In this document: positions 1 to 64,000 of the stretch, in pieces
How the letters are laid out: each line of letters starts with the position of its first letter
Position numbering within the stretch: the stretch's first letter is position 1
Source of the DNA: Candidatus Dormiibacterota bacterium
Lineage (GTDB): Bacteria; Chloroflexota; Dormibacteria; Aeolococcales; Aeolococcaceae
NCBI GenBank assembly: GCA_963697085.1
Contig: CAVOMR010000002.1
Coordinates: forward strand, 464,442 to 528,441
Direction of reading: 5' to 3'
Length of the DNA: 64,000 nucleotides
The notes under the pieces: model-generated
Database searches by the model: none
What the model was told of the DNA's origin: nothing
The model's input: the letters and a program-made list of their open reading frames with translations, nothing else
Translations under genes and position numbers: made by a program

Positions 1-127
1 CCTCCTCGGTGAGAACGCGCGCAATCTCGACCTTCATCTTCGACACCGGGATCTCCACGGTGCGGTGATGGGCCTGGTTGGCGTTGCGGATGCGGGTGAG
101 CATATCCGCGATGCTGTCACTGGTCAT
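1..127 (-). CDS. rpsH: 30S ribosomal protein S8, 5' portion (gene runs past window start)
   Basis: Minus-strand translation [42 protein letters not shown] matches the S8 N-terminus; sits immediately upstream (operon order) of S14. Confidence 0.85.
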
Positions 128-130
128 GGG

Positions 131-316
131 TCACCACGAACTCTTCTGGACGCCAGGAATCTGACCGATGCTGGCGAGTTGACGGAAACAGATCCGGCAC
201 ATGCCGAACTTGCGCATGTAGGCACGCGGGCGACCGCACACACCGCACCGGTGATGCGCCTGCGTGGAGTAACGGGCCGGTCGATTCGCCTTGGCGATCA
301 ACGACTTCTTTGCCAT
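131..316 (-). CDS. rpsZ: 30S ribosomal protein S14 type Z (61 aa, zinc-binding)
   Basis: [48 protein letters not shown] with CxxC..CxxC; the N-terminal 28 aa of ORF 131..400 in the track is a spurious upstream extension. Confidence 0.9.
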
Positions 317-318
317 GC

Positions 319-882
319 CTAGCTCTTCCTGAAGGGCATGCCGAGCCCCGTGAGGAGAGCTCTGCCCTCCGCGTCGGTGCGGGCCGTCGTCACGATGCAC
401 ACCTCCAACCCGCGCAGTTTGTCGATCTTGTCGTAGTCGATCTCGGGGAACACGAGCTGCTCACGCAGCCCGAGCGTGTAGTTGCCGTGGCCGTCGAATG
501 CTTTCGGGTCGACGCCGCGGAAGTCGCGGATTCGGGGAAGCGCGACGTTGAGCAGCTTGTCGAGAAAGTCATACATGCGCCGGCCGCGCAGCGTCACCTT
601 GATGCCGATCGGCATCCCCTCGCGCAACTTGAACGCGGCGACCGACTTGCGCGCGCGGATCACGATCGGCGCCTGGCCGGTGATCTGCTTGAGATCGGCG
701 ATCGCGGCGTCGATCGCTCGCGCGTTGGTGATCGCCTCGCCCATGCCGATGTTCACGACGACCTTCTCGATCGACGGCACCTGCATGGCGTTGAGGTAGC
801 GGAACTCGGCGACCAGCGACGGCACGATCTCGTCGACATAGCGACGGCGGAGACGGGGCAGCTCTGCGACTTCGACTGCCAT
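319..882 (-). CDS. rplE: 50S ribosomal protein L5
   Basis: [27 protein letters not shown]...[23 protein letters not shown]; start taken at MAVEV; ATGA overlap with rplX stop. Confidence 0.9.
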
Positions 883-1286
883 CAGACCTGTGCCCTGTCG
901 TAGTGCTCGCCGCACTTCTTGCAGACGATCACGCTGCGGCCGAGCTCGTCGAGCCCGTGCGCGATCCGCGTCCGCTTGTCGCAGCGGTTGCAGACCAGCA
1001 TCACGTTGCTGTAGCTGATCGGCCCGTCGAAGTCGACGATGCCGCCCTGGATGTTGCCTTTCACGCCGGACTTGGTGTGGCGCTTGAGCACGTTGACGCC
1101 GCGCACCGCGACGCGCTGCTGCTCCGGGAGCAGGCGCTCGACGATGCCGCGCTTGCCCTTGTCCTTGCCGCTGAGGATCTCGACGTTGTCACCCCTGCGG
1201 ATGTCGAGTGCGCGCACATGCCCACCGGCCCAGCCCTCGTGGCGGAGAGTGGCCCGGCGCTTGCGTTCGACGCGTGGCGTCGGCAT
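882..1286 (-). CDS. rplX: 50S ribosomal protein L24 with C-terminal Cys4 zinc-ribbon-like extension
   Basis: [43 protein letters not shown] core L24, then ...[37 protein letters not shown]; N-terminal 25 aa may be an over-extension. Confidence 0.85.
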
Positions 1287-1287
1287 G

Positions 1288-1656
1288 TCAGATGACCTCC
1301 GGCGCGAGGCTGACGATCTTCATGAAGTTGCGCTCGCGAAGCTCGCGCGCGACGGGTCCGAAGATGCGCGAGCCACGGGGGTTGTTCTGCGGGGTGATCA
1401 GCACTGCCGCGTTCTCGTCGAAGCGGATGTTGCTGCCGTCGGGCCGCTTGTACTCCTTGGTGGTGCGCACCACGACCGCGCGCACGACGTCGCCCTTCTT
1501 CACCTGCGCGTTCGGTGTCGCCACCTTCACCGCGCCGATGATCACATCGCCGACCGAGGCGTACTTGCGATAGCTGCCGCCGAGCACGCGGATGCAGAGC
1601 AACTCGCGGGCGCCGCTGTTGTCTGCCACTTTGAGCACGGATTCCTGCTGGATCAT
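1288..1656 (-). CDS. rplN: 50S ribosomal protein L14
   Basis: [28 protein letters not shown]...; canonical L14. Confidence 0.95.
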
Positions 1657-1934
1657 GTCAGCGAGCCTTCTCCAGCACTTCCGCGACGCGCCAGCGAATC
1701 TCCTTGGAGATCGGGTCGCGTCTCGATGATCCGGACGCGATCGCCGACGCTGCAGCTCTCGTCGTCGTGCACCTTGAAGCGCGTGCTGTGCCGGACGACC
1801 TTCTTGTAGAGAGGATGCGGCTTGCTGATCTGGACCAGCACGATCACCGTCTTCTCCATCTTGTCGCTCACGACGACGCCGTCACGCACCTTGCGGCGCG
1901 GGCGCGGTGCCGGAGTCGCGTCACTCATCGACAT
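1653..1934 (-). CDS. rpsQ: 30S ribosomal protein S17 (apparent 1-nt frameshift near 3' end)
   Basis: [22 protein letters not shown]...[11 protein letters not shown], then the canonical C-terminus [18 protein letters not shown] is only read in the +1 frame after an extra C at about 1712 (homopolymer). Confidence 0.85.
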
Positions 1935-2331
1935 CCTCCTCGACGCCGGTGGTGTCGGCGATCTGCTCCTCGGGCTCCGGGGATTCGGCGGCGGGCACGG
2001 CTGCGGGAACGACCGCCGGGACCTGCAGGCGCGGTGTCGCCGGCTTTGCCTTGGGCTTGGGTTTGGCTGGCGCCTTCGCGGGCGTGGCCGCGGGAGTGGA
2101 CGCGGCGAGGACGAGCTCGGGACGGAGCCCGCGCTCGATCTCGATCTTCACGGTCATCGCACGCGCGATCTCGTGCCGGATCTCACGCACCTGCCGGTGG
2201 TTCTCGACCTGCCCCGTCGCCTGCTGGAAGCGCACCTCGAAGAGACGCCTGCGCTGCTTGCTCAGGTAGTCGTCGAGCTCGGGCATGGTGAGGCGGCGCA
2301 ACTCGATCAGCGACTCGGTCTGCTTGGTCAT
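1921..2331 (-). CDS. rpmC: 50S ribosomal protein L29 with about 68-aa Ala/Pro/Lys-rich then acidic C-terminal tail
   Basis: [62 protein letters not shown] = L29; embedded at the C-terminal end of the spurious 411-aa ORF 1921..3156; ATGA overlap with rplP. Confidence 0.85.
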
Positions 2332-2768
2332 ACCGTCGTCGCCTCGAGATCGGCGCCGGTCTCCTCGCGCTGCAGGAAGCGGGTCTTGATCGGCAGCTTG
2401 AACGCGGCGAGGCGCATCGCCTCCTGGGCGGTCTCGCGCGTGACGCCGGCCATCTCGAAGAGCACCCGTCCGGGAAGCACGACGGCGACCCAGCCCTCGG
2501 GCTGGCCCTTGCCGCTTCCCATCCGGGTCTCGGCCGGCTTCTTCGTGAAGGCGTGGTCGGGGAAGATCCGGATCCAGATCTTGCCGCCGCGCTTGACGTG
2601 ACGGGTCATCGCGCGCCGGGCTGCCTCGATCTGGCGGTTGGTCATCCAGCACTGCTCGACCGCCTGCAACCCGTAGGTGCCGAAGTCGAGCTTGTTGCCA
2701 CGCTGCGCGGCGCCGGTCCGGCGTCCGCGATGGAGCTTGCGATGCTTGGTTCGCTTGGGCATCAGCAT
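2328..2768 (-). CDS. rplP: 50S ribosomal protein L16
   Basis: [36 protein letters not shown]... Confidence 0.95.
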
Positions 2769-2770
2769 CG

Positions 2771-3787
2771 CTACTCCTCCTCTTCCTCGACGGTCTCGGC
2801 GGGGACGTCGGTCTTCTTGATCGCCTTCTTGGGCGCGCGAGCCACCGACGTGGGCTTCTTGGCGACGACCGGCTTGCGCCGGGCGGGCGCCCGCTTGGGC
2901 GTGAGCTTCTCGACCTTCTCGCCGTCCGCGGCGGGGTCGACGCCTGCCGCCGCGATGATCTCCGCGTCCTCATCGATCTCGACGACGTCCTCGGCCGGGG
3001 TCTCGACCTCGACCTCCGCCTCGGGCTCGGCGACCTCGAGCGACACCTCCGCGGTCTCCACCTGCGCCTCGGTCGCGATGCGCGGCGCGGCTGCCGGCAC
3101 GCGGTCCTCGAGGCCGCGGTCCTCCGTGCGGTCCTTGCCCGCCGCGATCGGCTCACCGGTCGCGGTCACGAAGTCACCGAGATACAGCCAGCACTGGACG
3201 CCGATGCGGCCGAACGTGGTGCGCGCCTCTGCCTTGCCGTAGTCGATGTTGGCGCGCAGGGTGTGGAGCGGCACGCGACCGTCGCGGTCCCACTCGCGGC
3301 GGGACATCTCCGAGCCGCCGAGCCTGCCGCTGACCTGGATCTTCACGCCCTTGGCGCCGGCACGCATGCTCCGCATCAGTGTCTGCTTGAGCGCGCGGCG
3401 GAACGCGATGCGCTTCTCGAGCTGCGAGGCGACGTTCTCGGCGACGAGCGTCGCGTCCAGCTCCGGCGTCTTGATCTCGTGGATGGTGACGCGCACCTTC
3501 TTGCCGGAGATCCGCTCGAGCTCGTCACGGAGCGCGTCGACGGACGCACCCTGCTTGCCGATGACGATGCCGGGCTTCGCGGTCTGGATGATCACCGTGA
3601 GCTGGTTGGCGCTGCGCTCGGTCTCGATACGCGCGAGGCCGGCGTTGCGCAGACGGCTGCTGATCAGCCGGCGCATCGCGATGTCCTCGTGCAGCAGCTT
3701 CGTGTAGTCCTTGTCGGCGTACCAGCGCGCATCCCAGTTGCGGTAGATGCCGAGCCGGAAACCGATCGGATTGACTTTCTGACCCAT
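2771..3787 (-). CDS. rpsC: 30S ribosomal protein S3 with about 110-aa low-complexity acidic/basic C-terminal extension
   Basis: [28 protein letters not shown]... KH domain; tail [28 protein letters not shown]...[29 protein letters not shown]. Confidence 0.92.
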
Positions 3788-4294
3788 CTACTCGGCCTCT
3801 TCCTTGGGTGGCTTGGGTGCGCGGCGGCGCGCGGGTCGCGGAGTCGCGGGAGCGGCGGCGCCCGCTGCGGGGGTTGCGGCTGCCGCGGGCGCGACCACCG
3901 GCGTCGGCACGACGGTGCGCGGCAACTTCACGGCGCTGCGACGCCGCACGTTGTCGGGCATCTCGTCATCGGTGACGAATGCGCGCAGATGGCTGGTCCG
4001 CTTGAAGATGCTGCCCGCCATGCCACGCGGCTTGGCGCGCCAGCGCTTGATGATCATCGCGCCGTCAACCTCGACACGCGCGACGCGCAGCGACGATGCG
4101 TCGAGGTTGTAGTTGTGCTCGGCATTCGCGGCCGCGGACTTGATCACCTTCGCGATGTCCACCGCGGCGGAACGCGGCGAGTAGCGCAGCACGACGAGCG
4201 CCTCGGCGACGGGCAGCCCGGTGACCATCGCGGAGACGAGGCGAGCCTTGCGAGCAGTGGTGCGAACCCATTTCGCGGTTGCGACGACTTCCAT
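3788..4294 (-). CDS. rplV: 50S ribosomal protein L22 with Ala/Pro-rich C-terminal extension
   Basis: MEVVATAKWVRTTARKARLVSAMVTGLPVAEALVVLRYSPRSAAVDIAKVIKSA...; start set at MEVVA inside track ORF 3788..4489. Confidence 0.9.
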   Translation of the reverse strand: MEVVATAKWVRTTARKARLVSAMVTGLPVAEALVVLRYSPRSAAVDIAKVIKSAAANAEHNYNLDASSLRVARVEVDGAMIIKRWRAKPRGMAGSIFKRTSHLRAFVTDDEMPDNVRRRSAVKLPRTVVPTPVVAPAAAATPAAGAAAPATPRPARRRAPKPPKEEAE

Positions 4295-4302
4295 CCCAAC
4301 CC

Positions 4303-4587
4303 CTACTTCAGCGCCGTGCTGCGTTCGGTGTGGTGCCCGTGCCCGCGATACCTGCGGGTGTGGGCGAACTCGCCGAGCTTGTGGCCGACCATCGTCTCGG
4401 TGATGAGCACGGGCACGTGCTTGCGTCCGTCGTGCACGGCGATCGTGTGGCCGACCATCTCCGGGAAGATGTCGCTGCGTCGCGACCACGTCTTGATGAT
4501 TCGCTTCTCACGCGACATGTTGAGCTGCTGCACCTTCTTGAGAAGGTGGTCGTCGCAGAACGGTCCTTTCTTGAGCGAGCGGCCCAT
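4303..4587 (-). CDS. rpsS: 30S ribosomal protein S19
   Basis: [23 protein letters not shown]...[16 protein letters not shown]. Confidence 0.95.
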
Positions 4588-4589
4588 GG

Positions 4590-5414
4590 CTACTTGTCCC
4601 GCCGGCGCACGATCAGGCGATCAGTGCTCTTGTTGTGACGTGTCCGGAAGCCGAGCGCCGGCTTGCCCCAGGGCGTCTGAGGATGGCCACCGGCACCGCT
4701 GCGTCCCTCACCACCACCGTGGGGATGGTCGAACGGGTTCATGGTCATGCCGCGCACGGAGGGACGGATGCCCCGCCAGCGCGACTTGCCGGCCTTGCCG
4801 ATGACTTCGTTCTCGTGGTCGACGTTGCCGACCTGGCCGATCGTCGCCCGGCAGCGCACGTCGACGAGACGCACCTCGCCACTGGGCATGCGCACCTGCG
4901 CATACGAGCCCTCCTTGGCGAGCAGCTGTGCTGCCGTCCCCGCACTGCGCACCAGCTGGCCGCCGCGCCCGAGCTTGACCTCGAGGTTGTGGATCGTGGT
5001 GCCGAGCGGGATGTTGGCGATGGGCAGCGCGCACCCGGGACGGATCTCGGCGGCGTCGCCCGAGCTGACCACATCACCGACGCTCAGCCCGTGCGGCGAG
5101 AGGATGTAGCGCTTGTCGCCGTCCGCGTAGACGACGAGCGCGATGCGCGCGCTGCGGTTCGGATCGTATTCGATGGTCTTCACCTTGGCCGGGACGCCGT
5201 CCTTGAGGCGCTTGAAATCGATGATCCGGTAGGTCTTCTTGTGACCACCGCCCTGATGTCGCACCGTGATGCGGCCGGACGCGTTGCGCCCGCTGTGCTT
5301 CTTGAGGTGCTCGACGAGTCCTCGTTGCGGTGCCTCCTTGGTGACACCTTCGAAGCTGCTCACCGACATGAAGCGGCGGCCCGGGCTGGTTGGCTTGTAT
5401 TTCTTCGTTGGCAT
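4590..5414 (-). CDS. rplB: 50S ribosomal protein L2
   Basis: [26 protein letters not shown]...[30 protein letters not shown]. Confidence 0.95.
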
Positions 5415-5420
5415 TACTGA

Positions 5421-5741
5421 CTAGACGCCTTCAAACAGGCCTTCGATCTTCTGGCCCGCGCCGAGAGTCACGATTGCCTTCTTCCACTTGGGGCTCGCTC
5501 CGATGACGCGCGTCTGACCGCGTGACCGGCGACGCGTCTTGCCGCGCACGTTGACGGTGTTGACGTCGACGACGGTGATCTTCTGGTCGGCGAACGCCTC
5601 TTCGAGCGCCCGCCGGATCTGGATCTTCGTGGCCGACGGATGGCAGCGGAACACGTAGCGTCCCGACGCCATCGATGCGTATGACTTCTCGCTGATCACC
5701 GGGAGCACGAGCACCTGCTCGAAGCTGCGCTCGCCACTCAT
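5421..5741 (-). CDS. rplW: 50S ribosomal protein L23
   Basis: [50 protein letters not shown]...; C-terminal part of track ORF 5421..6371; ATGA overlap with rplD stop. Confidence 0.9.
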   Translation of the reverse strand: MSGERSFEQVLVLPVISEKSYASMASGRYVFRCHPSATKIQIRRALEEAFADQKITVVDVNTVNVRGKTRRRSRGQTRVIGASPKWKKAIVTLGAGQKIEGLFEGV

Positions 5742-6361
5742 GCGAAGGCCTCCTCGATGTGCTCGATGGCGTCGCGGGTGACGATCACGGTTTCCGCCAT
5801 GAGCAGGTCGCGCACCGAGAGGTTGCCGGCGAGCGTCACCTGGACCTCGGCGATGTTGCGGGCGCTCTTCTCGAGCATCTCGTTGTGCGAGCCGAGGACG
5901 ACGAGCACGCGCCTGCCCGCCTCGACGCTGCGGAGGAGATCGGTCACGGCGCGGGTGTGCGGCACCTCGAGCGTGAACGCGTCGAGGACGACCACCCCCC
6001 CGTCCTGAGCCTTGGACGACAGCGCGCTGCGCAACGCGAGGCGCCGCTGCTTGCGCGGCATCTCCATGCGGTAGGAGCGTGGATGCGGACCGAAGACGAC
6101 GCCGCCACCCTCCCAGTGCGGAGCACGGCTCGAGCCCTGACGAGCGCGACCGGTGCCCTTCTGGCGCCACGGCTTGCGACCGCCGCCACGCACATCGCTG
6201 CGGGTCTTGGTCGATGCGGTGCCCTGGCGTCCGTTGGCGAGCTGGCGGAGCAGCGCCTGGTGCATCACGGGCTCGTTCGGCTCGATGCCGAAGATCGACT
6301 CGGGGAGCTCGACGTTGCCGGTCACAGCGCCGGCCTGGTCGACGACGCGCGCGCTGCTCAT
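5738..6361 (-). CDS. rplD: 50S ribosomal protein L4
   Basis: ...[39 protein letters not shown]... Confidence 0.95.
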
Positions 6362-6999
6362 TGTGCGTCACCGAGCGTTGCGGAGCGGTCGGAGTCGCGC
6401 ACCATCACCACCGCGTTCTTGTGCCCGGGCACGGATCCGTGCACGAGGAGCAGATTGCGCTCGCCGTCGACGCGGACCACCTCGAGGTTGCGCACGGTCA
6501 CCTGCGACGCGCCGTGATGGCCCGCCATCTTCAATCCCTTGAAGACGCGCGCGGCATCGGTCGACCCGATCGAGCCCGCCTGCTTGATGTTGTGCGAGCC
6601 GTGCGAGACCGGGCCGCGATGAAAGTTGTGGCGCTTGTGCTGGCCCGAGAATCCCTTGCCCTGGCTCACACCGGTGACATCGATGCGCTGCCCGGCGCTG
6701 AACATCTCGACCGTGAGGCGGGTGCCGACCGCGACGTCGCCGGCGTCGCGCAGCTCCTGGAGCGTGTTCTGCGGCTGAAGCCCGGCGCGCTTGTAGTGAC
6801 CGCGCATGGGCTTGGGTGTGCGCTTGAGCGTCTTCTCGCCGAAGCCGAGCTGCACCGCCTCGTACCCGTCGACGGGCACGGTCTTGCGCTGCACCACGTT
6901 GCACGTGTCGGCCTCGAGCACCGTCACGGGAACCGACGTTCCCTGCGGCGTGAAGATCTGGGTCATGCCCACCTTGCGGGCGAGAATCCCTTTGCTCAC
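6358..6999 (-). CDS. rplC: 50S ribosomal protein L3
   Basis: [29 protein letters not shown]...[23 protein letters not shown]. Confidence 0.95.
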
Positions 7000-7301
7000 A
7001 GCTTGATCTCGATGTTGACGCCACTCGGCAGGTTCAGGCGCATGAGCGCGTCGACCACCTTCGGGTTCGCGTCGAGGATGTCGAGGATCCGCTTGTGCGT
7101 GCGCATCTCGAACTGCTCGCGCGAGTCCTTGTCGATGAACGGCGACCGCACGACCGTGTACTTGTTGATGGTCGTCGGCAGCGGCACCGGTCCCGCCACA
7201 CGCGTGCCCGTCCGGGTGGCCGTCTCCACGATCTTGGACGCGGCCTGATCGAGGACGCGGTGATCGTATGCCTTGAGGCGGATGCGGATCTTCTGGGGCA
7301 C
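6996..7301 (-). CDS. rpsJ: 30S ribosomal protein S10
   Basis: [43 protein letters not shown]... Confidence 0.95.
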
Positions 7302-7340
7302 GGCGGTTCTGGTGTTCCTCTGCTCTCTGTCTGGTCTTGC

Positions 7341-8531
7341 CTATTTCTCGATGCTGGTCACGGCGCCGGCACCCACGGTGCGACCGCCTTCGCGGATCGC
7401 GAAGCGCATGCCGTCCTCGACCGCGATCGGGGTGATCAGCTCGATGCCCATCTCGACGTTGTCACCGGGCATGCACATCTCCTGGCCGTCCGGGAGCGCG
7501 ATGGTACCGGTCACGTCGGTGGTCCTGATGTAGAACTGCGGACGGTATCCGGTGAAGAACGGCGTGTGCCGTCCACCCTCGTCCTTGCTCAGCACGTACA
7601 CCTGGGCCTTGAACTTCGTGTGCGGCGTGATGGTTCCCGCCTTGGCGAGCACCTGGCCACGCTCGACGTCCTCGCGCTTGACGCCGCGCAGCAGGCAGCC
7701 GACGTTCATGCCCGCCTCACCCGCGTCGAGCAGCTTGTGGAACATCTCCACGCCGGTGACCGTCGACTTGGTGGTGTCCTTGATCCCGACGATCTCGACC
7801 TGCTCGTTCACCTTGACGATCCCGCGCTCGATGCGGCCGGTGACGACGGTCCCGCGACCTTCGATCGAGAACACGTCCTCGATCGGCATCATGAACGGCT
7901 TGTCGACCGGCCGGGTCGGCACGGGGATGTAGGTGTCGACTGCGTCCATGAGCTTGAGGACGCCCTCGACGGCTTCCTTGTCGCCTTCGAGCGCCTTGAG
8001 AGCGGAGACGCGCACGACGGGGATGTCGTCGCCGGGGAAGTCGTACTTGCTGAGCAGCTCGCGGATCTCGAGCTCGACCAGCTCGAGCAGCTCCTCGTCA
8101 TCGACCGCGTCGCACTTGTTCAGCGCGACGACGATGTACGGCACGCCGACCTGCCGCGCCAGCACGATGTGCTCGCGTGTCTGCGGCATGGGACCGTCGG
8201 TCGCCGCGACCACGAGGATCGCGCCGTCCATCTGGGCTGCGCCGGTGATCATGTTCTTGATGTAGTCGGCATGTCCGGGGCAGTCGACGTGCGCGTAGTG
8301 GCGCGTCTTCGTCTCGTACTCGACGTGCGCGGTCGCGATCGTGATACCGCGCGCCTTCTCTTCCGGAGCGTTGTCGATCTTGTCGAACGACACGAAGGCG
8401 TTGTCGCCACCGACGCTCTCCTGGAGGGCCTTGGTGATGGCAGCAGTCAGCGTGGTCTTCCCATGGTCGATGTGACCGATGGTTCCGACGTTCACGTGCG
8501 GCTTGGTGCTTGCGTATTTCTTCTTGCCCAT
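7341..8531 (-). CDS. tuf: Elongation factor Tu
   Basis: [36 protein letters not shown]...; 396 aa, G1-G5 motifs. Confidence 0.97.
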
Positions 8532-8572
8532 TTCGTGCCTCTACTGAACTCCTGCTCTCTCCGTTGTCTCAG

Positions 8573-10661
<2,089 letters not shown>

Positions 10662-10663
<2 letters not shown>

Positions 10664-11132
10664 AGTACCGGAAATGCGAGAAGGCCTTGTTCGACTCGGC
10701 CATCTTGTGGGTGTCTTCCTTGCGCTTGATCGACGCGCCGACGCCGTTCGCGGCATCCATCAGCTCGCCGGCGAGCTTCTCGGACATGCTCTTGCCACCG
10801 CGGCCACGGGCGTAGCGGATGATCCAGCGCCGGGCGAGCGCCTGACGGCGGTCGTGGCGGATCTCAACAGGGACCTGATACGTCGCGCCGCCGACCCGCT
10901 TGGGCTTGACCTCGAGGATCGGGGTGACGTTGCGGATGGCCTGGTCGAAGACGTCGAGCGGCTCCTTGCGCGACGACTTGCGGATCTTCTCGAAGGAGTC
11001 GTAGACGATCTTCTCGGCGATGCTCTTCTTGCCCGCGAGCATGATGCAGTTCACGAATTTCGCCAGTCCAACGCTCCCGTAGATCGGGTCGGGCAGGATG
11101 ACGCGTTTCTGGACGCGGGCGCGGCGTGGCAT
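10662..11132 (-). CDS. rpsG: 30S ribosomal protein S7
   Basis: [44 protein letters not shown]... Confidence 0.95.
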
Positions 11133-11140
11133 GAGGTGTC

Positions 11141-11521
<381 letters not shown>

Positions 11522-11882
11522 GACCCGTCCGTTTATGAGAATTGCGCGAAGCCACGAATCAGCGCGCGCGAATACGAGGAACGCTCGTGGAGCGAAGCGA
11601 CAGCCTACCAGAGGTTGAGTTCACACGTCAAACCGGAATTGGCGGCTCCGCTCAGAGGATCCGCCGGTCGCGGCACACGGCACCAACCGGGCGACCCTGC
11701 TACGATTTCGGCCTTCCAGCAGACGACATGCCGTCGTCCGTTCGCCGAAGACCGCAGGCGCGGAACTCGCTCCGCTCAATCTCCTGCGCAGGTGGGCAAG
11801 GCTGCCGGATCGTGCCCTCGGGCGCGGCCCAGCGCCGTACTCCCGCCGTCGGCGGAGGCACGGCACCCGACGGAGGCAGCCG
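11522..11882. promoter_or_regulatory. Divergent intergenic region between rpsL (minus) and rplJ (plus); expected to hold both promoters and an rplJ leader; GC-rich hairpins present (e.g. gacgac-atgcc-gtcgtc near 11724-11740, ccgtcgg...ccgacgg near 11835-11865)
   Basis: 361-bp gap with no convincing ORF; inverted repeats read directly from the sequence; promoter -10/-35 elements not confidently placed. Confidence 0.35.
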
Positions 11883-12433
11883 ATGGCGTCCAGCACCGAC
11901 AAGGCTCAGGTGACCCGAGCAGGCGCGCGCAAGGTCGCGTCGGTCACGCACCTGACCGAGTTGCTCTCGAAAGCGACCTCCGCGGTGGTCACCGACTATC
12001 GAGGGCTCACCGTTCGACAGCTCGAGGACCTCCGCGGCAAGCTCCGCAACGAGGGCATCGACTACGTCGTCGTCAAGAACACCCTCGCCCGCCGCGCCGC
12101 GGTGGACTCGGGCTCCGCGGATTTCGCCACCGTGCTCACCGGCCCGTGGGCCTGGCGATCGGGTACGGCGATCTCTCGGCGCCGGCCCGCATCCTGTTCG
12201 AGCACTTCCGCTCGACGCGAACCCTGCCGCTCGTCGCCGGGCTTGCCGAAGGGCAGGTCCTCGACGCCAACGAGGTTCGCACCCTCGCCGAGCTGCCGTC
12301 TCGCGACGTGCTCCTCGCCCGTCTCGCCGCCGCCCTGCTCGGGCCGCTCTCCGCGCTGGCCGCGGCACTCGACTCACCTCAATCCACGCTCGCGGCGACC
12401 CTCGAGGCCTACCGCGACAAGCTCGCCGCCTAG
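11883..12433 (+). CDS. rplJ: 50S ribosomal protein L10 (apparent -1 frameshift near 12146)
   Basis: N-terminal part [88 protein letters not shown] in frame 0; conserved remainder [39 protein letters not shown]...YRDKLAA* in frame 2 (inside track ORF 11234..12433). Confidence 0.85.
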
Positions 12434-12473
12434 TCCGGCACCAGCCCTCACGCACAGTAATCAAGGAGAAGCA

Positions 12474-12860
12474 ATGGCAACCAAGACCCTGACCCCCGAG
12501 GAGTTCGTCGACGCGCTGCAGACCTGGACGGTTCTCGACGTCGTCAACGCCGTGAAACTCATGGAAGACAAGCTCGGCATCAAGGCCGCAGCCCCGGTCG
12601 CCGCGGCTGCCGCACCGGCCGCCGCCGCAGAGGCCGCCGCCGAGGAGCAGACCGAGTTCTCGGTCATCCTGCTCGGACCCGGCGACGCCAAGATCAACGT
12701 GATCAAAGCCGTTCGCGAGATCACCGGCCTCGGCCTGAAGGAGGCCAAGGACCTGGTCGACGCCGCCCCGAAGGCGATCCGCGAGGCGATCCCGCGCGCC
12801 GAGGCGGACGCGCACAAGGCGAAGCTCGAGGAGGCCGGCGCCAGCGTCGAGATCAAGTAG
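12474..12860 (+). CDS. rplL: 50S ribosomal protein L7/L12
   Basis: [128 protein letters not shown]; preceded by AAGGAGAAG RBS. Confidence 0.95.
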
Positions 12861-12874
12861 TCGAATGCAAGGGC

Positions 12875-12904
12875 TGCAGGCGTCCGGGTGGGCGGGCGCC
12901 TGCA
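12875..12904 (+). terminator. Putative rplL-rpoB attenuator hairpin (8-bp perfect stem tgcaggcg / cgcctgca, about 14-nt loop)
   Basis: Inverted repeat read directly 15 nt after the rplL stop; no strong U-tract, so probably a partial terminator/attenuator like the one known between rplL and rpoB in other bacteria. Confidence 0.35.
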
Positions 12905-13113
12905 CGCCGCGTGCCGTTTGAAGACACGCTGCCGGTGGTAAAGACCATCGGCAACATGTTCTTCGGATCCGTCAGCATGCCCCGGAGCCAGAGCGCGCCA
13001 ATCAGGCCGAACGAACTCTGAAGGCTTCCCAGCGCAGGTTTTTGCTACGATACGGGATTGTGCCCGTCGCCGCGCATGCCCGCGCGCATTCCTTCTCGGG
13101 GGAACTCTAGCAT

Positions 13114-16100
13114 ATGGTGCTTTCTCTTTCCACTACTGGCGCCCGCAAGTCGTACGGCCAGATTGCAGACAAGCTCGAGGTCGGAAACCTTATCCAGACC
13201 CAGCTTGAACTCGTTCGAGTGGTTCAAGAAAGAGGGACTGAAGGAGCTCTTCAGCGAGCTCAACCCGATCACGGATTACACCGGCAAGAACTACGAGCTG
13301 CGCTTTCTCGATTACGAGTTCGGCGAGCCCAAATACGACGAGGAGGACTGCCGCCAGCGCGACATGACCTTCTCGGCGCCGCTGCGCGTCAACACCCGGC
13401 TGCACATCAAGACTGGCGAGAACGCCGGCGAGATCAAGGAAGCCGAGGTCTTCATGGGCGACTTCGCGATGATGACCGGCGCCGGAACGTTCGTCGTGAA
13501 CGGCACCGAGCGGGTGGTCGTGTCGCAGCTCGTGCGCTCGCCCGGCGTGTACTTCACGAGCAGTGAGGACCGGACGACCGGGCGGCTGCTCTTCGCCGCC
13601 AAGCTCATCCCCAACCGCGGGGCCTGGCTCGAGGTCGAGACGTCGAGCAAGGACATCCTCACGGTCAAGATCGACCGCAAGCGCAAGGTGCCGGTCACCA
13701 CGCTGGTCCGCGCGATCGGCTATGCGAGCAACGACGACATCCGCGCCTTCTTCGCTGACGTCGACGACGACCCCGAGCACCAGTACATCAACGCGACGCT
13801 CGAGAAGGACAGCAGCACGAGCGTCGAGGAGGCGCTCGTCGAGCTCTACCGCAAGATCCGGCCGGGCGATCCGCCAACCGTCGACAACGCGCGCACCTTG
13901 CTGAACTCGCTGTTCTTCAACGCCCGCCGCTTCGACCTCTCCAAGGTGGGCCGGTTCAAGCTCGACAAGAACCTCGGCATCAGCGAGGAAGAGGCACGCG
14001 AGCGCGCCTGGGACAAGGACCGCCGCGTCCTCGACAACCAGGACTTCGTCTCGATCATCCGCAAGGTCATCCAGCTCAACAACGGCCACGGTGAGGCGGA
14101 CGACATCGACCACCTCGGCAACCGTCGCGTGCGCGCCGTCGGCGAGCTCCTGCAGAACCAGTTCCGCATGGGCCTGATCCGCATGGAGCGGATCATCAAG
14201 GAGCGCATGACCATCAGCAACTCGGGGACGATCACGTCCGCGAGCCTGATCAATGCGCGTCCGGTGGTCGCGGCGATCAAGGAGTTCTTCGGGTCCAGCC
14301 AGCTCTCGCAGTTCATGGACCAGACCAACCCGCTCGCGGAGCTGACTCACAAGCGCCGCCTCTCGGCCCTTGGTCCAGGCGGGTTGTCCCGCGAGCGCGC
14401 AGGGTTCGACGTGCGCGACGTGCACCAGAGCCATTACGGCCGGATCTGCCCGATCGAGACCCCGGAAGGTCCGAACATCGGGCTCATCGGCTCGCTCGCG
14501 ACGTTCGCGCGTGTCAACGAGTTCGGCTTCATCGAGACCCCGTTCCGTCGCGTCATCAAGGAGGCGAACGGCACGCCCTGGGTCAGCGACGAGATCGTGT
14601 TCCTGTCCGCCGATGAGGAGGACAAGTACACCGTCGCGCAGGCCAACGCGCCCGTCGACGACAAGGGTCACTTCGCGGTGCAGCACGTCGCGTGCCGCAC
14701 GCGTCACACGTTCAAGGATCTGCCGATCATCGACGTCGATTTCATGGACGTCTCACCGAAGCAGATCGTCAGCGTGGCGACGGCACTCATCCCGTTCCTC
14801 GAGCACGACGACGCGAACCGCGCGCTGATGGGCTCGAACATGCAGAAGCAGGCGGTCCCGCTGCTCGTGGCCGAGTCGCCGATCGTCGGCACCGGAATGG
14901 AGGGACACGCCGCGCGAAACTCGGGCGAGATGGTGCTGGCACGCAAGGCCGGCACGGTGGTCGGCGTCGGCTGGCCGGAGCCCGCGGACAACGACCGCTC
15001 GGTCGAGAAGATCCTCAGCGGGCAGGACAGCGGCATCGGCATCCTGGTGCGTCCCGACGACGGTGGGCCCGACCAGTGGTACGGCGTGCACAAGTTCGTG
15101 CGCAGCAACCAGGGCACCTGCCTCTCGCAGCGCATGACCGTGTTCAGCGGCGCCCGCGTCAACGCCGGCGACGTCCTCGCTGACGGCCCGTCGACCGACG
15201 ACGGCGAGCTCGCGCTCGGACGCAACCTGCTCGTGGCATTCATGCCCTGGGAGGGCTACAACTTCGAGGACGCGATCCTCATCAGCGAGTCGGTCGTGCG
15301 TGAGGACAAGTTCACCTCGATCCACATCGAGGAGTTCGAGATCGAGGCGCGCGACACCAAGCTCGGCGCCGAGGAGATCACGCGCGACCTCCCCAACATC
15401 AATGAGGAGTCGCTGAAGAACCTCAACGAGCGCGGCATCATCTATGTCGGCGCGGAGGTCAACCCGGGCGACATCCTGGTCGGCAAGATCACCCCCAAGG
15501 GCGAGTCGGAGCTGTCGGCGGAAGAGCGTCTGCTGCGCGCCATCTTCGGTGAGAAGGCGCGCGAGGTCCGCGACTCATCGCTGCGCGTCCCGCACGGAGA
15601 GCGCGGCATCGTCGTCGACGTCAAGGTGTTCAGCCGCGAGAGCAATCACGAGCTCCCGCCGGGCGTCAACGAGCTGGTCCGCGTCTACGTTGCCCAGAAG
15701 CGAAAGATCGCCCAGGGCGACAAGATGGCCGGACGTCACGGCAACAAGGGCGTTGTCGCTCGAATCATGCCGATCGAGGACATGCCGTACCTGCCGGACG
15801 GCACCCCCGTCGAGATCGTGCTCAACCCGCTGGGTGTGCCGAGCCGCATGAACCTCGGCCAGGTGCTCGAAACGCATCTCGGATACGCCGCGCATGCGCT
15901 CGGCCTCAAGGTCGCGTCGCCGGTCTTCGACGGCGCGTCGGAAGAGCTCATCGAAAGTGAGCTCGCGCGAGCCGGGCTCCCCAGCAGCGGCAAGGAGCGT
16001 CTCCGCGATGGACGCACCGGCGAGTACTTCGACCGCGAGGTCACCGTCGGCTACATCTACATGCTCAAGCTCCATCACCTCGTCGAGGACAAGATCCACG

Positions 16101-16501
16101 CGCGCAGCACGGGTCCCTACTCGCTCGTCACCCAGCAGCCGCTCGGTGGCAAGGCGCAGTTCGGTGGACAGCGTTTCGGCGAGATGGAGGTGTGGGCGCT
16201 CGAAGCCTACGGCGCGAGCCACATCCTGCAGGAGATCCTCACCGTCAAGAGCGACGACATCGTCGGCCGCGTCAAGGCGTACGAGGCGATCGTCAAGGGC
16301 GAGAACACGCTCGAGGCCGGCATCCCGGAGTCGTTCCGGGTGCTCGTCAAGGAGCTCGAGGGCCTCGCGCTCGGCGTGGAGATCCAGTCCGACGACGAGC
16401 ACCAGATCCTCCTCGGTGAGGAGGACATCCCCGACATTCCACTCGATCTCGGGATCCACCTCGAGCGCGACGAGCGCGACGACGTGGACGACATTCGATA
16501 G
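13114..16501 (+). CDS. rpoB: DNA-directed RNA polymerase subunit beta (apparent frameshift near 13205)
   Basis: True N-terminus [31 protein letters not shown] (track ORF 13114..13566, frame 1) continues as [26 protein letters not shown]... in the 1147-aa ORF 13058..16501 (frame 2); remainder is a canonical beta subunit ([13 protein letters not shown]). Confidence 0.9.
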
Positions 16502-16525
16502 CAGCAATCGGTAGTTAGGAATCAC

Positions 16526-20892
<4,367 letters not shown>

Positions 20893-20996
20893 GCGAGCAC
20901 GCGGAGCGCAAACAGCACTCACGATCCGGTGACGGCGTCATGGCTGTTACCGGATCGTGAACTGTTGCGTCGCAACCCCGGGATAGGCTTTGCCCG

Positions 20997-21323
20997 ATGC
21001 TCCTTCTCCTCGCAGCGGCTGCGCACGCCTCGAAGTCCTCAGGCTCGATTCCCGGAGACGTCTACCTCGCAGCGACCGGCGCGCTGGTCTGCTGGGTTGT
21101 GGTCTACCTCGTCTACAAGGTCGTCATGACCGGACGCAAGGACTTCGGGATGCCGGTGAAGCGCAGGCTGCTCTGCAAGCGTCTTCGCGTCGACCACGAC
21201 CAGAGCGCCGAGGTCCCCATCTGGTGGACCGACCTCCAGGTCCAGCGAGCCGTCAAGGCGCACTGGCGGCACACCCTGCGGCTCCCGTTCGGTTCAGCGC
21301 CCGAGCCGAGGCCCCAGTTGTAG
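20997..21323 (+). CDS. Hypothetical small membrane protein
   Basis: 108-aa ORF with one hydrophobic segment (GALVCWVVVYLVYKVVM); no recognisable family. Confidence 0.3.
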   Translation: MLLLLAAAAHASKSSGSIPGDVYLAATGALVCWVVVYLVYKVVMTGRKDFGMPVKRRLLCKRLRVDHDQSAEVPIWWTDLQVQRAVKAHWRHTLRLPFGSAPEPRPQL

Positions 21324-21437
21324 CGTTCCCGCACAGTCATGTGACGGGCAGGGCCATTTCGGGAGCATCGGCGACCATATCCGGGTCACGCGACCGATCG
21401 CATAGTCGGGAGCGGTGACGGCGGAGGAACCCCCCAC

Positions 21438-22544
21438 TTGGCTCGAGTCCTGGTCGTGGAAGATGACGTGCTGACGCGGCGCTTCATCCAGCAGACCCTT
21501 GAATCCGCGGGGCACGACGTGATCACCGCGACCAACGGGGTGGCGGCGGTGGTCACCGTCGATGCGCCAGGCTGCTTCGATGCGGTGATCACCGACTTCG
21601 CGATCCCGCATGTCAACGGTGTCGACCTCGTCGCGCATGCGCAGCGCGTCGATCCGATGATCGTGTGCATCGTCGTCACCGCATTTCGCGACCTCGACCT
21701 CGCCATGCAGGCGATGCAGGCCGGGGCGGTGGCCTTCATTCCCAAGCCGTTCAAGTCGTCGCACCTGCTCACCGTGCTCAACGGCGCGCTGCAGCGCCGC
21801 GAGCTCGCCGACGAGGCGCTGCGGCTGCGCTTTCTCGCACCCATGCTCGAGCGCTTCACGATGGTGCTCGCCAACGCCCTCGAGTCAAAGGACTACGAGA
21901 CCCAGGAGCACTCGACGCGGCTCGTCGGCATGTCGGACGCGATCGCCCGGCACATCGGGCTCGATGACGGCGAGCGCAGCGTGGTCAGGTTCGGCGCGTG
22001 CCTCCACGACATCGGCAAGGTCGCGATCCCGGAGGCTTTGCTGCGCAAGCCGTCAGCGCTGACACTCGAGGAGCGCGACATCGTGCGAACGCATCCCGAG
22101 GTCGGCGCGAGCATCCTCGCGGACATCGACACCTGGGAGGACGTGCGCCTCATCGTCCGCCACCATCACGAGCATTTCAACGGCGCCGGGTATCCGGACG
22201 GCCTCCACGGGGGACGCATCCCGATCGGCGCCCGCATCGTGTCCGTGGTCGACGCCTTCGACGTGATGCGGACGGGCCGCCCCTATCAGTCGGCGCGCTC
22301 GATCGACTGGGCGCTCGCGGAGCTGCACCGCGAGAGTGGGCGCCAGTTCGACCCCGAGCTGGTCCGTGCGCTGATCGCCGTCCTCCCGACCGACGGGAGC
22401 TCGATCGAGCCGGCTCCGCTCGATCTCGACCTGCTGCCGGATCGCCGGGCGGCCGTCGGACGCAGACAGACGGACGTCGCGATCGCGGCATGGCTGCGCG
22501 GTGAGCCGGGGTCGATGGTCCGGATGCCGCTGACCCGCAACTGA
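21438..22544 (+). CDS. Response regulator, receiver domain fused to HD-GYP phosphohydrolase domain (RpfG-like, putative c-di-GMP phosphodiesterase)
   Basis: MARVLVVEDDVLTRRFIQQTLESAGHDVITATNG...DFAIPHVNGVDLV (REC) then ...HSTRLVGMSDAIA...CLHDIGKVAIP...HHEHFNGAGYPDGL (HD and GYP motifs). Confidence 0.85.
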   Translation: MARVLVVEDDVLTRRFIQQTLESAGHDVITATNGVAAVVTVDAPGCFDAVITDFAIPHVNGVDLVAHAQRVDPMIVCIVVTAFRDLDLAMQAMQAGAVAFIPKPFKSSHLLTVLNGALQRRELADEALRLRFLAPMLERFTMVLANALESKDYETQEHSTRLVGMSDAIARHIGLDDGERSVVRFGACLHDIGKVAIPEALLRKPSALTLEERDIVRTHPEVGASILADIDTWEDVRLIVRHHHEHFNGAGYPDGLHGGRIPIGARIVSVVDAFDVMRTGRPYQSARSIDWALAELHRESGRQFDPELVRALIAVLPTDGSSIEPAPLDLDLLPDRRAAVGRRQTDVAIAAWLRGEPGSMVRMPLTRN

Positions 22545-22552
22545 GACGAGGT

Positions 22553-23254
22553 TCAGCCGGCGAGCGGGCTGAGCGCCGTCAGCGCTCCCAGGTCCCCGGC
22601 CAGGAGGGCGTCGGCGAGATCCGCGACACCCTTGCCGTTGGGCCTCGTGAGCACCACGTCGGCCCGGACCTTCAGGACGTCGACGGCGTTGGCGACGGCG
22701 ACCGAGACACCGGCGATGGCGAACAGCGCCACGTCATTCTCTCCGTCGCCGACGGCGACCGTGGCAGACGGGAGCTCGCCGATCGCGCGGAGCGCCACCT
22801 CGAGCCCGGTCCGTTTGCTGATCCCCGGAGGCAGGACCATCGCGGAATTGCGGTTGCGGACCACCTGGCGGTCGATCCCGAGCTTGGCGATCGCGGCGAG
22901 GAGCTTGGGCTGCTGGCTGACGGCCGTCGAGCAGAGCACGCGCCCGATGATCAGCGGGTCGACGCCCTGCCGGCGCAGCTCGTCGACGAGCGATCGCGGC
23001 AGGCGTGGCGCGAGCAACGTCTCCTCTCCCCCGGCCGTCTCGATCACCACTGCCCCGTTCTCGACGATCATCGCCGCGAACAGGTTCCCGGGGTCGAAGA
23101 CCTCGTAGAGCTCCTCGCGGGTCCTGCCCGTGACCAGGATCAGGCGGATCCCCGAGTGCGAGATCCGCTCCAGGGACTGGACCACGGACTGCGAGACGAC
23201 GCCGTCGGTGGCGAGCGTCCCGTCGTAGTCGCAAGCCAGAACCCGGTGACGCAT
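22553..23254 (-). CDS. HAD-superfamily hydrolase (Cof/HAD-IIB-like phosphatase)
   Basis: MRHRVLACDYDGTLATDG (motif I DxDGTL)...LILVTGRTREEL...VAVGDGENDVALFAIAGVSVAVANA (motif IV); start chosen at MRHRV inside track ORF 22553..23341. Confidence 0.8.
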   Translation of the reverse strand: MRHRVLACDYDGTLATDGVVSQSVVQSLERISHSGIRLILVTGRTREELYEVFDPGNLFAAMIVENGAVVIETAGGEETLLAPRLPRSLVDELRRQGVDPLIIGRVLCSTAVSQQPKLLAAIAKLGIDRQVVRNRNSAMVLPPGISKRTGLEVALRAIGELPSATVAVGDGENDVALFAIAGVSVAVANAVDVLKVRADVVLTRPNGKGVADLADALLAGDLGALTALSPLAG

Positions 23255-23337
23255 CGCCTCCATTGTCCCGGGCACGTACCGGATGGGGCTCCCCGGCTCA
23301 GCGACCGCCCGTCTCACCGGTCGCGCGACAACCGCTT

Positions 23338-24429
23338 TCAAAGGTCGAACGTCGCCCGGACCTCGGTCCCCTTGCCGATCTGGGAGCGGATCTCGAGCTT
23401 GCCCTGGTCCCCGTCGGCGCGCTCGCGCATCGTGAGCAGCCCGAAGTGACGGGTGCGATCAACTGTCGCCTCGGTCGCCTCGACGTCCATGCCGACGCCG
23501 TCATCCCGGATCACCGCGCTGATCTGAGTCGGCAGGAAGGTCACCACAACCTCAACATTGCTCGCCTTTGCGTGTTTGCGCGCGTTGTTGAGGGACTCCT
23601 GGATGATCCGGAAAAGGGTCTGCTCGAGCCCGCCGCCGATGCGGATCTCCTCGCCGACGACGCGGAGGTGGGCATTGATCTTGTTCTGCTCGCCGAACTC
23701 GGCGACGAACTTCCGCAACGTGGGCACGAGGCCGAGATCGTCGAGGGTCATGGGGCGAAGGTCGAAGATCAGCCGCCGGGTGTCGTCGAGGACCGCGCGA
23801 ACGCCGTTCTTGAAGTCGGCGAGCTCGCTCACGACCATCTGCGGGTCCCTGGCGATGAGCCGCTCGATGATCTCGGCCTGGAGCACGAGGTTCGCCATCG
23901 ACTGCGCCGGCCCGTCGTGCATGTCGCGAGCGATGCGCATCCGCTCTTCCTCGATGATCTGGAACACCTGCCGCGATGCGTCGCGCAGACGGGCGGTCCC
24001 GTTCGAGGGCCCCGCGCTCGAGGCGCTCAGGTCGTCGAGGCTCCGGTAGACGGCGCGGAGCACCTCCTGCTCGGCGCGGATGCTCGTCAGACGCGTCCCC
24101 AGCTCCACCTGGCGTTCCTCGGTCGCGGCGAGGTCGGCGCGCACCTTCGCAAGGGCCCGGAATGCGCCGTCGATCTCGTCAACGTCGCCGGCCGGGAGCA
24201 CGCTCAGCAGCGCTCCCCAGCGGGCTTCAGCCGCACTCTGCTCGGTGCGAAGCTCCTGCAGGCGCGTGGCCACCGCGGCAAGCTCATCGTCGAGCGCGCT
24301 CGCGGAGGAGTCGAGCTCTTCGATGCGCTTGGTCACCAGGAATCGCACGCCGGACAGGGCCGACGGGTTCATGGTGGGGACAGCTTCGACTTCGCTCACC
24401 AGCTTCATCATGTCACCGCAGAGTCGCAC
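23338..24429 (-). CDS. Sensor histidine kinase, DegS/NarX-type (HisKA_3 + HATPase_c), soluble with coiled-coil N-terminus
   Basis: ...EERMRIARDMHDGPAQSMANLVLQAEII (H-box of HisKA_3)...LFRIIQESLNNARKHAKASNVEVVV...IRDDGVGMD...GLLTMRERADGDQGKLEIRSQIGKGTEVRATF; no TM segments seen. Confidence 0.85.
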   Translation of the reverse strand: MRLCGDMMKLVSEVEAVPTMNPSALSGVRFLVTKRIEELDSSASALDDELAAVATRLQELRTEQSAAEARWGALLSVLPAGDVDEIDGAFRALAKVRADLAATEERQVELGTRLTSIRAEQEVLRAVYRSLDDLSASSAGPSNGTARLRDASRQVFQIIEEERMRIARDMHDGPAQSMANLVLQAEIIERLIARDPQMVVSELADFKNGVRAVLDDTRRLIFDLRPMTLDDLGLVPTLRKFVAEFGEQNKINAHLRVVGEEIRIGGGLEQTLFRIIQESLNNARKHAKASNVEVVVTFLPTQISAVIRDDGVGMDVEATEATVDRTRHFGLLTMRERADGDQGKLEIRSQIGKGTEVRATFDL

Positions 24430-24484
24430 CCTGCCGTCAGTTCACAAATGGCTGTGACAGGCCTGTTGCACGACGAGCCGCCAG

Positions 24485-24982
24485 TTGCGGCCAGCGTATA
24501 ACCAGATCGAAGTTGAATCGCCTCACCAGGAATCGGACACGCATATGACACACGGCGAACCCCCTCGGATTCTCATCGCGGAGGATGACGACTCTCTGCG
24601 ACGACTCCTCGAGCTGCGCCTCGCCGCAGATGGGTTCGACGTCCGGTGTGCCGAGGACGGCATGGAGGCTCTCGAGATCGTCATCAAGGGCTGGCTGCCC
24701 GACGCAGTCGTCTGCGACGTGATGATGCCGCGATTGAGCGGACTGTCGGTGTGCCGCGAGCTGCGCGCGCAGACGAAGACGGCCGACACACCGATCATCC
24801 TGCTCACGGCGCGGTGCTTCGACGAAGACATTCAAGCGGTAATGGGTCTCGGCGGGATCACATACATGGGCAAGCCCTTCGAGTTTGCGCATCTGCTCAA
24901 GATGCTCTGGTCGTCGGTCGGGCTCGAACAACCGGGTGATGCGAACGCAGCCCGCGTGATCTCGGGAGCATCACAGATCTGA
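24485..24982 (+). CDS. Standalone response-regulator receiver domain protein (CheY-like)
   Basis: PRILIAEDDDSLRRLLELRLAADGFDVRCAEDGMEALEI...PDAVVCDVMMPRLSGLSVCRELR...PIILLTAR...GKPFEF; real start probably MTHGEPPRIL (about 24545). Confidence 0.8.
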   Translation: MRPAYNQIEVESPHQESDTHMTHGEPPRILIAEDDDSLRRLLELRLAADGFDVRCAEDGMEALEIVIKGWLPDAVVCDVMMPRLSGLSVCRELRAQTKTADTPIILLTARCFDEDIQAVMGLGGITYMGKPFEFAHLLKMLWSSVGLEQPGDANAARVISGASQI

Positions 24983-25004
24983 CAGCAGGCGGCGGGCACA
25001 TCGT

Positions 25005-26654
25005 ATGAGCAGCGTGGCGGCGGCGGTCGACGAGCGACCACGGGGATTTCGCGAGCGTCTTGATTCGCTCACTGCACCGAGCGGGCTCTTCCTCGCAGCG
25101 GTGCTGATCATCGTCGCGCTGCCGGTCACGCGCACCATTCAGGACCCTGACTTCTGGTGGCATCTTCGCGCCGGTCAGCTGATCATCCAGCACGGTGGAC
25201 TGCTCGGCAACGACCCGTTCACCTACACGGTCGCGAACCATCACTGGACGATGCACGAGTGGCTGAACGAAGTGCTGTTCGCGATCGAGTACGCCGTCGG
25301 CGGACTCGGCTTGATCGTGCTCATCCTCTCCGCGATCACGTGGCTCGGTGTCATGGCGGTGATGCAGAAGGCACGCATGCGGAACCCGGGACGGGGCGTG
25401 CTCGGATTCGGCATCCTCATCGCGGTGGTCGCGGGCTACCCGATCTGGGGACCACGGGTGCAGATGTTCACGTTCGCCTTCGTGGCACTCACGCTCTGGC
25501 TCGTCGAGCGCCACCTGGTCCGCGGGGGAAAGGCCATATGGGTGCTCGTTCCGTTGTTCGTGTTCTGGAGCAACGTGCACGGCGAGTTCGCCGTCGGGCT
25601 CGCGTTCATCGCGCTGATCCTGGTCGCCGAGCTGGTCGGTGGATGGCTCCACATGCCCGAGCAGGCGCCGCGCGAGCGACTGCGCCCACTGCTCTACCTG
25701 TTGATCGCCTGCACGCTCGTCAGCATGATCAACCTCAACGGGCCGTCGATCCTGTTCTACGCGATCGGAACGCAGGCGTCTGCCGCGCAGCAGTCGTTGA
25801 TCGAGGAATGGTTCTCGCCGAGCTTCCATGACTGGGAAGTGGTCGCGTACGGGGTGATGCTGCTCGTGCTCGCGATGCTGGTCGTGTCCAACCGCCGCAT
25901 CCGCGCCCGCGACGCCGCCCTGGTGCTCGCCACCACGGCGCTGTCCCTGCAGTCCGCGCGCCACATCGCGCTGTTCGTCGCGGCGTCGACGCCGGTGTTC
26001 ATCGATCAGCTTTCGATGGCGATGCCGCGCATCCGCGCGGCGGTGCGTCGCGCGCGTCGCGGACGCGACCGAGCACGCGTCCGCACCCAACCGCCGCTGT
26101 TCTTCCGGGCGGTGGCGTCGGGAATCGTGCTCGTCCTGCTCGGCGGTGTGGCACTGGCATGGCTGATTCCGAAGATGCAGGTGCAGGCGTACTCACTCGT
26201 GTACGCACAGGAGTTCCCGGTGTGCGCCGCCCAGTGGTTGAAGGGCGCGCCGGAGCCACTCAAGATCTTCAACCAGTACGGCGAGGGCGGCTACCTCTCC
26301 TACGAGCTGTCCTCGCGCGGCGACAAGGTCTACATCTTCGGCGACGCGGCCCTGATGGGCGACGCGCTCCTCCTCCAGTACGCGAAGGTCGAGACCGCCG
26401 AGCCGCAGTGGGACTCCATCATCCGCAACGCCGGAACCGACATCGTCCTCTACGACGTCAACACGCCCCTCGCCGACGTGATGGAGCACAGCGCGGGCTG
26501 GGTGAAGGTCTACCAGGACAAGCTCAGCGTCGCCTTCGTCCCGACGGACAAGCTCGCGTCCCTGCACCTGCCGCCGCAGCCGGCGTCCTACCCGGCGAAC
26601 AGCGTCTGCGGCGAGCTCGCGAAGCAGCCCGCGGGCGCAGGGTCGAGCTCGTGA
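25005..26654 (+). CDS. Polytopic integral membrane protein (GT-C-like putative glycosyltransferase/unknown function), paralog 1
   Basis: 549 aa, about 10-12 hydrophobic helices; N-terminal loop motif DPDFWWHLRAGQLI; C-terminal soluble domain about 150 aa. Confidence 0.6.
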   Translation: MSSVAAAVDERPRGFRERLDSLTAPSGLFLAAVLIIVALPVTRTIQDPDFWWHLRAGQLIIQHGGLLGNDPFTYTVANHHWTMHEWLNEVLFAIEYAVGGLGLIVLILSAITWLGVMAVMQKARMRNPGRGVLGFGILIAVVAGYPIWGPRVQMFTFAFVALTLWLVERHLVRGGKAIWVLVPLFVFWSNVHGEFAVGLAFIALILVAELVGGWLHMPEQAPRERLRPLLYLLIACTLVSMINLNGPSILFYAIGTQASAAQQSLIEEWFSPSFHDWEVVAYGVMLLVLAMLVVSNRRIRARDAALVLATTALSLQSARHIALFVAASTPVFIDQLSMAMPRIRAAVRRARRGRDRARVRTQPPLFFRAVASGIVLVLLGGVALAWLIPKMQVQAYSLVYAQEFPVCAAQWLKGAPEPLKIFNQYGEGGYLSYELSSRGDKVYIFGDAALMGDALLLQYAKVETAEPQWDSIIRNAGTDIVLYDVNTPLADVMEHSAGWVKVYQDKLSVAFVPTDKLASLHLPPQPASYPANSVCGELAKQPAGAGSSS

Positions 26655-28195
26655 CGCCGACGGAACTCGTCGTGATCGACGCCGAGCGCGAGCGCCGCGC
26701 GACCCAGGCGGGCCGGCTCGCGTGGATCGGCGCCGCGGCCATCGTCGTCCTGGTGCTCGCCGTGCAGCCCTTCCGGGACACGGACGTCTGGTGGAACCTC
26801 GCGCTCGGACGGCTGATCACCACGAGCGGCATCCCTGCCCACGAGCCGTTCAGCTTCCTCTCCGCCGCGCACGCCTGGATCGGCCAGCAGTGGCTGTACG
26901 AGGTCACGCTCGCGGGACTGGTCGGAGCGGGCGGCGCCGGTCTGGCCTCGCTGGTGATGGGCCTGGTCGCCACCGCCGCCGTGGTGATTGCCGCACTCTC
27001 GGTCCCCACCGCCGCACGCGTCACCGGGCCCTGGCTGGCCCTGGCGATGGTCATCACCGGGGTCGTCCTCACCGCGGTGGTCGGCGTCAGCAGCACGGAG
27101 ATCACCGTGCTCGGCGTTGCGATCGTCCTCTTCGTCCTCTGCCGGTGGCGCGAGGGCCGCACCGCCGCTGTCTGGAGCCTGCCCCCGCTCTTCCTCCTCT
27201 GGGCCAACATGGACACCGGTTTCGCCGCGGGGCTCCTCATCCTCGTTGCGGGGCTGCTGCTGATCAAGCCCGCAGCCGGCGGCAGCCGCCGCCAGCTCGC
27301 GATCGCAGTCGCAGTCAGCGCGGTTGCGGCGCTTGCCAACCCGCTCGGCCTCGGGATCTACGCCTCGGTGATCGCCGGCGTGATCAGCCCCGGCGCCGCG
27401 CAGAACCTCACAGGCTGGGCCTCGCCGAATTTCCATGAGTGGTCGGATCGCATCTTCGAAGCCGAGATCGTGCTCGTGATCATCCTCTGGACGGTCTCCG
27501 GAGGCCCCGACCGCTTCAGCGCGATCGCCGGCTTCTCGCTCCTGATCGCGACTCTGTTCGCGCAGGAGAACCTCGGGATCCTCGCCATCTTCCTGGCGCC
27601 GGAGCTGGCGGTCCATGCGTCGCGCGCCTGGAGGCACCACGTCGCGCCGCGGATCGCGACCCACCGGTGGAGCACGCGCCGGCACCTGCATCCGATCGCG
27701 ACGAGCGCCGTCCTCGTGGCGATGACCGCCGCGATGGCTGTGGTGCTCATCCCGCAGCTGACCCCATCGGCCGCGGCCTCATATCAGGCAAGCACGTATC
27801 CCGAGGCTGCGGCGAGCTACGTCGCCGCCCATTTCCCGGGACAGCGGATCTACACGGTCGACACCTGGGGCGGGTACCTCGCCTACCGGTTTCCCGATTC
27901 GCGGGTCGTGTTCCTCTACGACGAGCCCGCGGTGTTCAGCACCAGCGCGCTGCAGCAGTACCTCGCGATCGATCAGCTGCAGCCCAACTGGGTCCATGTG
28001 CTGACGACCGAGCACATCGAGCACGCGATCCTTCCTTCTGACGCGCGCGAGGCGTCGGCCATGCATGTGCTCGGCTGGACGATCGACTGCTACGACCCGG
28101 CCAGCAGCAGCATGGTGATGTCGGCGCCGCCTCCCGGGACTCCGGCGTCGACGGCGGGACTCACCATCCCGCCGCCCGGCGTTCCCGACTGCTGA
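26651..28195 (+). CDS. Polytopic integral membrane protein, paralog 2 of the upstream gene
   Basis: VTPTELVVIDAERERRATQAGRLAWIGAAAIVVLVLAVQPFRDTDVWWNLALGRLITTSG... shares the D(P/T)D(F/V)WW(H/N)L motif and overall topology with 25005..26654; GTG start overlaps the upstream stop (GTGA); the R-rich N-terminus of track ORF 26159..28195 is spurious. Confidence 0.6.
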   Translation: MTPTELVVIDAERERRATQAGRLAWIGAAAIVVLVLAVQPFRDTDVWWNLALGRLITTSGIPAHEPFSFLSAAHAWIGQQWLYEVTLAGLVGAGGAGLASLVMGLVATAAVVIAALSVPTAARVTGPWLALAMVITGVVLTAVVGVSSTEITVLGVAIVLFVLCRWREGRTAAVWSLPPLFLLWANMDTGFAAGLLILVAGLLLIKPAAGGSRRQLAIAVAVSAVAALANPLGLGIYASVIAGVISPGAAQNLTGWASPNFHEWSDRIFEAEIVLVIILWTVSGGPDRFSAIAGFSLLIATLFAQENLGILAIFLAPELAVHASRAWRHHVAPRIATHRWSTRRHLHPIATSAVLVAMTAAMAVVLIPQLTPSAAASYQASTYPEAAASYVAAHFPGQRIYTVDTWGGYLAYRFPDSRVVFLYDEPAVFSTSALQQYLAIDQLQPNWVHVLTTEHIEHAILPSDAREASAMHVLGWTIDCYDPASSSMVMSAPPPGTPASTAGLTIPPPGVPDC

Positions 28196-29576
28196 GCTGA
28201 GACCCCGCGCGCGAGAGCGCGCTCAGGCTCCGGTCGGATTCACCACCGAACGCGCCGCCTCGAGACCCGCCTCGAGCCGTGTGGTGCTCGCCTTGGTGCG
28301 ATCGGGTGCCGTCTTCGACGCCGGCCCCGAACCCGGCGAGACCACTTCCGCCAGGTCGTCGCGCTCGAGAAGCCGGTAGATCTCCGCGGCCCCCTCGTTC
28401 GCGGGTCGGGCGACATCCTCGAGTCCGGCCCGCCCCGCCTCCGCGCCGACCAGGAGCAGGGTCGACGGCGCAGGCCTCGAGATCGTCCTGGCCCATCGAC
28501 AGCGTCACCGCCTGCTCCGCATAGCCGAGCGCGCGCAGCAGCGCGCCACGGCGCAGCGCGACCTCGGCGAGCGCTCGCGACCCGGAGGCGGCGAGCGGGT
28601 CGAGGCCGAGGCTCCGGGAGATGACGACGCTCTCGGTGAGCCGTGACGCCGCGTCGTCGTAGGCGCCGCCGTTCATCGCGATACGGCCGAGGTCGTGGAG
28701 CGTCTCCGCGGCAAGCGTCAGGTCATTCGATCTCCGAGCACTCTCGAGCAGCTCCTCGCCGTACCGGGCGGACGCGGCGAGATCGTTGCGCGAACGGGCG
28801 AGGCCGCTGAGCGCGGCGAGCGTGCGCTCGCGGATCTGGCGGTCGGCGCTGCCGCTCAGCGAGAGCGCCTGCTCGAGGCACAGCTCGGCGTGCGCGGTGT
28901 CGCCGTTGTGGAATGCCTCCGCGGCAACGTCGATGAGCAGACCCGCGGTTGCTCCGCGAAGATCTCCGCGCTGATCGCGCGCGAGCGCCTCGCCGATGTT
29001 GCGCATGGCGTGACCGCCGCGGCCGGCGTCGAGCTCCACGCGCGCCAGGTTGACGAGCGCCTTGGCGACGATGGGGTCGTCGCCGGCGCGGCGCCCGAGC
29101 TCCGCCGACTTCTCGAGCAGCGCCACGGCGGTCACGGCGTCACCTGCCCGGGCAGAGTGCCGGCCCCACTCACCGGCGACAGCCGCCTGGAGGACGACAT
29201 CCCCGCTGCGTTCCGCAAGCCGGAGCGCGGCCTGCCAGTACGAGTCGGCGGCGCCGTTGTTCGCCCCCGACAGCGCCGCCGCGAGATCTGACATCGCGCT
29301 CGACGCCCAGTCCGCCCGAGCGAGCGACCAGACGTTCAGTGCGCCGAGAACGTCTGCCGTCGCAGCCGAGAGATCCCCGAGCAACTGGTGCGCGAGACCC
29401 CGGGCGAGGAGCGCGGCCCCACGCTGCTCCGGATGTCCCTCCGCCGAAAGGCGGTCGAGCGCACGGTCGTACGCGGAGACCGCGTCGGCCAGGCGTCCGT
29501 CCCGAAGGGCGGCGGCGCCTGCGGCGAGATCATCAGGCCGATCCGGCTGCACTGAGGCGTTTGGTTGAAGAGACAC
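28161..29576 (-). CDS. TPR-repeat protein (C-terminus probably continues in another frame; likely real stop near 28223)
   Basis: Repeated ...ALLARGLAHQLLGDLSAATADVLGALNVWSLA..., ...AKALVNLARVELDAGRGGHAMRNIGEALARD... TPR-like helices; after MGQDDLEA the track frame becomes Gly/Arg junk while an alternate frame reads STLLLVGAEAGRAGLEDVARPANEGAAEIYRLLERDDLAEVV...NPTGA*. Confidence 0.6.
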   Translation of the reverse strand: MSLQPNASVQPDRPDDLAAGAAALRDGRLADAVSAYDRALDRLSAEGHPEQRGAALLARGLAHQLLGDLSAATADVLGALNVWSLARADWASSAMSDLAAALSGANNGAADSYWQAALRLAERSGDVVLQAAVAGEWGRHSARAGDAVTAVALLEKSAELGRRAGDDPIVAKALVNLARVELDAGRGGHAMRNIGEALARDQRGDLRGATAGLLIDVAAEAFHNGDTAHAELCLEQALSLSGSADRQIRERTLAALSGLARSRNDLAASARYGEELLESARRSNDLTLAAETLHDLGRIAMNGGAYDDAASRLTESVVISRSLGLDPLAASGSRALAEVALRRGALLRALGYAEQAVTLSMGQDDLEACAVDPAPGRRGGGAGRTRGCRPTRERGGRGDLPASRARRPGGSGLAGFGAGVEDGTRSHQGEHHTARGGSRGGAFGGESDRSLSALSRAGSQLSSRERRAAGW

Positions 29577-30030
29577 GGCTGACCTGAAGTTTCCAGGACT
29601 GAGGCATGCATGCGTTCGCCTGTAACAGTGGGTGGTGCGGCATCGTTACGAGACCTTCGTCTGCCGACCGGGATTGGCCGCTTAGGCTCACCAGAGTGAG
29701 CGAGGCCATCCGCGACCGATCGCGCGCATCTGACTGTCGTGGCTGAGGCTGTGAGCCGGGAGCTCACGCAGCCCGCGACGACGCGCACCCCCGGGAGCTC
29801 CGACCGACCCGCCGGCCGCCTGCCGATGCGCAGACCGCGCGCGGAAGCCACGGCCATGCCGACCCGCGATCGCAGGATGGGCATCGAGCGGACGATCGAG
29901 CTCAGCCGCTGGATGGTGCTCATCTTCGCCGCAGTCGCCAACAACTTTCCCGGAACTCGCGACCGGACAATCCACCGCGGCCGTCAACCTGGTCCTCGGC
30001 AGCTGGGGCGTCTTCAACCTCGCGGCGACG

Positions 30031-31122
30031 GTGATGCTCCTCGCGCACCGCGTCCCGGGCCGCAGCCTGCAGCTTGCGACGATCGCGCTCGACCTCGCAG
30101 TGTCGAGCGGGCTCGTGTACCTCACCGGGGGATACAACTCGGACCTCGCCATCACGTTCTTCATCGTGGTGATCGCGAGCAGCCTGCGGTTCGGACTCGC
30201 CGGCAGCATGGCGTGCGCGCTCGTCGCCGGGTTGTCGTACTTCATCGTCGGATTCAACGTCGCCAATCACCATCTCAACACGCCGCTCGTCGATGCGCTC
30301 GTGTCGCGTCTGTTCCTGCTGTTCGTCGTTGCGTTGAGCAGCAACCTGCTTGCCCGCGAGTTGGTTGGCGAGCGCGATCGTCAGGTGCGCCGATCCATCG
30401 AGCTCGAGCACGCCGCGTTCGCGGAGCTGCGCGAGGTTGACCGGATCAAGAGCGAATTCATGATGCTGGCATCACACGAGCTGCGCACGCCGCTCACAAA
30501 GATCAAGGCGTGGCTCACGCTGATGCACGACGCGGGCGATCGTCTCCCGCAGGATGCGCGCGACGAAGGACTGCACGAGCTGCGACTGGAGGCCGAGCAC
30601 CTCGCGCGCCTCACCGACAACCTGTTGTGCATCGCGCAGCTCGAGTCAGGTGAGATCCGTCTCAAAACAGCCGCGGTCGACCTCGAGAATGTCTTCCGTG
30701 AGGTGATCGCGCGGTTCGTCGAATCCGCCGACCACGATCGCTTCGCGATCACCGTCGCGCCGGATGCGCAGCGCGTGCTCGCAGACCACGAGCGCCTCGC
30801 GCTGGTCGTCGCCTGCCTCATCGACAATGCATTGAAGTTCTCACCCGAGTCGGAGCCCGTGCGCGTCACGACGTACCGCGCCGTGAACAAGGTGCACGTC
30901 GAGGTGCGCGACAACGGACGGCGCATCCCGGACAGCGATGTCGACCGCGTGTTCGCATCGTTCTATCAGGTGGAGTCGCCGCTGTTGCGTCAGCGCGGTG
31001 GCTTCGGTGTGGGCCTCTATCTCGCCCGGCAGCTCATCGAGCGCATGGGCGGCAGGATCTGGATCGACAACTCGCGCGCCAGGGGCAACACGTTCGTGGT
31101 TGCGCTGCCGGTGCACGTGTGA
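30031..31122 (+). CDS. Membrane-bound sensor histidine kinase (HisKA + HATPase_c); N-terminus probably extends to about 29877 across a frameshift near 29955
   Basis: TM helices (ITFFIVVIASSLRFGLAGSMACALVAGLSYFIVGF) then EFMMLASHELRTPLTKIKAW (H-box)...IDNALKFSPES...VRDNGRRIPDSDVDRVFASFYQ...GGFGVGLYLARQLIERMGGRIWIDNSRARGNTFVVALP; upstream MGIERTIELSRWMVLIFAAVANNFP (frame 0) fits as an extra TM segment. Confidence 0.85.
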   Translation: MMLLAHRVPGRSLQLATIALDLAVSSGLVYLTGGYNSDLAITFFIVVIASSLRFGLAGSMACALVAGLSYFIVGFNVANHHLNTPLVDALVSRLFLLFVVALSSNLLARELVGERDRQVRRSIELEHAAFAELREVDRIKSEFMMLASHELRTPLTKIKAWLTLMHDAGDRLPQDARDEGLHELRLEAEHLARLTDNLLCIAQLESGEIRLKTAAVDLENVFREVIARFVESADHDRFAITVAPDAQRVLADHERLALVVACLIDNALKFSPESEPVRVTTYRAVNKVHVEVRDNGRRIPDSDVDRVFASFYQVESPLLRQRGGFGVGLYLARQLIERMGGRIWIDNSRARGNTFVVALPVHV

Positions 31123-31234
31123 TCACCACGACACCGCGAGACGTCGACGGCTCGCTTGTGATCCGGTTGCAGACGCGTAAAGACGGGCAACGCCTGCGTA
31201 ACCACCGCAGAGGCATCCGCGCTGCGGTGCTACC

Positions 31235-32095
31235 TTGCGGCGGTGGGCACGTTTGGTGCGCTCGACCCGAAGTGAAGGACAGATGACGACGTTCACCGAA
31301 TCCATCCTGGCTCCGCTCGGACACGGCGTGGTCCGGGCCCCCGCGGAAGCGACGGTGCTGGTCATCGACGATGACCCGGCGATGCGCGACATCCTCTCGA
31401 CGGTTGCACAGCAGCACGGGTTCGGCCTGCAGTTCGCCGAGGACGGCGCCGAAGGGCTCCGCCTTGCCGAGCAGAGCGACGTCGACCTCATCCTCCTCGA
31501 CCTCAGCCTGCCGGGCATGCCCGGCCTGGACGTATGCAGGCGGCTGCGCGGGGCCGGCGTCGAGGTGCCGATCATCATCCTGTCGGCAAGCACCGACACC
31601 GTCGATGTCGTCGTCGCGCTCGAGATCGGGGCCGACGACTACATCGCGAAACCCTTCGAGATCCGCGAGCTGGCGGCGCGAGTCAACGCGAAGCTGCGCC
31701 GGCAACGGACCACGCAGTCGCAGGTGCGTCCTGGGCGTCTCAAGTTCCCCGGCCTCATCGTCGACATCGGCAGGCACGAGGTCCTCCGTGACGGTGAGTC
31801 GGTGAACCTCACCCCCACCGAGTTCGATCTCCTCGCGCTGCTCTCCGCGTCACCGGGCCGGGTGATCTCGCGCTCCGAGATGATCCAGAAGGTCTGGGGC
31901 CAGGGCGCCGACCTGGACCTGCGCAGCGTCGACGCGCACGTCTACCGCCTGCGCAGGAAGATCGAGCCGATCGGCCCGAGGCCAACCTACATCCACGCGG
32001 TCCCCGGGATCGGCTACCGCTTCGAGCGCCGGGGCCTCAACGAGCGGCTGTCGCGGAGCGCGACGGAGTCCGAGGAGACCGGTCTAGCCAGCTGA
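31235..32095 (+). CDS. OmpR-family response regulator (REC + winged-helix Trans_reg_C)
   Basis: ATVLVIDDDPAMRDILSTVAQQHGFGLQFAEDGAEGLRLA...LILLDLSLPGMPGLDVCRRLR...IIILSAS...DDYIAKPFEIRELAARV...VNLTPTEFDLLALLSASPGRVISRSEMIQKVWG...IHAVPGIGYRF; real start probably MTTFTESIL (31283). Confidence 0.88.
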   Translation: MRRWARLVRSTRSEGQMTTFTESILAPLGHGVVRAPAEATVLVIDDDPAMRDILSTVAQQHGFGLQFAEDGAEGLRLAEQSDVDLILLDLSLPGMPGLDVCRRLRGAGVEVPIIILSASTDTVDVVVALEIGADDYIAKPFEIRELAARVNAKLRRQRTTQSQVRPGRLKFPGLIVDIGRHEVLRDGESVNLTPTEFDLLALLSASPGRVISRSEMIQKVWGQGADLDLRSVDAHVYRLRRKIEPIGPRPTYIHAVPGIGYRFERRGLNERLSRSATESEETGLAS

Positions 32096-32455
32096 CGGTG
32101 GCGGCACGCTCAACCTGGCGCGGTTCGTCAGGCTGCGCGGCAGCGGCCGGCGGGGCTCGGCGTCCTCGACGAGGACCAGTTGCCCGCGTTCGTTCAGTGT
32201 CGCCGGGCGGGCTTCAACGATCTGACCACGGAGGAGCGAGAGCGGGCGGCCGTGCGGTCGCTGGAACTCGAAGCACACGGCTTCGTGTCCGTCCCAGAGC
32301 CGGCGTCTCGAGGAGCCGGTGAAGACGGCAAGGCTCCGCGTCACCCGACGCTGCTGCGGGGTACGCAGGCTGTACGAGATCCGGTACATCTCACCACGTC
32401 GCAGCTGGACGCCCTCCACCTCTCCGTGATGGTCTGCACTTTGTGCATTCATCAT
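32084..32455 (-). CDS. Hypothetical protein
   Basis: 123-aa ORF, no recognisable domain; competing plus-strand ORF 32180..32506 looks less protein-like. Confidence 0.3.
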   Translation of the reverse strand: MMNAQSADHHGEVEGVQLRRGEMYRISYSLRTPQQRRVTRSLAVFTGSSRRRLWDGHEAVCFEFQRPHGRPLSLLRGQIVEARPATLNERGQLVLVEDAEPRRPLPRSLTNRARLSVPPPSAG

Positions 32456-32563
32456 TACTTTGGAAGTATTGACGCGTTCTGTGCTCCGGCCTCCGACCCC
32501 GAGTGACGCTCGAGTGACAGAGCGCCATCGTGTCGCCCGCCGTCCATCTCAGGGCGACCTGCC

Positions 32564-33388
32564 TTGGCTATCGAGTTGCGGTGCAAACTATCGTGCAGGG
32601 GACAAGTGACCACATCCATCGCATGCGTGTCCGGAAAGGGCGGGGTGGGCAAGACCACGACCGTCATCAACCTCGGCGCCGCGCTCGCCGAGCAGGGCAA
32701 ACACGTCCTGCTCGTCGACTGTGATCCGCAGTCGAACCTGACGAGCGGCGTCGGGCTCGACCCGTACGACGAGCGCCCCGGGATTGCAGCGGTCATGGCC
32801 GGCAGCGTCGATGCCGCCGCCGCGATCGTCGAGACGGGCTGGGCGAACCTCTCGGTGCTCCCCGCGTCACCCGACCTCTCGGCCGTCGAGGGCGAGCTTG
32901 CCTCCTCCATCGACAAGGAGCTGGTCCTCCGTGACGCGCTGCGCCGCGACGGCACTCGCGCCACCTTCGACTACGTCCTGTTCGACACGCCGCCGAGCTT
33001 CGGCTTTCACACCATCAGCGCGCTGGCGGCTGCCAGCGAGGTCCTCATCCCGGTGCAGATGTCCGGGTTCGCCATCCGCGGGCTCAAGGAGGTGCTGCGG
33101 ACCGTCCACCTGGTGCGCAGCCGCCTCAATCCGGACCTCGCGATCCTCGGGATCGTGCCGACCTTCGTGAACCTCCGCACCAAGTTCAGCCGTCAGCTGC
33201 TCGACGGGCTCTGCGAGCTCGCCAACATCCGCGTCTTCGCGACCGTGATCACGCCGACCGTCAAGCTCCAGGAAACGTCGCTCGCCGGGGTCCCGATCAC
33301 CGCGTACGCATCGTCCTCGAAGGCCGCGGCCGCGTATCGTGAGCTTGCCGGCGAGGTCGTGGGCGGCGAGGTGGAAGCCGGTGTCTGA
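32564..33388 (+). CDS. parA: ParA/Soj-family partitioning ATPase
   Basis: [46 protein letters not shown] (deviant Walker A)...[28 protein letters not shown]...; start probably the GTG at about 32606. Confidence 0.88.
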
Positions 33389-34058
33389 GATCGAGGAGCG
33401 ATCGGCGCAGGGGATCAACGGTCCGCCGCTGTCGGGCCCGATGGCACGCTGGCTCGCACCCACCTCGGAGTCGCGCGTCGAGCGGATCCCGATCGATGCC
33501 GTGCACGACCGGCCGTGGTGGCCGGGCAGTGACGTCGATGCGGCGACGCTCGGGGCCCTGAAAGCGAGCATCGCGTCCCGCGGGATCATCGAGCCCCTCC
33601 TGCTCCGCCGCCGCGGGAGTGACAGCTTCGAGGTCGTCTGCGGTTCGCGCAGGCTGCGCGCCGCGCGCGAGCTCGGTCAGGCGCATATCCCGGCGATCGT
33701 TCGCGAGCTCTCGGAGCGCGAGGCCCTGCTGGTCGCCGCATGGACCACCGTCGAGCGAAGGCAGCACACCGGTGATCGCACCGCGCTCAGCGAGCGCCTC
33801 CTCGCAGCCGGGTTCACCCAGGACGAGACGCGAGTGCTCGCCGACCAGCCGTCGCTCGCCGCCGGGCAGCCGGTGGTCCACCGTCCCGCCCCGTCCTTCG
33901 TGCTCCGCCCCGAGCCGCTCTCGCGTCCACGACGGTTCGCCGCCGACATCGCGTTCGAGCTTCCCCATGCCGAGGTCCTGCCACTCATGGCGCCGGAGGC
34001 GCTGGCCGCCGCGCTCGCTGCCCTTGACGGAGTGAGCCCGGTCGCCCTCGTGCGGTGA
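33381..34058 (+). CDS. Compact ParB-like protein (ParB N-terminal/Srx domain + HTH, no canonical C-terminal dimerisation domain; Pro-rich tail)
   Basis: [120 protein letters not shown]; GTG start overlaps the parA stop. Confidence 0.75.
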
Positions 34059-34558
34059 GCACTGTCCCGCGCCACTCCGAGGAAGAGCTCCGCCAGCAGT
34101 GGGCGTTCCTCGACGCGCTCGTCGAGCGTCAGGCCAGCAGCTTGAAGTCGGGAGTCCAGGATCCCGAGGAGGAGGATCTCCCGGTGGCGGCGGTGCAGAT
34201 CGACGGCCACTACCAGGAGGAGATCTCCGCGCTTACGCAGCGGGTGACCAGCCTCGAGAGCGAGCGCACCTCGCTGCTGCGCCGCATCGATCTTTCGGAG
34301 CAGGCGCGCATGGCGGCCGAGACCGCCCGGATGGCCGCCGAGGCAGCGCGGGTCTCGGCCGAGCGCGCCCTCGCGCAGGAGCGGCTCGGTGCCGGACTGG
34401 CCGCAGCGCCGCTCGCCTCGGTCGCCAGTCCGCCGGCCCCGGTGACGCCGCGGGTCCCTCAGCCTCCAGCCGCCACTTCCCAGCCGCTGCCGGCGCGACC
34501 CGTCGCCACCGCCCCGCGTGCCCGGCGCCGGAGCTGGTGGCAGCGATTCAGGGAGTAG
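34055..34558 (+). CDS. Coiled-coil protein with Pro/Ala-rich C-terminus (possible partition-complex accessory protein)
   Basis: [26 protein letters not shown]...ISALTQRVTSLESERTSLLRRIDLSEQARMAAETARMAAEAARVSAERALAQERL then PPAPVTPRVPQPPAATSQPLPARP; start overlaps the ParB-like stop (GTGA). Confidence 0.5.
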   Translation: MSTVPRHSEEELRQQWAFLDALVERQASSLKSGVQDPEEEDLPVAAVQIDGHYQEEISALTQRVTSLESERTSLLRRIDLSEQARMAAETARMAAEAARVSAERALAQERLGAGLAAAPLASVASPPAPVTPRVPQPPAATSQPLPARPVATAPRARRRSWWQRFRE

Positions 34559-35351
34559 CCGCCCCCGCGGGCTTCGGCCGGCGTCCCTGCGCCATGCCGA
34601 CGAACTGGCGCAGCGCCTCCGTCGGCGAGGGGCGCGTCGCAACCTCGCGAAGCAGCATCTTGCTCTCGGTGAGGAGCTCGGCGTCGGGCAGCTCGCCGCG
34701 GCCGGAGGTCGCGACGACCCACCCCGGCGAGTACCAGAGCACGGTCTCGAATGCGAGGCCGCTCAGGGTCAGGCCGTTGAGGAGCGAGTTGGTGATTCGT
34801 GACAGCGGCCGTTTCGCGTTGGTGACAACGATGCCTCGGATCCGGTCGAGCACCTCGAGCTGCTGAGCCAGTCCGACGGTCAGCGCCGCCGCGCGCAGCG
34901 AGAGGATGTCGAGCGCGGTCGGGACCACGATCCGGTCGGCGGCGCCCATCGGCCCGATGAGCGACGGCTCGTGGGGGTGGGTGTCGAGCAGGATGATGTC
35001 GCAATCGTCACGAACGTCAGCGAGCATCTCATCGAGCTGCTCCTTTGACGGTGATTCGTCATTCAGGCTTCGATGTGACGCCACCGTTCGGATCCCGAGT
35101 GGGTGATCGATGAGCGCGTCGCGGAGGCTGACCCTTCCGTGCAGCACGTCGATGACCGTGATATTGCGCTTCGCGCGTTCCAGCGCATTGCTCAATCCGC
35201 CTGTCGGATCGAGGTCGATGGCGATGACTCGGAGACCACCGGCCGCCGCGGCGGCGCACAGCGCATAGCTGCTGGTCGTCTTTCCGACACCACCTTTTAG
35301 CGACGCTATCGTGATGACTTCTGCGGGCACGTCGGTAGAATATCCGCACAT
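34548..35351 (-). CDS. Second ParA/MinD-like ATPase (orphan, divergent from the giant acidic protein gene)
   Basis: [47 protein letters not shown]...CDIILLDTHPHEPSLIGPMGAADRIVVPTALDILSLRAAALTV...; start chosen at MCGYS inside track ORF 34548..35402. Confidence 0.8.
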   Translation of the reverse strand: MCGYSTDVPAEVITIASLKGGVGKTTSSYALCAAAAAGGLRVIAIDLDPTGGLSNALERAKRNITVIDVLHGRVSLRDALIDHPLGIRTVASHRSLNDESPSKEQLDEMLADVRDDCDIILLDTHPHEPSLIGPMGAADRIVVPTALDILSLRAAALTVGLAQQLEVLDRIRGIVVTNAKRPLSRITNSLLNGLTLSGLAFETVLWYSPGWVVATSGRGELPDAELLTESKMLLREVATRPSPTEALRQFVGMAQGRRPKPAGAATP

Positions 35352-38300
35352 GGCCACTGCGGCGCCCCATGTCAAGCTACTGCGACAGCTTGCCAGCGCC
35401 AAAGATGATTATTTGAGTGGCGCGTTCGACATTTCCTGGGACGGCGCCAAAGCAACGCTCTACCTGGTCTTCGGACGGCCAAGCCACGCTGTCTTCGATA
35501 CGGACCAGGCGCAGATCGAAGGGGAAGCAGCGATCGACGCGCTGCTCGCCGAGCTGCCGAGAACGTTCGTGGTTTCGGACTGGCGTCGCGCGATGTCACC
35601 GCAGGAAACGCTTTCGATCTCCATCGACGAGCTTGCAGGCCCGTTTGTGCGGCTTGCGGGCTCCTACGCAGACGATCCCGTCAGCGATGAGAACCCCGAA
35701 TGGTGGAGCTCCGATGACAGCTCGCCGGACCTCGCGTTCGGACTCGCGGACTTTCCGCTGCTGCCCGGCGGACGTCCGCTCTGGGCGGAAACCTCCCCGG
35801 AAAACGTCAACCTCGCCGAACGTCTCGCAGAGCTGCCTCCGTCCATCCTGATCCTCACCGGCGCGAAGTTGCGCGCGGCGGCGGTCGTGAGCGGCGGCGA
35901 CATCATCGATGCGGTCTGGATCGACGATGAGGACCAGGCTCGCGGTGAAGCCGCCGGCATGGCGATTCTCGGCGCCAGCAAGGGGACGCTCGCCGGGTAC
36001 GCACTCGACGACCCGCGCGTTGCGGAGGCGCTCACCATGCTCTGGCGCCTGCCGCGCGCCGTCGACGGCATCGAGATGGCATGGCTCGACCCCGCGTCGA
36101 TGCTGGCGGCATTTCGGGCGGACGGGCTTGACCGTGTGCTCGTCATCGATGCGCCAGTGCGCGGCATCGCCCTCTTCAGTCGTGGTGGCCTCGTGGCGGT
36201 GTACTCGGAGACCCAGCGTTCGGCGGTCGCGTCGCCGGAACGGCTGCGGTCGCTCCTGTCGCAGGCGAGAGGACGGCTCACCGTCATGGAGCGCAAGCCG
36301 CGGCCGGTCGCCGCGGGTGCGGCGCACACGATCCCGAGCGCGGTCGACTTCTTCTCCGTGGTCGCGGAACCCGAGCCTGAGGCCGAGGCTGCAAGCGCTG
36401 CAGAGCCTGAGGCGGCCAGCGAACACGCGGCGCCCGCTGTGGCGGATGCGACGGCGGTGCCTGCCGTCGCGGATGAAGTGGCGACCGCTGTCGCCGAGCC
36501 CGAATCCGCCGAGGCGACCGTCAGCGAGCCTGCCGGTCGGACCGGGCCGGCTCAGGGCTCGGTGGCAGAGGAAGCGGCTGAGACTGAGCCCGGCGCTGAG
36601 GCACCCGCCCAGGCCTTTGCAGCTGCGGAGCCCGCCGCCGGTACGACGGACACCGAGCCGGAATCTGCGACGACCGAGCCGGAATCTGCGACGACCGAGC
36701 CGGAATCTGCGACGACCGAGCCGGCCGTGGAGCACGCGACCGAGGCTGTGGCGACTGGCCCCGAAAGCGAAGCGGACGCTCTCCCGCCGCCTCCTCCAGG
36801 AGACGCCGGCGTCGCAGCCGCCGAACACGCACCTCCCCCGCCCGCGCCGGAAGGCGTCGCGGAGCCCGCGCGCAAGGCCAAGCGACATTGGTGGGCGTTT
36901 GGCACGCGGCGCAAGAGCTCGACACAGGCACCATCAGAGGCAGACAGGGCGGCCGCCGAAGCGGCCGCGGCCCGGGAGGCGGCCGAGGCCGCGTCGTCCG
37001 CGGGCTGGGGAATTCGCCAGCTCGATGCCGGTGCTCCGCCGCCCTGGACGCGCCCACGCGACTACGTCCTCGGCGACACCGAGACTGCTGACGACGGCAC
37101 GGAGGCTCCGCCGCCGGCGCCCGAAGCCGCAGCCGAGGAGACGGCCACCCAGGAGCCGGCCTCGACGTGGTCGGTGATCGAACCGGGAGCGACCCACACT
37201 CACTGGCCTGTCAGCGCCACCACCGAGGCGAGCGGCGACGCGCAGCAAACCGAGCCGGCGGCGGCGAGCCCCGCCGACGAGGTCTCGGCACCGCCCGCGA
37301 CCGAGCCTGCCGAAGGCGAGGCGGCGCCCAGCGGTGAACCCGATGAGAGCGACGCCGCATCCACCGGCGAACCGGCCGCAGCAGCAGGCGCCCCCGAAGT
37401 CGAAGCGGTTGCTGCGCATGCAGAGGACACGGGCAGCACGGAACCCGCTTCGGTGGCAGCCCCAGCGTGGTCCGCGCGAGAGGTGATCGCCGATTCAGTC
37501 AGCTGGTACCAGCCGCCGCAGCACCCCGATGCCTCGTCCGAGGCTCCCGCCGATGCAGCGCAGGACGCTGCAGAGGACAGTGGGGCCGGCGATGCCGTTG
37601 CCGGGGTTGACCACGAGCTTCCTGCGCCCGGCGACGACGAGCAGGAGACGCTCGCCGCGGCCGAGCACGAACCCGCTGCCGAAGACGACCAGAAGGCCCC
37701 TGCGGAAGCCGACCACGACGTCGCCGCGGCCGAGCACGAACCCGCTGCCGAAGCCGACCACGACGTCGCCGCGGCCGAGCACGAACCCGCTGCCGAAGCC
37801 GACCACGAGGCCTCGACGGAAGCCGACCACGACGTCGCCGCAGAGAGTGCCGACATCCCTGCAGCAGAAGCCTCGCCCGACACAACTGGCGAGCAGCATG
37901 AGCACGACGAAGGCGAGGAAGAGATCGAGCCTGTCGCTGATGCGCATCCCGAGACGGACACGGCACGTGATTTCTGGGCCGAGTTTGCGACGCCCGATCA
38001 CGACGCTTCAGCCGAGGATCAGGAGCAGGAGCCCGAACCGCTGGCGGTCACCGAGACGACGGCCGGCACCGACGAACATATAGAAGATGAGTCCGAGGCG
38101 GCAGTCGAGCCTGATTCGGAAGCTGAGCACGCGCCCGTCGCCGCCGACGATGCCGAGCCTCTGAAGCGCAAGTCGTCGGGAAGGACCTTCGCACCGTGGA
38201 ACTGGCCGCTTGCCGAGGCGGAGACGCCGGTCGCTCCCGCTTCCGTCGGGAGGCCGGCCCCGGTCGTCGACGAGGAGCCCGCGCTCGTCACGGCAGAGGC

Positions 38301-38634
38301 CGCGACTGAGCCGGCGCCACATGACGCGGAACCGGACGACCATTCCGCCGCGGATCAGAGCTTCTTCCAGCGCGACGAGCCGGTCGGTTCACAGTTCGTC
38401 GACTTCGACGAGGTTCGCAAGGAACTGGTGCAGATCGGCGTCGTGTGGCTGGGTGAGCGCAACGCCATCCCGGTGACCGCGCTCCTCGTGAAGACACGTT
38501 CCACCATCGACGACTTCGTCGCGACCATCGACACGATCCGAGGCCTGCACGTGGACGGACAGGACCCCGCATCGATTCAGGCGATGGCGCGCGAGATGCA
38601 CCAGCAGGCTGCAGAGCGGCTCTGCGGAGCATGA
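35311..38634 (+). CDS. Giant acidic protein (1107 aa): N-terminal about 330 aa with 2-3 DUF4388-like repeats, about 650-aa Ala/Glu/Pro/Asp-rich disordered region with tandem repeats, conserved about 100-aa C-terminal domain
   Basis: N: LSGAFDISWDGAKATLYLVFGRPSHAVFDTDQAQIEGEAAIDALLAELPRTFVVSDW; GGDIIDAVWIDDEDQARGEAAGMAILGASKGTLAGYALDD; GLDRVLVIDAPVRGIALFSRGGLVAVYSE; middle: TEPESATTEPESATTEPESATTEP, AAAEHEPAAEADHDVAAAEHEPAAEADH; C: FVDFDEVRKELVQIGVVWLGERNAIPVTALLVKTRSTIDDFVATIDTIRGLHVDGQD; likely start MATAAPHVKLL (about 35350). Confidence 0.7.
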   Translation: MMTSAGTSVEYPHMATAAPHVKLLRQLASAKDDYLSGAFDISWDGAKATLYLVFGRPSHAVFDTDQAQIEGEAAIDALLAELPRTFVVSDWRRAMSPQETLSISIDELAGPFVRLAGSYADDPVSDENPEWWSSDDSSPDLAFGLADFPLLPGGRPLWAETSPENVNLAERLAELPPSILILTGAKLRAAAVVSGGDIIDAVWIDDEDQARGEAAGMAILGASKGTLAGYALDDPRVAEALTMLWRLPRAVDGIEMAWLDPASMLAAFRADGLDRVLVIDAPVRGIALFSRGGLVAVYSETQRSAVASPERLRSLLSQARGRLTVMERKPRPVAAGAAHTIPSAVDFFSVVAEPEPEAEAASAAEPEAASEHAAPAVADATAVPAVADEVATAVAEPESAEATVSEPAGRTGPAQGSVAEEAAETEPGAEAPAQAFAAAEPAAGTTDTEPESATTEPESATTEPESATTEPAVEHATEAVATGPESEADALPPPPPGDAGVAAAEHAPPPPAPEGVAEPARKAKRHWWAFGTRRKSSTQAPSEADRAAAEAAAAREAAEAASSAGWGIRQLDAGAPPPWTRPRDYVLGDTETADDGTEAPPPAPEAAAEETATQEPASTWSVIEPGATHTHWPVSATTEASGDAQQTEPAAASPADEVSAPPATEPAEGEAAPSGEPDESDAASTGEPAAAAGAPEVEAVAAHAEDTGSTEPASVAAPAWSAREVIADSVSWYQPPQHPDASSEAPADAAQDAAEDSGAGDAVAGVDHELPAPGDDEQETLAAAEHEPAAEDDQKAPAEADHDVAAAEHEPAAEADHDVAAAEHEPAAEADHEASTEADHDVAAESADIPAAEASPDTTGEQHEHDEGEEEIEPVADAHPETDTARDFWAEFATPDHDASAEDQEQEPEPLAVTETTAGTDEHIEDESEAAVEPDSEAEHAPVAADDAEPLKRKSSGRTFAPWNWPLAEAETPVAPASVGRPAPVVDEEPALVTAEAATEPAPHDAEPDDHSAADQSFFQRDEPVGSQFVDFDEVRKELVQIGVVWLGERNAIPVTALLVKTRSTIDDFVATIDTIRGLHVDGQDPASIQAMAREMHQQAAERLCGA
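36652..36723 (+). repeat. Coding tandem repeat, 3.4 x 21 nt (accgagccggaatctgcgacg = TEPESAT) inside the giant acidic protein gene
   Basis: Read directly: ...gacaccgagccggaatctgcgacgaccgagccggaatctgcgacgaccgagccggaatctgcgacgaccgagccggcc. Confidence 0.9.
37661..37848 (+). repeat. Coding tandem repeat, about 4 x 45 nt (gccgagcacgaacccgctgccgaagccgaccacgacgtcgccgcg = AEHEPAAEADHDVAA) inside the giant acidic protein gene
   Basis: Protein shows AAAEHEPAAEDDQKAPAEADHDVAAAEHEPAAEADHDVAAAEHEPAAEADHEASTEADHDVAAE; nucleotide repeats visible at 37661-37848. Confidence 0.85.
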
Positions 38635-38638
38635 TCCG

Positions 38639-39082
38639 GTGAGCAGCCAGGTGGTGAGCTGGATCCAGGATCACTCGGTGCTGATCCTGGCGGCGCTCGC
38701 CGTGGTCGAGGGGATCATCTGTGCCTCGCTGCTCCGCATGGCCCGGCACGCGCGCCACGAGATGAAGGCCGCCCAGGCCGCCGCCATCGAGGCGGCACGA
38801 GCCGCGGCGCTCGCGGCTCCCGGGGCCATCGACCCCGAAGCGGTGCTCGCGCTGCTGCGGCAGGGGCATGCCCCGACGCTCGACAATGTGTACGCGATGA
38901 TGCGCCGGCGCGAGGCCGAGTCCGAGGCGGCGGTGCCGGCGCCCGTGGCGAAGCCAACCGGATCCGGGAAGGCACAGTCAGGGGGCCGGGGAGCTCAGGC
39001 CGTGGCACCGGCGACGGCGCCCGCGAGCACATCGCTGACCAGTTCCGAAGTCGAGGAGCGCCTGCGCCAGTACGAGCGCTGA
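38639..39082 (+). CDS. Small single-pass membrane protein with Ala-rich helical cytoplasmic part
   Basis: VSSQVVSWIQDHSVLILAALAVVEGIICASLL (TM) then ARHEMKAAQAAAIEAARAAALAAPG...; GTG start 5 nt after the giant-gene stop. Confidence 0.5.
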   Translation: MSSQVVSWIQDHSVLILAALAVVEGIICASLLRMARHARHEMKAAQAAAIEAARAAALAAPGAIDPEAVLALLRQGHAPTLDNVYAMMRRREAESEAAVPAPVAKPTGSGKAQSGGRGAQAVAPATAPASTSLTSSEVEERLRQYER

Positions 39083-39090
39083 CGGCCGGG

Positions 39091-39756
39091 CTACCTCGGG
39101 TGCTTTCTCCGCTCGAGCGAAGCGGGGCGACCCCGGCCACAGGCCTCGGCAGCGGCAAGGAACGCCATGGCGACAGCATCCTCGCGCAGACGCGCGATCG
39201 CATCCTCTGTTCTGTGGAGGACGGCGACGCTGTTTCGAATCGTCCACCCGGAGCGTCCGGACATGGTGGGCGGCAGGAGCGCCTCGCCCGGGGAACGGAC
39301 CGACCAGCTCCTGGGCTGCGCCGACGTCGAGGTCGATTCGCCGCGTGAGGAATACGGTCGCGACGCCTCGGCGGAGGCACCCGGGCGCTGCACCTCCTCG
39401 AAGACGTTGTCGGCCTCGGGGATCGCGATGATCGGCCAGCTGACCTCCGCCACCTCGGGCGCGATCTCGGTGTGCGCGACGCCCGCGAGGGCGAACAGTG
39501 CCGCGGCGAGGTCTTCGCCCGAATCGAAGGCGCTCCCCTCTCCGAACCACTCGTCGTCCGGAACCTGGGCCACCCCATTGCCGGCCACGGTCACGGTACT
39601 CATCACAGCCACCTGATCGTACCTGTCGGAGTTAACAACTCGTGGATGTCTCGAACGCTCGCGGAATCGAAGCTGTATCGAACCGGTTGCTCCCGTCAGA
39701 TCGTCAAGCGCCACCGGCCACAATCGGCGCGGAACCGCTATCTGACCGAATTCCAA
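39091..39756 (-). CDS. Hypothetical protein (acidic, no recognised domain)
   Basis: 221-aa minus-strand ORF between two plus-strand genes; high-GC codon usage plausible, but function and reality uncertain. Confidence 0.3.
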   Translation of the reverse strand: MEFGQIAVPRRLWPVALDDLTGATGSIQLRFRERSRHPRVVNSDRYDQVAVMSTVTVAGNGVAQVPDDEWFGEGSAFDSGEDLAAALFALAGVAHTEIAPEVAEVSWPIIAIPEADNVFEEVQRPGASAEASRPYSSRGESTSTSAQPRSWSVRSPGEALLPPTMSGRSGWTIRNSVAVLHRTEDAIARLREDAVAMAFLAAAEACGRGRPASLERRKHPR

Positions 39757-39769
39757 GGAGCACCCTCAC

Positions 39770-40939
39770 GTGAGCATGGCAGCCGTCCCGCACAAGCTCG
39801 ACAGCCGGTATCTCGAGGCTCTCGGCCCACTGCGCCCGCTGGTCGATGACGACAGCCTCACCGAGATCATGGTCAACGGACCGGAGATGGTCTACGTCGA
39901 GCGCAAGGGCAAGATCCTTCTCACCGACATCCGTTTCGACGACGAGGCTCACCTCATGCGGGTGATCGACACGATCGGCGCCGCCGTCGGCCGCCGCATC
40001 GACTCCCGCACGCCGCTCATGGATGCGCGCCTCCTTGACGGATCCCGCGTGAACGCGGCAATTCCGCCGGTCGCACTCGACGGTCCCATCCTCACCATTC
40101 GTAAGTTCAGCAAGGATCCATACCAGGTCTCCGACCTGATCGGATTCGGCACACTGACGCAGGAAGCCGCGGCCTTCATCCAGGCATGCGTGCTCGCCCG
40201 CGCGAACATCCTCGTGTCGGGTGGAACCGGCACCGGTAAGACAACGCTCCTCAACGTCTGCTCGGGATTCATTCCCATCGATGAGCGCATCGTGACCATC
40301 GAAGACGCAGCCGAGCTCCAGCTGCACCAGGAACACGTCTGCCGTCTTGAGTCACGTCCCCCGGACGTCAACGGCGAAGGACGCATCGCGATCCGCGAGC
40401 TCGTCATCAACTCCCTGCGCATGCGGCCTGACCGCATCGTTGTTGGAGAGTGCCGTGGCGGTGAAGCCCTCGACATGCTCCAGGCGATGAACACCGGCCA
40501 CGACGGGTCGCTCACCACGATCCATGCGAACAGCCCACGCGAGACCCTGTCGAGGCTCGAGACACTGGTCCTCATGGCCGGACTCGACTTGCCCCTCAAG
40601 GCAATTCGCCAGCAGATCGCCGGCGCGATCAACCTGATCATCCAGCTGAACCGTCTCAAGGACGGATCGCGCAAGGTCGTCTCCATCACCGAGGTCATCG
40701 GCATGGAGGGCGAGATGATCACCGTGCAGGAGATCTTCAAGTTCGAGTCCCGCGGCGCGGATCCGTCGACCGGAAAGATCATCGGCGACTTCGAGCCGAC
40801 GGGCATCCGGCCGCGCATCATCGACAGGCTGTTCGACATGGGCATCCCGTTGCCGCCGCGCCTCGCGCAGATCTTCCCGGACCGCCGCCAGGTCGGTGTC
40901 GCCACCGAGAAGAACGGCCACCTCAGCGGAGTCGCGTAG
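39770..40939 (+). CDS. CpaF/TadA/VirB11-family secretion ATPase, compact form (389 aa, lacks the long N-terminal domain)
   Basis: LVSGGTGTGKTTLLNVCSGFIPIDERIVTIEDAAELQLHQEHVCRLESRPPDVNGEGRIAIRELVINSLRMRPDRIVVGECRGGEALDMLQAMNTGHDGSLTTIHANSPRETLSRLETLVLMAG; Walker A, Asp box, Walker B, His box. Confidence 0.88.
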   Translation: MSMAAVPHKLDSRYLEALGPLRPLVDDDSLTEIMVNGPEMVYVERKGKILLTDIRFDDEAHLMRVIDTIGAAVGRRIDSRTPLMDARLLDGSRVNAAIPPVALDGPILTIRKFSKDPYQVSDLIGFGTLTQEAAAFIQACVLARANILVSGGTGTGKTTLLNVCSGFIPIDERIVTIEDAAELQLHQEHVCRLESRPPDVNGEGRIAIRELVINSLRMRPDRIVVGECRGGEALDMLQAMNTGHDGSLTTIHANSPRETLSRLETLVLMAGLDLPLKAIRQQIAGAINLIIQLNRLKDGSRKVVSITEVIGMEGEMITVQEIFKFESRGADPSTGKIIGDFEPTGIRPRIIDRLFDMGIPLPPRLAQIFPDRRQVGVATEKNGHLSGVA

Positions 40940-40955
40940 CCACCTCCGACCGGGC

Positions 40956-41588
40956 ATGTCTCGGAAGGGTGCGCGCGATCGAGTGCTCGTGCCACGGCGT
41001 AGCGCACTCGTGCCGTGCCTCGCACTGCCGTTGCTCGCCGCGTGCGGCAGTGGCGCCACACCCACGGCGACGGTGACCGCGGCGCCGGTGAGCATCGCGT
41101 CGACGCCGACGCCGGCGCCGACCGCAACTCCGATCCCCGAACCGCCGATCGGTGACGCGTGCGTCGTCGGCACCTGGACCGTCACCACCGGAACGATCGT
41201 GGTCGCGTTCCAGACGCAGAAGGGCGCGGTCATCGCCGTCTCAGTCACGGGCGGAGCCGGCATGTTGGAGCATCTCTTCAGCAACGGGTCGCTCGTGGAA
41301 GAGCTGACCGGTACGCCGTTCACGGGCACCGCCAAGGGGTATCGCGTGGTCGTGCGTATGCGGGGCGAGATGCGCTCGCCGATCACCTTTCTGAGTGGGT
41401 CCGCGGCACTCGAGCCCATCGACCTGTCGCAGGCGCACGCGACCATCTCGGTCGACGGCGGGGAGACGAAGAATCTGCCGCTCGCGAACTACGAAATCCT
41501 CACGTACACGTGCACCGGAACGTCACTGACGGAGTCCGACGGCAACGGCAACAGCTATACGTACCAGCGGGTTTCGACGACTCCCTGA
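40956..41588 (+). CDS. Secreted lipoprotein, unknown function
   Basis: MSRKGARDRVLVPRRSALVPCLALPLLAACGSGATPTATVTAAP (signal peptide + lipobox LAAC) then Thr/Pro linker and a beta-rich domain. Confidence 0.6.
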   Translation: MSRKGARDRVLVPRRSALVPCLALPLLAACGSGATPTATVTAAPVSIASTPTPAPTATPIPEPPIGDACVVGTWTVTTGTIVVAFQTQKGAVIAVSVTGGAGMLEHLFSNGSLVEELTGTPFTGTAKGYRVVVRMRGEMRSPITFLSGSAALEPIDLSQAHATISVDGGETKNLPLANYEILTYTCTGTSLTESDGNGNSYTYQRVSTTP

Positions 41589-41657
41589 CCTGGTGGGACG
41601 GGTGCCACGTGGGCGCGCAGCGGACCCTCAAGCGCAGTCACAGCGTGCCGGTTGTCG

Positions 41658-41759
41658 TCAGGGAGGCGGTTCCACAACGGGAAGGCCGTCAGCCATGTGG
41701 ATGCGCCAGCCCTGCTCGTGCACCGCACGGTGGTGTCGCCGGCACAGCGAGACCAGGTT
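41658..41759 (-). pseudogene. 3'-terminal fragment of a REP13E12/DUF222-type HNH endonuclease gene (NLVSLCRRHHRAVHEQGWRIHMADGLPVVEPPP*)
   Basis: Minus-strand translation gives the canonical HNH tail (NLV-LC-RHH-VHE-GW); collinear with HNH pieces at 50252..50365 and 52191..53222. Confidence 0.75.
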
Positions 41760-41902
41760 GGTCGTCATCTACTGGCACTGACCGGCGGGCGCGGGGGATG
41801 TCATGTAGATAGCCCGCGTGCGCCTCTTCATAGGCAGCGGACGCGTTATCCCGGAACGCAGCTTCCGCGAACCAGACCGGCTCCACTTTAAGGGATGGTG
41901 CG

Positions 41903-43180
41903 ATGGAGCGAGACCAGATAGGTCGACATGAGCATATCGACACCGTCATAGCGCGTCAGGCGCGATGCAACACGGGCCTGCTTCCACATCGGCGCCATTT
42001 ACCGTTCCGGTGGCGACGGTCGCAGGTCACGTGGCCAGGCATCGCCACGCCACTGGTGGCAAGCCTCGTGCTGGCGGCCTGTGGCGCGAGCGCCACGTCA
42101 CCGGCCGCGGCGACCCCATCGGTCACGACCCCATCGGTCAACCCAACACCCTCAGCCGTTGCGCCCGCCGCAGAGCTGCAGCACCTCTGGATCGGCGCGC
42201 CACGCGTGGTCGCCCAGATCGGGACGGACCCGGTGCTCCCGGTGCTATCGATCGCCGGCAGCGCGATCTCGCTGAACATCGACCTCGGGCCGGTGGTCCT
42301 GGCATCGGACGCCGCAGCCAGCGGCCCGGGCACGCTGTCGCTCACGCTGCGCTCGCCCATGTACGGCTGCGCCACGGGCGCCGCAGGGACGTACGCGTGG
42401 TCCCTCGCGCCGGGCGGGGGCACCCTCACCTTGACCGCGAGCAACGATGCCTGCGCCGCGCGCGCGGCGGCCTTCGTCGGTACGTGGACCCGCTCGGATT
42501 GTCGCAACACCGCCGACGACTGCCTCGGGACGCTCCAGGCCGGGACACACGCGTCCACCTTCTTCGACGGACGCGACGCGTCGGCCGCCGTCCCCACCGA
42601 CGGGGCCTATGGCCAACTGCGATACACGGTGCCGGCCGGCTGGGCCAACAGCGAGGACTTCCCAATCGACTACGACCTCATGCCGGCGGCCGACTATGCC
42701 GGCGCGGCCGGCGTGACCGATGGCTCGGCCTACCACGGGATCTACATCTTCGCCCGGCCAGCGGCCCAAGCCGACAACGCGAGCTGTGCCAACCAGCTCG
42801 CGCCAGGCGTCGGCCAGACGCCGGCCGCCCTCGCCGCCTGGGTCGCCAACCGGCCCGGCGTTATCGCTACGAAGCCAACGGCCATCACGATCGGCGGCGA
42901 CCCGGGCTTCATGCTCGACCTCCACCTCGCGCCGAACCGCACGAAGCGGTGTCCCGGTGACAGCTTCCCCTCGCAAGGGCTCCTCGTCGACGCCGGTGGT
43001 GCGACCGACGGCTGGAACTGGGGCATCGGCGGCACCGAACAGCAGCGCCTCATCCTCTTGGCGATCGGCGGTGGCCACACCGTGGCCATCTTCGTCGACG
43101 ACAACTCCAGCCCGTCACGCTTTGGCGAACTCGTCGCCCAGGCGATGCCCATCATCACCACGTTCCAGTTCCCGCAATGA
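41903..43180 (+). CDS. Secreted lipoprotein, unknown function (Cys-containing extracytoplasmic domain)
   Basis: ...VTWPGIATPLVASLVLAACGASATSPAAATPSVTTPSVNPTPS (lipobox LAAC); real start probably the GTG near 42030; 425-aa track ORF. Confidence 0.6.
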   Translation: MERDQIGRHEHIDTVIARQARCNTGLLPHRRHLPFRWRRSQVTWPGIATPLVASLVLAACGASATSPAAATPSVTTPSVNPTPSAVAPAAELQHLWIGAPRVVAQIGTDPVLPVLSIAGSAISLNIDLGPVVLASDAAASGPGTLSLTLRSPMYGCATGAAGTYAWSLAPGGGTLTLTASNDACAARAAAFVGTWTRSDCRNTADDCLGTLQAGTHASTFFDGRDASAAVPTDGAYGQLRYTVPAGWANSEDFPIDYDLMPAADYAGAAGVTDGSAYHGIYIFARPAAQADNASCANQLAPGVGQTPAALAAWVANRPGVIATKPTAITIGGDPGFMLDLHLAPNRTKRCPGDSFPSQGLLVDAGGATDGWNWGIGGTEQQRLILLAIGGGHTVAIFVDDNSSPSRFGELVAQAMPIITTFQFPQ

Positions 43181-43323
43181 TCGACGGCCAGGGCGGCGGT
43201 GGACCGACGTTGGCCCCGCATCGGCGGCCGACGCCCAGGCCAGAGATCCGTCCGTCGATCCGCTCAGCCTTCCTTATTGCCGATGGGCGCAATGGCCGGA
43301 CGTGACGACGTGGGGAATATCCG

Positions 43324-43869
43324 GTGTGGGTCGGGATCATGATGCGGGCAGCAATGGCTGGCGAGCAGCGGGCGCTGAGAGACGAGGGAGACGCGAGTTT
43401 CGAAGCGTGTTTCACTGCCGAGGAGCACCGTCTTTTTGCGATCGCCATGTCGATCCTACGCGACCCGGCAGAGGCTCAGGACGCGACCCAGGAGACGGCA
43501 TTGATCGGATGGCGGCGGTGGAGTTCACTCCGGGATCCCGCGCGCTCAGGGGCGTGGCTGGCAAAGATCTGCGTGCACCACTGCGTGCGGCGCAAACGCT
43601 CGCTCGTCCGGTGGCTCAGTTTCGACCCATCCGTCCAGCAAGTTCGTGCGGAGGCAGATTTCCATATGCAGGATGGGGGGCGATTTGCCGATATGGACCG
43701 AGCCTACACACGGCTTTCGGCGCGCCAGCGCGCCGTCGTCAGCCTGCACTATCACCACGGCTACACGCTCGTCGAATGCGCGGATCTCATGGGGTGCAGC
43801 CCCGGATCCGTGTCGCAGCACCTCGCGAGAGCGCTCCGGTCGTTGCGAAGGGACCTCAGCGATGAATGA
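43324..43869 (+). CDS. ECF-type RNA polymerase sigma-70 factor
   Basis: Region 2: FEACFTAEEHRLFAIAMSILRDPAEAQDATQETALIGWRRW; region 4: LSARQRAVVSLHYHHGYTLVECADLMGCSPGSVSQHLARALRSLRRDL. Confidence 0.85.
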   Translation: MWVGIMMRAAMAGEQRALRDEGDASFEACFTAEEHRLFAIAMSILRDPAEAQDATQETALIGWRRWSSLRDPARSGAWLAKICVHHCVRRKRSLVRWLSFDPSVQQVRAEADFHMQDGGRFADMDRAYTRLSARQRAVVSLHYHHGYTLVECADLMGCSPGSVSQHLARALRSLRRDLSDE

Positions 43870-45002
43870 CAATCTTCAGAACTCGGCTCGACGCCTATCT
43901 CAACCGCTTCGAGACTTTTACGTCGCCACCGCTCGCCGTCAGGATCCCCGGGAGGCGCGCCAGACGACTGAACTTCCTGGCCGCCGCCGCTCTCGTTGCG
44001 GTCGTTGCCGTGGTTCTGGCCGCTCCAATCCTACTGTGGAGATTGGACGTCCGACACACGGCGCCAGCGGTGCCGCCGCTCCACCACAACGGGCAGATCG
44101 TGACGGGGCTCGGGAGCACCTTGGTCGCGTTGAACCTCGCCACCGGCGAGCAGCATGTGATCTTCTCCGACCCCGCGGGCGACGCAGTCCTCGATCCCGC
44201 GTACTCGCCGGATGGCACGAAGATCGCGTACCTCGAGGGTACCCTGCTCGACCACGGCATCGTGACAAACCCCACTTCGATTTGGGTCCTCGACACAACG
44301 ACCGGGCACACCCGGCTCCTCACGAGGTGTAGCGGGTGCGACATCTCCGACTACATCAGCTGGTCACCTGACGGTTCGCGTCTGGCCTTCTCTCAGGCTG
44401 ATCAGCGGGGAAGCCTGCAGCTCTATCTCATCGACGCCGACGGCAGCCACCTGACCCAGCTGACCCACTTCCCGGCTGCTCAGAACGCGGCGCAACCGAC
44501 GTGGTCCCCCGACGGCACGCGCCTTGCGTTCACTCTTTTCGGTATTGGAAACATCCCCAACCAGGGGGTGGTCTACACATCGGTCGACCTCGATGTCATC
44601 CGGGCCGATGGCACTGGGCTTGCCACGCTCCTCGCCAGTGGTCAGAACAGCAGCAACTTCACCATCTCCCAATACCTATTCCCGGCGTGGTCGCCAAACG
44701 GCTCTCGGATCGCGTACGTCCTCCTTGACCCGCCAGTGGCGGGCGGAGTCCCCCAGGCCCAGGTGTGGCTCATGAATCCCGACGGCTCGCATCGCACCGC
44801 GATCTTTTGGCAGAACGGCTGCTGCAGCGGCCTGGTGTGGTCACCCGATGGGACGCGGATGGTTGCCGCGACATTTGGTGGCGCTGGTTCTGGCGCGAAC
44901 CAGTCCGGGCTCTGGGTGATGAACGCCGACGGGTTTGCGGAAAAGGACACGAGCGAGATCAGCGACTACCTCGGCCGCCCGGCCTGGCAGCCAGTGCCGT
45001 GA
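43866..45002 (+). CDS. Membrane-anchored TolB-like beta-propeller (PD40 repeats) protein; candidate anti-sigma factor for the upstream ECF sigma
   Basis: ATGA overlap with the sigma gene; N-terminal cytoplasmic segment, TM (LNFLAAAALVAVVAVVLAAPILLW), then repeated ...SPDGTKIAYL..., ...WSPDGSRLAFS..., ...WSPDGTRLAFT..., ...WSPNGSRIAYV..., ...WSPDGTRMVA... Confidence 0.75.
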   Translation: MTIFRTRLDAYLNRFETFTSPPLAVRIPGRRARRLNFLAAAALVAVVAVVLAAPILLWRLDVRHTAPAVPPLHHNGQIVTGLGSTLVALNLATGEQHVIFSDPAGDAVLDPAYSPDGTKIAYLEGTLLDHGIVTNPTSIWVLDTTTGHTRLLTRCSGCDISDYISWSPDGSRLAFSQADQRGSLQLYLIDADGSHLTQLTHFPAAQNAAQPTWSPDGTRLAFTLFGIGNIPNQGVVYTSVDLDVIRADGTGLATLLASGQNSSNFTISQYLFPAWSPNGSRIAYVLLDPPVAGGVPQAQVWLMNPDGSHRTAIFWQNGCCSGLVWSPDGTRMVAATFGGAGSGANQSGLWVMNADGFAEKDTSEISDYLGRPAWQPVP

Positions 45003-45203
45003 CAAACCGTCAGGGCTATCCCAGCGGCAGCACCAGGGGGAACTGGTGGGCGATGACGCCTCGACGGTATCGATCATTCACGAGTGATGGGACTTCGTTG
45101 GGCTCATGATGATGCGCGCCGACGGCTCCGACCGCATGGTGACCTGGCATCCCACGCCACACACAGACAGATCCACACGCGGCCGGGTCTGGGGTAGCGC
45201 CCC

Positions 45204-46499
45204 ATGATGGAACGCCTGGGAACATCTGGCCCTCACACCCGGCGGAGGGCGATGCTGCGCCTCGCGGTTGTCGTCGTGATCGTTGGCGTTGCGTCATGGC
45301 TTGCCACTGGGCAGATCGGGCGCGCCGGGCAGCATTCAACGTCCGCGTCCTCGATCACCAGGTCTTCAGCGTCACCATCCTCGATCACCGGGTTCACAGC
45401 GTCACCATCCTCGATCACCGGGTCTTCAGCGTCACCATCCCTGACGTTGCCGGAGATCGGCCTTCTGTCCGGCGTGACCTGCGTGAGTGCACGAGATTGT
45501 TGGGCAGATGGTTCCAACGGATCATCAACACTGATGGTCCATTACGCCGGGAGTGGCTGGGCCTTCGTCACCGCTCCTTACCCGGCAGGGTCCACTGCTG
45601 CGTTGAACGGGGTGACCTGCGTGAGCGCTGACGATTGTTGGGCGGTTGGGAGTTCTGGCCCGGCGGGGCAGCCCGGTGATGCACCGCTGATCGAGCGCTA
45701 CACCGGGAGCAGCTGGACGATCGCCTCCGCCCCCGACCCTCGCCTCGGTCCGAACGTCGTGCTGAATGCAGTGGCCTGCATGAGCGCTGGGGAATGTTGG
45801 GCGGTTGGCGACTCCGGAAACGCCAGCGCCACCAGCCCACTGGTCGAGCGCTACACGGGGGGCCGCTGGGTGATCGTCGGCATCTCCAACCCGAGCCCGG
45901 ACCCGTTTGCTGTCTTGAATGGGGTGGCCTGCATGAGTAATGGGGAGTGTTGGGCGGTCGGCTACTCAGGCAATGTCAGCATCACCCGCCCATTGATCGA
46001 GCAGTACACGGGAAGCCGCTGGATCATCGTCGACGCGCGGAACCCCAGCGCAGCCCCCTTCGTCGCGCTGAATGCGATCGCCTGTGTTGGCCAACAGTGT
46101 TGGGCGGTTGGCTCGTCCGGCATCGGCGAGCCGGCGCTGCTCGAACACTTCACCGGAAGCACGTGGGTCATCGGCGCCCAATCCAGCGGGGGGGTCGCGA
46201 TCGGGGTGAGCTGTCCAAGCGTCGAGGACTGCTGGGCGGTTGGTCAGACCCAGCAACCAGCGATCGCCCAAGGTCCGCCGATGATCGAGCACTACAACGG
46301 GATCAGCTTGACAGCCGATCACACTCCAAACCAGATTGCGGGCGAAACCGGGGCCGTCTTAACTGGGGTGTCCTGCGTGAGTGTCTCGGACTGCTGGGCG
46401 GTGGGCTTTGGTGGGGGGGAGGGCAACCAGGGAACAATCATCGAGCAGTACACGGGGAGTGACTGGCGCGTGATTCGTGCTCTGAGCCACGGGCCGTGA
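45204..46499 (+). CDS. Signal-anchored secreted repeat protein with about 8 copies of a roughly 46-aa 'LNGVxCxSxxxCWAVG' repeat (novel; beta-propeller-like) after a Ser-rich linker
   Basis: LSGVTCVSARDCWADG / LNGVTCVSADDCWAVG / LNAVACMSAGECWAVG / LNGVACMSNGECWAVG / LNAIACVGQQCWAVG / GVSCPSVEDCWAVG / LTGVSCVSVSDCWAVG, each followed by ...ERYTGS(S/R)W(T/V)I...; N-terminal TM MLRLAVVVVIVGVASWLATG. Confidence 0.7.
   Translation: MMERLGTSGPHTRRRAMLRLAVVVVIVGVASWLATGQIGRAGQHSTSASSITRSSASPSSITGFTASPSSITGSSASPSLTLPEIGLLSGVTCVSARDCWADGSNGSSTLMVHYAGSGWAFVTAPYPAGSTAALNGVTCVSADDCWAVGSSGPAGQPGDAPLIERYTGSSWTIASAPDPRLGPNVVLNAVACMSAGECWAVGDSGNASATSPLVERYTGGRWVIVGISNPSPDPFAVLNGVACMSNGECWAVGYSGNVSITRPLIEQYTGSRWIIVDARNPSAAPFVALNAIACVGQQCWAVGSSGIGEPALLEHFTGSTWVIGAQSSGGVAIGVSCPSVEDCWAVGQTQQPAIAQGPPMIEHYNGISLTADHTPNQIAGETGAVLTGVSCVSVSDCWAVGFGGGEGNQGTIIEQYTGSDWRVIRALSHGP
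45344..45442 (+). repeat. Coding tandem repeat, about 3 x 33 nt (tcaccatcctcgatcaccgggtcttcagcg) encoding Ser-rich linker SASPSSITG-
   Basis: Protein: SASSITRSSASPSSITGFTASPSSITGSSASPS; nucleotide repeats read directly at 45344-45442. Confidence 0.8.
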
Positions 46500-46686
46500 C
46501 CGACGGCTCCCACACGTCGAGATCTGGCATCGCAACCCGAGCATGAACCTCGTTCATTCAGGCTAAGCTTGGGCCACTGCACCATGATGCAGCGGGCTGA
46601 GACGTCAGCATCGTATGGCCGGCGGAGTGCCGCGGATGCACGCGAGGCTTCGTCGTGAGCGTGGGGTGGTGTCCGGTGGGATTACG

Positions 46687-46716
46687 GAGGGGTTGTATTA
46701 ACGACGGACGAGGTTG
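46687..46716 (+). repeat. 30-bp direct repeat, copy 1 (gaggggttgtattaacgacggacgaggttg); 25/30 identical to 50241..50270; att-like
   Basis: Direct comparison of the two 30-mers; the shared 3' 11-mer ggacgaggttg is the reverse complement of the HNH codons for N-L-V. Confidence 0.7.
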
Positions 46717-46774
46717 ATCAATACCCTCTGCCGGGTCTAGATGCCTCCCTTGTCGCGGAGCGCCTGCAGCGCCT

Positions 46775-46978
46775 TCAGCGCAGCCAGTCGGCTTCGGAAT
46801 TGGGCTTCATCCGAACGAGAACGTCTCGAGCACGGAGGCAGTAACCGCACGTAGCACACTTCGAGCTCGGGCGGGCTGCAGGTAGATCACGTATCCCGAC
46901 GCTGGACTTCTGATATGTGAGCGGAACGAGTCGGGTCGAGTGACATCGCGGACATAGCAGCAAGGTTCCGTGGAGCAT
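46775..46978 (-). CDS. Small Cys-rich ORF (CxxC...CxxC zinc-ribbon-like), possibly a degraded gene remnant
   Basis: MLHGTLLLCPRCHSTRLVPLTYQKSSVGIRDLPAARPSSKCATCGYCLRARD; lies in a locally low-GC, gene-poor stretch. Confidence 0.2.
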   Translation of the reverse strand: MLHGTLLLCPRCHSTRLVPLTYQKSSVGIRDLPAARPSSKCATCGYCLRARDVLVRMKPNSEADWLR

Positions 46979-47034
46979 GCAGAATTTCGCAGGAGTGGGC
47001 CGTTGGCCGTTTTCGGTCGAGAATGGAGGCGGTA

Positions 47035-47280
47035 TTAGTAGATGTGGGCGGTCCGGACCATCCTCACCAAGTCCGTGAGGCGTGAATCGACGGCAATTCT
47101 CGTTGCACGACCCGCCAAGTCGCTGAGTTCACGATCAATATGATCGAGAATCGCGCTCACTTCGTCGTCGTTGAGCGAGAAGCCGACCACCGCGGCGGCG
47201 GCATCGATGTCCTGACTTCGGATGGTGACCGGGATCCGCACCTCGCGCGTCATTGCAGTGCTAACCATGGCGAGTATCAT
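47035..47280 (-). CDS. Hypothetical small protein (81 aa)
   Basis: MILAMVSTAMTREVRIPVTIRSQDIDAAAAVVGFSLNDDEVSAILDHIDRELSDLAGRATRIAVDSRLTDLVRMVRTAHIY; no confident family. Confidence 0.3.
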   Translation of the reverse strand: MILAMVSTAMTREVRIPVTIRSQDIDAAAAVVGFSLNDDEVSAILDHIDRELSDLAGRATRIAVDSRLTDLVRMVRTAHIY

Positions 47281-47726
47281 CGTCCTCCAGGGCGGGGCGG
47301 GAGGTGTAGTGGGCTTGTACGCCCGTTCCGTCTGGCATCCATCGTTTCCGAACGAGCGCCGATGCACAAGAGCCGAAGGTCCCGTTTGGCAGAACGGGAG
47401 GAGAGCCGATTGTCACATCGAAAACCGTCCGAACGACGAGGAGGAGCGTGCTGGCTGATCCCACTGTCGATGAGGACCGTCACCGCACCTGCTCAGAAGT
47501 CACGTCGCAGCGAGTTCTGCCGACCAGCGACGTCATGCGACGGAAGGGCCAATTACGATCGGCGAGTGAAGCTACCGCCTCTCGGCGTTACCCCCTGAAC
47601 ATTCGAAAGACGGCAAGCACCGGTGACGACCTTGGCTCGCCGACAAGTGACTGCACCCCAGCGTCCTTTCTCACAAAACAGACATCCGGCGCCATGTTCG
47701 CGATGATCTTCACCGACTGCCGGAAG

Positions 47727-48318
47727 TCACTTGACGACACCCGCGCCTGCCGCGTTGACGACTTCCCAGCGAGCTCCGAAGGCGTCGATCCCCTCGCCGT
47801 TCGCCACGCCCGGCGCCGAATCGGCGATGAAGTAATAGAGCGGATGACCGTCATAGGTAACTTGGGTCGTCCCGTTCTGGCGCTTGGTCGTGCCGAGCTG
47901 ACTCTGCAAGACGCCGCTCGTCGCTCGTGGGGCACCAATCGTGGTCAAAGGGGGCCAGTTCTGCGCGCACGCCCCTTACAGGTGGACGTCGTGCCTGCGT
48001 CACCCAGGAAGAGATATAGGGTTCTGCCGTTGCCTCCGACGAGGATCTGCCCCAGGTCACCGACGCTGCGCAAGGCCATTGCCGTGCCCGTCGCCGGAGC
48101 GGACGGTGCGGGCGTCGACGTCGGCTTGGCCGTGGCGTCGGCGTGGTTACAGTTGTCGGCGTCGGTGGCGGCGTTGTGGAAGATGGGGCAGTCGGGGTTG
48201 GAGATGTTCCGCCGATTGTGCCGGTGGTTGCAGACCCGCAGGCGGCGAGGATAAGCAGACTAAAGGTACCGCCCAACATCACGAGGTTCCGTGTCATCTG
48301 TCCGTGCTCCGCGGTCAT
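47727..48318 (-). CDS. COG4315-family secreted lipoprotein (Yx(F/Y)xxD motif family); frameshifted around 47990
   Basis: N-terminus MTRNLVMLGGTFSLLILAACGSATTGT... (lipobox) in ORF 47851..48318; C-terminus GTTQVTYDGHPLYYFIADSAPGVANGEGIDAFGARWEVVNAAG in ORF 47727..47948; the middle (LVGGNGRTLYLFLGDAGTTSTC...) is readable only by shifting frame at a GGGG run. Confidence 0.7.
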
Positions 48319-48503
48319 GGCCGCATATCCCGTTGACTCCTGAGTGGGTCACGAACCTCAATACGAGCGGCAGTTACGGATTACGGGAAACGACATCGGC
48401 GCCGCTACATTTCGCCGTCTGGCCCTGTAACTCAGCGCCGTACGAGGAGCGTTTCTGAGCGGTCGACTCCTCACGGTGCCCCCGTCGTCTCGCTACCCTT
48501 CTC

Positions 48504-49058
48504 GTGATGGTCGATCCTCTTCCTAAATCCGAGAGTGCCACCCAAGTGATCACGTGGAATGTGATCCCCGGCCGGGAGGCTGCCTTCGAGAACTGGGCAC
48601 ATGACATGACAACCCTCGCAACGCGCCAGGAGGGTCACATGGGCGCCGCGTGGTTGCGTCCGGAGGCTCGCGGTGGGGCCTACCACGTGGTCTTCCGGTT
48701 CACCACCACCGAGCTACTGCAACAGTGGATGGGCTCGGATGAACGGGCCGGAATGGTGGCGAACCTCAAAGGAATCGCAACCCAACAAGGCCACCAACAG
48801 ACGGGCTTGGAGACCTGGTTCAGCCTCCGTGGTCAGACCAACTTGCCTCCTCCAAAATGGAAAATGGCTCTCGTGACCTTCGGTGCGGTGTATCCGCTCA
48901 GCATCCTGTTCACCTGGCTCGTGGTGCCCTCGGTGCAAAGCTGGTCCATCGTTTGGCGCGCCGCGTTATTCCCCCTCGCTCTCGTTCCCCTGTTGACGTT
49001 CGTGATCATGCCGCGATTGAGTGGGCTGCTCAGACACTGGCTCTACGGAACAAGGTGA
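48504..49058 (+). CDS. ABM (antibiotic-biosynthesis-monooxygenase-like) domain protein with C-terminal transmembrane segment(s)
   Basis: QVITWNVIPGREAAFENWAHDMTTLATRQEGHMGAAWLRPEARGGAYHVVFRFTTTELLQQWMGSDERAGMVANL then WKMALVTFGAVYPLSILFTWLVVP...LFPLALVPLLTFVIMPRLSGLL. Confidence 0.6.
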   Translation: MMVDPLPKSESATQVITWNVIPGREAAFENWAHDMTTLATRQEGHMGAAWLRPEARGGAYHVVFRFTTTELLQQWMGSDERAGMVANLKGIATQQGHQQTGLETWFSLRGQTNLPPPKWKMALVTFGAVYPLSILFTWLVVPSVQSWSIVWRAALFPLALVPLLTFVIMPRLSGLLRHWLYGTR

Positions 49059-49222
49059 TGTTGATAAGGGCCGGGGACGATTCGTTTAACAGCCCGAGGG
49101 ACTGCCGATACGGGCACTACGAGAAATCAGTCGCATCGACAGCGCCACACCGAGCGAGTACTCGCGCGTTGTCGTCGTTGGCGTCGTCGCTTGCCGCAAT
49201 GAGGTCGTAGGAAGGAGCGAGC

Positions 49223-50083
49223 ATGGAACCCAGGGCGATCAACCCGATCGACTTCCGCGAGGCGCAGCACAAGCACTGGGACTCGGCTGCGGTCGGATGG
49301 ATGGAGTGGAGCGAGTTCAATGACAACGCCGACAGGCACATCAGCGAACGGCTCGTAGAGCTCGCTGATGTGCAGTCGGGAAGCCGGGTGCTGGACGTCG
49401 CCGCCGGCTACGGCGAACCGGCCCTCACCGCAGCGCGTAGGGCGGGCCCGGGTGGCCGCGTTGTGGCCACGGACATCTCCGCCGAGATGCTCGCGTTTGG
49501 GCGTGTACGCGCGGCCAAGGCCGGGTTGCGCAACATCGAGTTCTTGGAGTCCGACGCCTACAGCCTCGATTTTCCCGACGCGAGCTTCGACGCTGCCGTC
49601 TCGCGCTGGGGAATCATCTTCGAGCCTGACGCGGAGGCCGCCGCGCGGCACATCCGAGGCTTCCTCAAGCCGGGCGCACGGTTGGCGATCAGCTCCTGGG
49701 GCGAGCCCGCTCGGGTCCCCTTTCTCTCGATTCCTTTGAGGACCACGATGGAGCGGCTGGGCGTGCCTACGTCCCCAGCCGGAACGCCTGGGCCTCTCTC
49801 CCGGCCCACCCCCGCTGCCATCGGTGCGTTGCTCGAAGGAGGTGGGTTCTCGAAGGTCGCCGTGGAGCAGGACGAGGTCACCTTCGAGTTCAACTCCCCG
49901 GAGCACTTCACCGCCTACATCAGGGCGATCTCCGCGCCGATTCGGGCGATGATCGAGCAGTACGCGGGCGAGGCCCAGGAAGAGGCTTGGGACGCGATCA
50001 CGCACGCTGCAGCCAATGTGGGGGGTGGCTCGAACCCGCTTAGCTTCTCGAACGTGGTGCTGCTGGCCTCGGCAACCGCATAG
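49223..50083 (+). CDS. Class I SAM-dependent methyltransferase
   Basis: SRVLDVAAGYGEPALTAARRAGPGGRVVATDISAEMLAFG...IEFLESDAYSLDFPDASFDAAVSRWGIIF (motifs I, post-I, II). Confidence 0.8.
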   Translation: MEPRAINPIDFREAQHKHWDSAAVGWMEWSEFNDNADRHISERLVELADVQSGSRVLDVAAGYGEPALTAARRAGPGGRVVATDISAEMLAFGRVRAAKAGLRNIEFLESDAYSLDFPDASFDAAVSRWGIIFEPDAEAAARHIRGFLKPGARLAISSWGEPARVPFLSIPLRTTMERLGVPTSPAGTPGPLSRPTPAAIGALLEGGGFSKVAVEQDEVTFEFNSPEHFTAYIRAISAPIRAMIEQYAGEAQEEAWDAITHAAANVGGGSNPLSFSNVVLLASATA

Positions 50084-50240
50084 CCTCCCCTCGCGCTAAG
50101 AACCGCCTCGGGAATCCGGGAGAACTCAGGGGTGGCATCGTTGAGCGCGGGGTGGCATGGCTCGGTTCAGGTACGCCGTCGGGGCGTCAGGTGACGAGCC
50201 CGTTCCTCAGCCGTGGCTGATCTCACTCGGTGGGCTCCGC

Positions 50241-50270
50241 CAGGGGATGTACTAAGGATGGACGAGGTTG
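50241..50270 (+). repeat. 30-bp direct repeat, copy 2 (caggggatgtactaaggatggacgaggttg), at the junction between inserted DNA and the middle HNH fragment
   Basis: 25/30 identity with 46687..46716; 3' part encodes N-L-V of the HNH gene on the minus strand; the related core gaccaggttgg also occurs at 41751..41761. Confidence 0.7.
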
Positions 50271-50365
50271 TCGAGCTCGGTGGGACCGCCATCTGCCCAG
50301 TGGATGATGTGGTGGCCGTCGGTCCATTCAATCGGCCGGTCGCATCCCGGGAAACGGCAGCCCCG
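50252..50365 (-). pseudogene. Middle fragment of the REP13E12/DUF222-type HNH endonuclease gene (RGCRFPGCDRPIEWTDGHHIIHWADGGPTELDNLV-HP*), fused in frame to truncated istB
   Basis: Canonical HNH motif CxFxGC...HHIxHWxxGGxTxLxNLV; preceded without a stop by IstB ...TSNRGFGDWNQ. Confidence 0.8.
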
Positions 50366-51019
50366 TTGATTCCAGTCACCGAAGCCGCGGTTACTGGTGA
50401 GCACGATCGAGGCCTTCTCGTAGCGCCGGCTGACCATCTGAAAGATCCAGTTCGCCGACGCCTGATCGAGGGGCAGGTAGCCGAGTTCGTCGACCACCAG
50501 CACTGACGGACCGGTGTAGGTGCGCATCTTGTAGCTGGCCGTGCCCTCGAGGTGCGCCGACTGGAGGTTGGCCACCAGGTCGGCGGCGGATGTGAAGTAG
50601 GTGCGATAGCCGGCCTCGGTGGCGGCGATGCCGAGTGCAATGGCGAGATGCGATTTGCCCACACCGGGTGGCCCGAGCAGGATGACGTTGCGGCGCTCCT
50701 CGACGAAGCGCAGCGTGGAGAGTTCGGCGAGCACCGTGCGGTCGAGCGAGGGCTGGAAGTCGAGGTCAAACTCGGCGAGCGTCTTGTGAATCGGGTAGCG
50801 CGCAAAGCGCAGCCGTCCGCGCAGCCGACGTGCCCGGGTTGCATCCGCTTCGATCGCCATGAGGCGTTCCAACACCTGCGTCGCCGAGGCCTGCTCGCGC
50901 GTGCCGCGGTCGAGCTCGTCGGCAAGATGCTCTGCGGCGGCGCTCATTTCGAGGTACGCAAGATGTTCGCGCAGGCGCTGATACGCGCTGGGGTCCGAGC
51001 TGCTGGCACGCGGGCTCAC
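50366..51019 (-). CDS. istB: IS21-family transposition helper ATPase IstB (about 219 aa retained, C-terminally truncated)
   Basis: RNVILLGPPGVGKSHLAIALGIAATEAGYRTYF (Walker A)...SVLVVDELGYLPLDQASANWIFQMVSRRYEKASIVLTSNRGFGDWNQ. Confidence 0.85.
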
Positions 51020-52047
51020 AACGCCACCTCGTAGGCGCTGAGCGGACGCACCTCAACCTGCTCGCCGAGCTGACGTTGCGCGGCATCGACCACGTGCAGA
51101 ACGGGGCGCGCAGCGTCGTCGCCGGCAAAGCGTTCGAGCAGATGGCGGGGCACGGCGCTGAGCAGACGGCGTTCCTCGGCCCAGGCCTCGCCGATGATCC
51201 GCTGGGTGGTGCGGTGGCGGCGCGGCAGGATGCGCTCCCGGATCCAGCGCAGCGCGAAGGCGTCGTAGTCGGCGATGCTCGGCCGAGGCGGCAGCACCTG
51301 GCCGGTGAGCCAGCAGCGAAAGCTCTGCTCGACCTCACGGTTCTCGCGTTCGACCTTGCCTTTGGTTTTGGCGCGGTATGGCCGGCACGCACGGGGCACC
51401 GTGCCCAGCAGTGCGCAGAGGTCGATCCACTCGGGGACGAACAGTGGGCCGTCGGCGGCGTGGTTGCAGAACACCGTATCGCGGTCGGTGAGCAGCTCCC
51501 GCGTGACCCCACCGAGGTCGTCGAGGCAGCGCACCAGGCGCTCGAAGCTCACCTCCCGCGTGCAGCTGGCAGCGATCCGGATCGCGGGCATGCGGCTGTG
51601 CCCGAGGATCGCCACCATGGCGTGGAGCTCGACCAGCTCCTCGCCGAGCGGCCAGCTCCCGATGTGCTTCCAGTCCGCCTGGGTCTGCACACCGGGCAAC
51701 GTCTCGAAGCGCACCTCGGGGTCATGTGGCAGGGCGGGCCGGAGCGGACGGACCTGACGCAGGAAGGTCCAATAGCTGCCCGCATAGCCGTATTCGGTGC
51801 GCAGCTCGTGGTGCAGGTCGGTGCTGCGCAGCACCGGACAGACCAGCAGCCGGCATTCGATGTGGGCCAGCTGCGCTTCGTTGAGCGGGTGGCGCGGGGC
51901 GCGCTGCGGGTACCGAGACGGGCGCTCGGCGTCGAGCTCCCTGCGCACCGTGCGCCGGTTCAGCTTGAAGTGGCGGGCGAGCGCACTGACGCTCCATCCG
52001 TGTTGGTGCAGGACATGCAGTTCCATCCAGAGTTCCTCAAACTCCAC
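51016..52047 (-). CDS. istA: IS21-family transposase IstA
   Basis: MEFEELWMELHVLHQHGWSVSALARHFKLNRRTVRRELD (HTH)...WKHIGSWPLGEELVELHAMVAILGHSRMPAIRIAAS...TDRDTVFCNH...YRAKTKGKVERENREV (DDE domain). Confidence 0.85.
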   Translation of the reverse strand: MEFEELWMELHVLHQHGWSVSALARHFKLNRRTVRRELDAERPSRYPQRAPRHPLNEAQLAHIECRLLVCPVLRSTDLHHELRTEYGYAGSYWTFLRQVRPLRPALPHDPEVRFETLPGVQTQADWKHIGSWPLGEELVELHAMVAILGHSRMPAIRIAASCTREVSFERLVRCLDDLGGVTRELLTDRDTVFCNHAADGPLFVPEWIDLCALLGTVPRACRPYRAKTKGKVERENREVEQSFRCWLTGQVLPPRPSIADYDAFALRWIRERILPRRHRTTQRIIGEAWAEERRLLSAVPRHLLERFAGDDAARPVLHVVDAAQRQLGEQVEVRPLSAYEVAL

Positions 52048-52190
52048 GGCGGTCCCTCTTGGTGCTGGTGGCGTTGAACACCGTCCAGCTTGCCCGGAGG
52101 GACTGCCTTTTTTCCGATCACGATCAGGTCCGATCCACCCCTGAGGACCTGTGCACTATTGTGTCAGAACTGCGCATATTCTGTAAAGAG

Positions 52191-53222
52191 GTCGCGCACC
52201 ACCAGCGCAGTGCGGATGTGCACCGGGATGGTGCGCGCGGCGCGACCCACCGAGAGCGGCACCACCGGCGTCGTGACTGCCGAGAGCCACGCATCGGTAC
52301 CATCCGCACTATCCGAAGACAGCGGCACGGTCACCTCGGTCTTGACTGCGTCGCAGGCGATACGGCGTGCGGTCTCAGGATGGATCGGCCCCGCACCCTG
52401 GAGCGTCGCGGCCTCCGCATCCGCATCATTGCGCAGCGCTGGAGCACTCACCGTGACGGTGAGATGCGGCCGCTGCCCGTGCATCTCGGGAAGCGCAGCA
52501 GAGCGCAACTGCGAGGCAGCATGGTCGACCAGCGCATCCGCACGACGCTGCGACGCACTGCGCGTGTCCCCAGGACGGGGCATCTCGGTGATCGCATCGA
52601 GCCAGGTCTTGACCAGGGCGCCGCTTTCGGTGTCGAACTGCCCCTGGGAGAACCACTCACCGCCGTACGACTGATCGAGGTTGAACCAGCGGCGCTCGTG
52701 GGCACGGTTGTCAGCGGCAAGGACCCCGTCGGGATCGACCCGGAGCCGGGTTGCCTGGATGACGGTGCGCATCGGCCCGGCCTCGAGGGTCTCCGCCGCT
52801 CCCACCAGGATCATCTCCAGTGGAGCGATCTCCGCCACCCCGACCTCCTTGGCGAGGGAGGCAATCTGGGTCACGTTGCTCAACGAGGCACGGCCGGCAC
52901 GAGCGCTGTCGAGCGTGGCCGGCAGTTCGCTCAGGGTCCGCGCCAGATGCACGCGTTCGGCAGCCGCCTTCCCGGTCATGGCGCAGTGATGGCGCACCCA
53001 GGAGGTCGTGCTCACGCCTCCATCGGCGAGCGCACCGTGGGCGCGGTCGAAACGTCCCAGGCGACGCAGGCACTCAGCCTCGAGCCGGTCGATCAGCAGC
53101 CGGATGTCGATCACGTCCGCGCCCAGTGCGTGCGTCGAAAACCCCTCGATGGGCTCGGCGACGAGAGCATCAACCGCGCTCGTGAGACGGTCTCGGGCAT
53201 CGGGAATTGCGAACGCTTCCAT
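52191..53222 (-). pseudogene. 5' portion (DUF222 domain) of the REP13E12-type HNH endonuclease gene, interrupted after ...ALVVRD by the IS21 element
   Basis: MEAFAIPDARDRLTSAVDALVAEPIEGFSTHALGADVIDIRLLIDRLEAECLRRLGRFDRAHGALADGGVSTTSWVRHHCAMTGKAAAERVHLARTLSELP... typical DUF222; track ORF 52164..53222 ends LFTEYAQF*, which is IS-derived. Confidence 0.8.
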
Positions 53223-53596
53223 TCACGGAAGTATAGCAAACATGTGTTCGCCAATGCCTGGACTCAACACGGACAATGTGTGTCCGTGTCGACTTATTGC
53301 CATCTTCGGCAATAACAACCTCCCGCGTAGCTGGGACCATCGCCGACGACGACAACTCCCGCCTGCTTGTGCGCGAAGAAGCCCTGCACGGGAGGCGTCG
53401 CCGCCGAGTAGAACGGCCAACTCAGCGGAGTCGCGAAGCCCTTTCCGCGGCCGGCGTCAGTGACGATGCGCGCCTGCGCGCGCGCCGATCGGACTACCGC
53501 TCTTCTCGAGATGGTTCGTGGCGCGCGCGGTGGTATGCGACCAGGCAGAGAACGGCCGCGTATTCCAGGGAGGGCATCCCCGCACCGGAGCCGCGA

Positions 53597-55252
53597 CTAC
53601 GCGGAGCCGACCCCGTCCATCACGTGGATGGGCTGGAAGATGTCCTCGGAGATCTCCTCACCGGAGGTCGTCAGATGCTCGAGGAACGTGGGCAGCACGC
53701 CGGTCGGCATGTACGAGCCGACGACCTTCCCTTCCTCGTCGACGCCCACCTGCTTGTACGTGAAGATGTCCTGGAGCTGCACCTCGTTGTTCGTGCAGCC
53801 GAGCACCTCGGTGATGCTCACGATCTTGCGTGTGCCGTCGCGAAGACGCGACTGCTGCACGACGACGTTGACCGCGGAGCCGATCTGCTCGCGAATCGCT
53901 CGCGAGGGCAGCTCCGCGCCGGCCATGAGGACGAGCGTTTCGAGACGGCTGATGCAGTCGTGGGCGTTGTTCGCATGGAGCGTCGTCAGCGACCCGTCGT
54001 GGCCGGTGTTCATCGCCTGGAGCATGTCCAGCGCCTCACCGCCACGACACTCTCCGACGACGATGCGGTCGGGCCGCATGCGCAGCGAGTTGATCACGAG
54101 GTCTCGGATCGACACGCGGCCACGACCTTCGACGTTTGCCGGTCGCGTTTCGAGCGTCACGACATGGTCCTGGCGGAGCTGGAGCTCGGCGGCGTCCTCG
54201 ATCGTGACGATGCGCTCATCCTCGGGGATGAAGCTGCTGAGGATGTTGAGCGTCGTCGTCTTCCCGGAGCCGGTGCCACCACTCACCACCACGTTGAGCT
54301 TGCCGCGCACGCACGCGCGCAGGAACCTGACCATGTCCTCGGTGATCGACCCGTACTTGACGAGATCCTCGATGGTCAGCGCTTCCTTGGCGAACTTCCG
54401 AATGGTCATGGTCGGCCCGCGCAGCGCGAGCGGAGGGATGATCACGTTGACACGGGATCCGTCCTTGAGCCGTGCATCGACCATCGGCGACAACTCGTCG
54501 ACACGTCGGCCGATGCTGCTGACGATCCGGTCGATCACCTGCATCAGCTGCTGATCGCTCTCGAATGTCACCGGGCTCAGGGTCAACTTGCCATGCTGCT
54601 CAACATAGATCTGCTTGTAGCTGTTGATCATGATTTCGGTGATGTCCTCGCTCGCGAGCAGCTCCTCGAGCGGGCCGAGTCCGAGCACATCGTTGGTGAG
54701 GATCTCGACGAGACGCAACCGGTCCGGCCTGCTCATCGTGATGTTCTGCTCGGTGATCACATCGTTGAGCAGCTCCGCGATGCGCTGTCGAACGGTCTCC
54801 GGCGGCACCGAGTCGGTGCCCTGCGCCAGCTCCTCGACGAGACGCTGATGCACCTTGGCGCGGAGCGCGACATGCGTGTTGGTGTGCCCGCCCATCTTGC
54901 TGAGCCCCGGACGGCTGAGACCGCTCGCGCCGCTCGAGCGGTTCAGGAGCGAGGGTGCACGCTGCGGTTCCGCGGCGGCGGGCCGCTCAGCCTCGAACGG
55001 CCGTGGAGCCGGCGCCGCGGGCCGCACCGGTGCTGGTGCGGGTGCAGGTGCCGGCGCGGGGGCGGGCTGCTGCTGCTGTGGCGGGGACGCCGGCCCGGGG
55101 CCCTGGCGTTGCTGCCAGCCAGCTGGACGGTACCGATCGTTCTCGACGTCCGGGGTACGCTCGGGCGACGGGGCCGGGCCCGCCGGAGCGGCTGGGGTGG
55201 AGGGCGCGGGACCTCCCTCTGCCTTGCGCTGAACTCGGTCGAGCAACGACAT
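53597..55252 (-). CDS. cpaF: CpaF/TadA-family pilus/secretion ATPase, full-length form with Pro/Ala-rich N-terminal region
   Basis: ...VVSGGTGSGKTTTLNILSSFIPEDERIVTIEDAAELQLRQDHVVTLETRPANVEGRGRVSIRDLVINSLRMRPDRIVVGECRGGEALDMLQAMNTGHDGSLTTLHANNAHD...; N-terminus QQQQPAPAPAPAPAPAPVRPAAPAP. Confidence 0.9.
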   Translation of the reverse strand: MSLLDRVQRKAEGGPAPSTPAAPAGPAPSPERTPDVENDRYRPAGWQQRQGPGPASPPQQQQPAPAPAPAPAPAPVRPAAPAPRPFEAERPAAAEPQRAPSLLNRSSGASGLSRPGLSKMGGHTNTHVALRAKVHQRLVEELAQGTDSVPPETVRQRIAELLNDVITEQNITMSRPDRLRLVEILTNDVLGLGPLEELLASEDITEIMINSYKQIYVEQHGKLTLSPVTFESDQQLMQVIDRIVSSIGRRVDELSPMVDARLKDGSRVNVIIPPLALRGPTMTIRKFAKEALTIEDLVKYGSITEDMVRFLRACVRGKLNVVVSGGTGSGKTTTLNILSSFIPEDERIVTIEDAAELQLRQDHVVTLETRPANVEGRGRVSIRDLVINSLRMRPDRIVVGECRGGEALDMLQAMNTGHDGSLTTLHANNAHDCISRLETLVLMAGAELPSRAIREQIGSAVNVVVQQSRLRDGTRKIVSITEVLGCTNNEVQLQDIFTYKQVGVDEEGKVVGSYMPTGVLPTFLEHLTTSGEEISEDIFQPIHVMDGVGSA

Positions 55253-55336
55253 GTGGGCTCAAACCACCTCATGTGATCGCGTTCGGATACCTGCCCGGAG
55301 GCTGGAATCAAGCATCCCCGGGATGCAGGGTCAGCG

Positions 55337-56383
55337 GTGCAACGATCCTGTCGAAGCAGAGTCCCAGGGGCTCTGAGGGGATTAGATAGGGGCCGGCCGG
55401 AAAGGGTCGGTCCTATTCAGTTGAGGAATATCCGTATGGAGTGTCGGCCGGAGCCGTCGGCGTGGGATGAGCTGCGGCGAACCGCGGACGCGGTGCGCGC
55501 AGAGCCGGCGGTCGCGATAGCGCCACGCCAGGGCATGCGCCTCCGTCACGCGTTACGCCCGTCGCTCACGAGCGCCGGGGTGCTCGCCGCGTGCGCGCTT
55601 GCCGCCCTCCACCTGGCCGGCACGACCAGGGTGGCCGACGCAAACTCCAGTGCCAACTCGTCGCTCTTCTCGTTCACGAACAGCGACCGGACGAGCAACG
55701 GGGTGCACGCGCTCACCTTCAGCGGCACGCTCGAGGCGATCGGCGAGAACGCGCGATACGACTGCAACGGGATCACCGTCGACGGCCGTTCCTACGACAT
55801 GATCCACCGCGATTACTTCGCGCACCCGATCCTGGGCTGCGGGCAGTACGTGTTCTCGATGATGCAGGCGTTCGGCATCCACTACCAGTCGGCCGGTGAG
55901 AACATCGGCTGGGTGAGCGGCAACCTGAGCACCGGCGCTGCCGCGAGCTACATCAACGGCGCGTTCATGGGCAGCCCCGACCACCGCTCCAACATCCTCG
56001 ACTCCCGCTACACGGAGATGGGCGTCGGGTCCGACGAGAGCGCCCCAGGGGTCGTCTGGACGGGCGTCTCCCCCGGCCAGACAGGCGTCTGGATGTTCAG
56101 CGAGGAGTTCGCCCAGGTGGGTTCCTCGTCGCCTCCCCCAAAGAGGACGCCGAAACCCGGGCCGTCGGGCGGCGGGCAGAACTCGCCGCATCCCGCAACG
56201 CCGGGCGTGCCTGCGGCAACGACCGCGCCAACTCCAGTTGCCACCGCCGTCCCAACCCCCACACCCTTCGCGTTCCCGGCCGGCAGCCTGCCGGAGAACC
56301 TCGCGGTTCCTCCCGTCGCCGAGTACGAGGGCCTCCTGCCCAACAGCATCGAATCCGTTCTCGAAGCATTCCTGACTCTCTAA
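55337..56383 (+). CDS. Secreted CAP/SCP/PR-1-like domain protein with Pro/Thr-rich C-terminal region
   Basis: Signal-like MRLRHALRPSLTSAGVLAACALAALHLAG; CAP core ...FAHPILGCGQYVFSMMQAFGIHYQSAGENIGW...GSPDHRSNILDSRYTEMGVG...; real start probably about 55532. Confidence 0.7.
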   Translation: MQRSCRSRVPGALRGLDRGRPERVGPIQLRNIRMECRPEPSAWDELRRTADAVRAEPAVAIAPRQGMRLRHALRPSLTSAGVLAACALAALHLAGTTRVADANSSANSSLFSFTNSDRTSNGVHALTFSGTLEAIGENARYDCNGITVDGRSYDMIHRDYFAHPILGCGQYVFSMMQAFGIHYQSAGENIGWVSGNLSTGAAASYINGAFMGSPDHRSNILDSRYTEMGVGSDESAPGVVWTGVSPGQTGVWMFSEEFAQVGSSSPPPKRTPKPGPSGGGQNSPHPATPGVPAATTAPTPVATAVPTPTPFAFPAGSLPENLAVPPVAEYEGLLPNSIESVLEAFLTL

Positions 56384-56396
56384 GAGGGCCCCAACC

Positions 56397-57227
56397 CTGA
56401 CTCAGCTCAGCACCGTCGCGCCGTCCACCGACGCTCCCGACGGCCGCATCGTCGTCGCCTCGGGTCTCCACAAGGTCTACCGGGTGAGCCGGCCGCCGCG
56501 TGAGGCCATCCGGGATGTCTCCCTGACCGTCGGCTCGGGGGACTTCGTTGCGATCATGGGACCGAGCGGCTGCGGGAAGAGCACGCTCCTGCACATCCTC
56601 GGCGGCCTCGAGCCACCGGACCAGGGGACGGTCGAGATCCAGGGGATCGACGTCTACGCGCTCGCCGACGAGCAGCGCTCGGCGTTCCGCCGCGATCACA
56701 TCGGCGTTGTCTTTCAGTTCTTCAACCTCCTGCCCACGCTCACCGCCGCGGAGAACGTAGCCCTGCCGCTTCGCCTCCGCAACGAGGCGCCGGCGAGGCA
56801 CGGGCAGAAGCTTTCCCGGCAGGCGATCCGCGATCGCGTCGACGCCCTCATGGCGCAGCTGAACCTCCATGGTCTTCAGGGGCACGGCCCCGAGGAGATC
56901 TCCGGAGGAGAGCAGCAGCGCGTGGCGCTGGCGCGCGCCCTCGCGGCCTCACCCTCGCTCCTGCTCGCCGACGAGCCCACCGGCAACCTCGACTGGACGA
57001 GCGGCCACGAGGTGATGGCGCTGCTCACCCGCCTCTGCCGTCAGGAGCACCAGACCGCCGTGCTCGTGACCCACGACGCACGCGTCGCCGCGTACGCCGA
57101 CCGCGTCCTCATCATGCGCGACGGTGCGGTGATCGACGACGTCACCCTGAGCCACGACGGCCGGGCGCCGGATGCCATCCCCGATCCGGGAGTGCTCGTC
57201 GCCAGGCTGGCCAAGCTCGACCTGTGA
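56397..57227 (+). CDS. ABC transporter ATP-binding protein (MacB/LolD/FtsE-like)
   Basis: ...[56 protein letters not shown]...[32 protein letters not shown]...VLVTHD; track ORF starts at GTG 56484 but homology extends upstream in frame (start codon unclear). Confidence 0.85.
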
Positions 57228-59711
57228 GCGGGATCTGGCTGCTGGCGGTCCGGGCCGTCCGCGCGCGGCCGCTCCGCAACGCGCTCACCGCCACGGCGGT
57301 CGCGATCGGCATCGCGGTGGTGCTCGCCGTGCAGATCGCGATCCAGGGGCTCACCGTCCAGGCGCAGGAGGCGCAGGCGCAGCTGGCAGGCGCCTCCTCC
57401 CTCGACGTCCGAGTCGATGCCGGGTCGGGCCTGACCCCTGCGGACGTCACCACCCTCGCGGAGCTCCCCGGCGTGGTCCAGGCGATCCCGTTGCACGAGA
57501 AGCAGGTCGCGGCCGGTCCTGCCGGCGGCACCCTCGAGGGTGATGCGGTCACGCTGGTCGGCCTCCAGGACTCGACCGCGGCCCTGCGGAGCGTCGCAGT
57601 GGTCGAAGGAAGGCTCCCCCTTCCGGGCAACACCACCGAGGTCGCGATCGACCAGGGGCTCAGCTCGTCGCTGACCGGTGGGGCCGCCGCGATCCAGATC
57701 GGCCAGAAGATCCAGATGATCACCGCCACCGGTCCCGACGTCTTCACGGTCGTCGGATTCACGGCGGGGACGAGCGGTGGTCCGTCCTTCACCCGCAACG
57801 CCGTGTTCATCGACGACGCGGCGATGACCGGCACGTTCTCGCTGGGGCTCCGCACCCCGCTGGCGGCGCTTCGCTTCGGCCCGGGCGCGACGGTCGCTGA
57901 GGTGTCCAGCGAGGTCCATGCGAAGCTCGGTGCGAGCGTCACCACGTACGACCCGCGCGCCGGCTCGAGCTCTCCGTTGCAGGACCTCGAGCCCCTCCTC
58001 CTGCTCGTCACGGTCCTGAGCCTCATCGTCGGCGCGGGCGTGACCGCCAACAGCGCCGCCCTCGCGGCGTTCGAGCGCCGCCGCGAGATCGGTCTGCTGC
58101 GCGCCGCCGGTGCGTCGTCGCGTCAGGTCTTCCGGCTCTTCGCGGCCGAGGTGGGAGTGGTGGCCCTCGCCGGCGTCCCCATCGGGATTCTCGGGGGCTT
58201 CGCGCTCGGCGCGATCTTCCAGGCGAGCATCGCCCCGGGAGACCTTGCCGCGCCGTCGCTGATGCCGAGCGCTCTCCAGGTGCTCGCGGCAGTCGTCGCG
58301 GGGCTCGGCGCTGCGCTGGCCGGGGGTCTCCTGCCGCTCTTCGCCGCGGCGCGACTGCCCATCCTCGACGCGTTGCGACCCCATCCGATCAGTGACCACC
58401 AGCGGTCGGGGCCACTCGTGATGGTCGCCGCCCCGGCGCTGTTGATCATCGCCGCGTTCTGCTTCATCAGCACCGACAGCGGCGTCGTGGCGCTCGGCGT
58501 GGTGTCGTTCCTGCTCGGGGTGGTCATGGCCCTCCCGGTGGTCGCGCCGCTCATCATCGGCCTGATGGCGAAGGCCCTGTCCCCCTTCGTCGCCGGCGCG
58601 GAGCCGGGGGCGGCTCACCTCGCGCGCGCCAGGAACCGGACGGCGATGACCGCGGCGGGGCTGGCCGTGAGCGTCGCCACCGCTGTCGGTGTCAGCGCCC
58701 TGAGCGCGGGGGCCCTGACGGCGAGCGACAGCTGGATCTCGCACCTGTTCGCGGGCAACGTGTTGATCACCAGCCCGGTGACCCAGGAGGACCAGGTGGC
58801 CTCGGCGATCCAGAGCAGCCCAGGTGTTGCCCGGGCCACACCCCTTCGCCTCCTCTCGGAAACCGTCGCCGGAGCCTCCGAGGGCGTCGCGGCCATCGAC
58901 CCCGCGGCATACGCGTCGCTGGGCGGCTTTGACTTCGTCACACCCAGCCGCGCGACAGCGCTCGCCGAGCTGGAGGACGGGCCGAGCTTCATCGAGCCCG
59001 CCGGGCTCGCCGCCGCGACCGGGTGGACCGTCGGCTCCCAGGTGCCGGTGGAGACCCAGAAGGGCATCGTGTACTTCACGATCGTCGGCGTCGTGAGCCA
59101 CTCCTTCCCTGCCGGCGACGGCAGCGAGAGCCTCGTGATGGCGGATGACCTGGCCCGCACGTACTTCGGACTCGCGGCGGACGGGTTTGACGATCTGGTG
59201 GTGACCACGCAGGGATCCGACTCGACGGTCGTGGCGACTGCCGCCACCTACGGGATGCAGGCGGTGCCCGTCGCCGTCATCGCCGCCGACGCGCGCGACG
59301 CCGTCGGGCACTCGATCGGTTTGGTGCTCGCAGTCGCGGTCATCGCCGTCGTCATCGCGATGCTCGCCGTGGTGAACACCCTGCTCGTGAACGTGCGGCA
59401 GGGAACGCGTGAGCTCGCCCTGCTCCGCGCGGTCGGACTCGGCAGCCGGCAGGCGATGCGTCGGGTCCTCACCGAGTTCGGGTCTTCTGGCCGCAACGGC
59501 CACGCTGATCGGCGTCGGCGCCGGCTGCATCATGGCGCTGCCGATGCTGCGCGCCAGCACCACCCCCGCCTTCATCCCCGGGTTCGTGTTCCCGATCGAG
59601 ACCGTGGTCGTCCTTATCACGGTCGTGGTCCTCGGCGCCGTTGTCGCCACCATCGGTCCAGCTCGCAGAGCCGTGCGAACCTCAGTGCTCAGCGCGCTGC
59701 GACACGAGTAG
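57224..59711 (+). CDS. ABC transporter permease with two FtsX domains (MacB/DevC-like); frameshift near 59480
   Basis: N-terminal TM + periplasmic domain + FtsX (LLLVTVLSLIVGAGVTANSAALAAFERRREIGLLRAAGASSRQVFRLF...); second FtsX ends ...VLAVAVIAVVIAMLAVVNTLLVNVRQGTRELALLRAVGLGSRQAMRRVLTEFG, joining LLAATATLIGVGAGCIMALPML...LSALRHE* in ORF 59409..59711; GTGA overlap with upstream ATPase. Confidence 0.8.
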
Positions 59712-59717
59712 CCCGCG

Positions 59718-60329
59718 GTGCGCCCCGTCGGCGGGTGGGGGCTTGCCGTGCTTGCGCTCGTTGTCGCGATCTCCGGGTGCGGCAACGCCGACTCGGGCCT
59801 TGCCACCGGCGATCCTCTCCACTACCTGATCACGATCGACCAGCTGACCGTGTCCGACTTCAGCGTGTTCAGCGCAGCGAAACACGTCGACGCCGCAACG
59901 CTCGCAGGCGGTGACGCGACCATCGGAGCGGCATTGACCAAGGACGGCCTGCAGGCGGCAGCGAGCGTCGAGTACCAGCGCGCAGTCGACTTCTCCACCT
60001 CCAACGGACCGCTCGACATCGTCGCCACGATCGCGCGTTTCGCGACCGTCGCCGGCGCAACGAGCGCGTTCAACACCGGCGTCGGTCAGCTCGGTGCCGT
60101 GCCCGGCGCGGTCGCCGCGTCAACCGGACCGCTCGGCGACGAGGCCCATTCCATCAGCGTCGTCAAGCCGACGCCGGGCGGAATCTCGGCGGTCGAGATC
60201 ACCGTCGAATGGCGGGTCGGCAACCTGCTCAACATCATCGTCGCCCGCGGCCGGTACGGCGGGACGCGTCTCGATGACGCCCTGGTGCTGGCCGGCGTGC
60301 AGACCCAGAACGAGCCCGGATCCGGCTGA
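59718..60329 (+). CDS. Lipoprotein, possibly accessory to the MacB/FtsX-type exporter
   Basis: VRPVGGWGLAVLALVVAISGCGNADSG (lipobox ISGC) then soluble domain. Confidence 0.55.
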   Translation: MRPVGGWGLAVLALVVAISGCGNADSGLATGDPLHYLITIDQLTVSDFSVFSAAKHVDAATLAGGDATIGAALTKDGLQAAASVEYQRAVDFSTSNGPLDIVATIARFATVAGATSAFNTGVGQLGAVPGAVAASTGPLGDEAHSISVVKPTPGGISAVEITVEWRVGNLLNIIVARGRYGGTRLDDALVLAGVQTQNEPGSG

Positions 60330-60335
60330 CGCCGC

Positions 60336-61109
60336 TCAGCTCTTGCGCGGCTCCCAGCGAAAGCGCAACGCGGCGAGGATCACCGCGCCGGCGCCCCACG
60401 CGGCCATGATCAGCAGATCGGTGCCGTTGAAACCGGTGCTCGACTGATGCCCGGGGTCGAACGCGGTGAACATCCCATCGATGAAGTGACGCACCGGGAA
60501 CCACTCGGCGATCTGCGCGAGGATCGATGACGAGGGAACGGGGAAGAACGTTCCGGAGATGAACACGATCGGCAGGAACACCCCGTTGACGATCGCCGGC
60601 GCCGCTTCCGCATTGGGAATCGCGATCGTCATCGCCATGCCGAGTGCGCAGAACGACAATGCGCCGACGCCGATCGTCGCCGCAGCCGCGCCGATGTGCA
60701 GGGGCACGTCGATGCCGTAGACGACGATGCCGAATCCGGTGGTCAGCAGCGCGAGAACGATGCTGACGATGATCGACGAGCCGACGACGCCAGTGATGAA
60801 CGCCCACGGTGGAAGCGGGGTGCCGCGCAGCCGCTTCAGGATGCCGTTGTCCCGTCGCAGTGACAGTCCGATCGAGATGTTCGTGAAGCACGCACCCATC
60901 ACTCCGAACGCCACCAGCGCCGGGATGTAGTAGTTGTCATACGTCGTGCTGACCGTGGCGATCTGGACGTGCTGACCCTTGAACAGCGTGGCGAACACCA
61001 CCAGGAAGATGATCGGGAACAGGAACGCGAAGAACGCGCTTGCGGGGTTGCGCCAGAACGATTTCTGCTCGAAGACGACCTGGCGTGCCGCGATGCCGCT
61101 GCTACTCAT
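60336..61109 (-). CDS. ABC-2 type transporter permease (6 TM)
   Basis: ...FWRNPASAFFAFLFPIIFLVVFATLF...IPALVAFGVMGACFTNISIGLSLRRDNGILKRLRGTPLPPWAFITGVVGSSIIVSIVLALL... Confidence 0.8.
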   Translation of the reverse strand: MSSSGIAARQVVFEQKSFWRNPASAFFAFLFPIIFLVVFATLFKGQHVQIATVSTTYDNYYIPALVAFGVMGACFTNISIGLSLRRDNGILKRLRGTPLPPWAFITGVVGSSIIVSIVLALLTTGFGIVVYGIDVPLHIGAAAATIGVGALSFCALGMAMTIAIPNAEAAPAIVNGVFLPIVFISGTFFPVPSSSILAQIAEWFPVRHFIDGMFTAFDPGHQSSTGFNGTDLLIMAAWGAGAVILAALRFRWEPRKS

Positions 61110-62106
61110 TCTTGGTCAACTCCAGGTACACGTCTTCGAGTGACGGTCGGGCGACCTCGAGGTTCTCGAGCTCGAGTCCGTGTGCAACCGCCCACGTGGT
61201 CAGATCGTTGAGAGTCCGCGTCGGAGTCTTCGTCTCGATGATCGCCGTGCCCTCCGTCAGGCGCACCTGGAGCGGCAGTGCCGCAACGTCGACGCCGCTC
61301 GGCAGCTCGAAGCGGATGTGGGTCAGCTGGTCGGTGCCGGCGCGGAGCGTCTCCGGTCTGCCCTGGGCGACCACCTGACCGGCTGCGATGACGCAGATGC
61401 GATCGGCGAGATACTGCGCCTCATCCATGTAGTGCGTCGTCAGCACGATCGTCTTGCCGAGGGTCCGCATGTTGCGCACGACCTCCCAGGCAGCTCGCCG
61501 AGCGGACGGGTCGAAGCCCGTGGTCGGCTCGTCGAGGAAGATGAGCTCCGGGTCGCCGACCAGGCCGAGTGCGACGTCGAGACGGCGCTGCTGGCCACCG
61601 GACAGCTTGCGGACCCGCTCCCCCGCTTTCTCGGTCAGCCCGACCAGTTCGATGATCTCGGCGGCCGGACGGGGTGACGGATAGTAGCCGCGATAGAGCT
61701 CGACGAGCTCGGTGACCGAGAGCATCGGAGGGACGGCCGCCTCCTGGAGCACGAGACCCACACGCTCCCGGAGCTTCCTCCCACCGCCGTGCGGATCGAT
61801 CCCGAGGACCGTGACGTGACCGGCGTCGCGAGTCCTGTAGCCCTCGAGAATCTCGATGGTCGTGGTCTTGCCTGCACCGTTGGGCCCGAGGAGTCCGAAG
61901 ACCTCTCCCTCCTGCACCGTGAAGGAGATCCCGCGCACGGCTTCGACGGCGCCGTACGACTTGCGCAGGCCCTCCACGACGATGGCTGTCACTGGAACTG
62001 ACTCCCCTGTATGACGAGCGGTCACAGATTCGTTGCGCCATGGTGCCAGAGACTGGCGTCGGCGCCGACCACAATTGGCCGCAGCGCATGACCATGACCA
62101 CAACAA
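61102..62106 (-). CDS. ABC transporter ATP-binding protein (ABC-2/DrrA-like), partner of the 60336..61109 permease
   Basis: VTAIVVEGLRKSYGAVEAVRGISFTVQEGEVFGLLGPNGAGKTTTIEILEGY...LSGGQQRRLDVALGLVGDPELIFLDEPTTGFDP...VLTTHYMDEAQYLADRICVIAAG; real start probably the GTG near 61995. Confidence 0.85.
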   Translation of the reverse strand: MLWSWSCAAANCGRRRRQSLAPWRNESVTARHTGESVPVTAIVVEGLRKSYGAVEAVRGISFTVQEGEVFGLLGPNGAGKTTTIEILEGYRTRDAGHVTVLGIDPHGGGRKLRERVGLVLQEAAVPPMLSVTELVELYRGYYPSPRPAAEIIELVGLTEKAGERVRKLSGGQQRRLDVALGLVGDPELIFLDEPTTGFDPSARRAAWEVVRNMRTLGKTIVLTTHYMDEAQYLADRICVIAAGQVVAQGRPETLRAGTDQLTHIRFELPSGVDVAALPLQVRLTEGTAIIETKTPTRTLNDLTTWAVAHGLELENLEVARPSLEDVYLELTKNE

Positions 62107-63692
62107 ACGTGGAGATCCTGCGCCAGGGCTGGCTCGATGCTGCCTCCGCCCTGGCGCCTGGCCTCGAGAACCTTCCCGAATCTCTTGAGAACGGCCTCGA
62201 CGCAGCCGTCGTCGACGAACGCCTGGACGAGCAGTCGCTGCTCAGGGTCGTCACCGACGTCACGTCGGCGGCCGCCAACTCGCTGCCCGCCGAGGAGCTG
62301 TACTTCCTGACCAGGCGCCTCCAGCGCGCCGTGTATGAGTACCTGCTGTCGCTCGACGCGCTCCCCGAGCCTCCGCTCCGGCGGGACACCAACGGTCATG
62401 GGCCTGCCGACACCACGCTGATCGGCGCGGAGGAGGTCGCGGCGCTCGGCCGCAACGGCGCCACCAAGACCAAGGCCGACCCCAACCATGTGCTCCAGAC
62501 CGTCGCCCGGCCCGAGCCCAAGCCCGAACCGCACCACGAAGCCGAGCCGCAGCCGGAGCTGAAGGCCGCTCCGAGCCCGGAGGACATGGAGGCGGGGCTC
62601 GCCGAGCTCGACGCCCAGCTCACCCCGGACGACTCCTTCTATGAGACCGAGGCGGCCGAGGTCGAGGCCGAAGCGGCCACGGCGACCGAGGCGGCGCCCG
62701 CGGAGCCTGTCGCCGAGAAGGATCCGGCGCCGGTCGAACCCAAGGCGACGCGTCCCGCGTTCACCCTCTTCCGCCGCACGGGCGCCAAGGCAACGCAACC
62801 CGCGCCCGAGTCCAACGGCCACGCGACCGTCGACGCGGAGGCATCCCCTTCGCCGGAGCCGGTCGCGGAGTCAAACGGCCATGCCACGGCGGCCACAGAG
62901 GAACCCGTGGCGACCGACGCCGACGCGCCAGAGGCCGTGGTCGAGCCGGACGGCGAGGAGTCCTTCGTCGCGCCGCGCGACGGCTTCCATCTCAGCGATC
63001 TCGCCGACTTTGCAGTCGTGCAACGGGCGCCGGCGCCGGCCACTCCGGTGGAAGCCGCCGTCGAGGAGCTGGTCGCGACCGTCGCCGAGGACGAGCCGGC
63101 GCAACCCGAGGCCGTCGCGGATGCCCAGACGGCACCCGCCGCACAGGAGGGACCGAGTGGCGCTGCGGCGCGTGGATGGAGGCTTCGTGATGACGAGGTC
63201 GACCAACAGGACGCAGCGTCCGACCGGTCTGCCGAGGACGATCGATTCGAGACGGACCCCGAGGTCGTCGAGGCGCGCCTCGAGATCAATGACCGGCTCC
63301 GGCGCCGGCGCTGCGACGAGGCAGCGGCACTGCTCCAGCGCCTTGCCAACGACGTCGGGGGCCGCGCGCTCGCCGAGCTCGCACTCGACGCCGGCGACCG
63401 CTGCCGTGCACTCGGCAAGGGCAACGCCGCGTTGAGCTGCTACCTGGCCGCATCCCGCGCGGACCCGGTGCACGAGACGCCACTGCTTCGTCTCGCGGAC
63501 ATTTGCATCGACGATCACGACATCGACCTTGCAGTCTCCTACCTCGAGCGCGTCACGCGACTGCGCCGTCTGCGCAATGACGACAAGGGCGCATTGAAGC
63601 TGTACCGGAAGATCGTGACGATCGCGCCGTACCGCGACGACATCCTCGCGATGTTGATGCGCGCGCAGGCCAACGGTCGCTTCGACGAATAG
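62040..63692 (+). CDS. Hypothetical protein: structured N-terminal domain, long acidic/Pro-rich disordered middle with ESNGHAT repeats, C-terminal TPR-like helical domain
   Basis: MTMTTTNVEILRQGWLDAASALAPGLENLPESLE...; ...PAPESNGHATVDAEASPSPEPVAESNGHATAATEEPVA...; C-terminus ...LLRLADICIDDHDIDLAVSYLERVTRLRRLRNDDKGALKLYRKIVTIAPYRDDILAMLMRAQANGRFDE. Confidence 0.5.
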   Translation: MVPETGVGADHNWPQRMTMTTTNVEILRQGWLDAASALAPGLENLPESLENGLDAAVVDERLDEQSLLRVVTDVTSAAANSLPAEELYFLTRRLQRAVYEYLLSLDALPEPPLRRDTNGHGPADTTLIGAEEVAALGRNGATKTKADPNHVLQTVARPEPKPEPHHEAEPQPELKAAPSPEDMEAGLAELDAQLTPDDSFYETEAAEVEAEAATATEAAPAEPVAEKDPAPVEPKATRPAFTLFRRTGAKATQPAPESNGHATVDAEASPSPEPVAESNGHATAATEEPVATDADAPEAVVEPDGEESFVAPRDGFHLSDLADFAVVQRAPAPATPVEAAVEELVATVAEDEPAQPEAVADAQTAPAAQEGPSGAAARGWRLRDDEVDQQDAASDRSAEDDRFETDPEVVEARLEINDRLRRRRCDEAAALLQRLANDVGGRALAELALDAGDRCRALGKGNAALSCYLAASRADPVHETPLLRLADICIDDHDIDLAVSYLERVTRLRRLRNDDKGALKLYRKIVTIAPYRDDILAMLMRAQANGRFDE

Positions 63693-63896
63693 CGCGCGCA
63701 TGTCCATCTCCGGTGACACGTTGCGTGTGCAAGCTCGTCCGCTGTGCGATGCGTTTGTTACCGAAAGGCGATGAACCGCAGGGCAGATTCGCTCCACACT
63801 CGATTGCGGCCGTCATCCGGTACAGAACGCTGTGCTGGGCGAGCGCAGCCGTAACGGCGTAAACCGACACAAATTGAGACAACCGAGGAGAACAGG

Positions 63897-64000
63897 TGGC
63901 CATCCAGGCGAATAAACCGAACAGCCGAGTCTTCTTGCTTCTTGGCATCGTGCTGGCGGCGGCGGCGGCGGTGGCCGTGCTGCTCCTGGTCCGCTCGAAT
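63897..64000 (+). CDS. Possible CpaB/RcpC-like Flp pilus assembly protein, N-terminal fragment (runs off window end)
   Basis: VAIQANKPNSRVFLLLGIVLAAAAAVAVLLLVRSN resembles the CpaB N-terminal signal-anchor; only 35 codons visible. Confidence 0.3.

Follow-up and report, generated by a model that had tools for sequence, protein, structure and literature searches.

What is encoded by the open reading frame at positions 45204-46499 of the stretch of Dormiibacterota DNA analyzed here (64,000 nt, referred to as the window), and what might its product do? An earlier note, made from the letters alone, had described seven to eight tandem repeats of about 46 residues, each with two cysteines, a WAVG motif, and a later YTGSxW motif. 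Using regular expressions and alignment of the translation, we found that the tandem repeats are real but number exactly seven, not eight, and are 43-54 residues long (mean of ~49), with between-repeat pairwise identities of 23-69%. They share the signature C-x4/5-C-W-A-[VD]-G, followed 15-25 residues on by [YF]-x-G-x-x-W, and all 14 cysteines of the protein (14/14) lie within it. The motifs are those that had been announced, with exceptions in three repeats, termed blades hereafter: 1) blade 1 has WADG in place of WAVG, 2) the cysteine spacing, C-x5-C-W in the other six, is C-x4-C-W in blade 5 (CVGQQCW), and 3) blade 6 reads YNGISL, where the second Trp is missing. A hidden Markov model (HMM) of a single blade, built from 4,100 blades of 365 family proteins, detected seven domains in the open reading frame, each with an independent E value ≤5.6e-10, and had no match elsewhere in the six frames of the window; Rfam and tRNA scans of the 64 kb were empty. 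The similarity of blades 3 and 4 (69% identity) is also seen at the DNA level, as a 153-nt tandem repeat at 45755-46084. The parts of the gene are listed below; blade boundaries come from alignment, AlphaFold2, and the HMM.

45204-46499, + strand: whole gene, 431 residues, stop codon at 46497-46499 (list of open reading frames); predicted membrane-anchored Cys-repeat seven-bladed propeller protein
45204-45308, + strand: short Arg-rich cytoplasmic tail (residues 1-16, HTRRRA) and signal anchor/transmembrane helix (residues ~17-35), predicted from sequence and AlphaFold helices
45309-45458, + strand: Ser/Thr/Pro-rich linker, residues 36-85, predicted to be disordered (composition; pLDDT <50 over residues 26-79)
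45348-45440, + strand: 30-nt DNA tandem repeat in the linker (Tandem Repeats Finder, 3.1 copies, 88% matches, score of 158)
45459-45596, + strand: blade 1, residues 86-131, CVSARDCWADG ... HYAGSGW
45597-45755, + strand: blade 2, residues 132-184, CVSADDCWAVG ... RYTGSSW
45756-45908, + strand: blade 3, residues 185-235, CMSAGECWAVG ... RYTGGRW
45909-46061, + strand: blade 4, residues 236-286, CMSNGECWAVG ... QYTGSRW
46062-46190, + strand: blade 5, residues 287-329, CVGQQCWAVG ... HFTGSTW
46191-46352, + strand: blade 6, residues 330-383, CPSVEDCWAVG ... HYNGISL
46353-46496, + strand: blade 7, residues 384-431, CVSVSDCWAVG ... QYTGSDW

The N-terminal signal anchor that had been proposed was recovered. 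The hydrophobic segment at residues ~17-35 is predicted to be helical by AlphaFold, either from the single sequence (residues 12-35) or by AlphaFold2 with homologs (residues 14-34), and this region has no Cys, hence no lipobox. A Tat signal was considered and rejected, TRRRAML being only loosely similar to the S/T-R-R-x-F-L-K consensus, and Sec is the more plausible route for a protein in need of disulfides. The Ser-rich linker is indeed a DNA tandem repeat, as noted before, but with a period of 30 nt instead of 33. Each 30-nt unit encodes the 10-residue SSITGSSASP, two copies of which form a 20-residue insertion missing in four orthologs (P0002, P0003, P0004, and P0010).

In the public annotation, the identical sequence (P0001) gives a protein of only 321 residues, starting at Met111 (MVHYAGSGW), so that anchor and linker are lost together with half of blade 1. 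Were this call right, the product would stay in the cytoplasm and have six and a half repeats, and the DNA for the anchor and linker would not be translated. Apart from the fact that this 321-residue form has been deposited for an identical sequence, the lower GC content at third codon positions (GC3) in codons 1-110 (0.66, vs. 0.78 in the remainder) fits such a start. However, orthologs with identities of 46-69% align along the whole protein, N-terminus included. The Arg-rich tail, transmembrane segment, and blade 1 are kept at the protein level in P0002 (407 residues), P0010, and P0024, with the anchor and its upstream Arg residues retained in the first two. Moreover, a start at Met111 would sever blade 1 past its second strand, so that the propeller could not close, while the paired cysteines and the extracellular fusion partners found in the family (see below) favor export. 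Similar truncations affect other public calls for which longer versions exist in the same cluster (266 residues for P0007 vs. 403 for P0122). We therefore find a start at Met111 hardly credible; the comparison brings to light that the start codons of these genes are systematically misplaced in public annotations.

Which fold do the repeats adopt? The earlier note had left open a beta-propeller or a beta-helix, and repeats of 45-50 residues rich in Gly, Ser, and Val can indeed make solenoids. We predicted the structure using AlphaFold2 with 42 homologs, which gave a model with a pTM of 0.78, in which 28 strands are arranged in seven groups of four (in blade 1, residues 87-95, 98-104, 109-114, and 119-122). 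Over residues 86-425, the pLDDT is mostly 80-97 (means of 10-residue blocks), dropping to 63-68 in loop blocks, and the same strand layout was already seen in the single-sequence run. When this model was compared to the Protein Data Bank (PDB) by Foldseek, the top 50 matches were propellers without exception, the best being the seven-bladed Ycf48 (TM score of 0.70 on the target, E value of 6e-10, 13% identity), followed by the CylK propeller and Kelch domains. In addition, the number of blades per protein across the family peaks at 7 (138 proteins), 14 (144 proteins), and 21 (9 proteins). Because of the seven sets of four strands, the propeller-only structural matches, and blade counts in multiples of seven, the repeats are best read as a propeller and not a beta-helix: each repeat is predicted with high confidence to form four antiparallel strands, and counts quantized at 7, 14, 21, and 28 fit closed seven-bladed rings, not open solenoids. 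The likelihood of a beta-helix or another solenoid is so small as to be negligible. Helical repeats of the Sel1/TPR type were rejected as well, since the model is all-beta over residues 86-425 and there was no Pfam match to Sel1. Taken together, these predictions indicate that the protein is a seven-bladed beta-propeller, with one four-stranded blade per repeat.

The repeats had also been thought to be stabilized by disulfides, and the covariation of cysteines in the family argues for this. Among 4,047 blades, 3,719 have both cysteines, 325 have neither (mostly Ala or Val instead), and only 3 have a single one; cysteines outside the pair amount to just 58 in 4,100 blades. All 14 Cys columns (14/14) are at least 90% conserved in the 42 homologs. 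Since the two cysteines are lost pairwise and almost never singly, a putative disulfide in each blade is strongly supported. In the proposed architecture, the two cysteines would sit on either side of the hairpin that leads from the first strand (LNGVxC) to the second (CWAVG) and would form one disulfide per blade; the third and fourth strands would be joined by the [WY]-x-G-x-x-W turn. A point against this is the strand register assigned by DSSP, which places the two cysteines diagonally across the hairpin, not directly opposite each other. This near-perfect paired gain and loss offers a clean natural experiment on disulfide stapling, which may be useful in propeller design.

We then asked whether the repeat corresponds to a named family, which the earlier note had doubted. 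Searches of Pfam, NCBIfam, and PDB sequences with the protein and with a family profile (42 sequences, i.e., the window protein plus 41 relatives) gave nothing significant, so that none of the matches that would have refuted the earlier note turned up. At E ≤ 10, there was no Pfam match to BNR, BNR_2, PSII_BNR, or Sortilin-Vps10, nor to PD40/TolB-like, YVTN, WD40, Kelch, tachylectin, or NHL propellers; no PDB chain was found at the same threshold by either the single protein or the profile, and a NCBIfam search of the protein returned nothing relevant. Likewise, in the library of papers searched, covering DUF6087, DUF2510, the CWAVG motif, Dormibacterota propellers, and anti-sigma beta-propellers, no description of the repeat was found. 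The family is thus novel in having no curated name, as had been claimed, but it is not novel in the sense of being unseen, because databases already contain plenty of its members, each labeled "hypothetical protein", and long relatives do score, in sum, against DUF6087 (PF19565) and DUF2510 (PF10708). These two are families of unknown function, neither of which describes a propeller blade. Relatives with at least 14 blades pass their whole-sequence cut-offs (83.5 and 65.8 bits for P0005), via the C-x5-C-W-A-V-G stretch for DUF6087 (positions ~44-78 of the model, i.e., one third of it) and the W-D-G-x-x-W-T turn for DUF2510 (~14-33), although none of the matching stretches is individually significant. 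The window protein matches neither, and DUF6087 was detected in only one of the 42 single-propeller relatives. For single-propeller members, the sole curated family with any sequence signal is the C-terminal propeller of Rax2 (PF12768), a eukaryotic membrane-anchored surface protein, to which 7 of the 42 relatives match at E ≤ 1e-3 (the best at 8.6e-9). The window protein itself scores 18.8 bits, below the cut-off of 28.8 (E value of 0.0011), over positions 110-160 of 254, approximately one blade, which indicates a common propeller-blade pattern rather than family membership.

Comparison with the best structural neighbors is consistent with the sequence family being a fresh variant of a known, ordinary fold, which we consider the best reading. 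Ycf48/HCF136 (Pfam PSII_BNR; PDB 5OJR and 5OJ5) aligns over ~355 columns and also has seven four-stranded blades. Ycf48 is a photosystem II assembly factor, a noncatalytic binding platform that the PDB entry shows in complex with a D1 peptide; like the predicted window protein, it is tethered on the noncytoplasmic side of a membrane. The Gly-x-x-Trp turn of our family, between strands 3 and 4, sits at the place of the Asp-box in Ycf48/BNR propellers. However, with 13% identity and no sequence or profile match to PDB chains or to the PSII_BNR/BNR models, the resemblance is structural, and the defining feature of our family is the Cys pair of each blade. The Asp-box (S-x-D-x-G-x-T-W) is replaced in the family by E-x-[WY]-[ND]-G-x-x-W, in which only the G..W spacing is common and the canonical Ser and Asp are absent. 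Column frequencies in 4,100 blades, in percent, are E76-x-[W73/Y14]-[N42/D33]-G95-[T/S]-x-W98, and the window protein displays [RQH]-[YF]-[TNA]-G-x-x-W in this turn, which is not an Asp-box. The host lineages of the family are not known to be phototrophs. Kelch domains (KLHDC2, LZTR1, and KLHL2/3) and the CylK C-terminal propeller (Foldseek E values of 1e-9 to 1e-6) share four-stranded blades of ~45-50 residues, a Gly-rich turn, and a conserved Trp, but they are at most 20% identical and a Pfam Kelch match is absent. Kelch domains are usually six-bladed, and those matched are cytosolic eukaryotic substrate adaptors.

We wondered how widespread and diverse this family might be. The profile matches 51,479 representatives of clusters at 50% identity, 18,500 of them at E ≤ 1e-30. 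Its hosts are mostly metagenome-assembled genomes (MAGs) from soil and peat, assigned to Dormibacterota, Acidimicrobiia, Verrucomicrobiota, and Chloroflexota, and the family is expanded there, with several paralogs per MAG. Family loci were obtained from a genome collection by scanning it with a five-sequence alignment, the same scan with the single protein giving no match. In 83 loci, nearly every family open reading frame has an N-terminal hydrophobic segment. Modules fused to the propeller are all extracellular, including 1) dockerin, 2) RHS repeats and toxin cores, 3) He_PIG, cadherin, and PKD domains, and 4) Big (Ig-like) domains, and two clusters (P0041 and P0108) consist of fusions between a sigma factor, a zf-HC2 anti-sigma domain, a transmembrane segment, and the propeller. 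Together with the anchor of the window protein, the hydrophobic N-termini and the fusion partners agree with the display outside the cell that had been suggested by the earlier note. The importance of the family lies in this scale and in the absence of annotation, not in the fold: its curation would give a name to tens of thousands of "hypothetical proteins" from soil and peat phyla of which little is understood (Dormibacterota, Acidimicrobiia, and Chthoniobacterales).

What might the protein do? Its gene is the last of a co-directional cluster in which it is preceded by two genes, as follows.

43324-43869, + strand: ECF-type sigma factor gene, first of the conserved cluster (Pfam Sigma70_r2, Sigma70_r4, and Sigma70_ECF)
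43866-45002, + strand: single-pass membrane protein whose ectodomain is a PD40/TolB-like propeller, occupying the anti-sigma position (Pfam PD40, 84 bits)

The sigma factor scores 69.3 bits with the NCBIfam sigma70-ECF model (cut-off of 42.9), and it is 85% identical in an orthologous locus (L001); its true start is probably a few codons 3' of the listed GTG. The start of the PD40 gene overlaps the sigma stop codon, and a gap of 201 bp separates it from the Cys-propeller gene. The similarity of the PD40 protein to NCBIfam TolB propellers is under the cut-off. No sigma-70 promoter or terminator was predicted in the 201-bp gap, and from the absence of a terminator alone we infer that the cluster might be cotranscribed across it. 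The sigma-PD40-propeller order is kept in both orthologs whose neighborhoods were read, at 61 and 46% identity, and the synteny is conserved in loci L080 and L081. Of 79 other loci, seven have a family member placed right behind a homologous ECF sigma gene and overlapping it, with a cytoplasmic N-terminus of ~50 residues followed by a transmembrane segment (L062/L068/L076-type). In the neighborhoods of five more distant single-propeller relatives, there were no recurring partner genes. Since P0024 and the other four lack a sigma context, the sigma link is lineage-specific and not family-wide.

The window protein resembles membrane ECF anti-sigma factors in having a single predicted membrane pass with the propeller outside, as do the relatives that overlap an ECF sigma gene or are fused to sigma and zf-HC2 domains. 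It differs from them in having no cytoplasmic anti-sigma domain: there are only ~16 residues before the transmembrane helix, which have no Pfam match, and the slot directly after the sigma gene is held by the PD40 protein. With only ~16 cytoplasmic residues, the window protein is therefore not itself an anti-sigma factor. As assessed by hhalign, the family profile is unrelated to the adjoining PD40 propeller (probability of 0.3%), while the N-termini of PD40-type and Cys-propeller-type proteins found in the anti-sigma position match weakly (P = 0.007, 14 columns). We take the latter as no more than suggestive of a common N-terminus.

On balance, we think it probable that the protein is a type II membrane-anchored, outward-facing propeller that serves as a noncatalytic binding platform working with the ECF sigma/PD40 envelope-signaling module. 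The Arg-rich tail and single transmembrane helix would hold it in the cytoplasmic membrane with its N-terminus in and C-terminus out, and the flexible Ser/Pro-rich stalk of ~50 residues would hold the propeller out into the cell envelope. There, the propeller would provide a rigid, oxidation-hardened platform binding an envelope or extracellular ligand. Probably coexpressed with the sigma/PD40 module, the protein might act as a cosensor or as a partner to the PD40 protein; alternatively, it might be one of the effectors in the sigma regulon. Our best reading is a module for binding or sensing on the extracytoplasmic side.

A second possibility is that the protein is a lectin- or adhesin-like surface module, which binds polysaccharides (plant, fungal, or microbial wall polymers, or the cell's own envelope glycans) and takes no part in signaling, so that its adjacency to a sigma gene would be incidental. 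The dockerin, Ig-like/PKD/cadherin, and RHS modules found in the family commonly occur in secreted adhesins, in cellulosome-like assemblies, and in contact-dependent toxins. The expansion of the family in soil and peat organisms, with several paralogs per MAG, points the same way, as does the absence of a sigma factor near most of the relatives examined. Propeller lectins (PLL3, AAL, and RSL) are also among the Foldseek matches, in addition to GH74, PL25, and sialidase propellers, but the lectin matches rank below Ycf48, CylK, and Kelch, with at most 10% identity, and no sugar-binding motif was found. The sigma-PD40-propeller order, preserved down to 46% identity, also speaks against this reading, and in independent lineages the propeller is borne by proteins in the anti-sigma position or fused to sigma/anti-sigma domains. 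A purely adhesive role is thus rather unlikely in our view.

Could the propeller instead be the scaffold of an enzyme (glycoside hydrolase, lyase, or alkylating enzyme), with an active site at the central channel as in sialidases, GH74, PL25, or CylK? Catalytic propellers are present among the Foldseek matches, including CylK (E value of ~1e-9), GH74, PL25, GH33/GH181 sialidases, and prolyl oligopeptidase, and there is one Glu per blade (L-I-E-x-[WY]), conserved in 76% of 4,100 blades. However, the conserved positions (C, W, G, L, A, V, and the one E per blade) recur in every blade, which is a structural rather than a catalytic signature, and none of them looks catalytic. No blade-specific invariant polar residue stands out in the 42-sequence alignment, a match to an enzyme family is absent in Pfam, NCBIfam, and PDB, and the module is an accessory domain in many architectures. 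Catalysis is therefore improbable, and we retain a noncatalytic binding platform as the preferred reading.

Tentatively, and with less confidence than for the window protein, we extend this to the family. The CxxxxxCWAVG/WxGxxW blade may define a huge undescribed superfamily (at least 50,000 clusters at 50% identity) of disulfide-stapled seven-bladed propellers, used as an interchangeable extracytoplasmic recognition module in soil Terrabacteria and Verrucomicrobiota. It could act 1) as the sensor ectodomain in ECF anti-sigma factors, where it would be exchanged with PD40 propellers on a short cytoplasmic N-terminus that both may share, 2) as a targeting domain in RHS toxins, and 3) as a binding unit in dockerin/Ig surface proteins, with one disulfide per blade as a possible adaptation to extracellular life. 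Its recurrent placement on ECF sigma/anti-sigma systems and RHS toxins is a testable entry to what these uncultured hosts sense or bind.

No ECF promoter common to the sigma and propeller genes was identified. The propeller genes are preceded only by loose GGAAC-like matches whose spacing is inconsistent, and which we rejected as evidence of such a promoter. The sigma gene is preceded by the motif GTGACGA ... AA[CT]-N16-GATC, conserved across three orthologous loci.

The ORF at 45204-46499 (+) encodes a 431-aa protein, here called the Cys-repeat propeller protein, whose translation contains seven tandem units, or blades, with the consensus L-x-G-V-x-C-x-S-x-x-x-C-W-A-V-G, then [PL]-L-I-E-x-[YF]-x-G-x-x-W. 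An earlier note on this DNA had counted "seven to eight" repeats, each with two conserved Cys followed by WAVG and later by YTGSxW. These motifs are present, with exceptions in blades 1, 5, and 6, while alignment and HMM both give seven repeats and not eight.

Blades of the Cys-repeat propeller protein
Residues 86-131: blade 1, WADG in place of WAVG
Residues 132-184: blade 2
Residues 185-235: blade 3
Residues 236-286: blade 4
Residues 287-329: blade 5, C-x4-C spacing
Residues 330-383: blade 6, without the second Trp
Residues 384-431: blade 7

An HMM of a single blade, trained anew on 4,100 blades taken from 365 family members, detected seven domains in the ORF, each with E ≤ 5.6e-10, and no domain outside it in a six-frame translation of the 64-kb window. 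Pairwise identity between the seven blades is 23-69%. The highest value belongs to blades 3 and 4, which also form a 153-nt DNA tandem repeat (45755-46084, 73% matches), and this likeness suggests either a fairly recent duplication within the gene or gene conversion involving these blades.

The protein has no Cys other than the 14 of the C-x5-C motif (C-x4-C spacing in blade 5), and their columns are all ≥90% conserved in a 42-sequence alignment. Among 4,047 blades in which both columns are occupied, the two Cys are present together in 3,719 and absent together in 325, and 3 blades have a single one. Independent variation of the two positions would leave ~26 Cys-less blades, a comparison to which no formal probability is attached because the sequences are related. 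The Cys-less pairs are mostly Ala/Val, Ala/Ile, or Val/Val, and Cys elsewhere in the blades number 58 among all 4,100. In the structural model, the pair brackets the strand 1-strand 2 hairpin in every blade (DSSP strings). Judged from sequence co-variation, this all-or-none pattern is what a structural disulfide predicts, which supports the idea of disulfide-stabilized repeats.

As to the fold, for which a β-propeller or a β-helix had been envisaged, AlphaFold2 predicted seven four-stranded groups from the single sequence (pLDDT 67, pTM 0.69). With a 42-homologue alignment, pTM rose to 0.78, and block-mean pLDDT was mostly 80-97 over residues 86-425, falling to 63-68 in loop blocks. When the model was compared to the PDB using Foldseek, the top 50 matches were exclusively propellers, including the seven-bladed Ycf48 (E 6e-10, TM 0.70 on target, 13% identity), the C-terminal propeller of CylK, and Kelch domains. 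We therefore rejected the β-helix and retained the propeller, a well-known fold of which this protein is a new sequence version.

No named repeat family accounts for it, as the earlier note had surmised: searches of Pfam, NCBIfam, and PDB sequences returned no significant match to an existing family. In Pfam, the window protein matched only Rax2_C, over one blade's worth of model and under the cut-off (18.8 versus 28.8 bits); NCBIfam gave nothing relevant, and phmmer and profile searches against all PDB sequences gave no match at E ≤ 10. Among 42 single-propeller relatives, 7 match Rax2 and 1 matches DUF6087. Relatives with at least 14 blades score above the whole-sequence cut-offs for DUF6087 and DUF2510, but they do so by adding up incomplete matches, which involve the CxxxxxCWAVG stretch and the WDGxxW turn; no stretch is significant individually. 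BNR propellers carry the Asp-box S-x-D-x-G-x-T-W where the family has E-x-[WY]-[ND]-G-x-x-W, with the G..W spacing alone in common. Comparison of the family profile with the adjacent PD40 propeller (hhalign) showed no relation, and a literature search found nothing describing a CWAVG-type repeat, DUF6087, or DUF2510.

The N-terminus starts with an Arg-rich tail (HTRRRA), followed by a hydrophobic helix of ~19-21 residues (14-34 in the AlphaFold model) and a disordered Ser/Thr/Pro linker. Sequence, model, and conservation in orthologues thus bear out the proposed signal anchor; a lipoprotein was ruled out since the N-terminal region has no Cys. The linker is encoded by a DNA tandem repeat, as had been noted, with a period of 30 rather than 33 nt (45348-45440, 3.1 copies), and two of its 10-aa units are an insertion absent in four orthologues. 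Apart from the repeat number and this period, the earlier observation and its interpretation were essentially correct.

The public entry with identical sequence (P0001, 321 aa) starts at Met111 (window 45534), so that anchor and linker would be lost along with half of blade 1. We rejected this short model because tail, TM segment, and blade 1 are all conserved in the protein sequences of orthologues (46-69% identity). Despite a lower GC3 in codons 1-110 (0.66, versus 0.78 for the remainder), this comparative evidence favors the long form, with translation beginning at codon 1 or 2 and no later than codon 17. Since another orthologue also has a short/long pair of gene calls (P0007, 266 aa; P0122, 403 aa), a systematic start-codon error in high-GC MAG annotations is suggested for the family.

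We then determined how widespread the family is. A word-indexed search gave 1,597 matches among 8,000 scored candidates, named "hypothetical protein" wherever the source supplied a name, save for names derived from fused domains. When 1.84 billion cluster representatives were searched exhaustively with the profile, 51,479 matched at E ≤ 1e-3, 36,901 at ≤ 1e-10, and 18,500 at ≤ 1e-30, many being proteins of 700-3,700 aa with several propeller-length matches. The family is thus very large yet uncurated, and its main value is as a target for curation and structure determination. A pattern-limited scan of one-genome-per-species contigs confirmed 210 loci, the best 79 of which show a broad spread with Dormibacterota most frequent.

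Taxa of the best 79 of 210 loci
Dormibacterota: 30 loci
Verrucomicrobiota (mostly Chthoniobacterales): 19 loci
Acidimicrobiia: 16 loci
Other Actinomycetota: 6 loci
Chloroflexota: 5 loci
Thermoplasmatota (one MAG): 2 loci
Unclassified: 1 locus

These 79 loci come without exception from MAGs, whose isolate names indicate surveys of soil, peat, and mire (MFD, SPRUCE, palsa/bog/fen), and the family may offer a way into studying what uncultured soil phyla sense. Several MAGs have multiple loci, including tandem paralogues. The closest relative among the 79 is in a Candidatus Dormibacteraeota MAG (60% identity, with an 85% identical sigma factor), so the window itself probably belongs to this phylum. 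The two archaeal-binned loci (L011 and L015, MAG SO_2017_GW3_17) encode 9-13 detected blades with He_PIG/cadherin/PKD fusions and could reflect horizontal transfer or mis-binning.

A hydrophobic segment lies at the N-terminus of nearly every family ORF, and the fusion partners are without exception extracellular modules: dockerin, Big/He_PIG/cadherin/PKD, InlB B-repeat, RHS-repeat toxin core, and two repeat regions without Pfam match. One of the latter is a ~45-aa "GYWLVASDGGIFNYGDAxFxGS" repeat in 6 copies (C-terminal ~280 aa of L013:5691-7973, Acidimicrobiaceae); the other comprises three ~165-aa units starting with "RICDTR" (C-terminal ~500 aa of L004:5781-8366, Chloroflexia/Dormibacteria MAGs). 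In a Dormibacterota MAG, a 2,009-aa stop-to-stop ORF (L012:5454-11481) has the Cys-repeat propeller at its N-terminus and, after it, an RHS-repeat toxin core (RHS_repeat, 167 bits), a fusion suggesting that the propeller can serve polymorphic toxins as a targeting or secretion-associated domain. In two protein clusters of relatives, P0041 and P0108, sigma and anti-sigma are joined in one polypeptide, which runs from ECF sigma regions 2 and 4 through a zf-HC2 anti-sigma motif, a Pro-rich spacer, and a TM segment to the propeller; since P0108 is present on 8 contigs, an assembly artefact is unlikely.

In the window, the propeller gene follows an ECF sigma gene and a PD40 gene.

Genes and conserved DNA element upstream of the propeller gene
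43324-43869: ECF sigma
43866-45002: single-pass PD40-propeller protein, its start overlapping the sigma stop codon
Window 43270-43340; L080:3300-3349; L081:4230-4278: conserved DNA element in the orthologous loci

Orthologues of 61% and 46% identity keep this gene order; additional PD40 paralogues are sometimes interposed. A family member directly follows and overlaps a homologous ECF sigma gene in 7 of 79 other loci, and these members carry ~50 cytoplasmic residues at the N-terminus ahead of a TM segment. The N-termini of PD40-type and propeller-type proteins have nothing more in common than a weak AYLxR..PP motif. Since the neighbors of five other relatives are unrelated genes, the sigma link is recurrent but not universal. 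Directly upstream of the sigma gene, all three orthologous loci have the element GTGACGA(C/G) ... AA(C/T)AT-N14-GGATC, which could be an autoregulated promoter. Because it overlaps the GTG given as the first possible sigma start in the window, the real start is probably the ATG at ~43339.

The function of the protein can be inferred only in broad terms. Most likely, it is a Sec-inserted type-II membrane protein whose stalk would hold a rigid seven-bladed propeller, hardened by seven predicted disulfides, on the external side of the membrane for binding to a ligand or partner. In the window lineage, it probably acts with the sigma/PD40 envelope-signaling pair; it is not itself the anti-sigma factor, since it lacks a cytoplasmic domain. 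The main alternative to such signaling is a role solely in adhesion or as a lectin, and propeller lectins are among the Foldseek matches, as are GH74, sialidase, and PL25 propellers. The protein is unlikely to be an enzyme, since all conserved positions are repeated from blade to blade and look structural.

Scans of the whole 64-kb window for tRNA genes and for Rfam families at the gathering threshold gave no match. Directly upstream of the sigma gene, 41903-43180 (+) encodes a predicted 425-aa lipoprotein with a lipobox-like LVLAACGAS, an Ala/Pro/Thr linker, and several Cys, for which searches of Pfam, NCBIfam, and, by tblastn, the fetched family loci (the orthologous L001 among them) gave no match. 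Another lipoprotein gene, at 47727-48318 (-), is apparently frameshifted: signal peptide, lipobox (LILAAC), and Pro/Thr linker are in a 155-aa ORF, the Pfam Lipoprotein_15 repeat (60 bits) in a 73-aa ORF of another frame. On our reading of the DNA, adding back a single base to a G/C run around 47970 would probably yield the usual C-x-G-x-C-A-x-x-W-P-P motif, and the gene is either a pseudogene or marks a homopolymer error in a long-read assembly.

Follow-up and report, generated by a model that had tools for sequence, protein, structure and literature searches.

In all likelihood, the window (the whole 64-kb stretch of DNA analysed here) carries a dead copy of a Dormibacterota insertion sequence (IS) of the IS21 family, which is damaged at both ends and lies in a DUF222-HNH pseudogene, and the open reading frame (ORF) that joins its istB to host HNH codons arose by accident; we give this reading a probability of about 0.85. 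An IS21-type istA/istB pair on the minus strand splits the DUF222-HNH gene between ...ALVVRD and RGCRFPGC..., and the inserted IS block comprises exactly 52190..50366, i.e., 1825 nt (3n+1), a length because of which the HNH piece behind it is read in the IstB frame. The fusion is regarded as an accidental read-through because the IS body is without its right end, its left terminal inverted repeat (IRL) is mutilated and there is no target duplication.

The IstB-HNH reading frame

The third ORF of the locus (50252..51019, minus strand; 255 aa) reads ...IVLTSNRGFGDWNQ, then RGCRFPGCDRPIEWTDGHHIIHWADGGPTELDNLV, then HP and a stop. Its residues 20-218 correspond to positions 3-201 of 238 in the Pfam profile IstB_IS21 and to positions 3-199 of 232 in the NCBIfam profile NF038214, and residues 225-253 match the HNH family PF01844. 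The IstB part breaks off at ...GDWNQ and passes in frame into 35 HNH codons, and the stop codon (50254..50252) is supplied by a second inserted element, two codons (H-P) inside it. With the istB stop gone, translation would enter the host codons, in frame by a 1-in-3 chance. An in-frame fusion at an exact codon boundary had been described in the earlier note, and it is borne out by the ORFs, the profile matches and the gap-free host join. The exact 255-aa protein was recorded in no other assembly in the gene-position index, and the exact DUF222 ORF was likewise unrecorded there. A function of the fusion product is very unlikely: its IstB part is without the sensor II C-terminal helices and its HNH part is without the second half.

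The split DUF222-HNH gene

The interrupted gene is present in three pieces, together with a conserved upstream part:
53230..53315, minus strand: non-coding 5' part of the HNH unit, conserved upstream of the HNH genes in loci L018, L019, L025 and L030.
52191..53222, minus strand: gene piece 1, codons 1-344, ending in ...ALVVRD (PF02720 DUF222, E = 2e-24).
50261..50365, minus strand: gene piece 2, 35 codons RGCRFPGC...LDNLV, 105 nt (PF01844; tblastn; DNA alignment to L018 and L019).
41658..41759, minus strand: gene piece 3, NLVSLCRRHHRAVHEQGWRIHMADGLPVVEPPP followed by a stop (blastn and tblastn with intact homologues).

Compared with the intact 406-aa homologue P0002, piece 1 is 83% identical over residues 1-341, piece 2 matches residues 343-376 (tblastn) and piece 3 covers residues 374-406; piece 3 opens with 9 nt (AACCTGGTC) that repeat the 9 nt at the end of piece 2 (AACCTCGTC, 50269..50261). 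None of the pieces contains a frameshift, and when reassembled they give an N-terminal DUF222 region followed by a C-terminal HNH region with two Cys/His pairs, the architecture of a very large family, whose homologues number more than 3500 (3585). Because it is split into three pieces, the gene is a pseudogene. The DUF222 ORF as called (52164..53222, minus strand) continues from ALVVRD through eight IS-derived codons, LFTEYAQF, to a stop. What had been taken for a downstream HNH fragment is the 105-nt middle piece, and 8.5 kb separate it from the 3' end of the HNH gene, which lies beyond the second insertion; neither the middle-piece nature of the fragment nor the 8.5-kb insertion appears in the earlier note. 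The conserved 5' part holds a hairpin, TTATTGCC-N6-GGCAATAA, and a palindrome, CGAACACATGTTTG (53250..53237), next to a -10-like TATACT (53235..53230). We take this palindrome to be a putative LexA box, by its likeness to the known GAAC-N4-GTTC type of consensus.

The IS body

The inserted block consists of five parts:
52184..52190, minus strand: left junction of host and IS, 7 nt CTCTTTA (MAFFT and global alignments against L008, L022, L021 and L003).
52148..52183, minus strand: degenerate left terminal inverted repeat (alignment to canonical copies).
52048..52147, minus strand: IS 5' untranslated region, from IRL to istA, with substitutions only and no indels relative to L008, L022, L021 and L003.
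51016..52047, minus strand: istA, IS21-family DDE transposase, 343 aa, full length and free of frameshifts.
50366..51019, minus strand: istB', helper ATPase ending after codon 218 (...GDWNQ), with limits from profile and homology.

Membership in the IS21 family, as proposed earlier from the sequence, was confirmed by the overlapping istA-istB arrangement and by profile scores above the cut-offs. IstA matches NF033546 (transpos_IS21) over positions 2-293 of 294 (E = 3.5e-55; 187.6 bits, cut-off 160) and also has rve and HTH domain matches, and IstB reaches 208.4 bits against NF038214 (cut-off 200), over positions 3-199 of 232 only, and E = 2e-62 against PF01695. IstB retains the Walker A motif GPPGVGKSH, the Walker B motif VVDELG and the sensor I motif LTSN. 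The start and stop of the two genes overlap in GTGA (51016..51019), and the genes are translationally coupled. Aligned to four canonical copies, the roughly 1.7 kb of IS coding sequence shows zero frameshifts, and IstA shares 93-94% amino acid identity with L001 and L008. The private branch of the window IS carries 28 synonymous versus 14 non-synonymous changes, which indicates purifying selection; istA has 12 synonymous and 13 non-synonymous private substitutions, and the retained istB has only one private change that is non-synonymous. The IS-derived stretch 5' of istA measures about 143 nt, close to the figure of about 140 bp given before, and its first 7-9 nt align only imperfectly with the canonical IS end. 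The lineage is an uncharacterised Dormibacterota member of the IS21 family. In a plasmid collection, the nearest annotated istB genes have 65-71% DNA identity and are too distant for defining the ends.

Full-length relatives

In other Dormibacterota genomes, the same IS occurs in full-length copies of about 2040 bp (e.g., L001, 3851..5893; L008, 3852..5888). These canonical copies have TGT...ACA ends, each consisting of two repeats of about 19 nt, and a right inverted repeat is present; the terminal repeat structure and the conserved terminal dinucleotide were found in L001, L008, L021 and L022. Target duplications of 5 bp (GCCTC, CCGTT, CCAGC) flank the canonical copies, and the canonical IRL is near-identical between copies that diverge by 10-20% elsewhere. 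The istA genes of L001 and L008, both from metagenome-assembled genomes (MAGs), contain frameshifts.

Past GDWNQ, full-length IstB relatives carry 48 more residues, VFADPVVASAIVDRLLHNATVINIKGHSYRMRRYDAAQQAKGGSAMVA, and then a stop codon. The loss of the IstB C-terminus had thus been recognized correctly in the earlier note, with a count of 35-45 missing residues that was slightly low. Close IstB homologues are 228-346 aa long (most 250-304); the 120 best among 6256 leave the HNH tail uncovered, and all of them extend beyond GDWNQ, which contradicts a natural IstB end at this point. Among the top matches of the 6256, coverage of the query was at most 85%.

The two ends of the window copy

At the right end, the last ~209 bp of the IS are absent, namely, 48 IstB codons, the stop and about 65 nt that hold the right inverted repeat. 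Homology to canonical copies is confined to 52181..50367, and its break at 50367 corroborates the right-end truncation that had been suspected. The right inverted repeat, which had seemed to be missing, was found nowhere in the 64-kb window by exact search, 3-mismatch search or word-7 blastn, and the same searches detected neither further IS copies nor the lost right end elsewhere in it. The right junction shows neither sequence similarity to the left end nor a repeat structure of the terminal CA type, and comparison of the two ends of the inserted block for inverted repeats gave chance-level matches only. The host join ALVVRD/RGCRFPGC is gap-free against 10 intact homologues (consensus ALxLRDxGCRFPGC), and the flanks ...GCGCGAC and CGGGGC... 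form contiguous host sequence, with no target duplication. An empty-site orthologue (...GTGGTGCGCGACCGGGGCTGCCG...) was not found, the closest HNH homologues being 84% identical, and the pre-insertion sequence and the original target duplication are therefore not reconstructable. The term precise deletion, used earlier as one of two explanations, is a fair description of the right junction; as to the process, the evidence favours end-specific damage over random deletion.

At the left end, the seven nucleotides CTCTTTA may be either filler or what is left, after heavy damage, of the initial ~13 nt of the IS (canonical TGTAGGTGAG...). The IRL still contains the two 19-nt repeats of the IstA-binding type, each with single-G deletions (GAGCASGAAT to xA-CAS-AAT). 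Eight lesions fall within IS nt 1-37, all of them involving G and one being a 3-nt AGG deletion, and the terminal TG is absent. In global alignment, IS nt 1 directly adjoins host ...GCGCGACC. The variant left end, CTCTTTACAGAATATGCGCAGTTCTGACACAATAGTGCACAGG, gave 0 matches in JGI metagenomes and has no other copy in the window. Consensus errors at a MAG repeat boundary might even account for the G-only lesions. The crippled left end and the missing target duplication were not mentioned in the earlier note.

The second insertion

Immediately behind gene piece 2 lies an unrelated element of 8.5 kb:
50205..50260, minus strand: conserved left end (LE), about 56 nt, CATCCTTAGTACATCCCC...CCGAGTGAGATCAGCCACGGCTGAGG, which recurs after NLV elsewhere.
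41761..50204, no strand assigned: element cargo (ORF scan).

Directly behind NLV, LE occurs in L025-L030 and, in metagenomes, 86 times across at least 80 loci, and in the window the core AACCTCGTC plus LE (50269..50205) match the pattern and the second conserved block that are common to many of these 86 instances. The cargo encodes a secreted 425-aa protein, an ECF sigma factor, a PD40 protein, a repeat protein, an ABM monooxygenase and a SAM methyltransferase, and it also includes a frameshifted Lipoprotein_15 gene and a non-coding stretch of lower GC content; no integrase or transposase was detected among the scanned ORFs of 41761..50204. At the far end, positions 41759..41658 contain the core copy AACCTGGTC together with the displaced 3' end of the HNH gene, and the 40 nt before this core copy weakly resemble the right-end (RE) consensus of the family (...CTGCCCGATGGTTTGCAAGACGCAGTTGGATGGCC). 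Homologous tyrosine integrases occur in two loci only (L071 and L031), 0.8-0.9 kb inside LE, and the neighbours at island ends comprise 40 unrelated downstream contexts with no recurrent protein gene. The recurrence of LE at NLV, together with a tyrosine integrase in two loci, points to a family of site-specific islands with HNH genes as their target, and judging from an Rfam scan and a search of the open-access literature, this NLV-site family seems to be undescribed.

Other interpretations of the block were rejected. The 9-nt repeat is not a simple target duplication, as the HNH pieces in L030 overlap by about 60 nt and differ in sequence, and a transposon with terminal inverted repeats or a composite IS21 transposon was discarded for want of repeats, IS ends and a transposase. 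Conserved synteny of the block was not found in relatives, where homologues of its first gene are 60-69% identical in different contexts and one partial match reaches 87%. A conserved hairpin in LE was likewise dropped, since its apparent compensatory changes were unsupported by RNAalifold; Rfam gave no matches, and no tRNAs were found.

Inferred history and alternative explanations

The history that we favour begins with arrival of the IS by normal IS21 transposition, inferred because IS nt 1 still aligns directly against host DNA. Repair of the break-and-rejoin type, acting on or close to the sites where the transposase cuts, would then have destroyed the IS ends: on the right side, it would have removed 209 bp of the IS and the adjoining duplicated target bases, and on the left side, it would have left a cluster of error-prone-repair lesions. 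An immobile element with intact istA would have resulted. As a whole, this history has, in our judgment, somewhat better than an even chance of being correct. It requires, for a seamless host junction, that the right deletion stopped precisely at the far side of the duplicated target, which under any deletion model is a coincidence of roughly 0.01-0.1, and no microhomology is visible at either junction.

An unlikely alternative, which competes with this history only, is that a double-strand break in the HNH gene took up an IS21 fragment, either internal or excised and nibbled, through end joining, or that replication template switching copied such a fragment in. At this site, the IS would then have been without proper termini and without a target duplication from the start, and the G lesions and CTCTTTA would represent error-prone synthesis or filler at the junction. 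The absent target duplication, the host sequence that is seamless to the nucleotide and the non-canonical state of both IS termini are consistent with capture, and the pristine IS and host coding parts make the end damage look like one event rather than slow decay; in addition, the second insertion, just 105 nt away, marks a local recombination hot spot. However, bacteria provide few documented cases of DNA captured at breaks, whereas an IS that inserts and is later truncated is a common finding, and the left breakpoint lies within 0-10 nt of the true IS end, as transposase action predicts. Inspection of the alignments revealed no convincing microhomology at either junction, and the second insertion is explained as a site-specific element, so that the clustering needs no single complex event. 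A bolder version, in which the IS was pasted in by break repair at a hot spot made by an undescribed NLV-homing island family and the strand-specific G-only lesions are the footprint of an error-prone polymerase, is more doubtful still.

It is improbable that the junctions, or at least the left-end G deletions, are assembly or consensus errors at a multi-copy repeat. In favour of such errors, the source is a 1.0-Mb MAG contig, two related MAG copies have the istA frameshifts described above, and the lesions are concentrated at the boundary of a repeat, a place where polishing is at its least reliable. A chimeric join, however, cannot place an IS fragment between the halves of one gene with both sides seamless; no fault is seen in the right junction or in any coding region, and the deletions lie outside homopolymers.

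The remaining alternative of the earlier note, an unusual short-ended IS21 relative, would be a naturally shortened, still mobile element whose right end falls within the stretch that is istB sequence in other members, with IstB ending near GDWNQ. Only the in-frame, codon-exact junction speaks for it, and we consider it highly improbable: the 120 best of the 6256 IstB homologues extend without exception beyond the break point, canonical copies have a right repeat and 5-bp duplications, the right junction does not resemble the left end or carry terminal CA-type repeats, no target duplication is present, and the variant left end occurs in no other place in the window or the JGI metagenomes, while the canonical one is near-identical in copies whose divergence elsewhere reaches 20%.

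Finally, a domesticated fusion that couples an AAA+ ATPase to a nuclease motif has in its favour an open ORF that is GTGA-coupled to intact istA and the single non-synonymous change in istB, but it can be practically dismissed, as the architecture is unmatched among the listed top matches of the 6256 IstB and 3585 HNH homologues, the exact protein is in no other assembly, the IstB part is without its sensor II helices (located according to PMC11208146), the HNH part is without the second Cys/His pair, the ORF ends inside the end of an unrelated element, and the time that the IS spent evolving as an active element, before the lesion, accounts for the low dN/dS.

Relation to known systems

With its consecutive, overlapping istA (HTH plus DDE) and istB (AAA+ helper), the window copy resembles IS21 and IS5376, and its full-length relatives share with these elements the TGT...CA-type ends, two repeats at each end like L1/L2 and R1/R2, and a short (5-bp) target duplication. 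In contrast to IS21 and IS5376, the window copy is without a right end, 48 IstB residues and a target duplication, and its left end is mutilated; in addition, its IstA is shorter than that of IS5376 (343 aa versus ~400 aa). Integration by IstA needs both repeats of the terminal inverted repeat and the terminal CA (PMC10122671). Sensor II of IstB sits in the C-terminal helices, and ATPase-site mutants have been assayed for their effect on integration (PMC11208146). Because its ends are lost or mutilated and no target duplication is present, the window copy cannot be a substrate of IstA.

Truncated IS remnants, in which a lost end abolishes mobility and an ORF reads into the flank, are common in decaying genomes, and the locus represents ordinary genome decay with somewhat unusual junctions. 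Unlike typical random deletions, the damage here is only at the two IS termini and the host is seamless. The chimeric ORF should be annotated as a pseudogene rather than as a new ATPase-nuclease fusion, and it has little biological weight. The remnant itself is an unusually clean case of end-specific IS inactivation, with G-only lesions confined to the transposase-binding repeats and istA intact, and read data or sister strains could reveal how hosts or repair systems disarm an IS.

The host gene resembles REP13E12, the 13E12 repeat family of Mycobacterium tuberculosis, in its DUF222 N-terminus and C-terminal HNH, in belonging to a very large family and in the LexA-box-like palindrome upstream. 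The mycobacterial REP13E12 family is subject to DNA-damage regulation. The gene described here comes from a different phylum, Dormibacterota. The prophage-like element phiRv1 integrates in REP13E12 (PMC9317374), and in both settings a DUF222-HNH gene serves as the landing site for a site-specific integrative element; the recombinases differ, the integrases associated with the present family being tyrosine recombinases and that of phiRv1 a serine recombinase. Soil and peat metagenomes of the Dormibacterota type contain what is probably an abundant family of site-specific elements, whose insertion point in DUF222-HNH genes is in the codons for the HNH catalytic motif, in parallel to phiRv1 and REP13E12.

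Structure of the interrupted locus

The istA/istB pair is most probably (about 0.85) a dead insertion sequence (IS) remnant with an accidental fusion ORF, a reading that holds under both histories considered below. Three ORFs make up the site:

52164..53222, minus strand: DUF222 ORF, 352 aa, ending ...ALVVRD then LFTEYAQF and stop; PF02720 match
51016..52047, minus strand: istA, 343 aa, matching NCBIfam transpos_IS21 over positions 2-293 of 294, the whole model
50252..51019, minus strand: IstB-HNH fusion ORF, 255 aa

The fusion ORF matches IstB at residues 20-218 (PF01695 positions 3-201 of 238; NF038214 positions 3-199 of 232) and the HNH family PF01844 at residues 225-253, reading ...LTSNRGFGDWNQ followed by RGCRFPGCDRPIEWTDGHHIIHWADGGPTELDNLV and by HP before the stop codon; ORFs and profile matches of both parts thus bear out the in-frame fusion described in the earlier note. 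By inspection, the DDE residues of IstA (ADWKH, LTDRD and KVERENR) and the Walker A, Walker B and sensor I motifs of IstB are present.

The host is a REP13E12-like DUF222-HNH gene. By using the joined ...ALVVRD and RGCRFPGC... as query, we retrieved more than 3500 DUF222-HNH homologues, mostly of about 404 aa, among them the window's own ORF (P0001). The join is gap-free against ten intact homologues (consensus ALxLRDxGCRFPGC), and the DNA of the closest homologues, L018 and L019, agrees, which confirms the earlier placement of the insertion exactly at the codon boundary between ALVVRD and RGCRFPGC. Comparison of the host flanks with homologues revealed no target duplication at the IS insertion. 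The inserted block, 52190..50366, measures 1825 nt (3n+1), which shifts the HNH piece out of the reading frame of its own 5' part; that it lies in frame with istB had a 1-in-3 chance, and what the chimeric ORF encodes is the product of a pseudogene. The downstream HNH fragment is a middle piece only: homology to the intact gene stops at 50261, after LDNLV, and the 3' end, NLVSLCRRHHRAVHEQGWRIHMADGLPVVEPPP followed by a stop codon, lies 8.5 kb away on the same strand at 41759..41658. The three pieces correspond to residues 1-341, 343-376 and 374-406 of P0002, an intact 406-aa homologue.

Comparison with complete copies of the IS

With IstA as query against species-representative genomes, this IS was located in MAGs of Candidatus Dormibacterota, at IstA identities of 94% (L008), 93% (L001), 84% (L002), 82% (L003) and 72% (L004), and more distant relatives appeared in Chloroflexia. 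Copy-versus-copy comparison gave a complete element of about 2040 bp (L001 3851..5893, L008 3852..5888), with the left end TGTAGGTGAGCAGGAATAGTGCGCAGTTCTGAGCACGAATAGTGCACAGG and, in reverse complement, the right end TGTAAGTGGGCACGAAGAGTGCACAGAGTTGAGCACGAAAAGTGCACAGC. Each end carries TGT...ACA termini and two repeats of about 19 nt, the same organisation as the L1/L2 and R1/R2 repeats described for IS21 ends (PMC10122671), and 5-bp direct repeats border the copies (GCCTC in L001, CCGTT in L008, CCAGC in L021). Canonical IstB runs 48 residues past GDWNQ (VFADPVVASAIVDRLLHNATVINIKGHSYRMRRYDAAQQAKGGSAMVA), and its stop codon is followed by about 65 nt containing the right repeat.

In the window, canonical IS homology spans 52181 to 50367; its right edge is a Gln codon, CAA (50368..50366), and at 50365 the host restarts with CGG. 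The right end is short by about 209 bp, which were not found elsewhere within the 64-kb window, so that the truncated right end and missing right inverted repeat noted earlier are real. A mobile short IS variant, the unusual short-ended relative once offered as an alternative, is scarcely credible: full copies reach about 2040 bp, close IstB relatives do not end naturally at GDWNQ but continue, and of the terminal inverted repeats (TIRs) needed for transposition the window copy lacks the right one and has a damaged left one. Each of the best 120 of 6256 IstB homologues in a 5.8-billion-protein collection (228 to 346 aa, mostly 250-304) covers at most 85% of the fusion ORF, which speaks against a natural IstB end at GDWNQ. 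A functional IstB-HNH fusion is just as improbable.

In L004, a Dormibacteria MAG, an insertion of about 2.2 kb at 1766..3994 lies within istB and splits the IS homology into 120..1766 and 3994..4312. istA is frameshifted in the two closest full-length copies (L001 4001..5092, L008 3893..5105), reflecting either MAG assembly errors or decaying copies, and their ends and target duplications are canonical despite the broken istA.

The canonical left end is near-identical in five canonical copies that diverge by 10-20% elsewhere, and is clearly constrained in active copies. In the window, the host Asp codon GAC (52193..52191) is followed by 7 nt, CTCTTTA, that do not align simply to the canonical end, and then by both 19-nt left repeats in damaged form. 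In a global alignment, IS nucleotide 1 immediately follows host ...GCGCGACC, with these changes from the canonical end:

G2 to C
A4-G6 lost
G8 to T
G10 lost
G13 or G14, G19, G33 and G37 each lost

All eight lesions in IS nt 1-37 (window 52148..52190) involve G on this strand, one of them being a 3-nt AGG deletion that includes A4, the sole non-G base lost; within IS nt 1-50, 8 of some 17 G positions are affected. The lesions thin out inwards, with none past nt 37, and the next 110 nt align to canonical copies without indels. Parallel lesions at equivalent positions of both repeats are not significant given the G-specificity (about 0.14). The G-only pattern could stem from error-prone repair, from selection against binding by the transposase or from a consensus error at the repeat boundary.

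Loss of mobility and origin of the remnant

Away from its ends the window copy is intact, with istA and the retained istB free of frameshifts, and its private substitutions (28 synonymous versus 14 non-synonymous) indicate that it evolved as an active element rather than by long neutral decay. The copy nevertheless cannot transpose and is not a natural variant, because its right TIR is gone, its left TIR has no terminal TG, and spacing within both repeats is altered. IstA requires both TIR repeats and the terminal CA (PMC10122671), and the C-terminal helices of IstB that carry sensor II (PMC11208146) are missing from the truncated protein. Homology places the copy in the IS21 family, in an uncharacterised Dormibacterota lineage whose closest annotated plasmid relatives are 65-71% identical at the DNA level; it fails three defining features of that family as a mobile element, namely two TIRs, a target duplication and a complete IstB.

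As to origin, we lean slightly towards ordinary transposition into the HNH gene followed by damage at both ends. ISs are commonly truncated after insertion, the left breakpoint lies within 0-10 nt of the true IS end, and IstA, still encoded intact by the copy, would go on nicking the copy's ends. After entry, IstA may have continued such nicking, and break-and-rejoin repair would have started at the cleavage site, with the right deletion ending at the IS/flank boundary and removing the five duplicated bases. Repair from the cleavage site would confine lesions to the termini, in keeping with about 3 kb of surrounding non-selected sequence free of frameshifts. Under this history the seamless host still has to be put down to chance, at roughly 1 in 10 to 1 in 100. 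If instead an IS fragment was captured at a break, or arrived by template switching, the absent target duplication and the filler nucleotides would be explained directly, but this history has a low prior and no supporting microhomology, and we consider it rather unlikely. An assembly or consensus artefact is more doubtful still.

The 8.5-kb block in the same gene

A second interruption lies 105 nt downstream of the IS, where an island region (41658..50269) separates ...LDNLV (50261) from NLVSLCRRHH... and its stop codon (41759..41658). The 9-nt sequences AACCTCGTC and AACCTGGTC stand at the two borders of the 8.5-kb block, whose scanned ORFs include no recombinase; its cargo, of ordinary accessory genes, encodes the following:

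secreted 425-aa protein
ECF sigma factor
PD40 protein
repeat protein
47727..48318, minus strand: frameshifted Lipoprotein_15 gene (signal peptide ORF 47851..48318, domain ORF 47727..47948)
ABM monooxygenase
SAM methyltransferase

The island left end is clear (50260..50205) and also supplies the H-P-stop codons that end the fusion ORF; the right end is weakly recognisable. A hairpin suspected in the left end was unsupported by RNAalifold and was rejected. A stretch of about 1.2 kb with lower GC (0.60-0.61) at 46500..47700 has no convincing coding frame.

A proposed island family in DUF222-HNH genes

The island family is a more interesting lead than the IS remnant. Many HNH homologues of other genomes break off at exactly this point and continue into similar sequence (for example ...NLVHR, ...NLVNR or ...NLTHP, then stop), and the DNA of L025-L030 shows conserved sequence directly after AACCTCGT(C/T), with unrelated DNA beyond. 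The family, represented by L025-L110, is abundant: a metagenome scan with AAYCTSGTNNATCSTTARTACRNCCCC returned at least 86 instances of the left end in at least 80 loci. This end, of about 56-65 nt, directly follows AACCTCGTC, the N-L-V codons of the HNH motif, with the consensus AACCTCGTC(C/A)ATCGTTAATAC(A/G)NCCCC, 5-9 variable nt, then GCCGCCGAGTGAGATCAGCGTCGGCTG. Cargo is highly variable, with 40 unrelated downstream contexts among the matches listed. Upstream there is usually coding sequence for the HNH motif, from several subfamilies and often just a remnant of about 60 nt. A second recurrent upstream context, ...CTGCCCGATGGTTTGCAAGACGCAGTTGGATGGCC, directly precedes the displaced HNH 3' end in L073, which identifies it as the element's right end; the shared right end covers about 100 nt, ending ...CAGTTGGATGGCC. 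Where this context occurs, the instance is a right-end/core/left-end joint, the core being the repeated 9 nt, and represents tandem elements or an attP-like junction. Example positions for the family as a whole are:

L058: 1396
L094: 1413
L073: 235 and about 1950
L030: 11105 and about 14990

The 5' and 3' HNH pieces of L030 overlap by about 60 nt and differ in sequence, which argues that the border repeat is a recombination core within homologous sequence; a transposition-type duplication was rejected on this ground. Homologous tyrosine integrases (PF00589, 49% identical) occur in two loci, L071 (1256..2446) and L031 (963..1913). Each is located 0.8-0.9 kb inward of the left end, towards which it is transcribed (minus strand relative to that end), and both are candidate recombinases of these elements. 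The other island loci, many of them short, showed no integrase in the sequence available. We read the family as site-specific integrative islands targeting the NLV codons of DUF222-HNH genes, analogous to the integration of phiRv1 into REP13E12 of M. tuberculosis (PMC9317374).

DUF222-HNH units also share a conserved 5' region of about 100 nt, found in the window at 53230..53315 and upstream of HNH in L018, L019, L025 and L030, with these features:

hairpin TTATTGCC-N6-GGCAATAA
palindrome CGAACAnnTGTTTG
-10-like hexamer, 7-9 nt before the start codon

The palindrome resembles a LexA box of the GAAC-N4-GTTC type, and the region suggests a predicted SOS-controlled, nearly leaderless expression. 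Large guanylate-cyclase/AAA (STAND-like) genes recur beside DUF222-HNH genes (L018 2968..5754, L030 11313..14705 and 9 listed loci), lying upstream of an intact HNH copy in L018 and forming the cargo directly after the island left end in L030 and L084.
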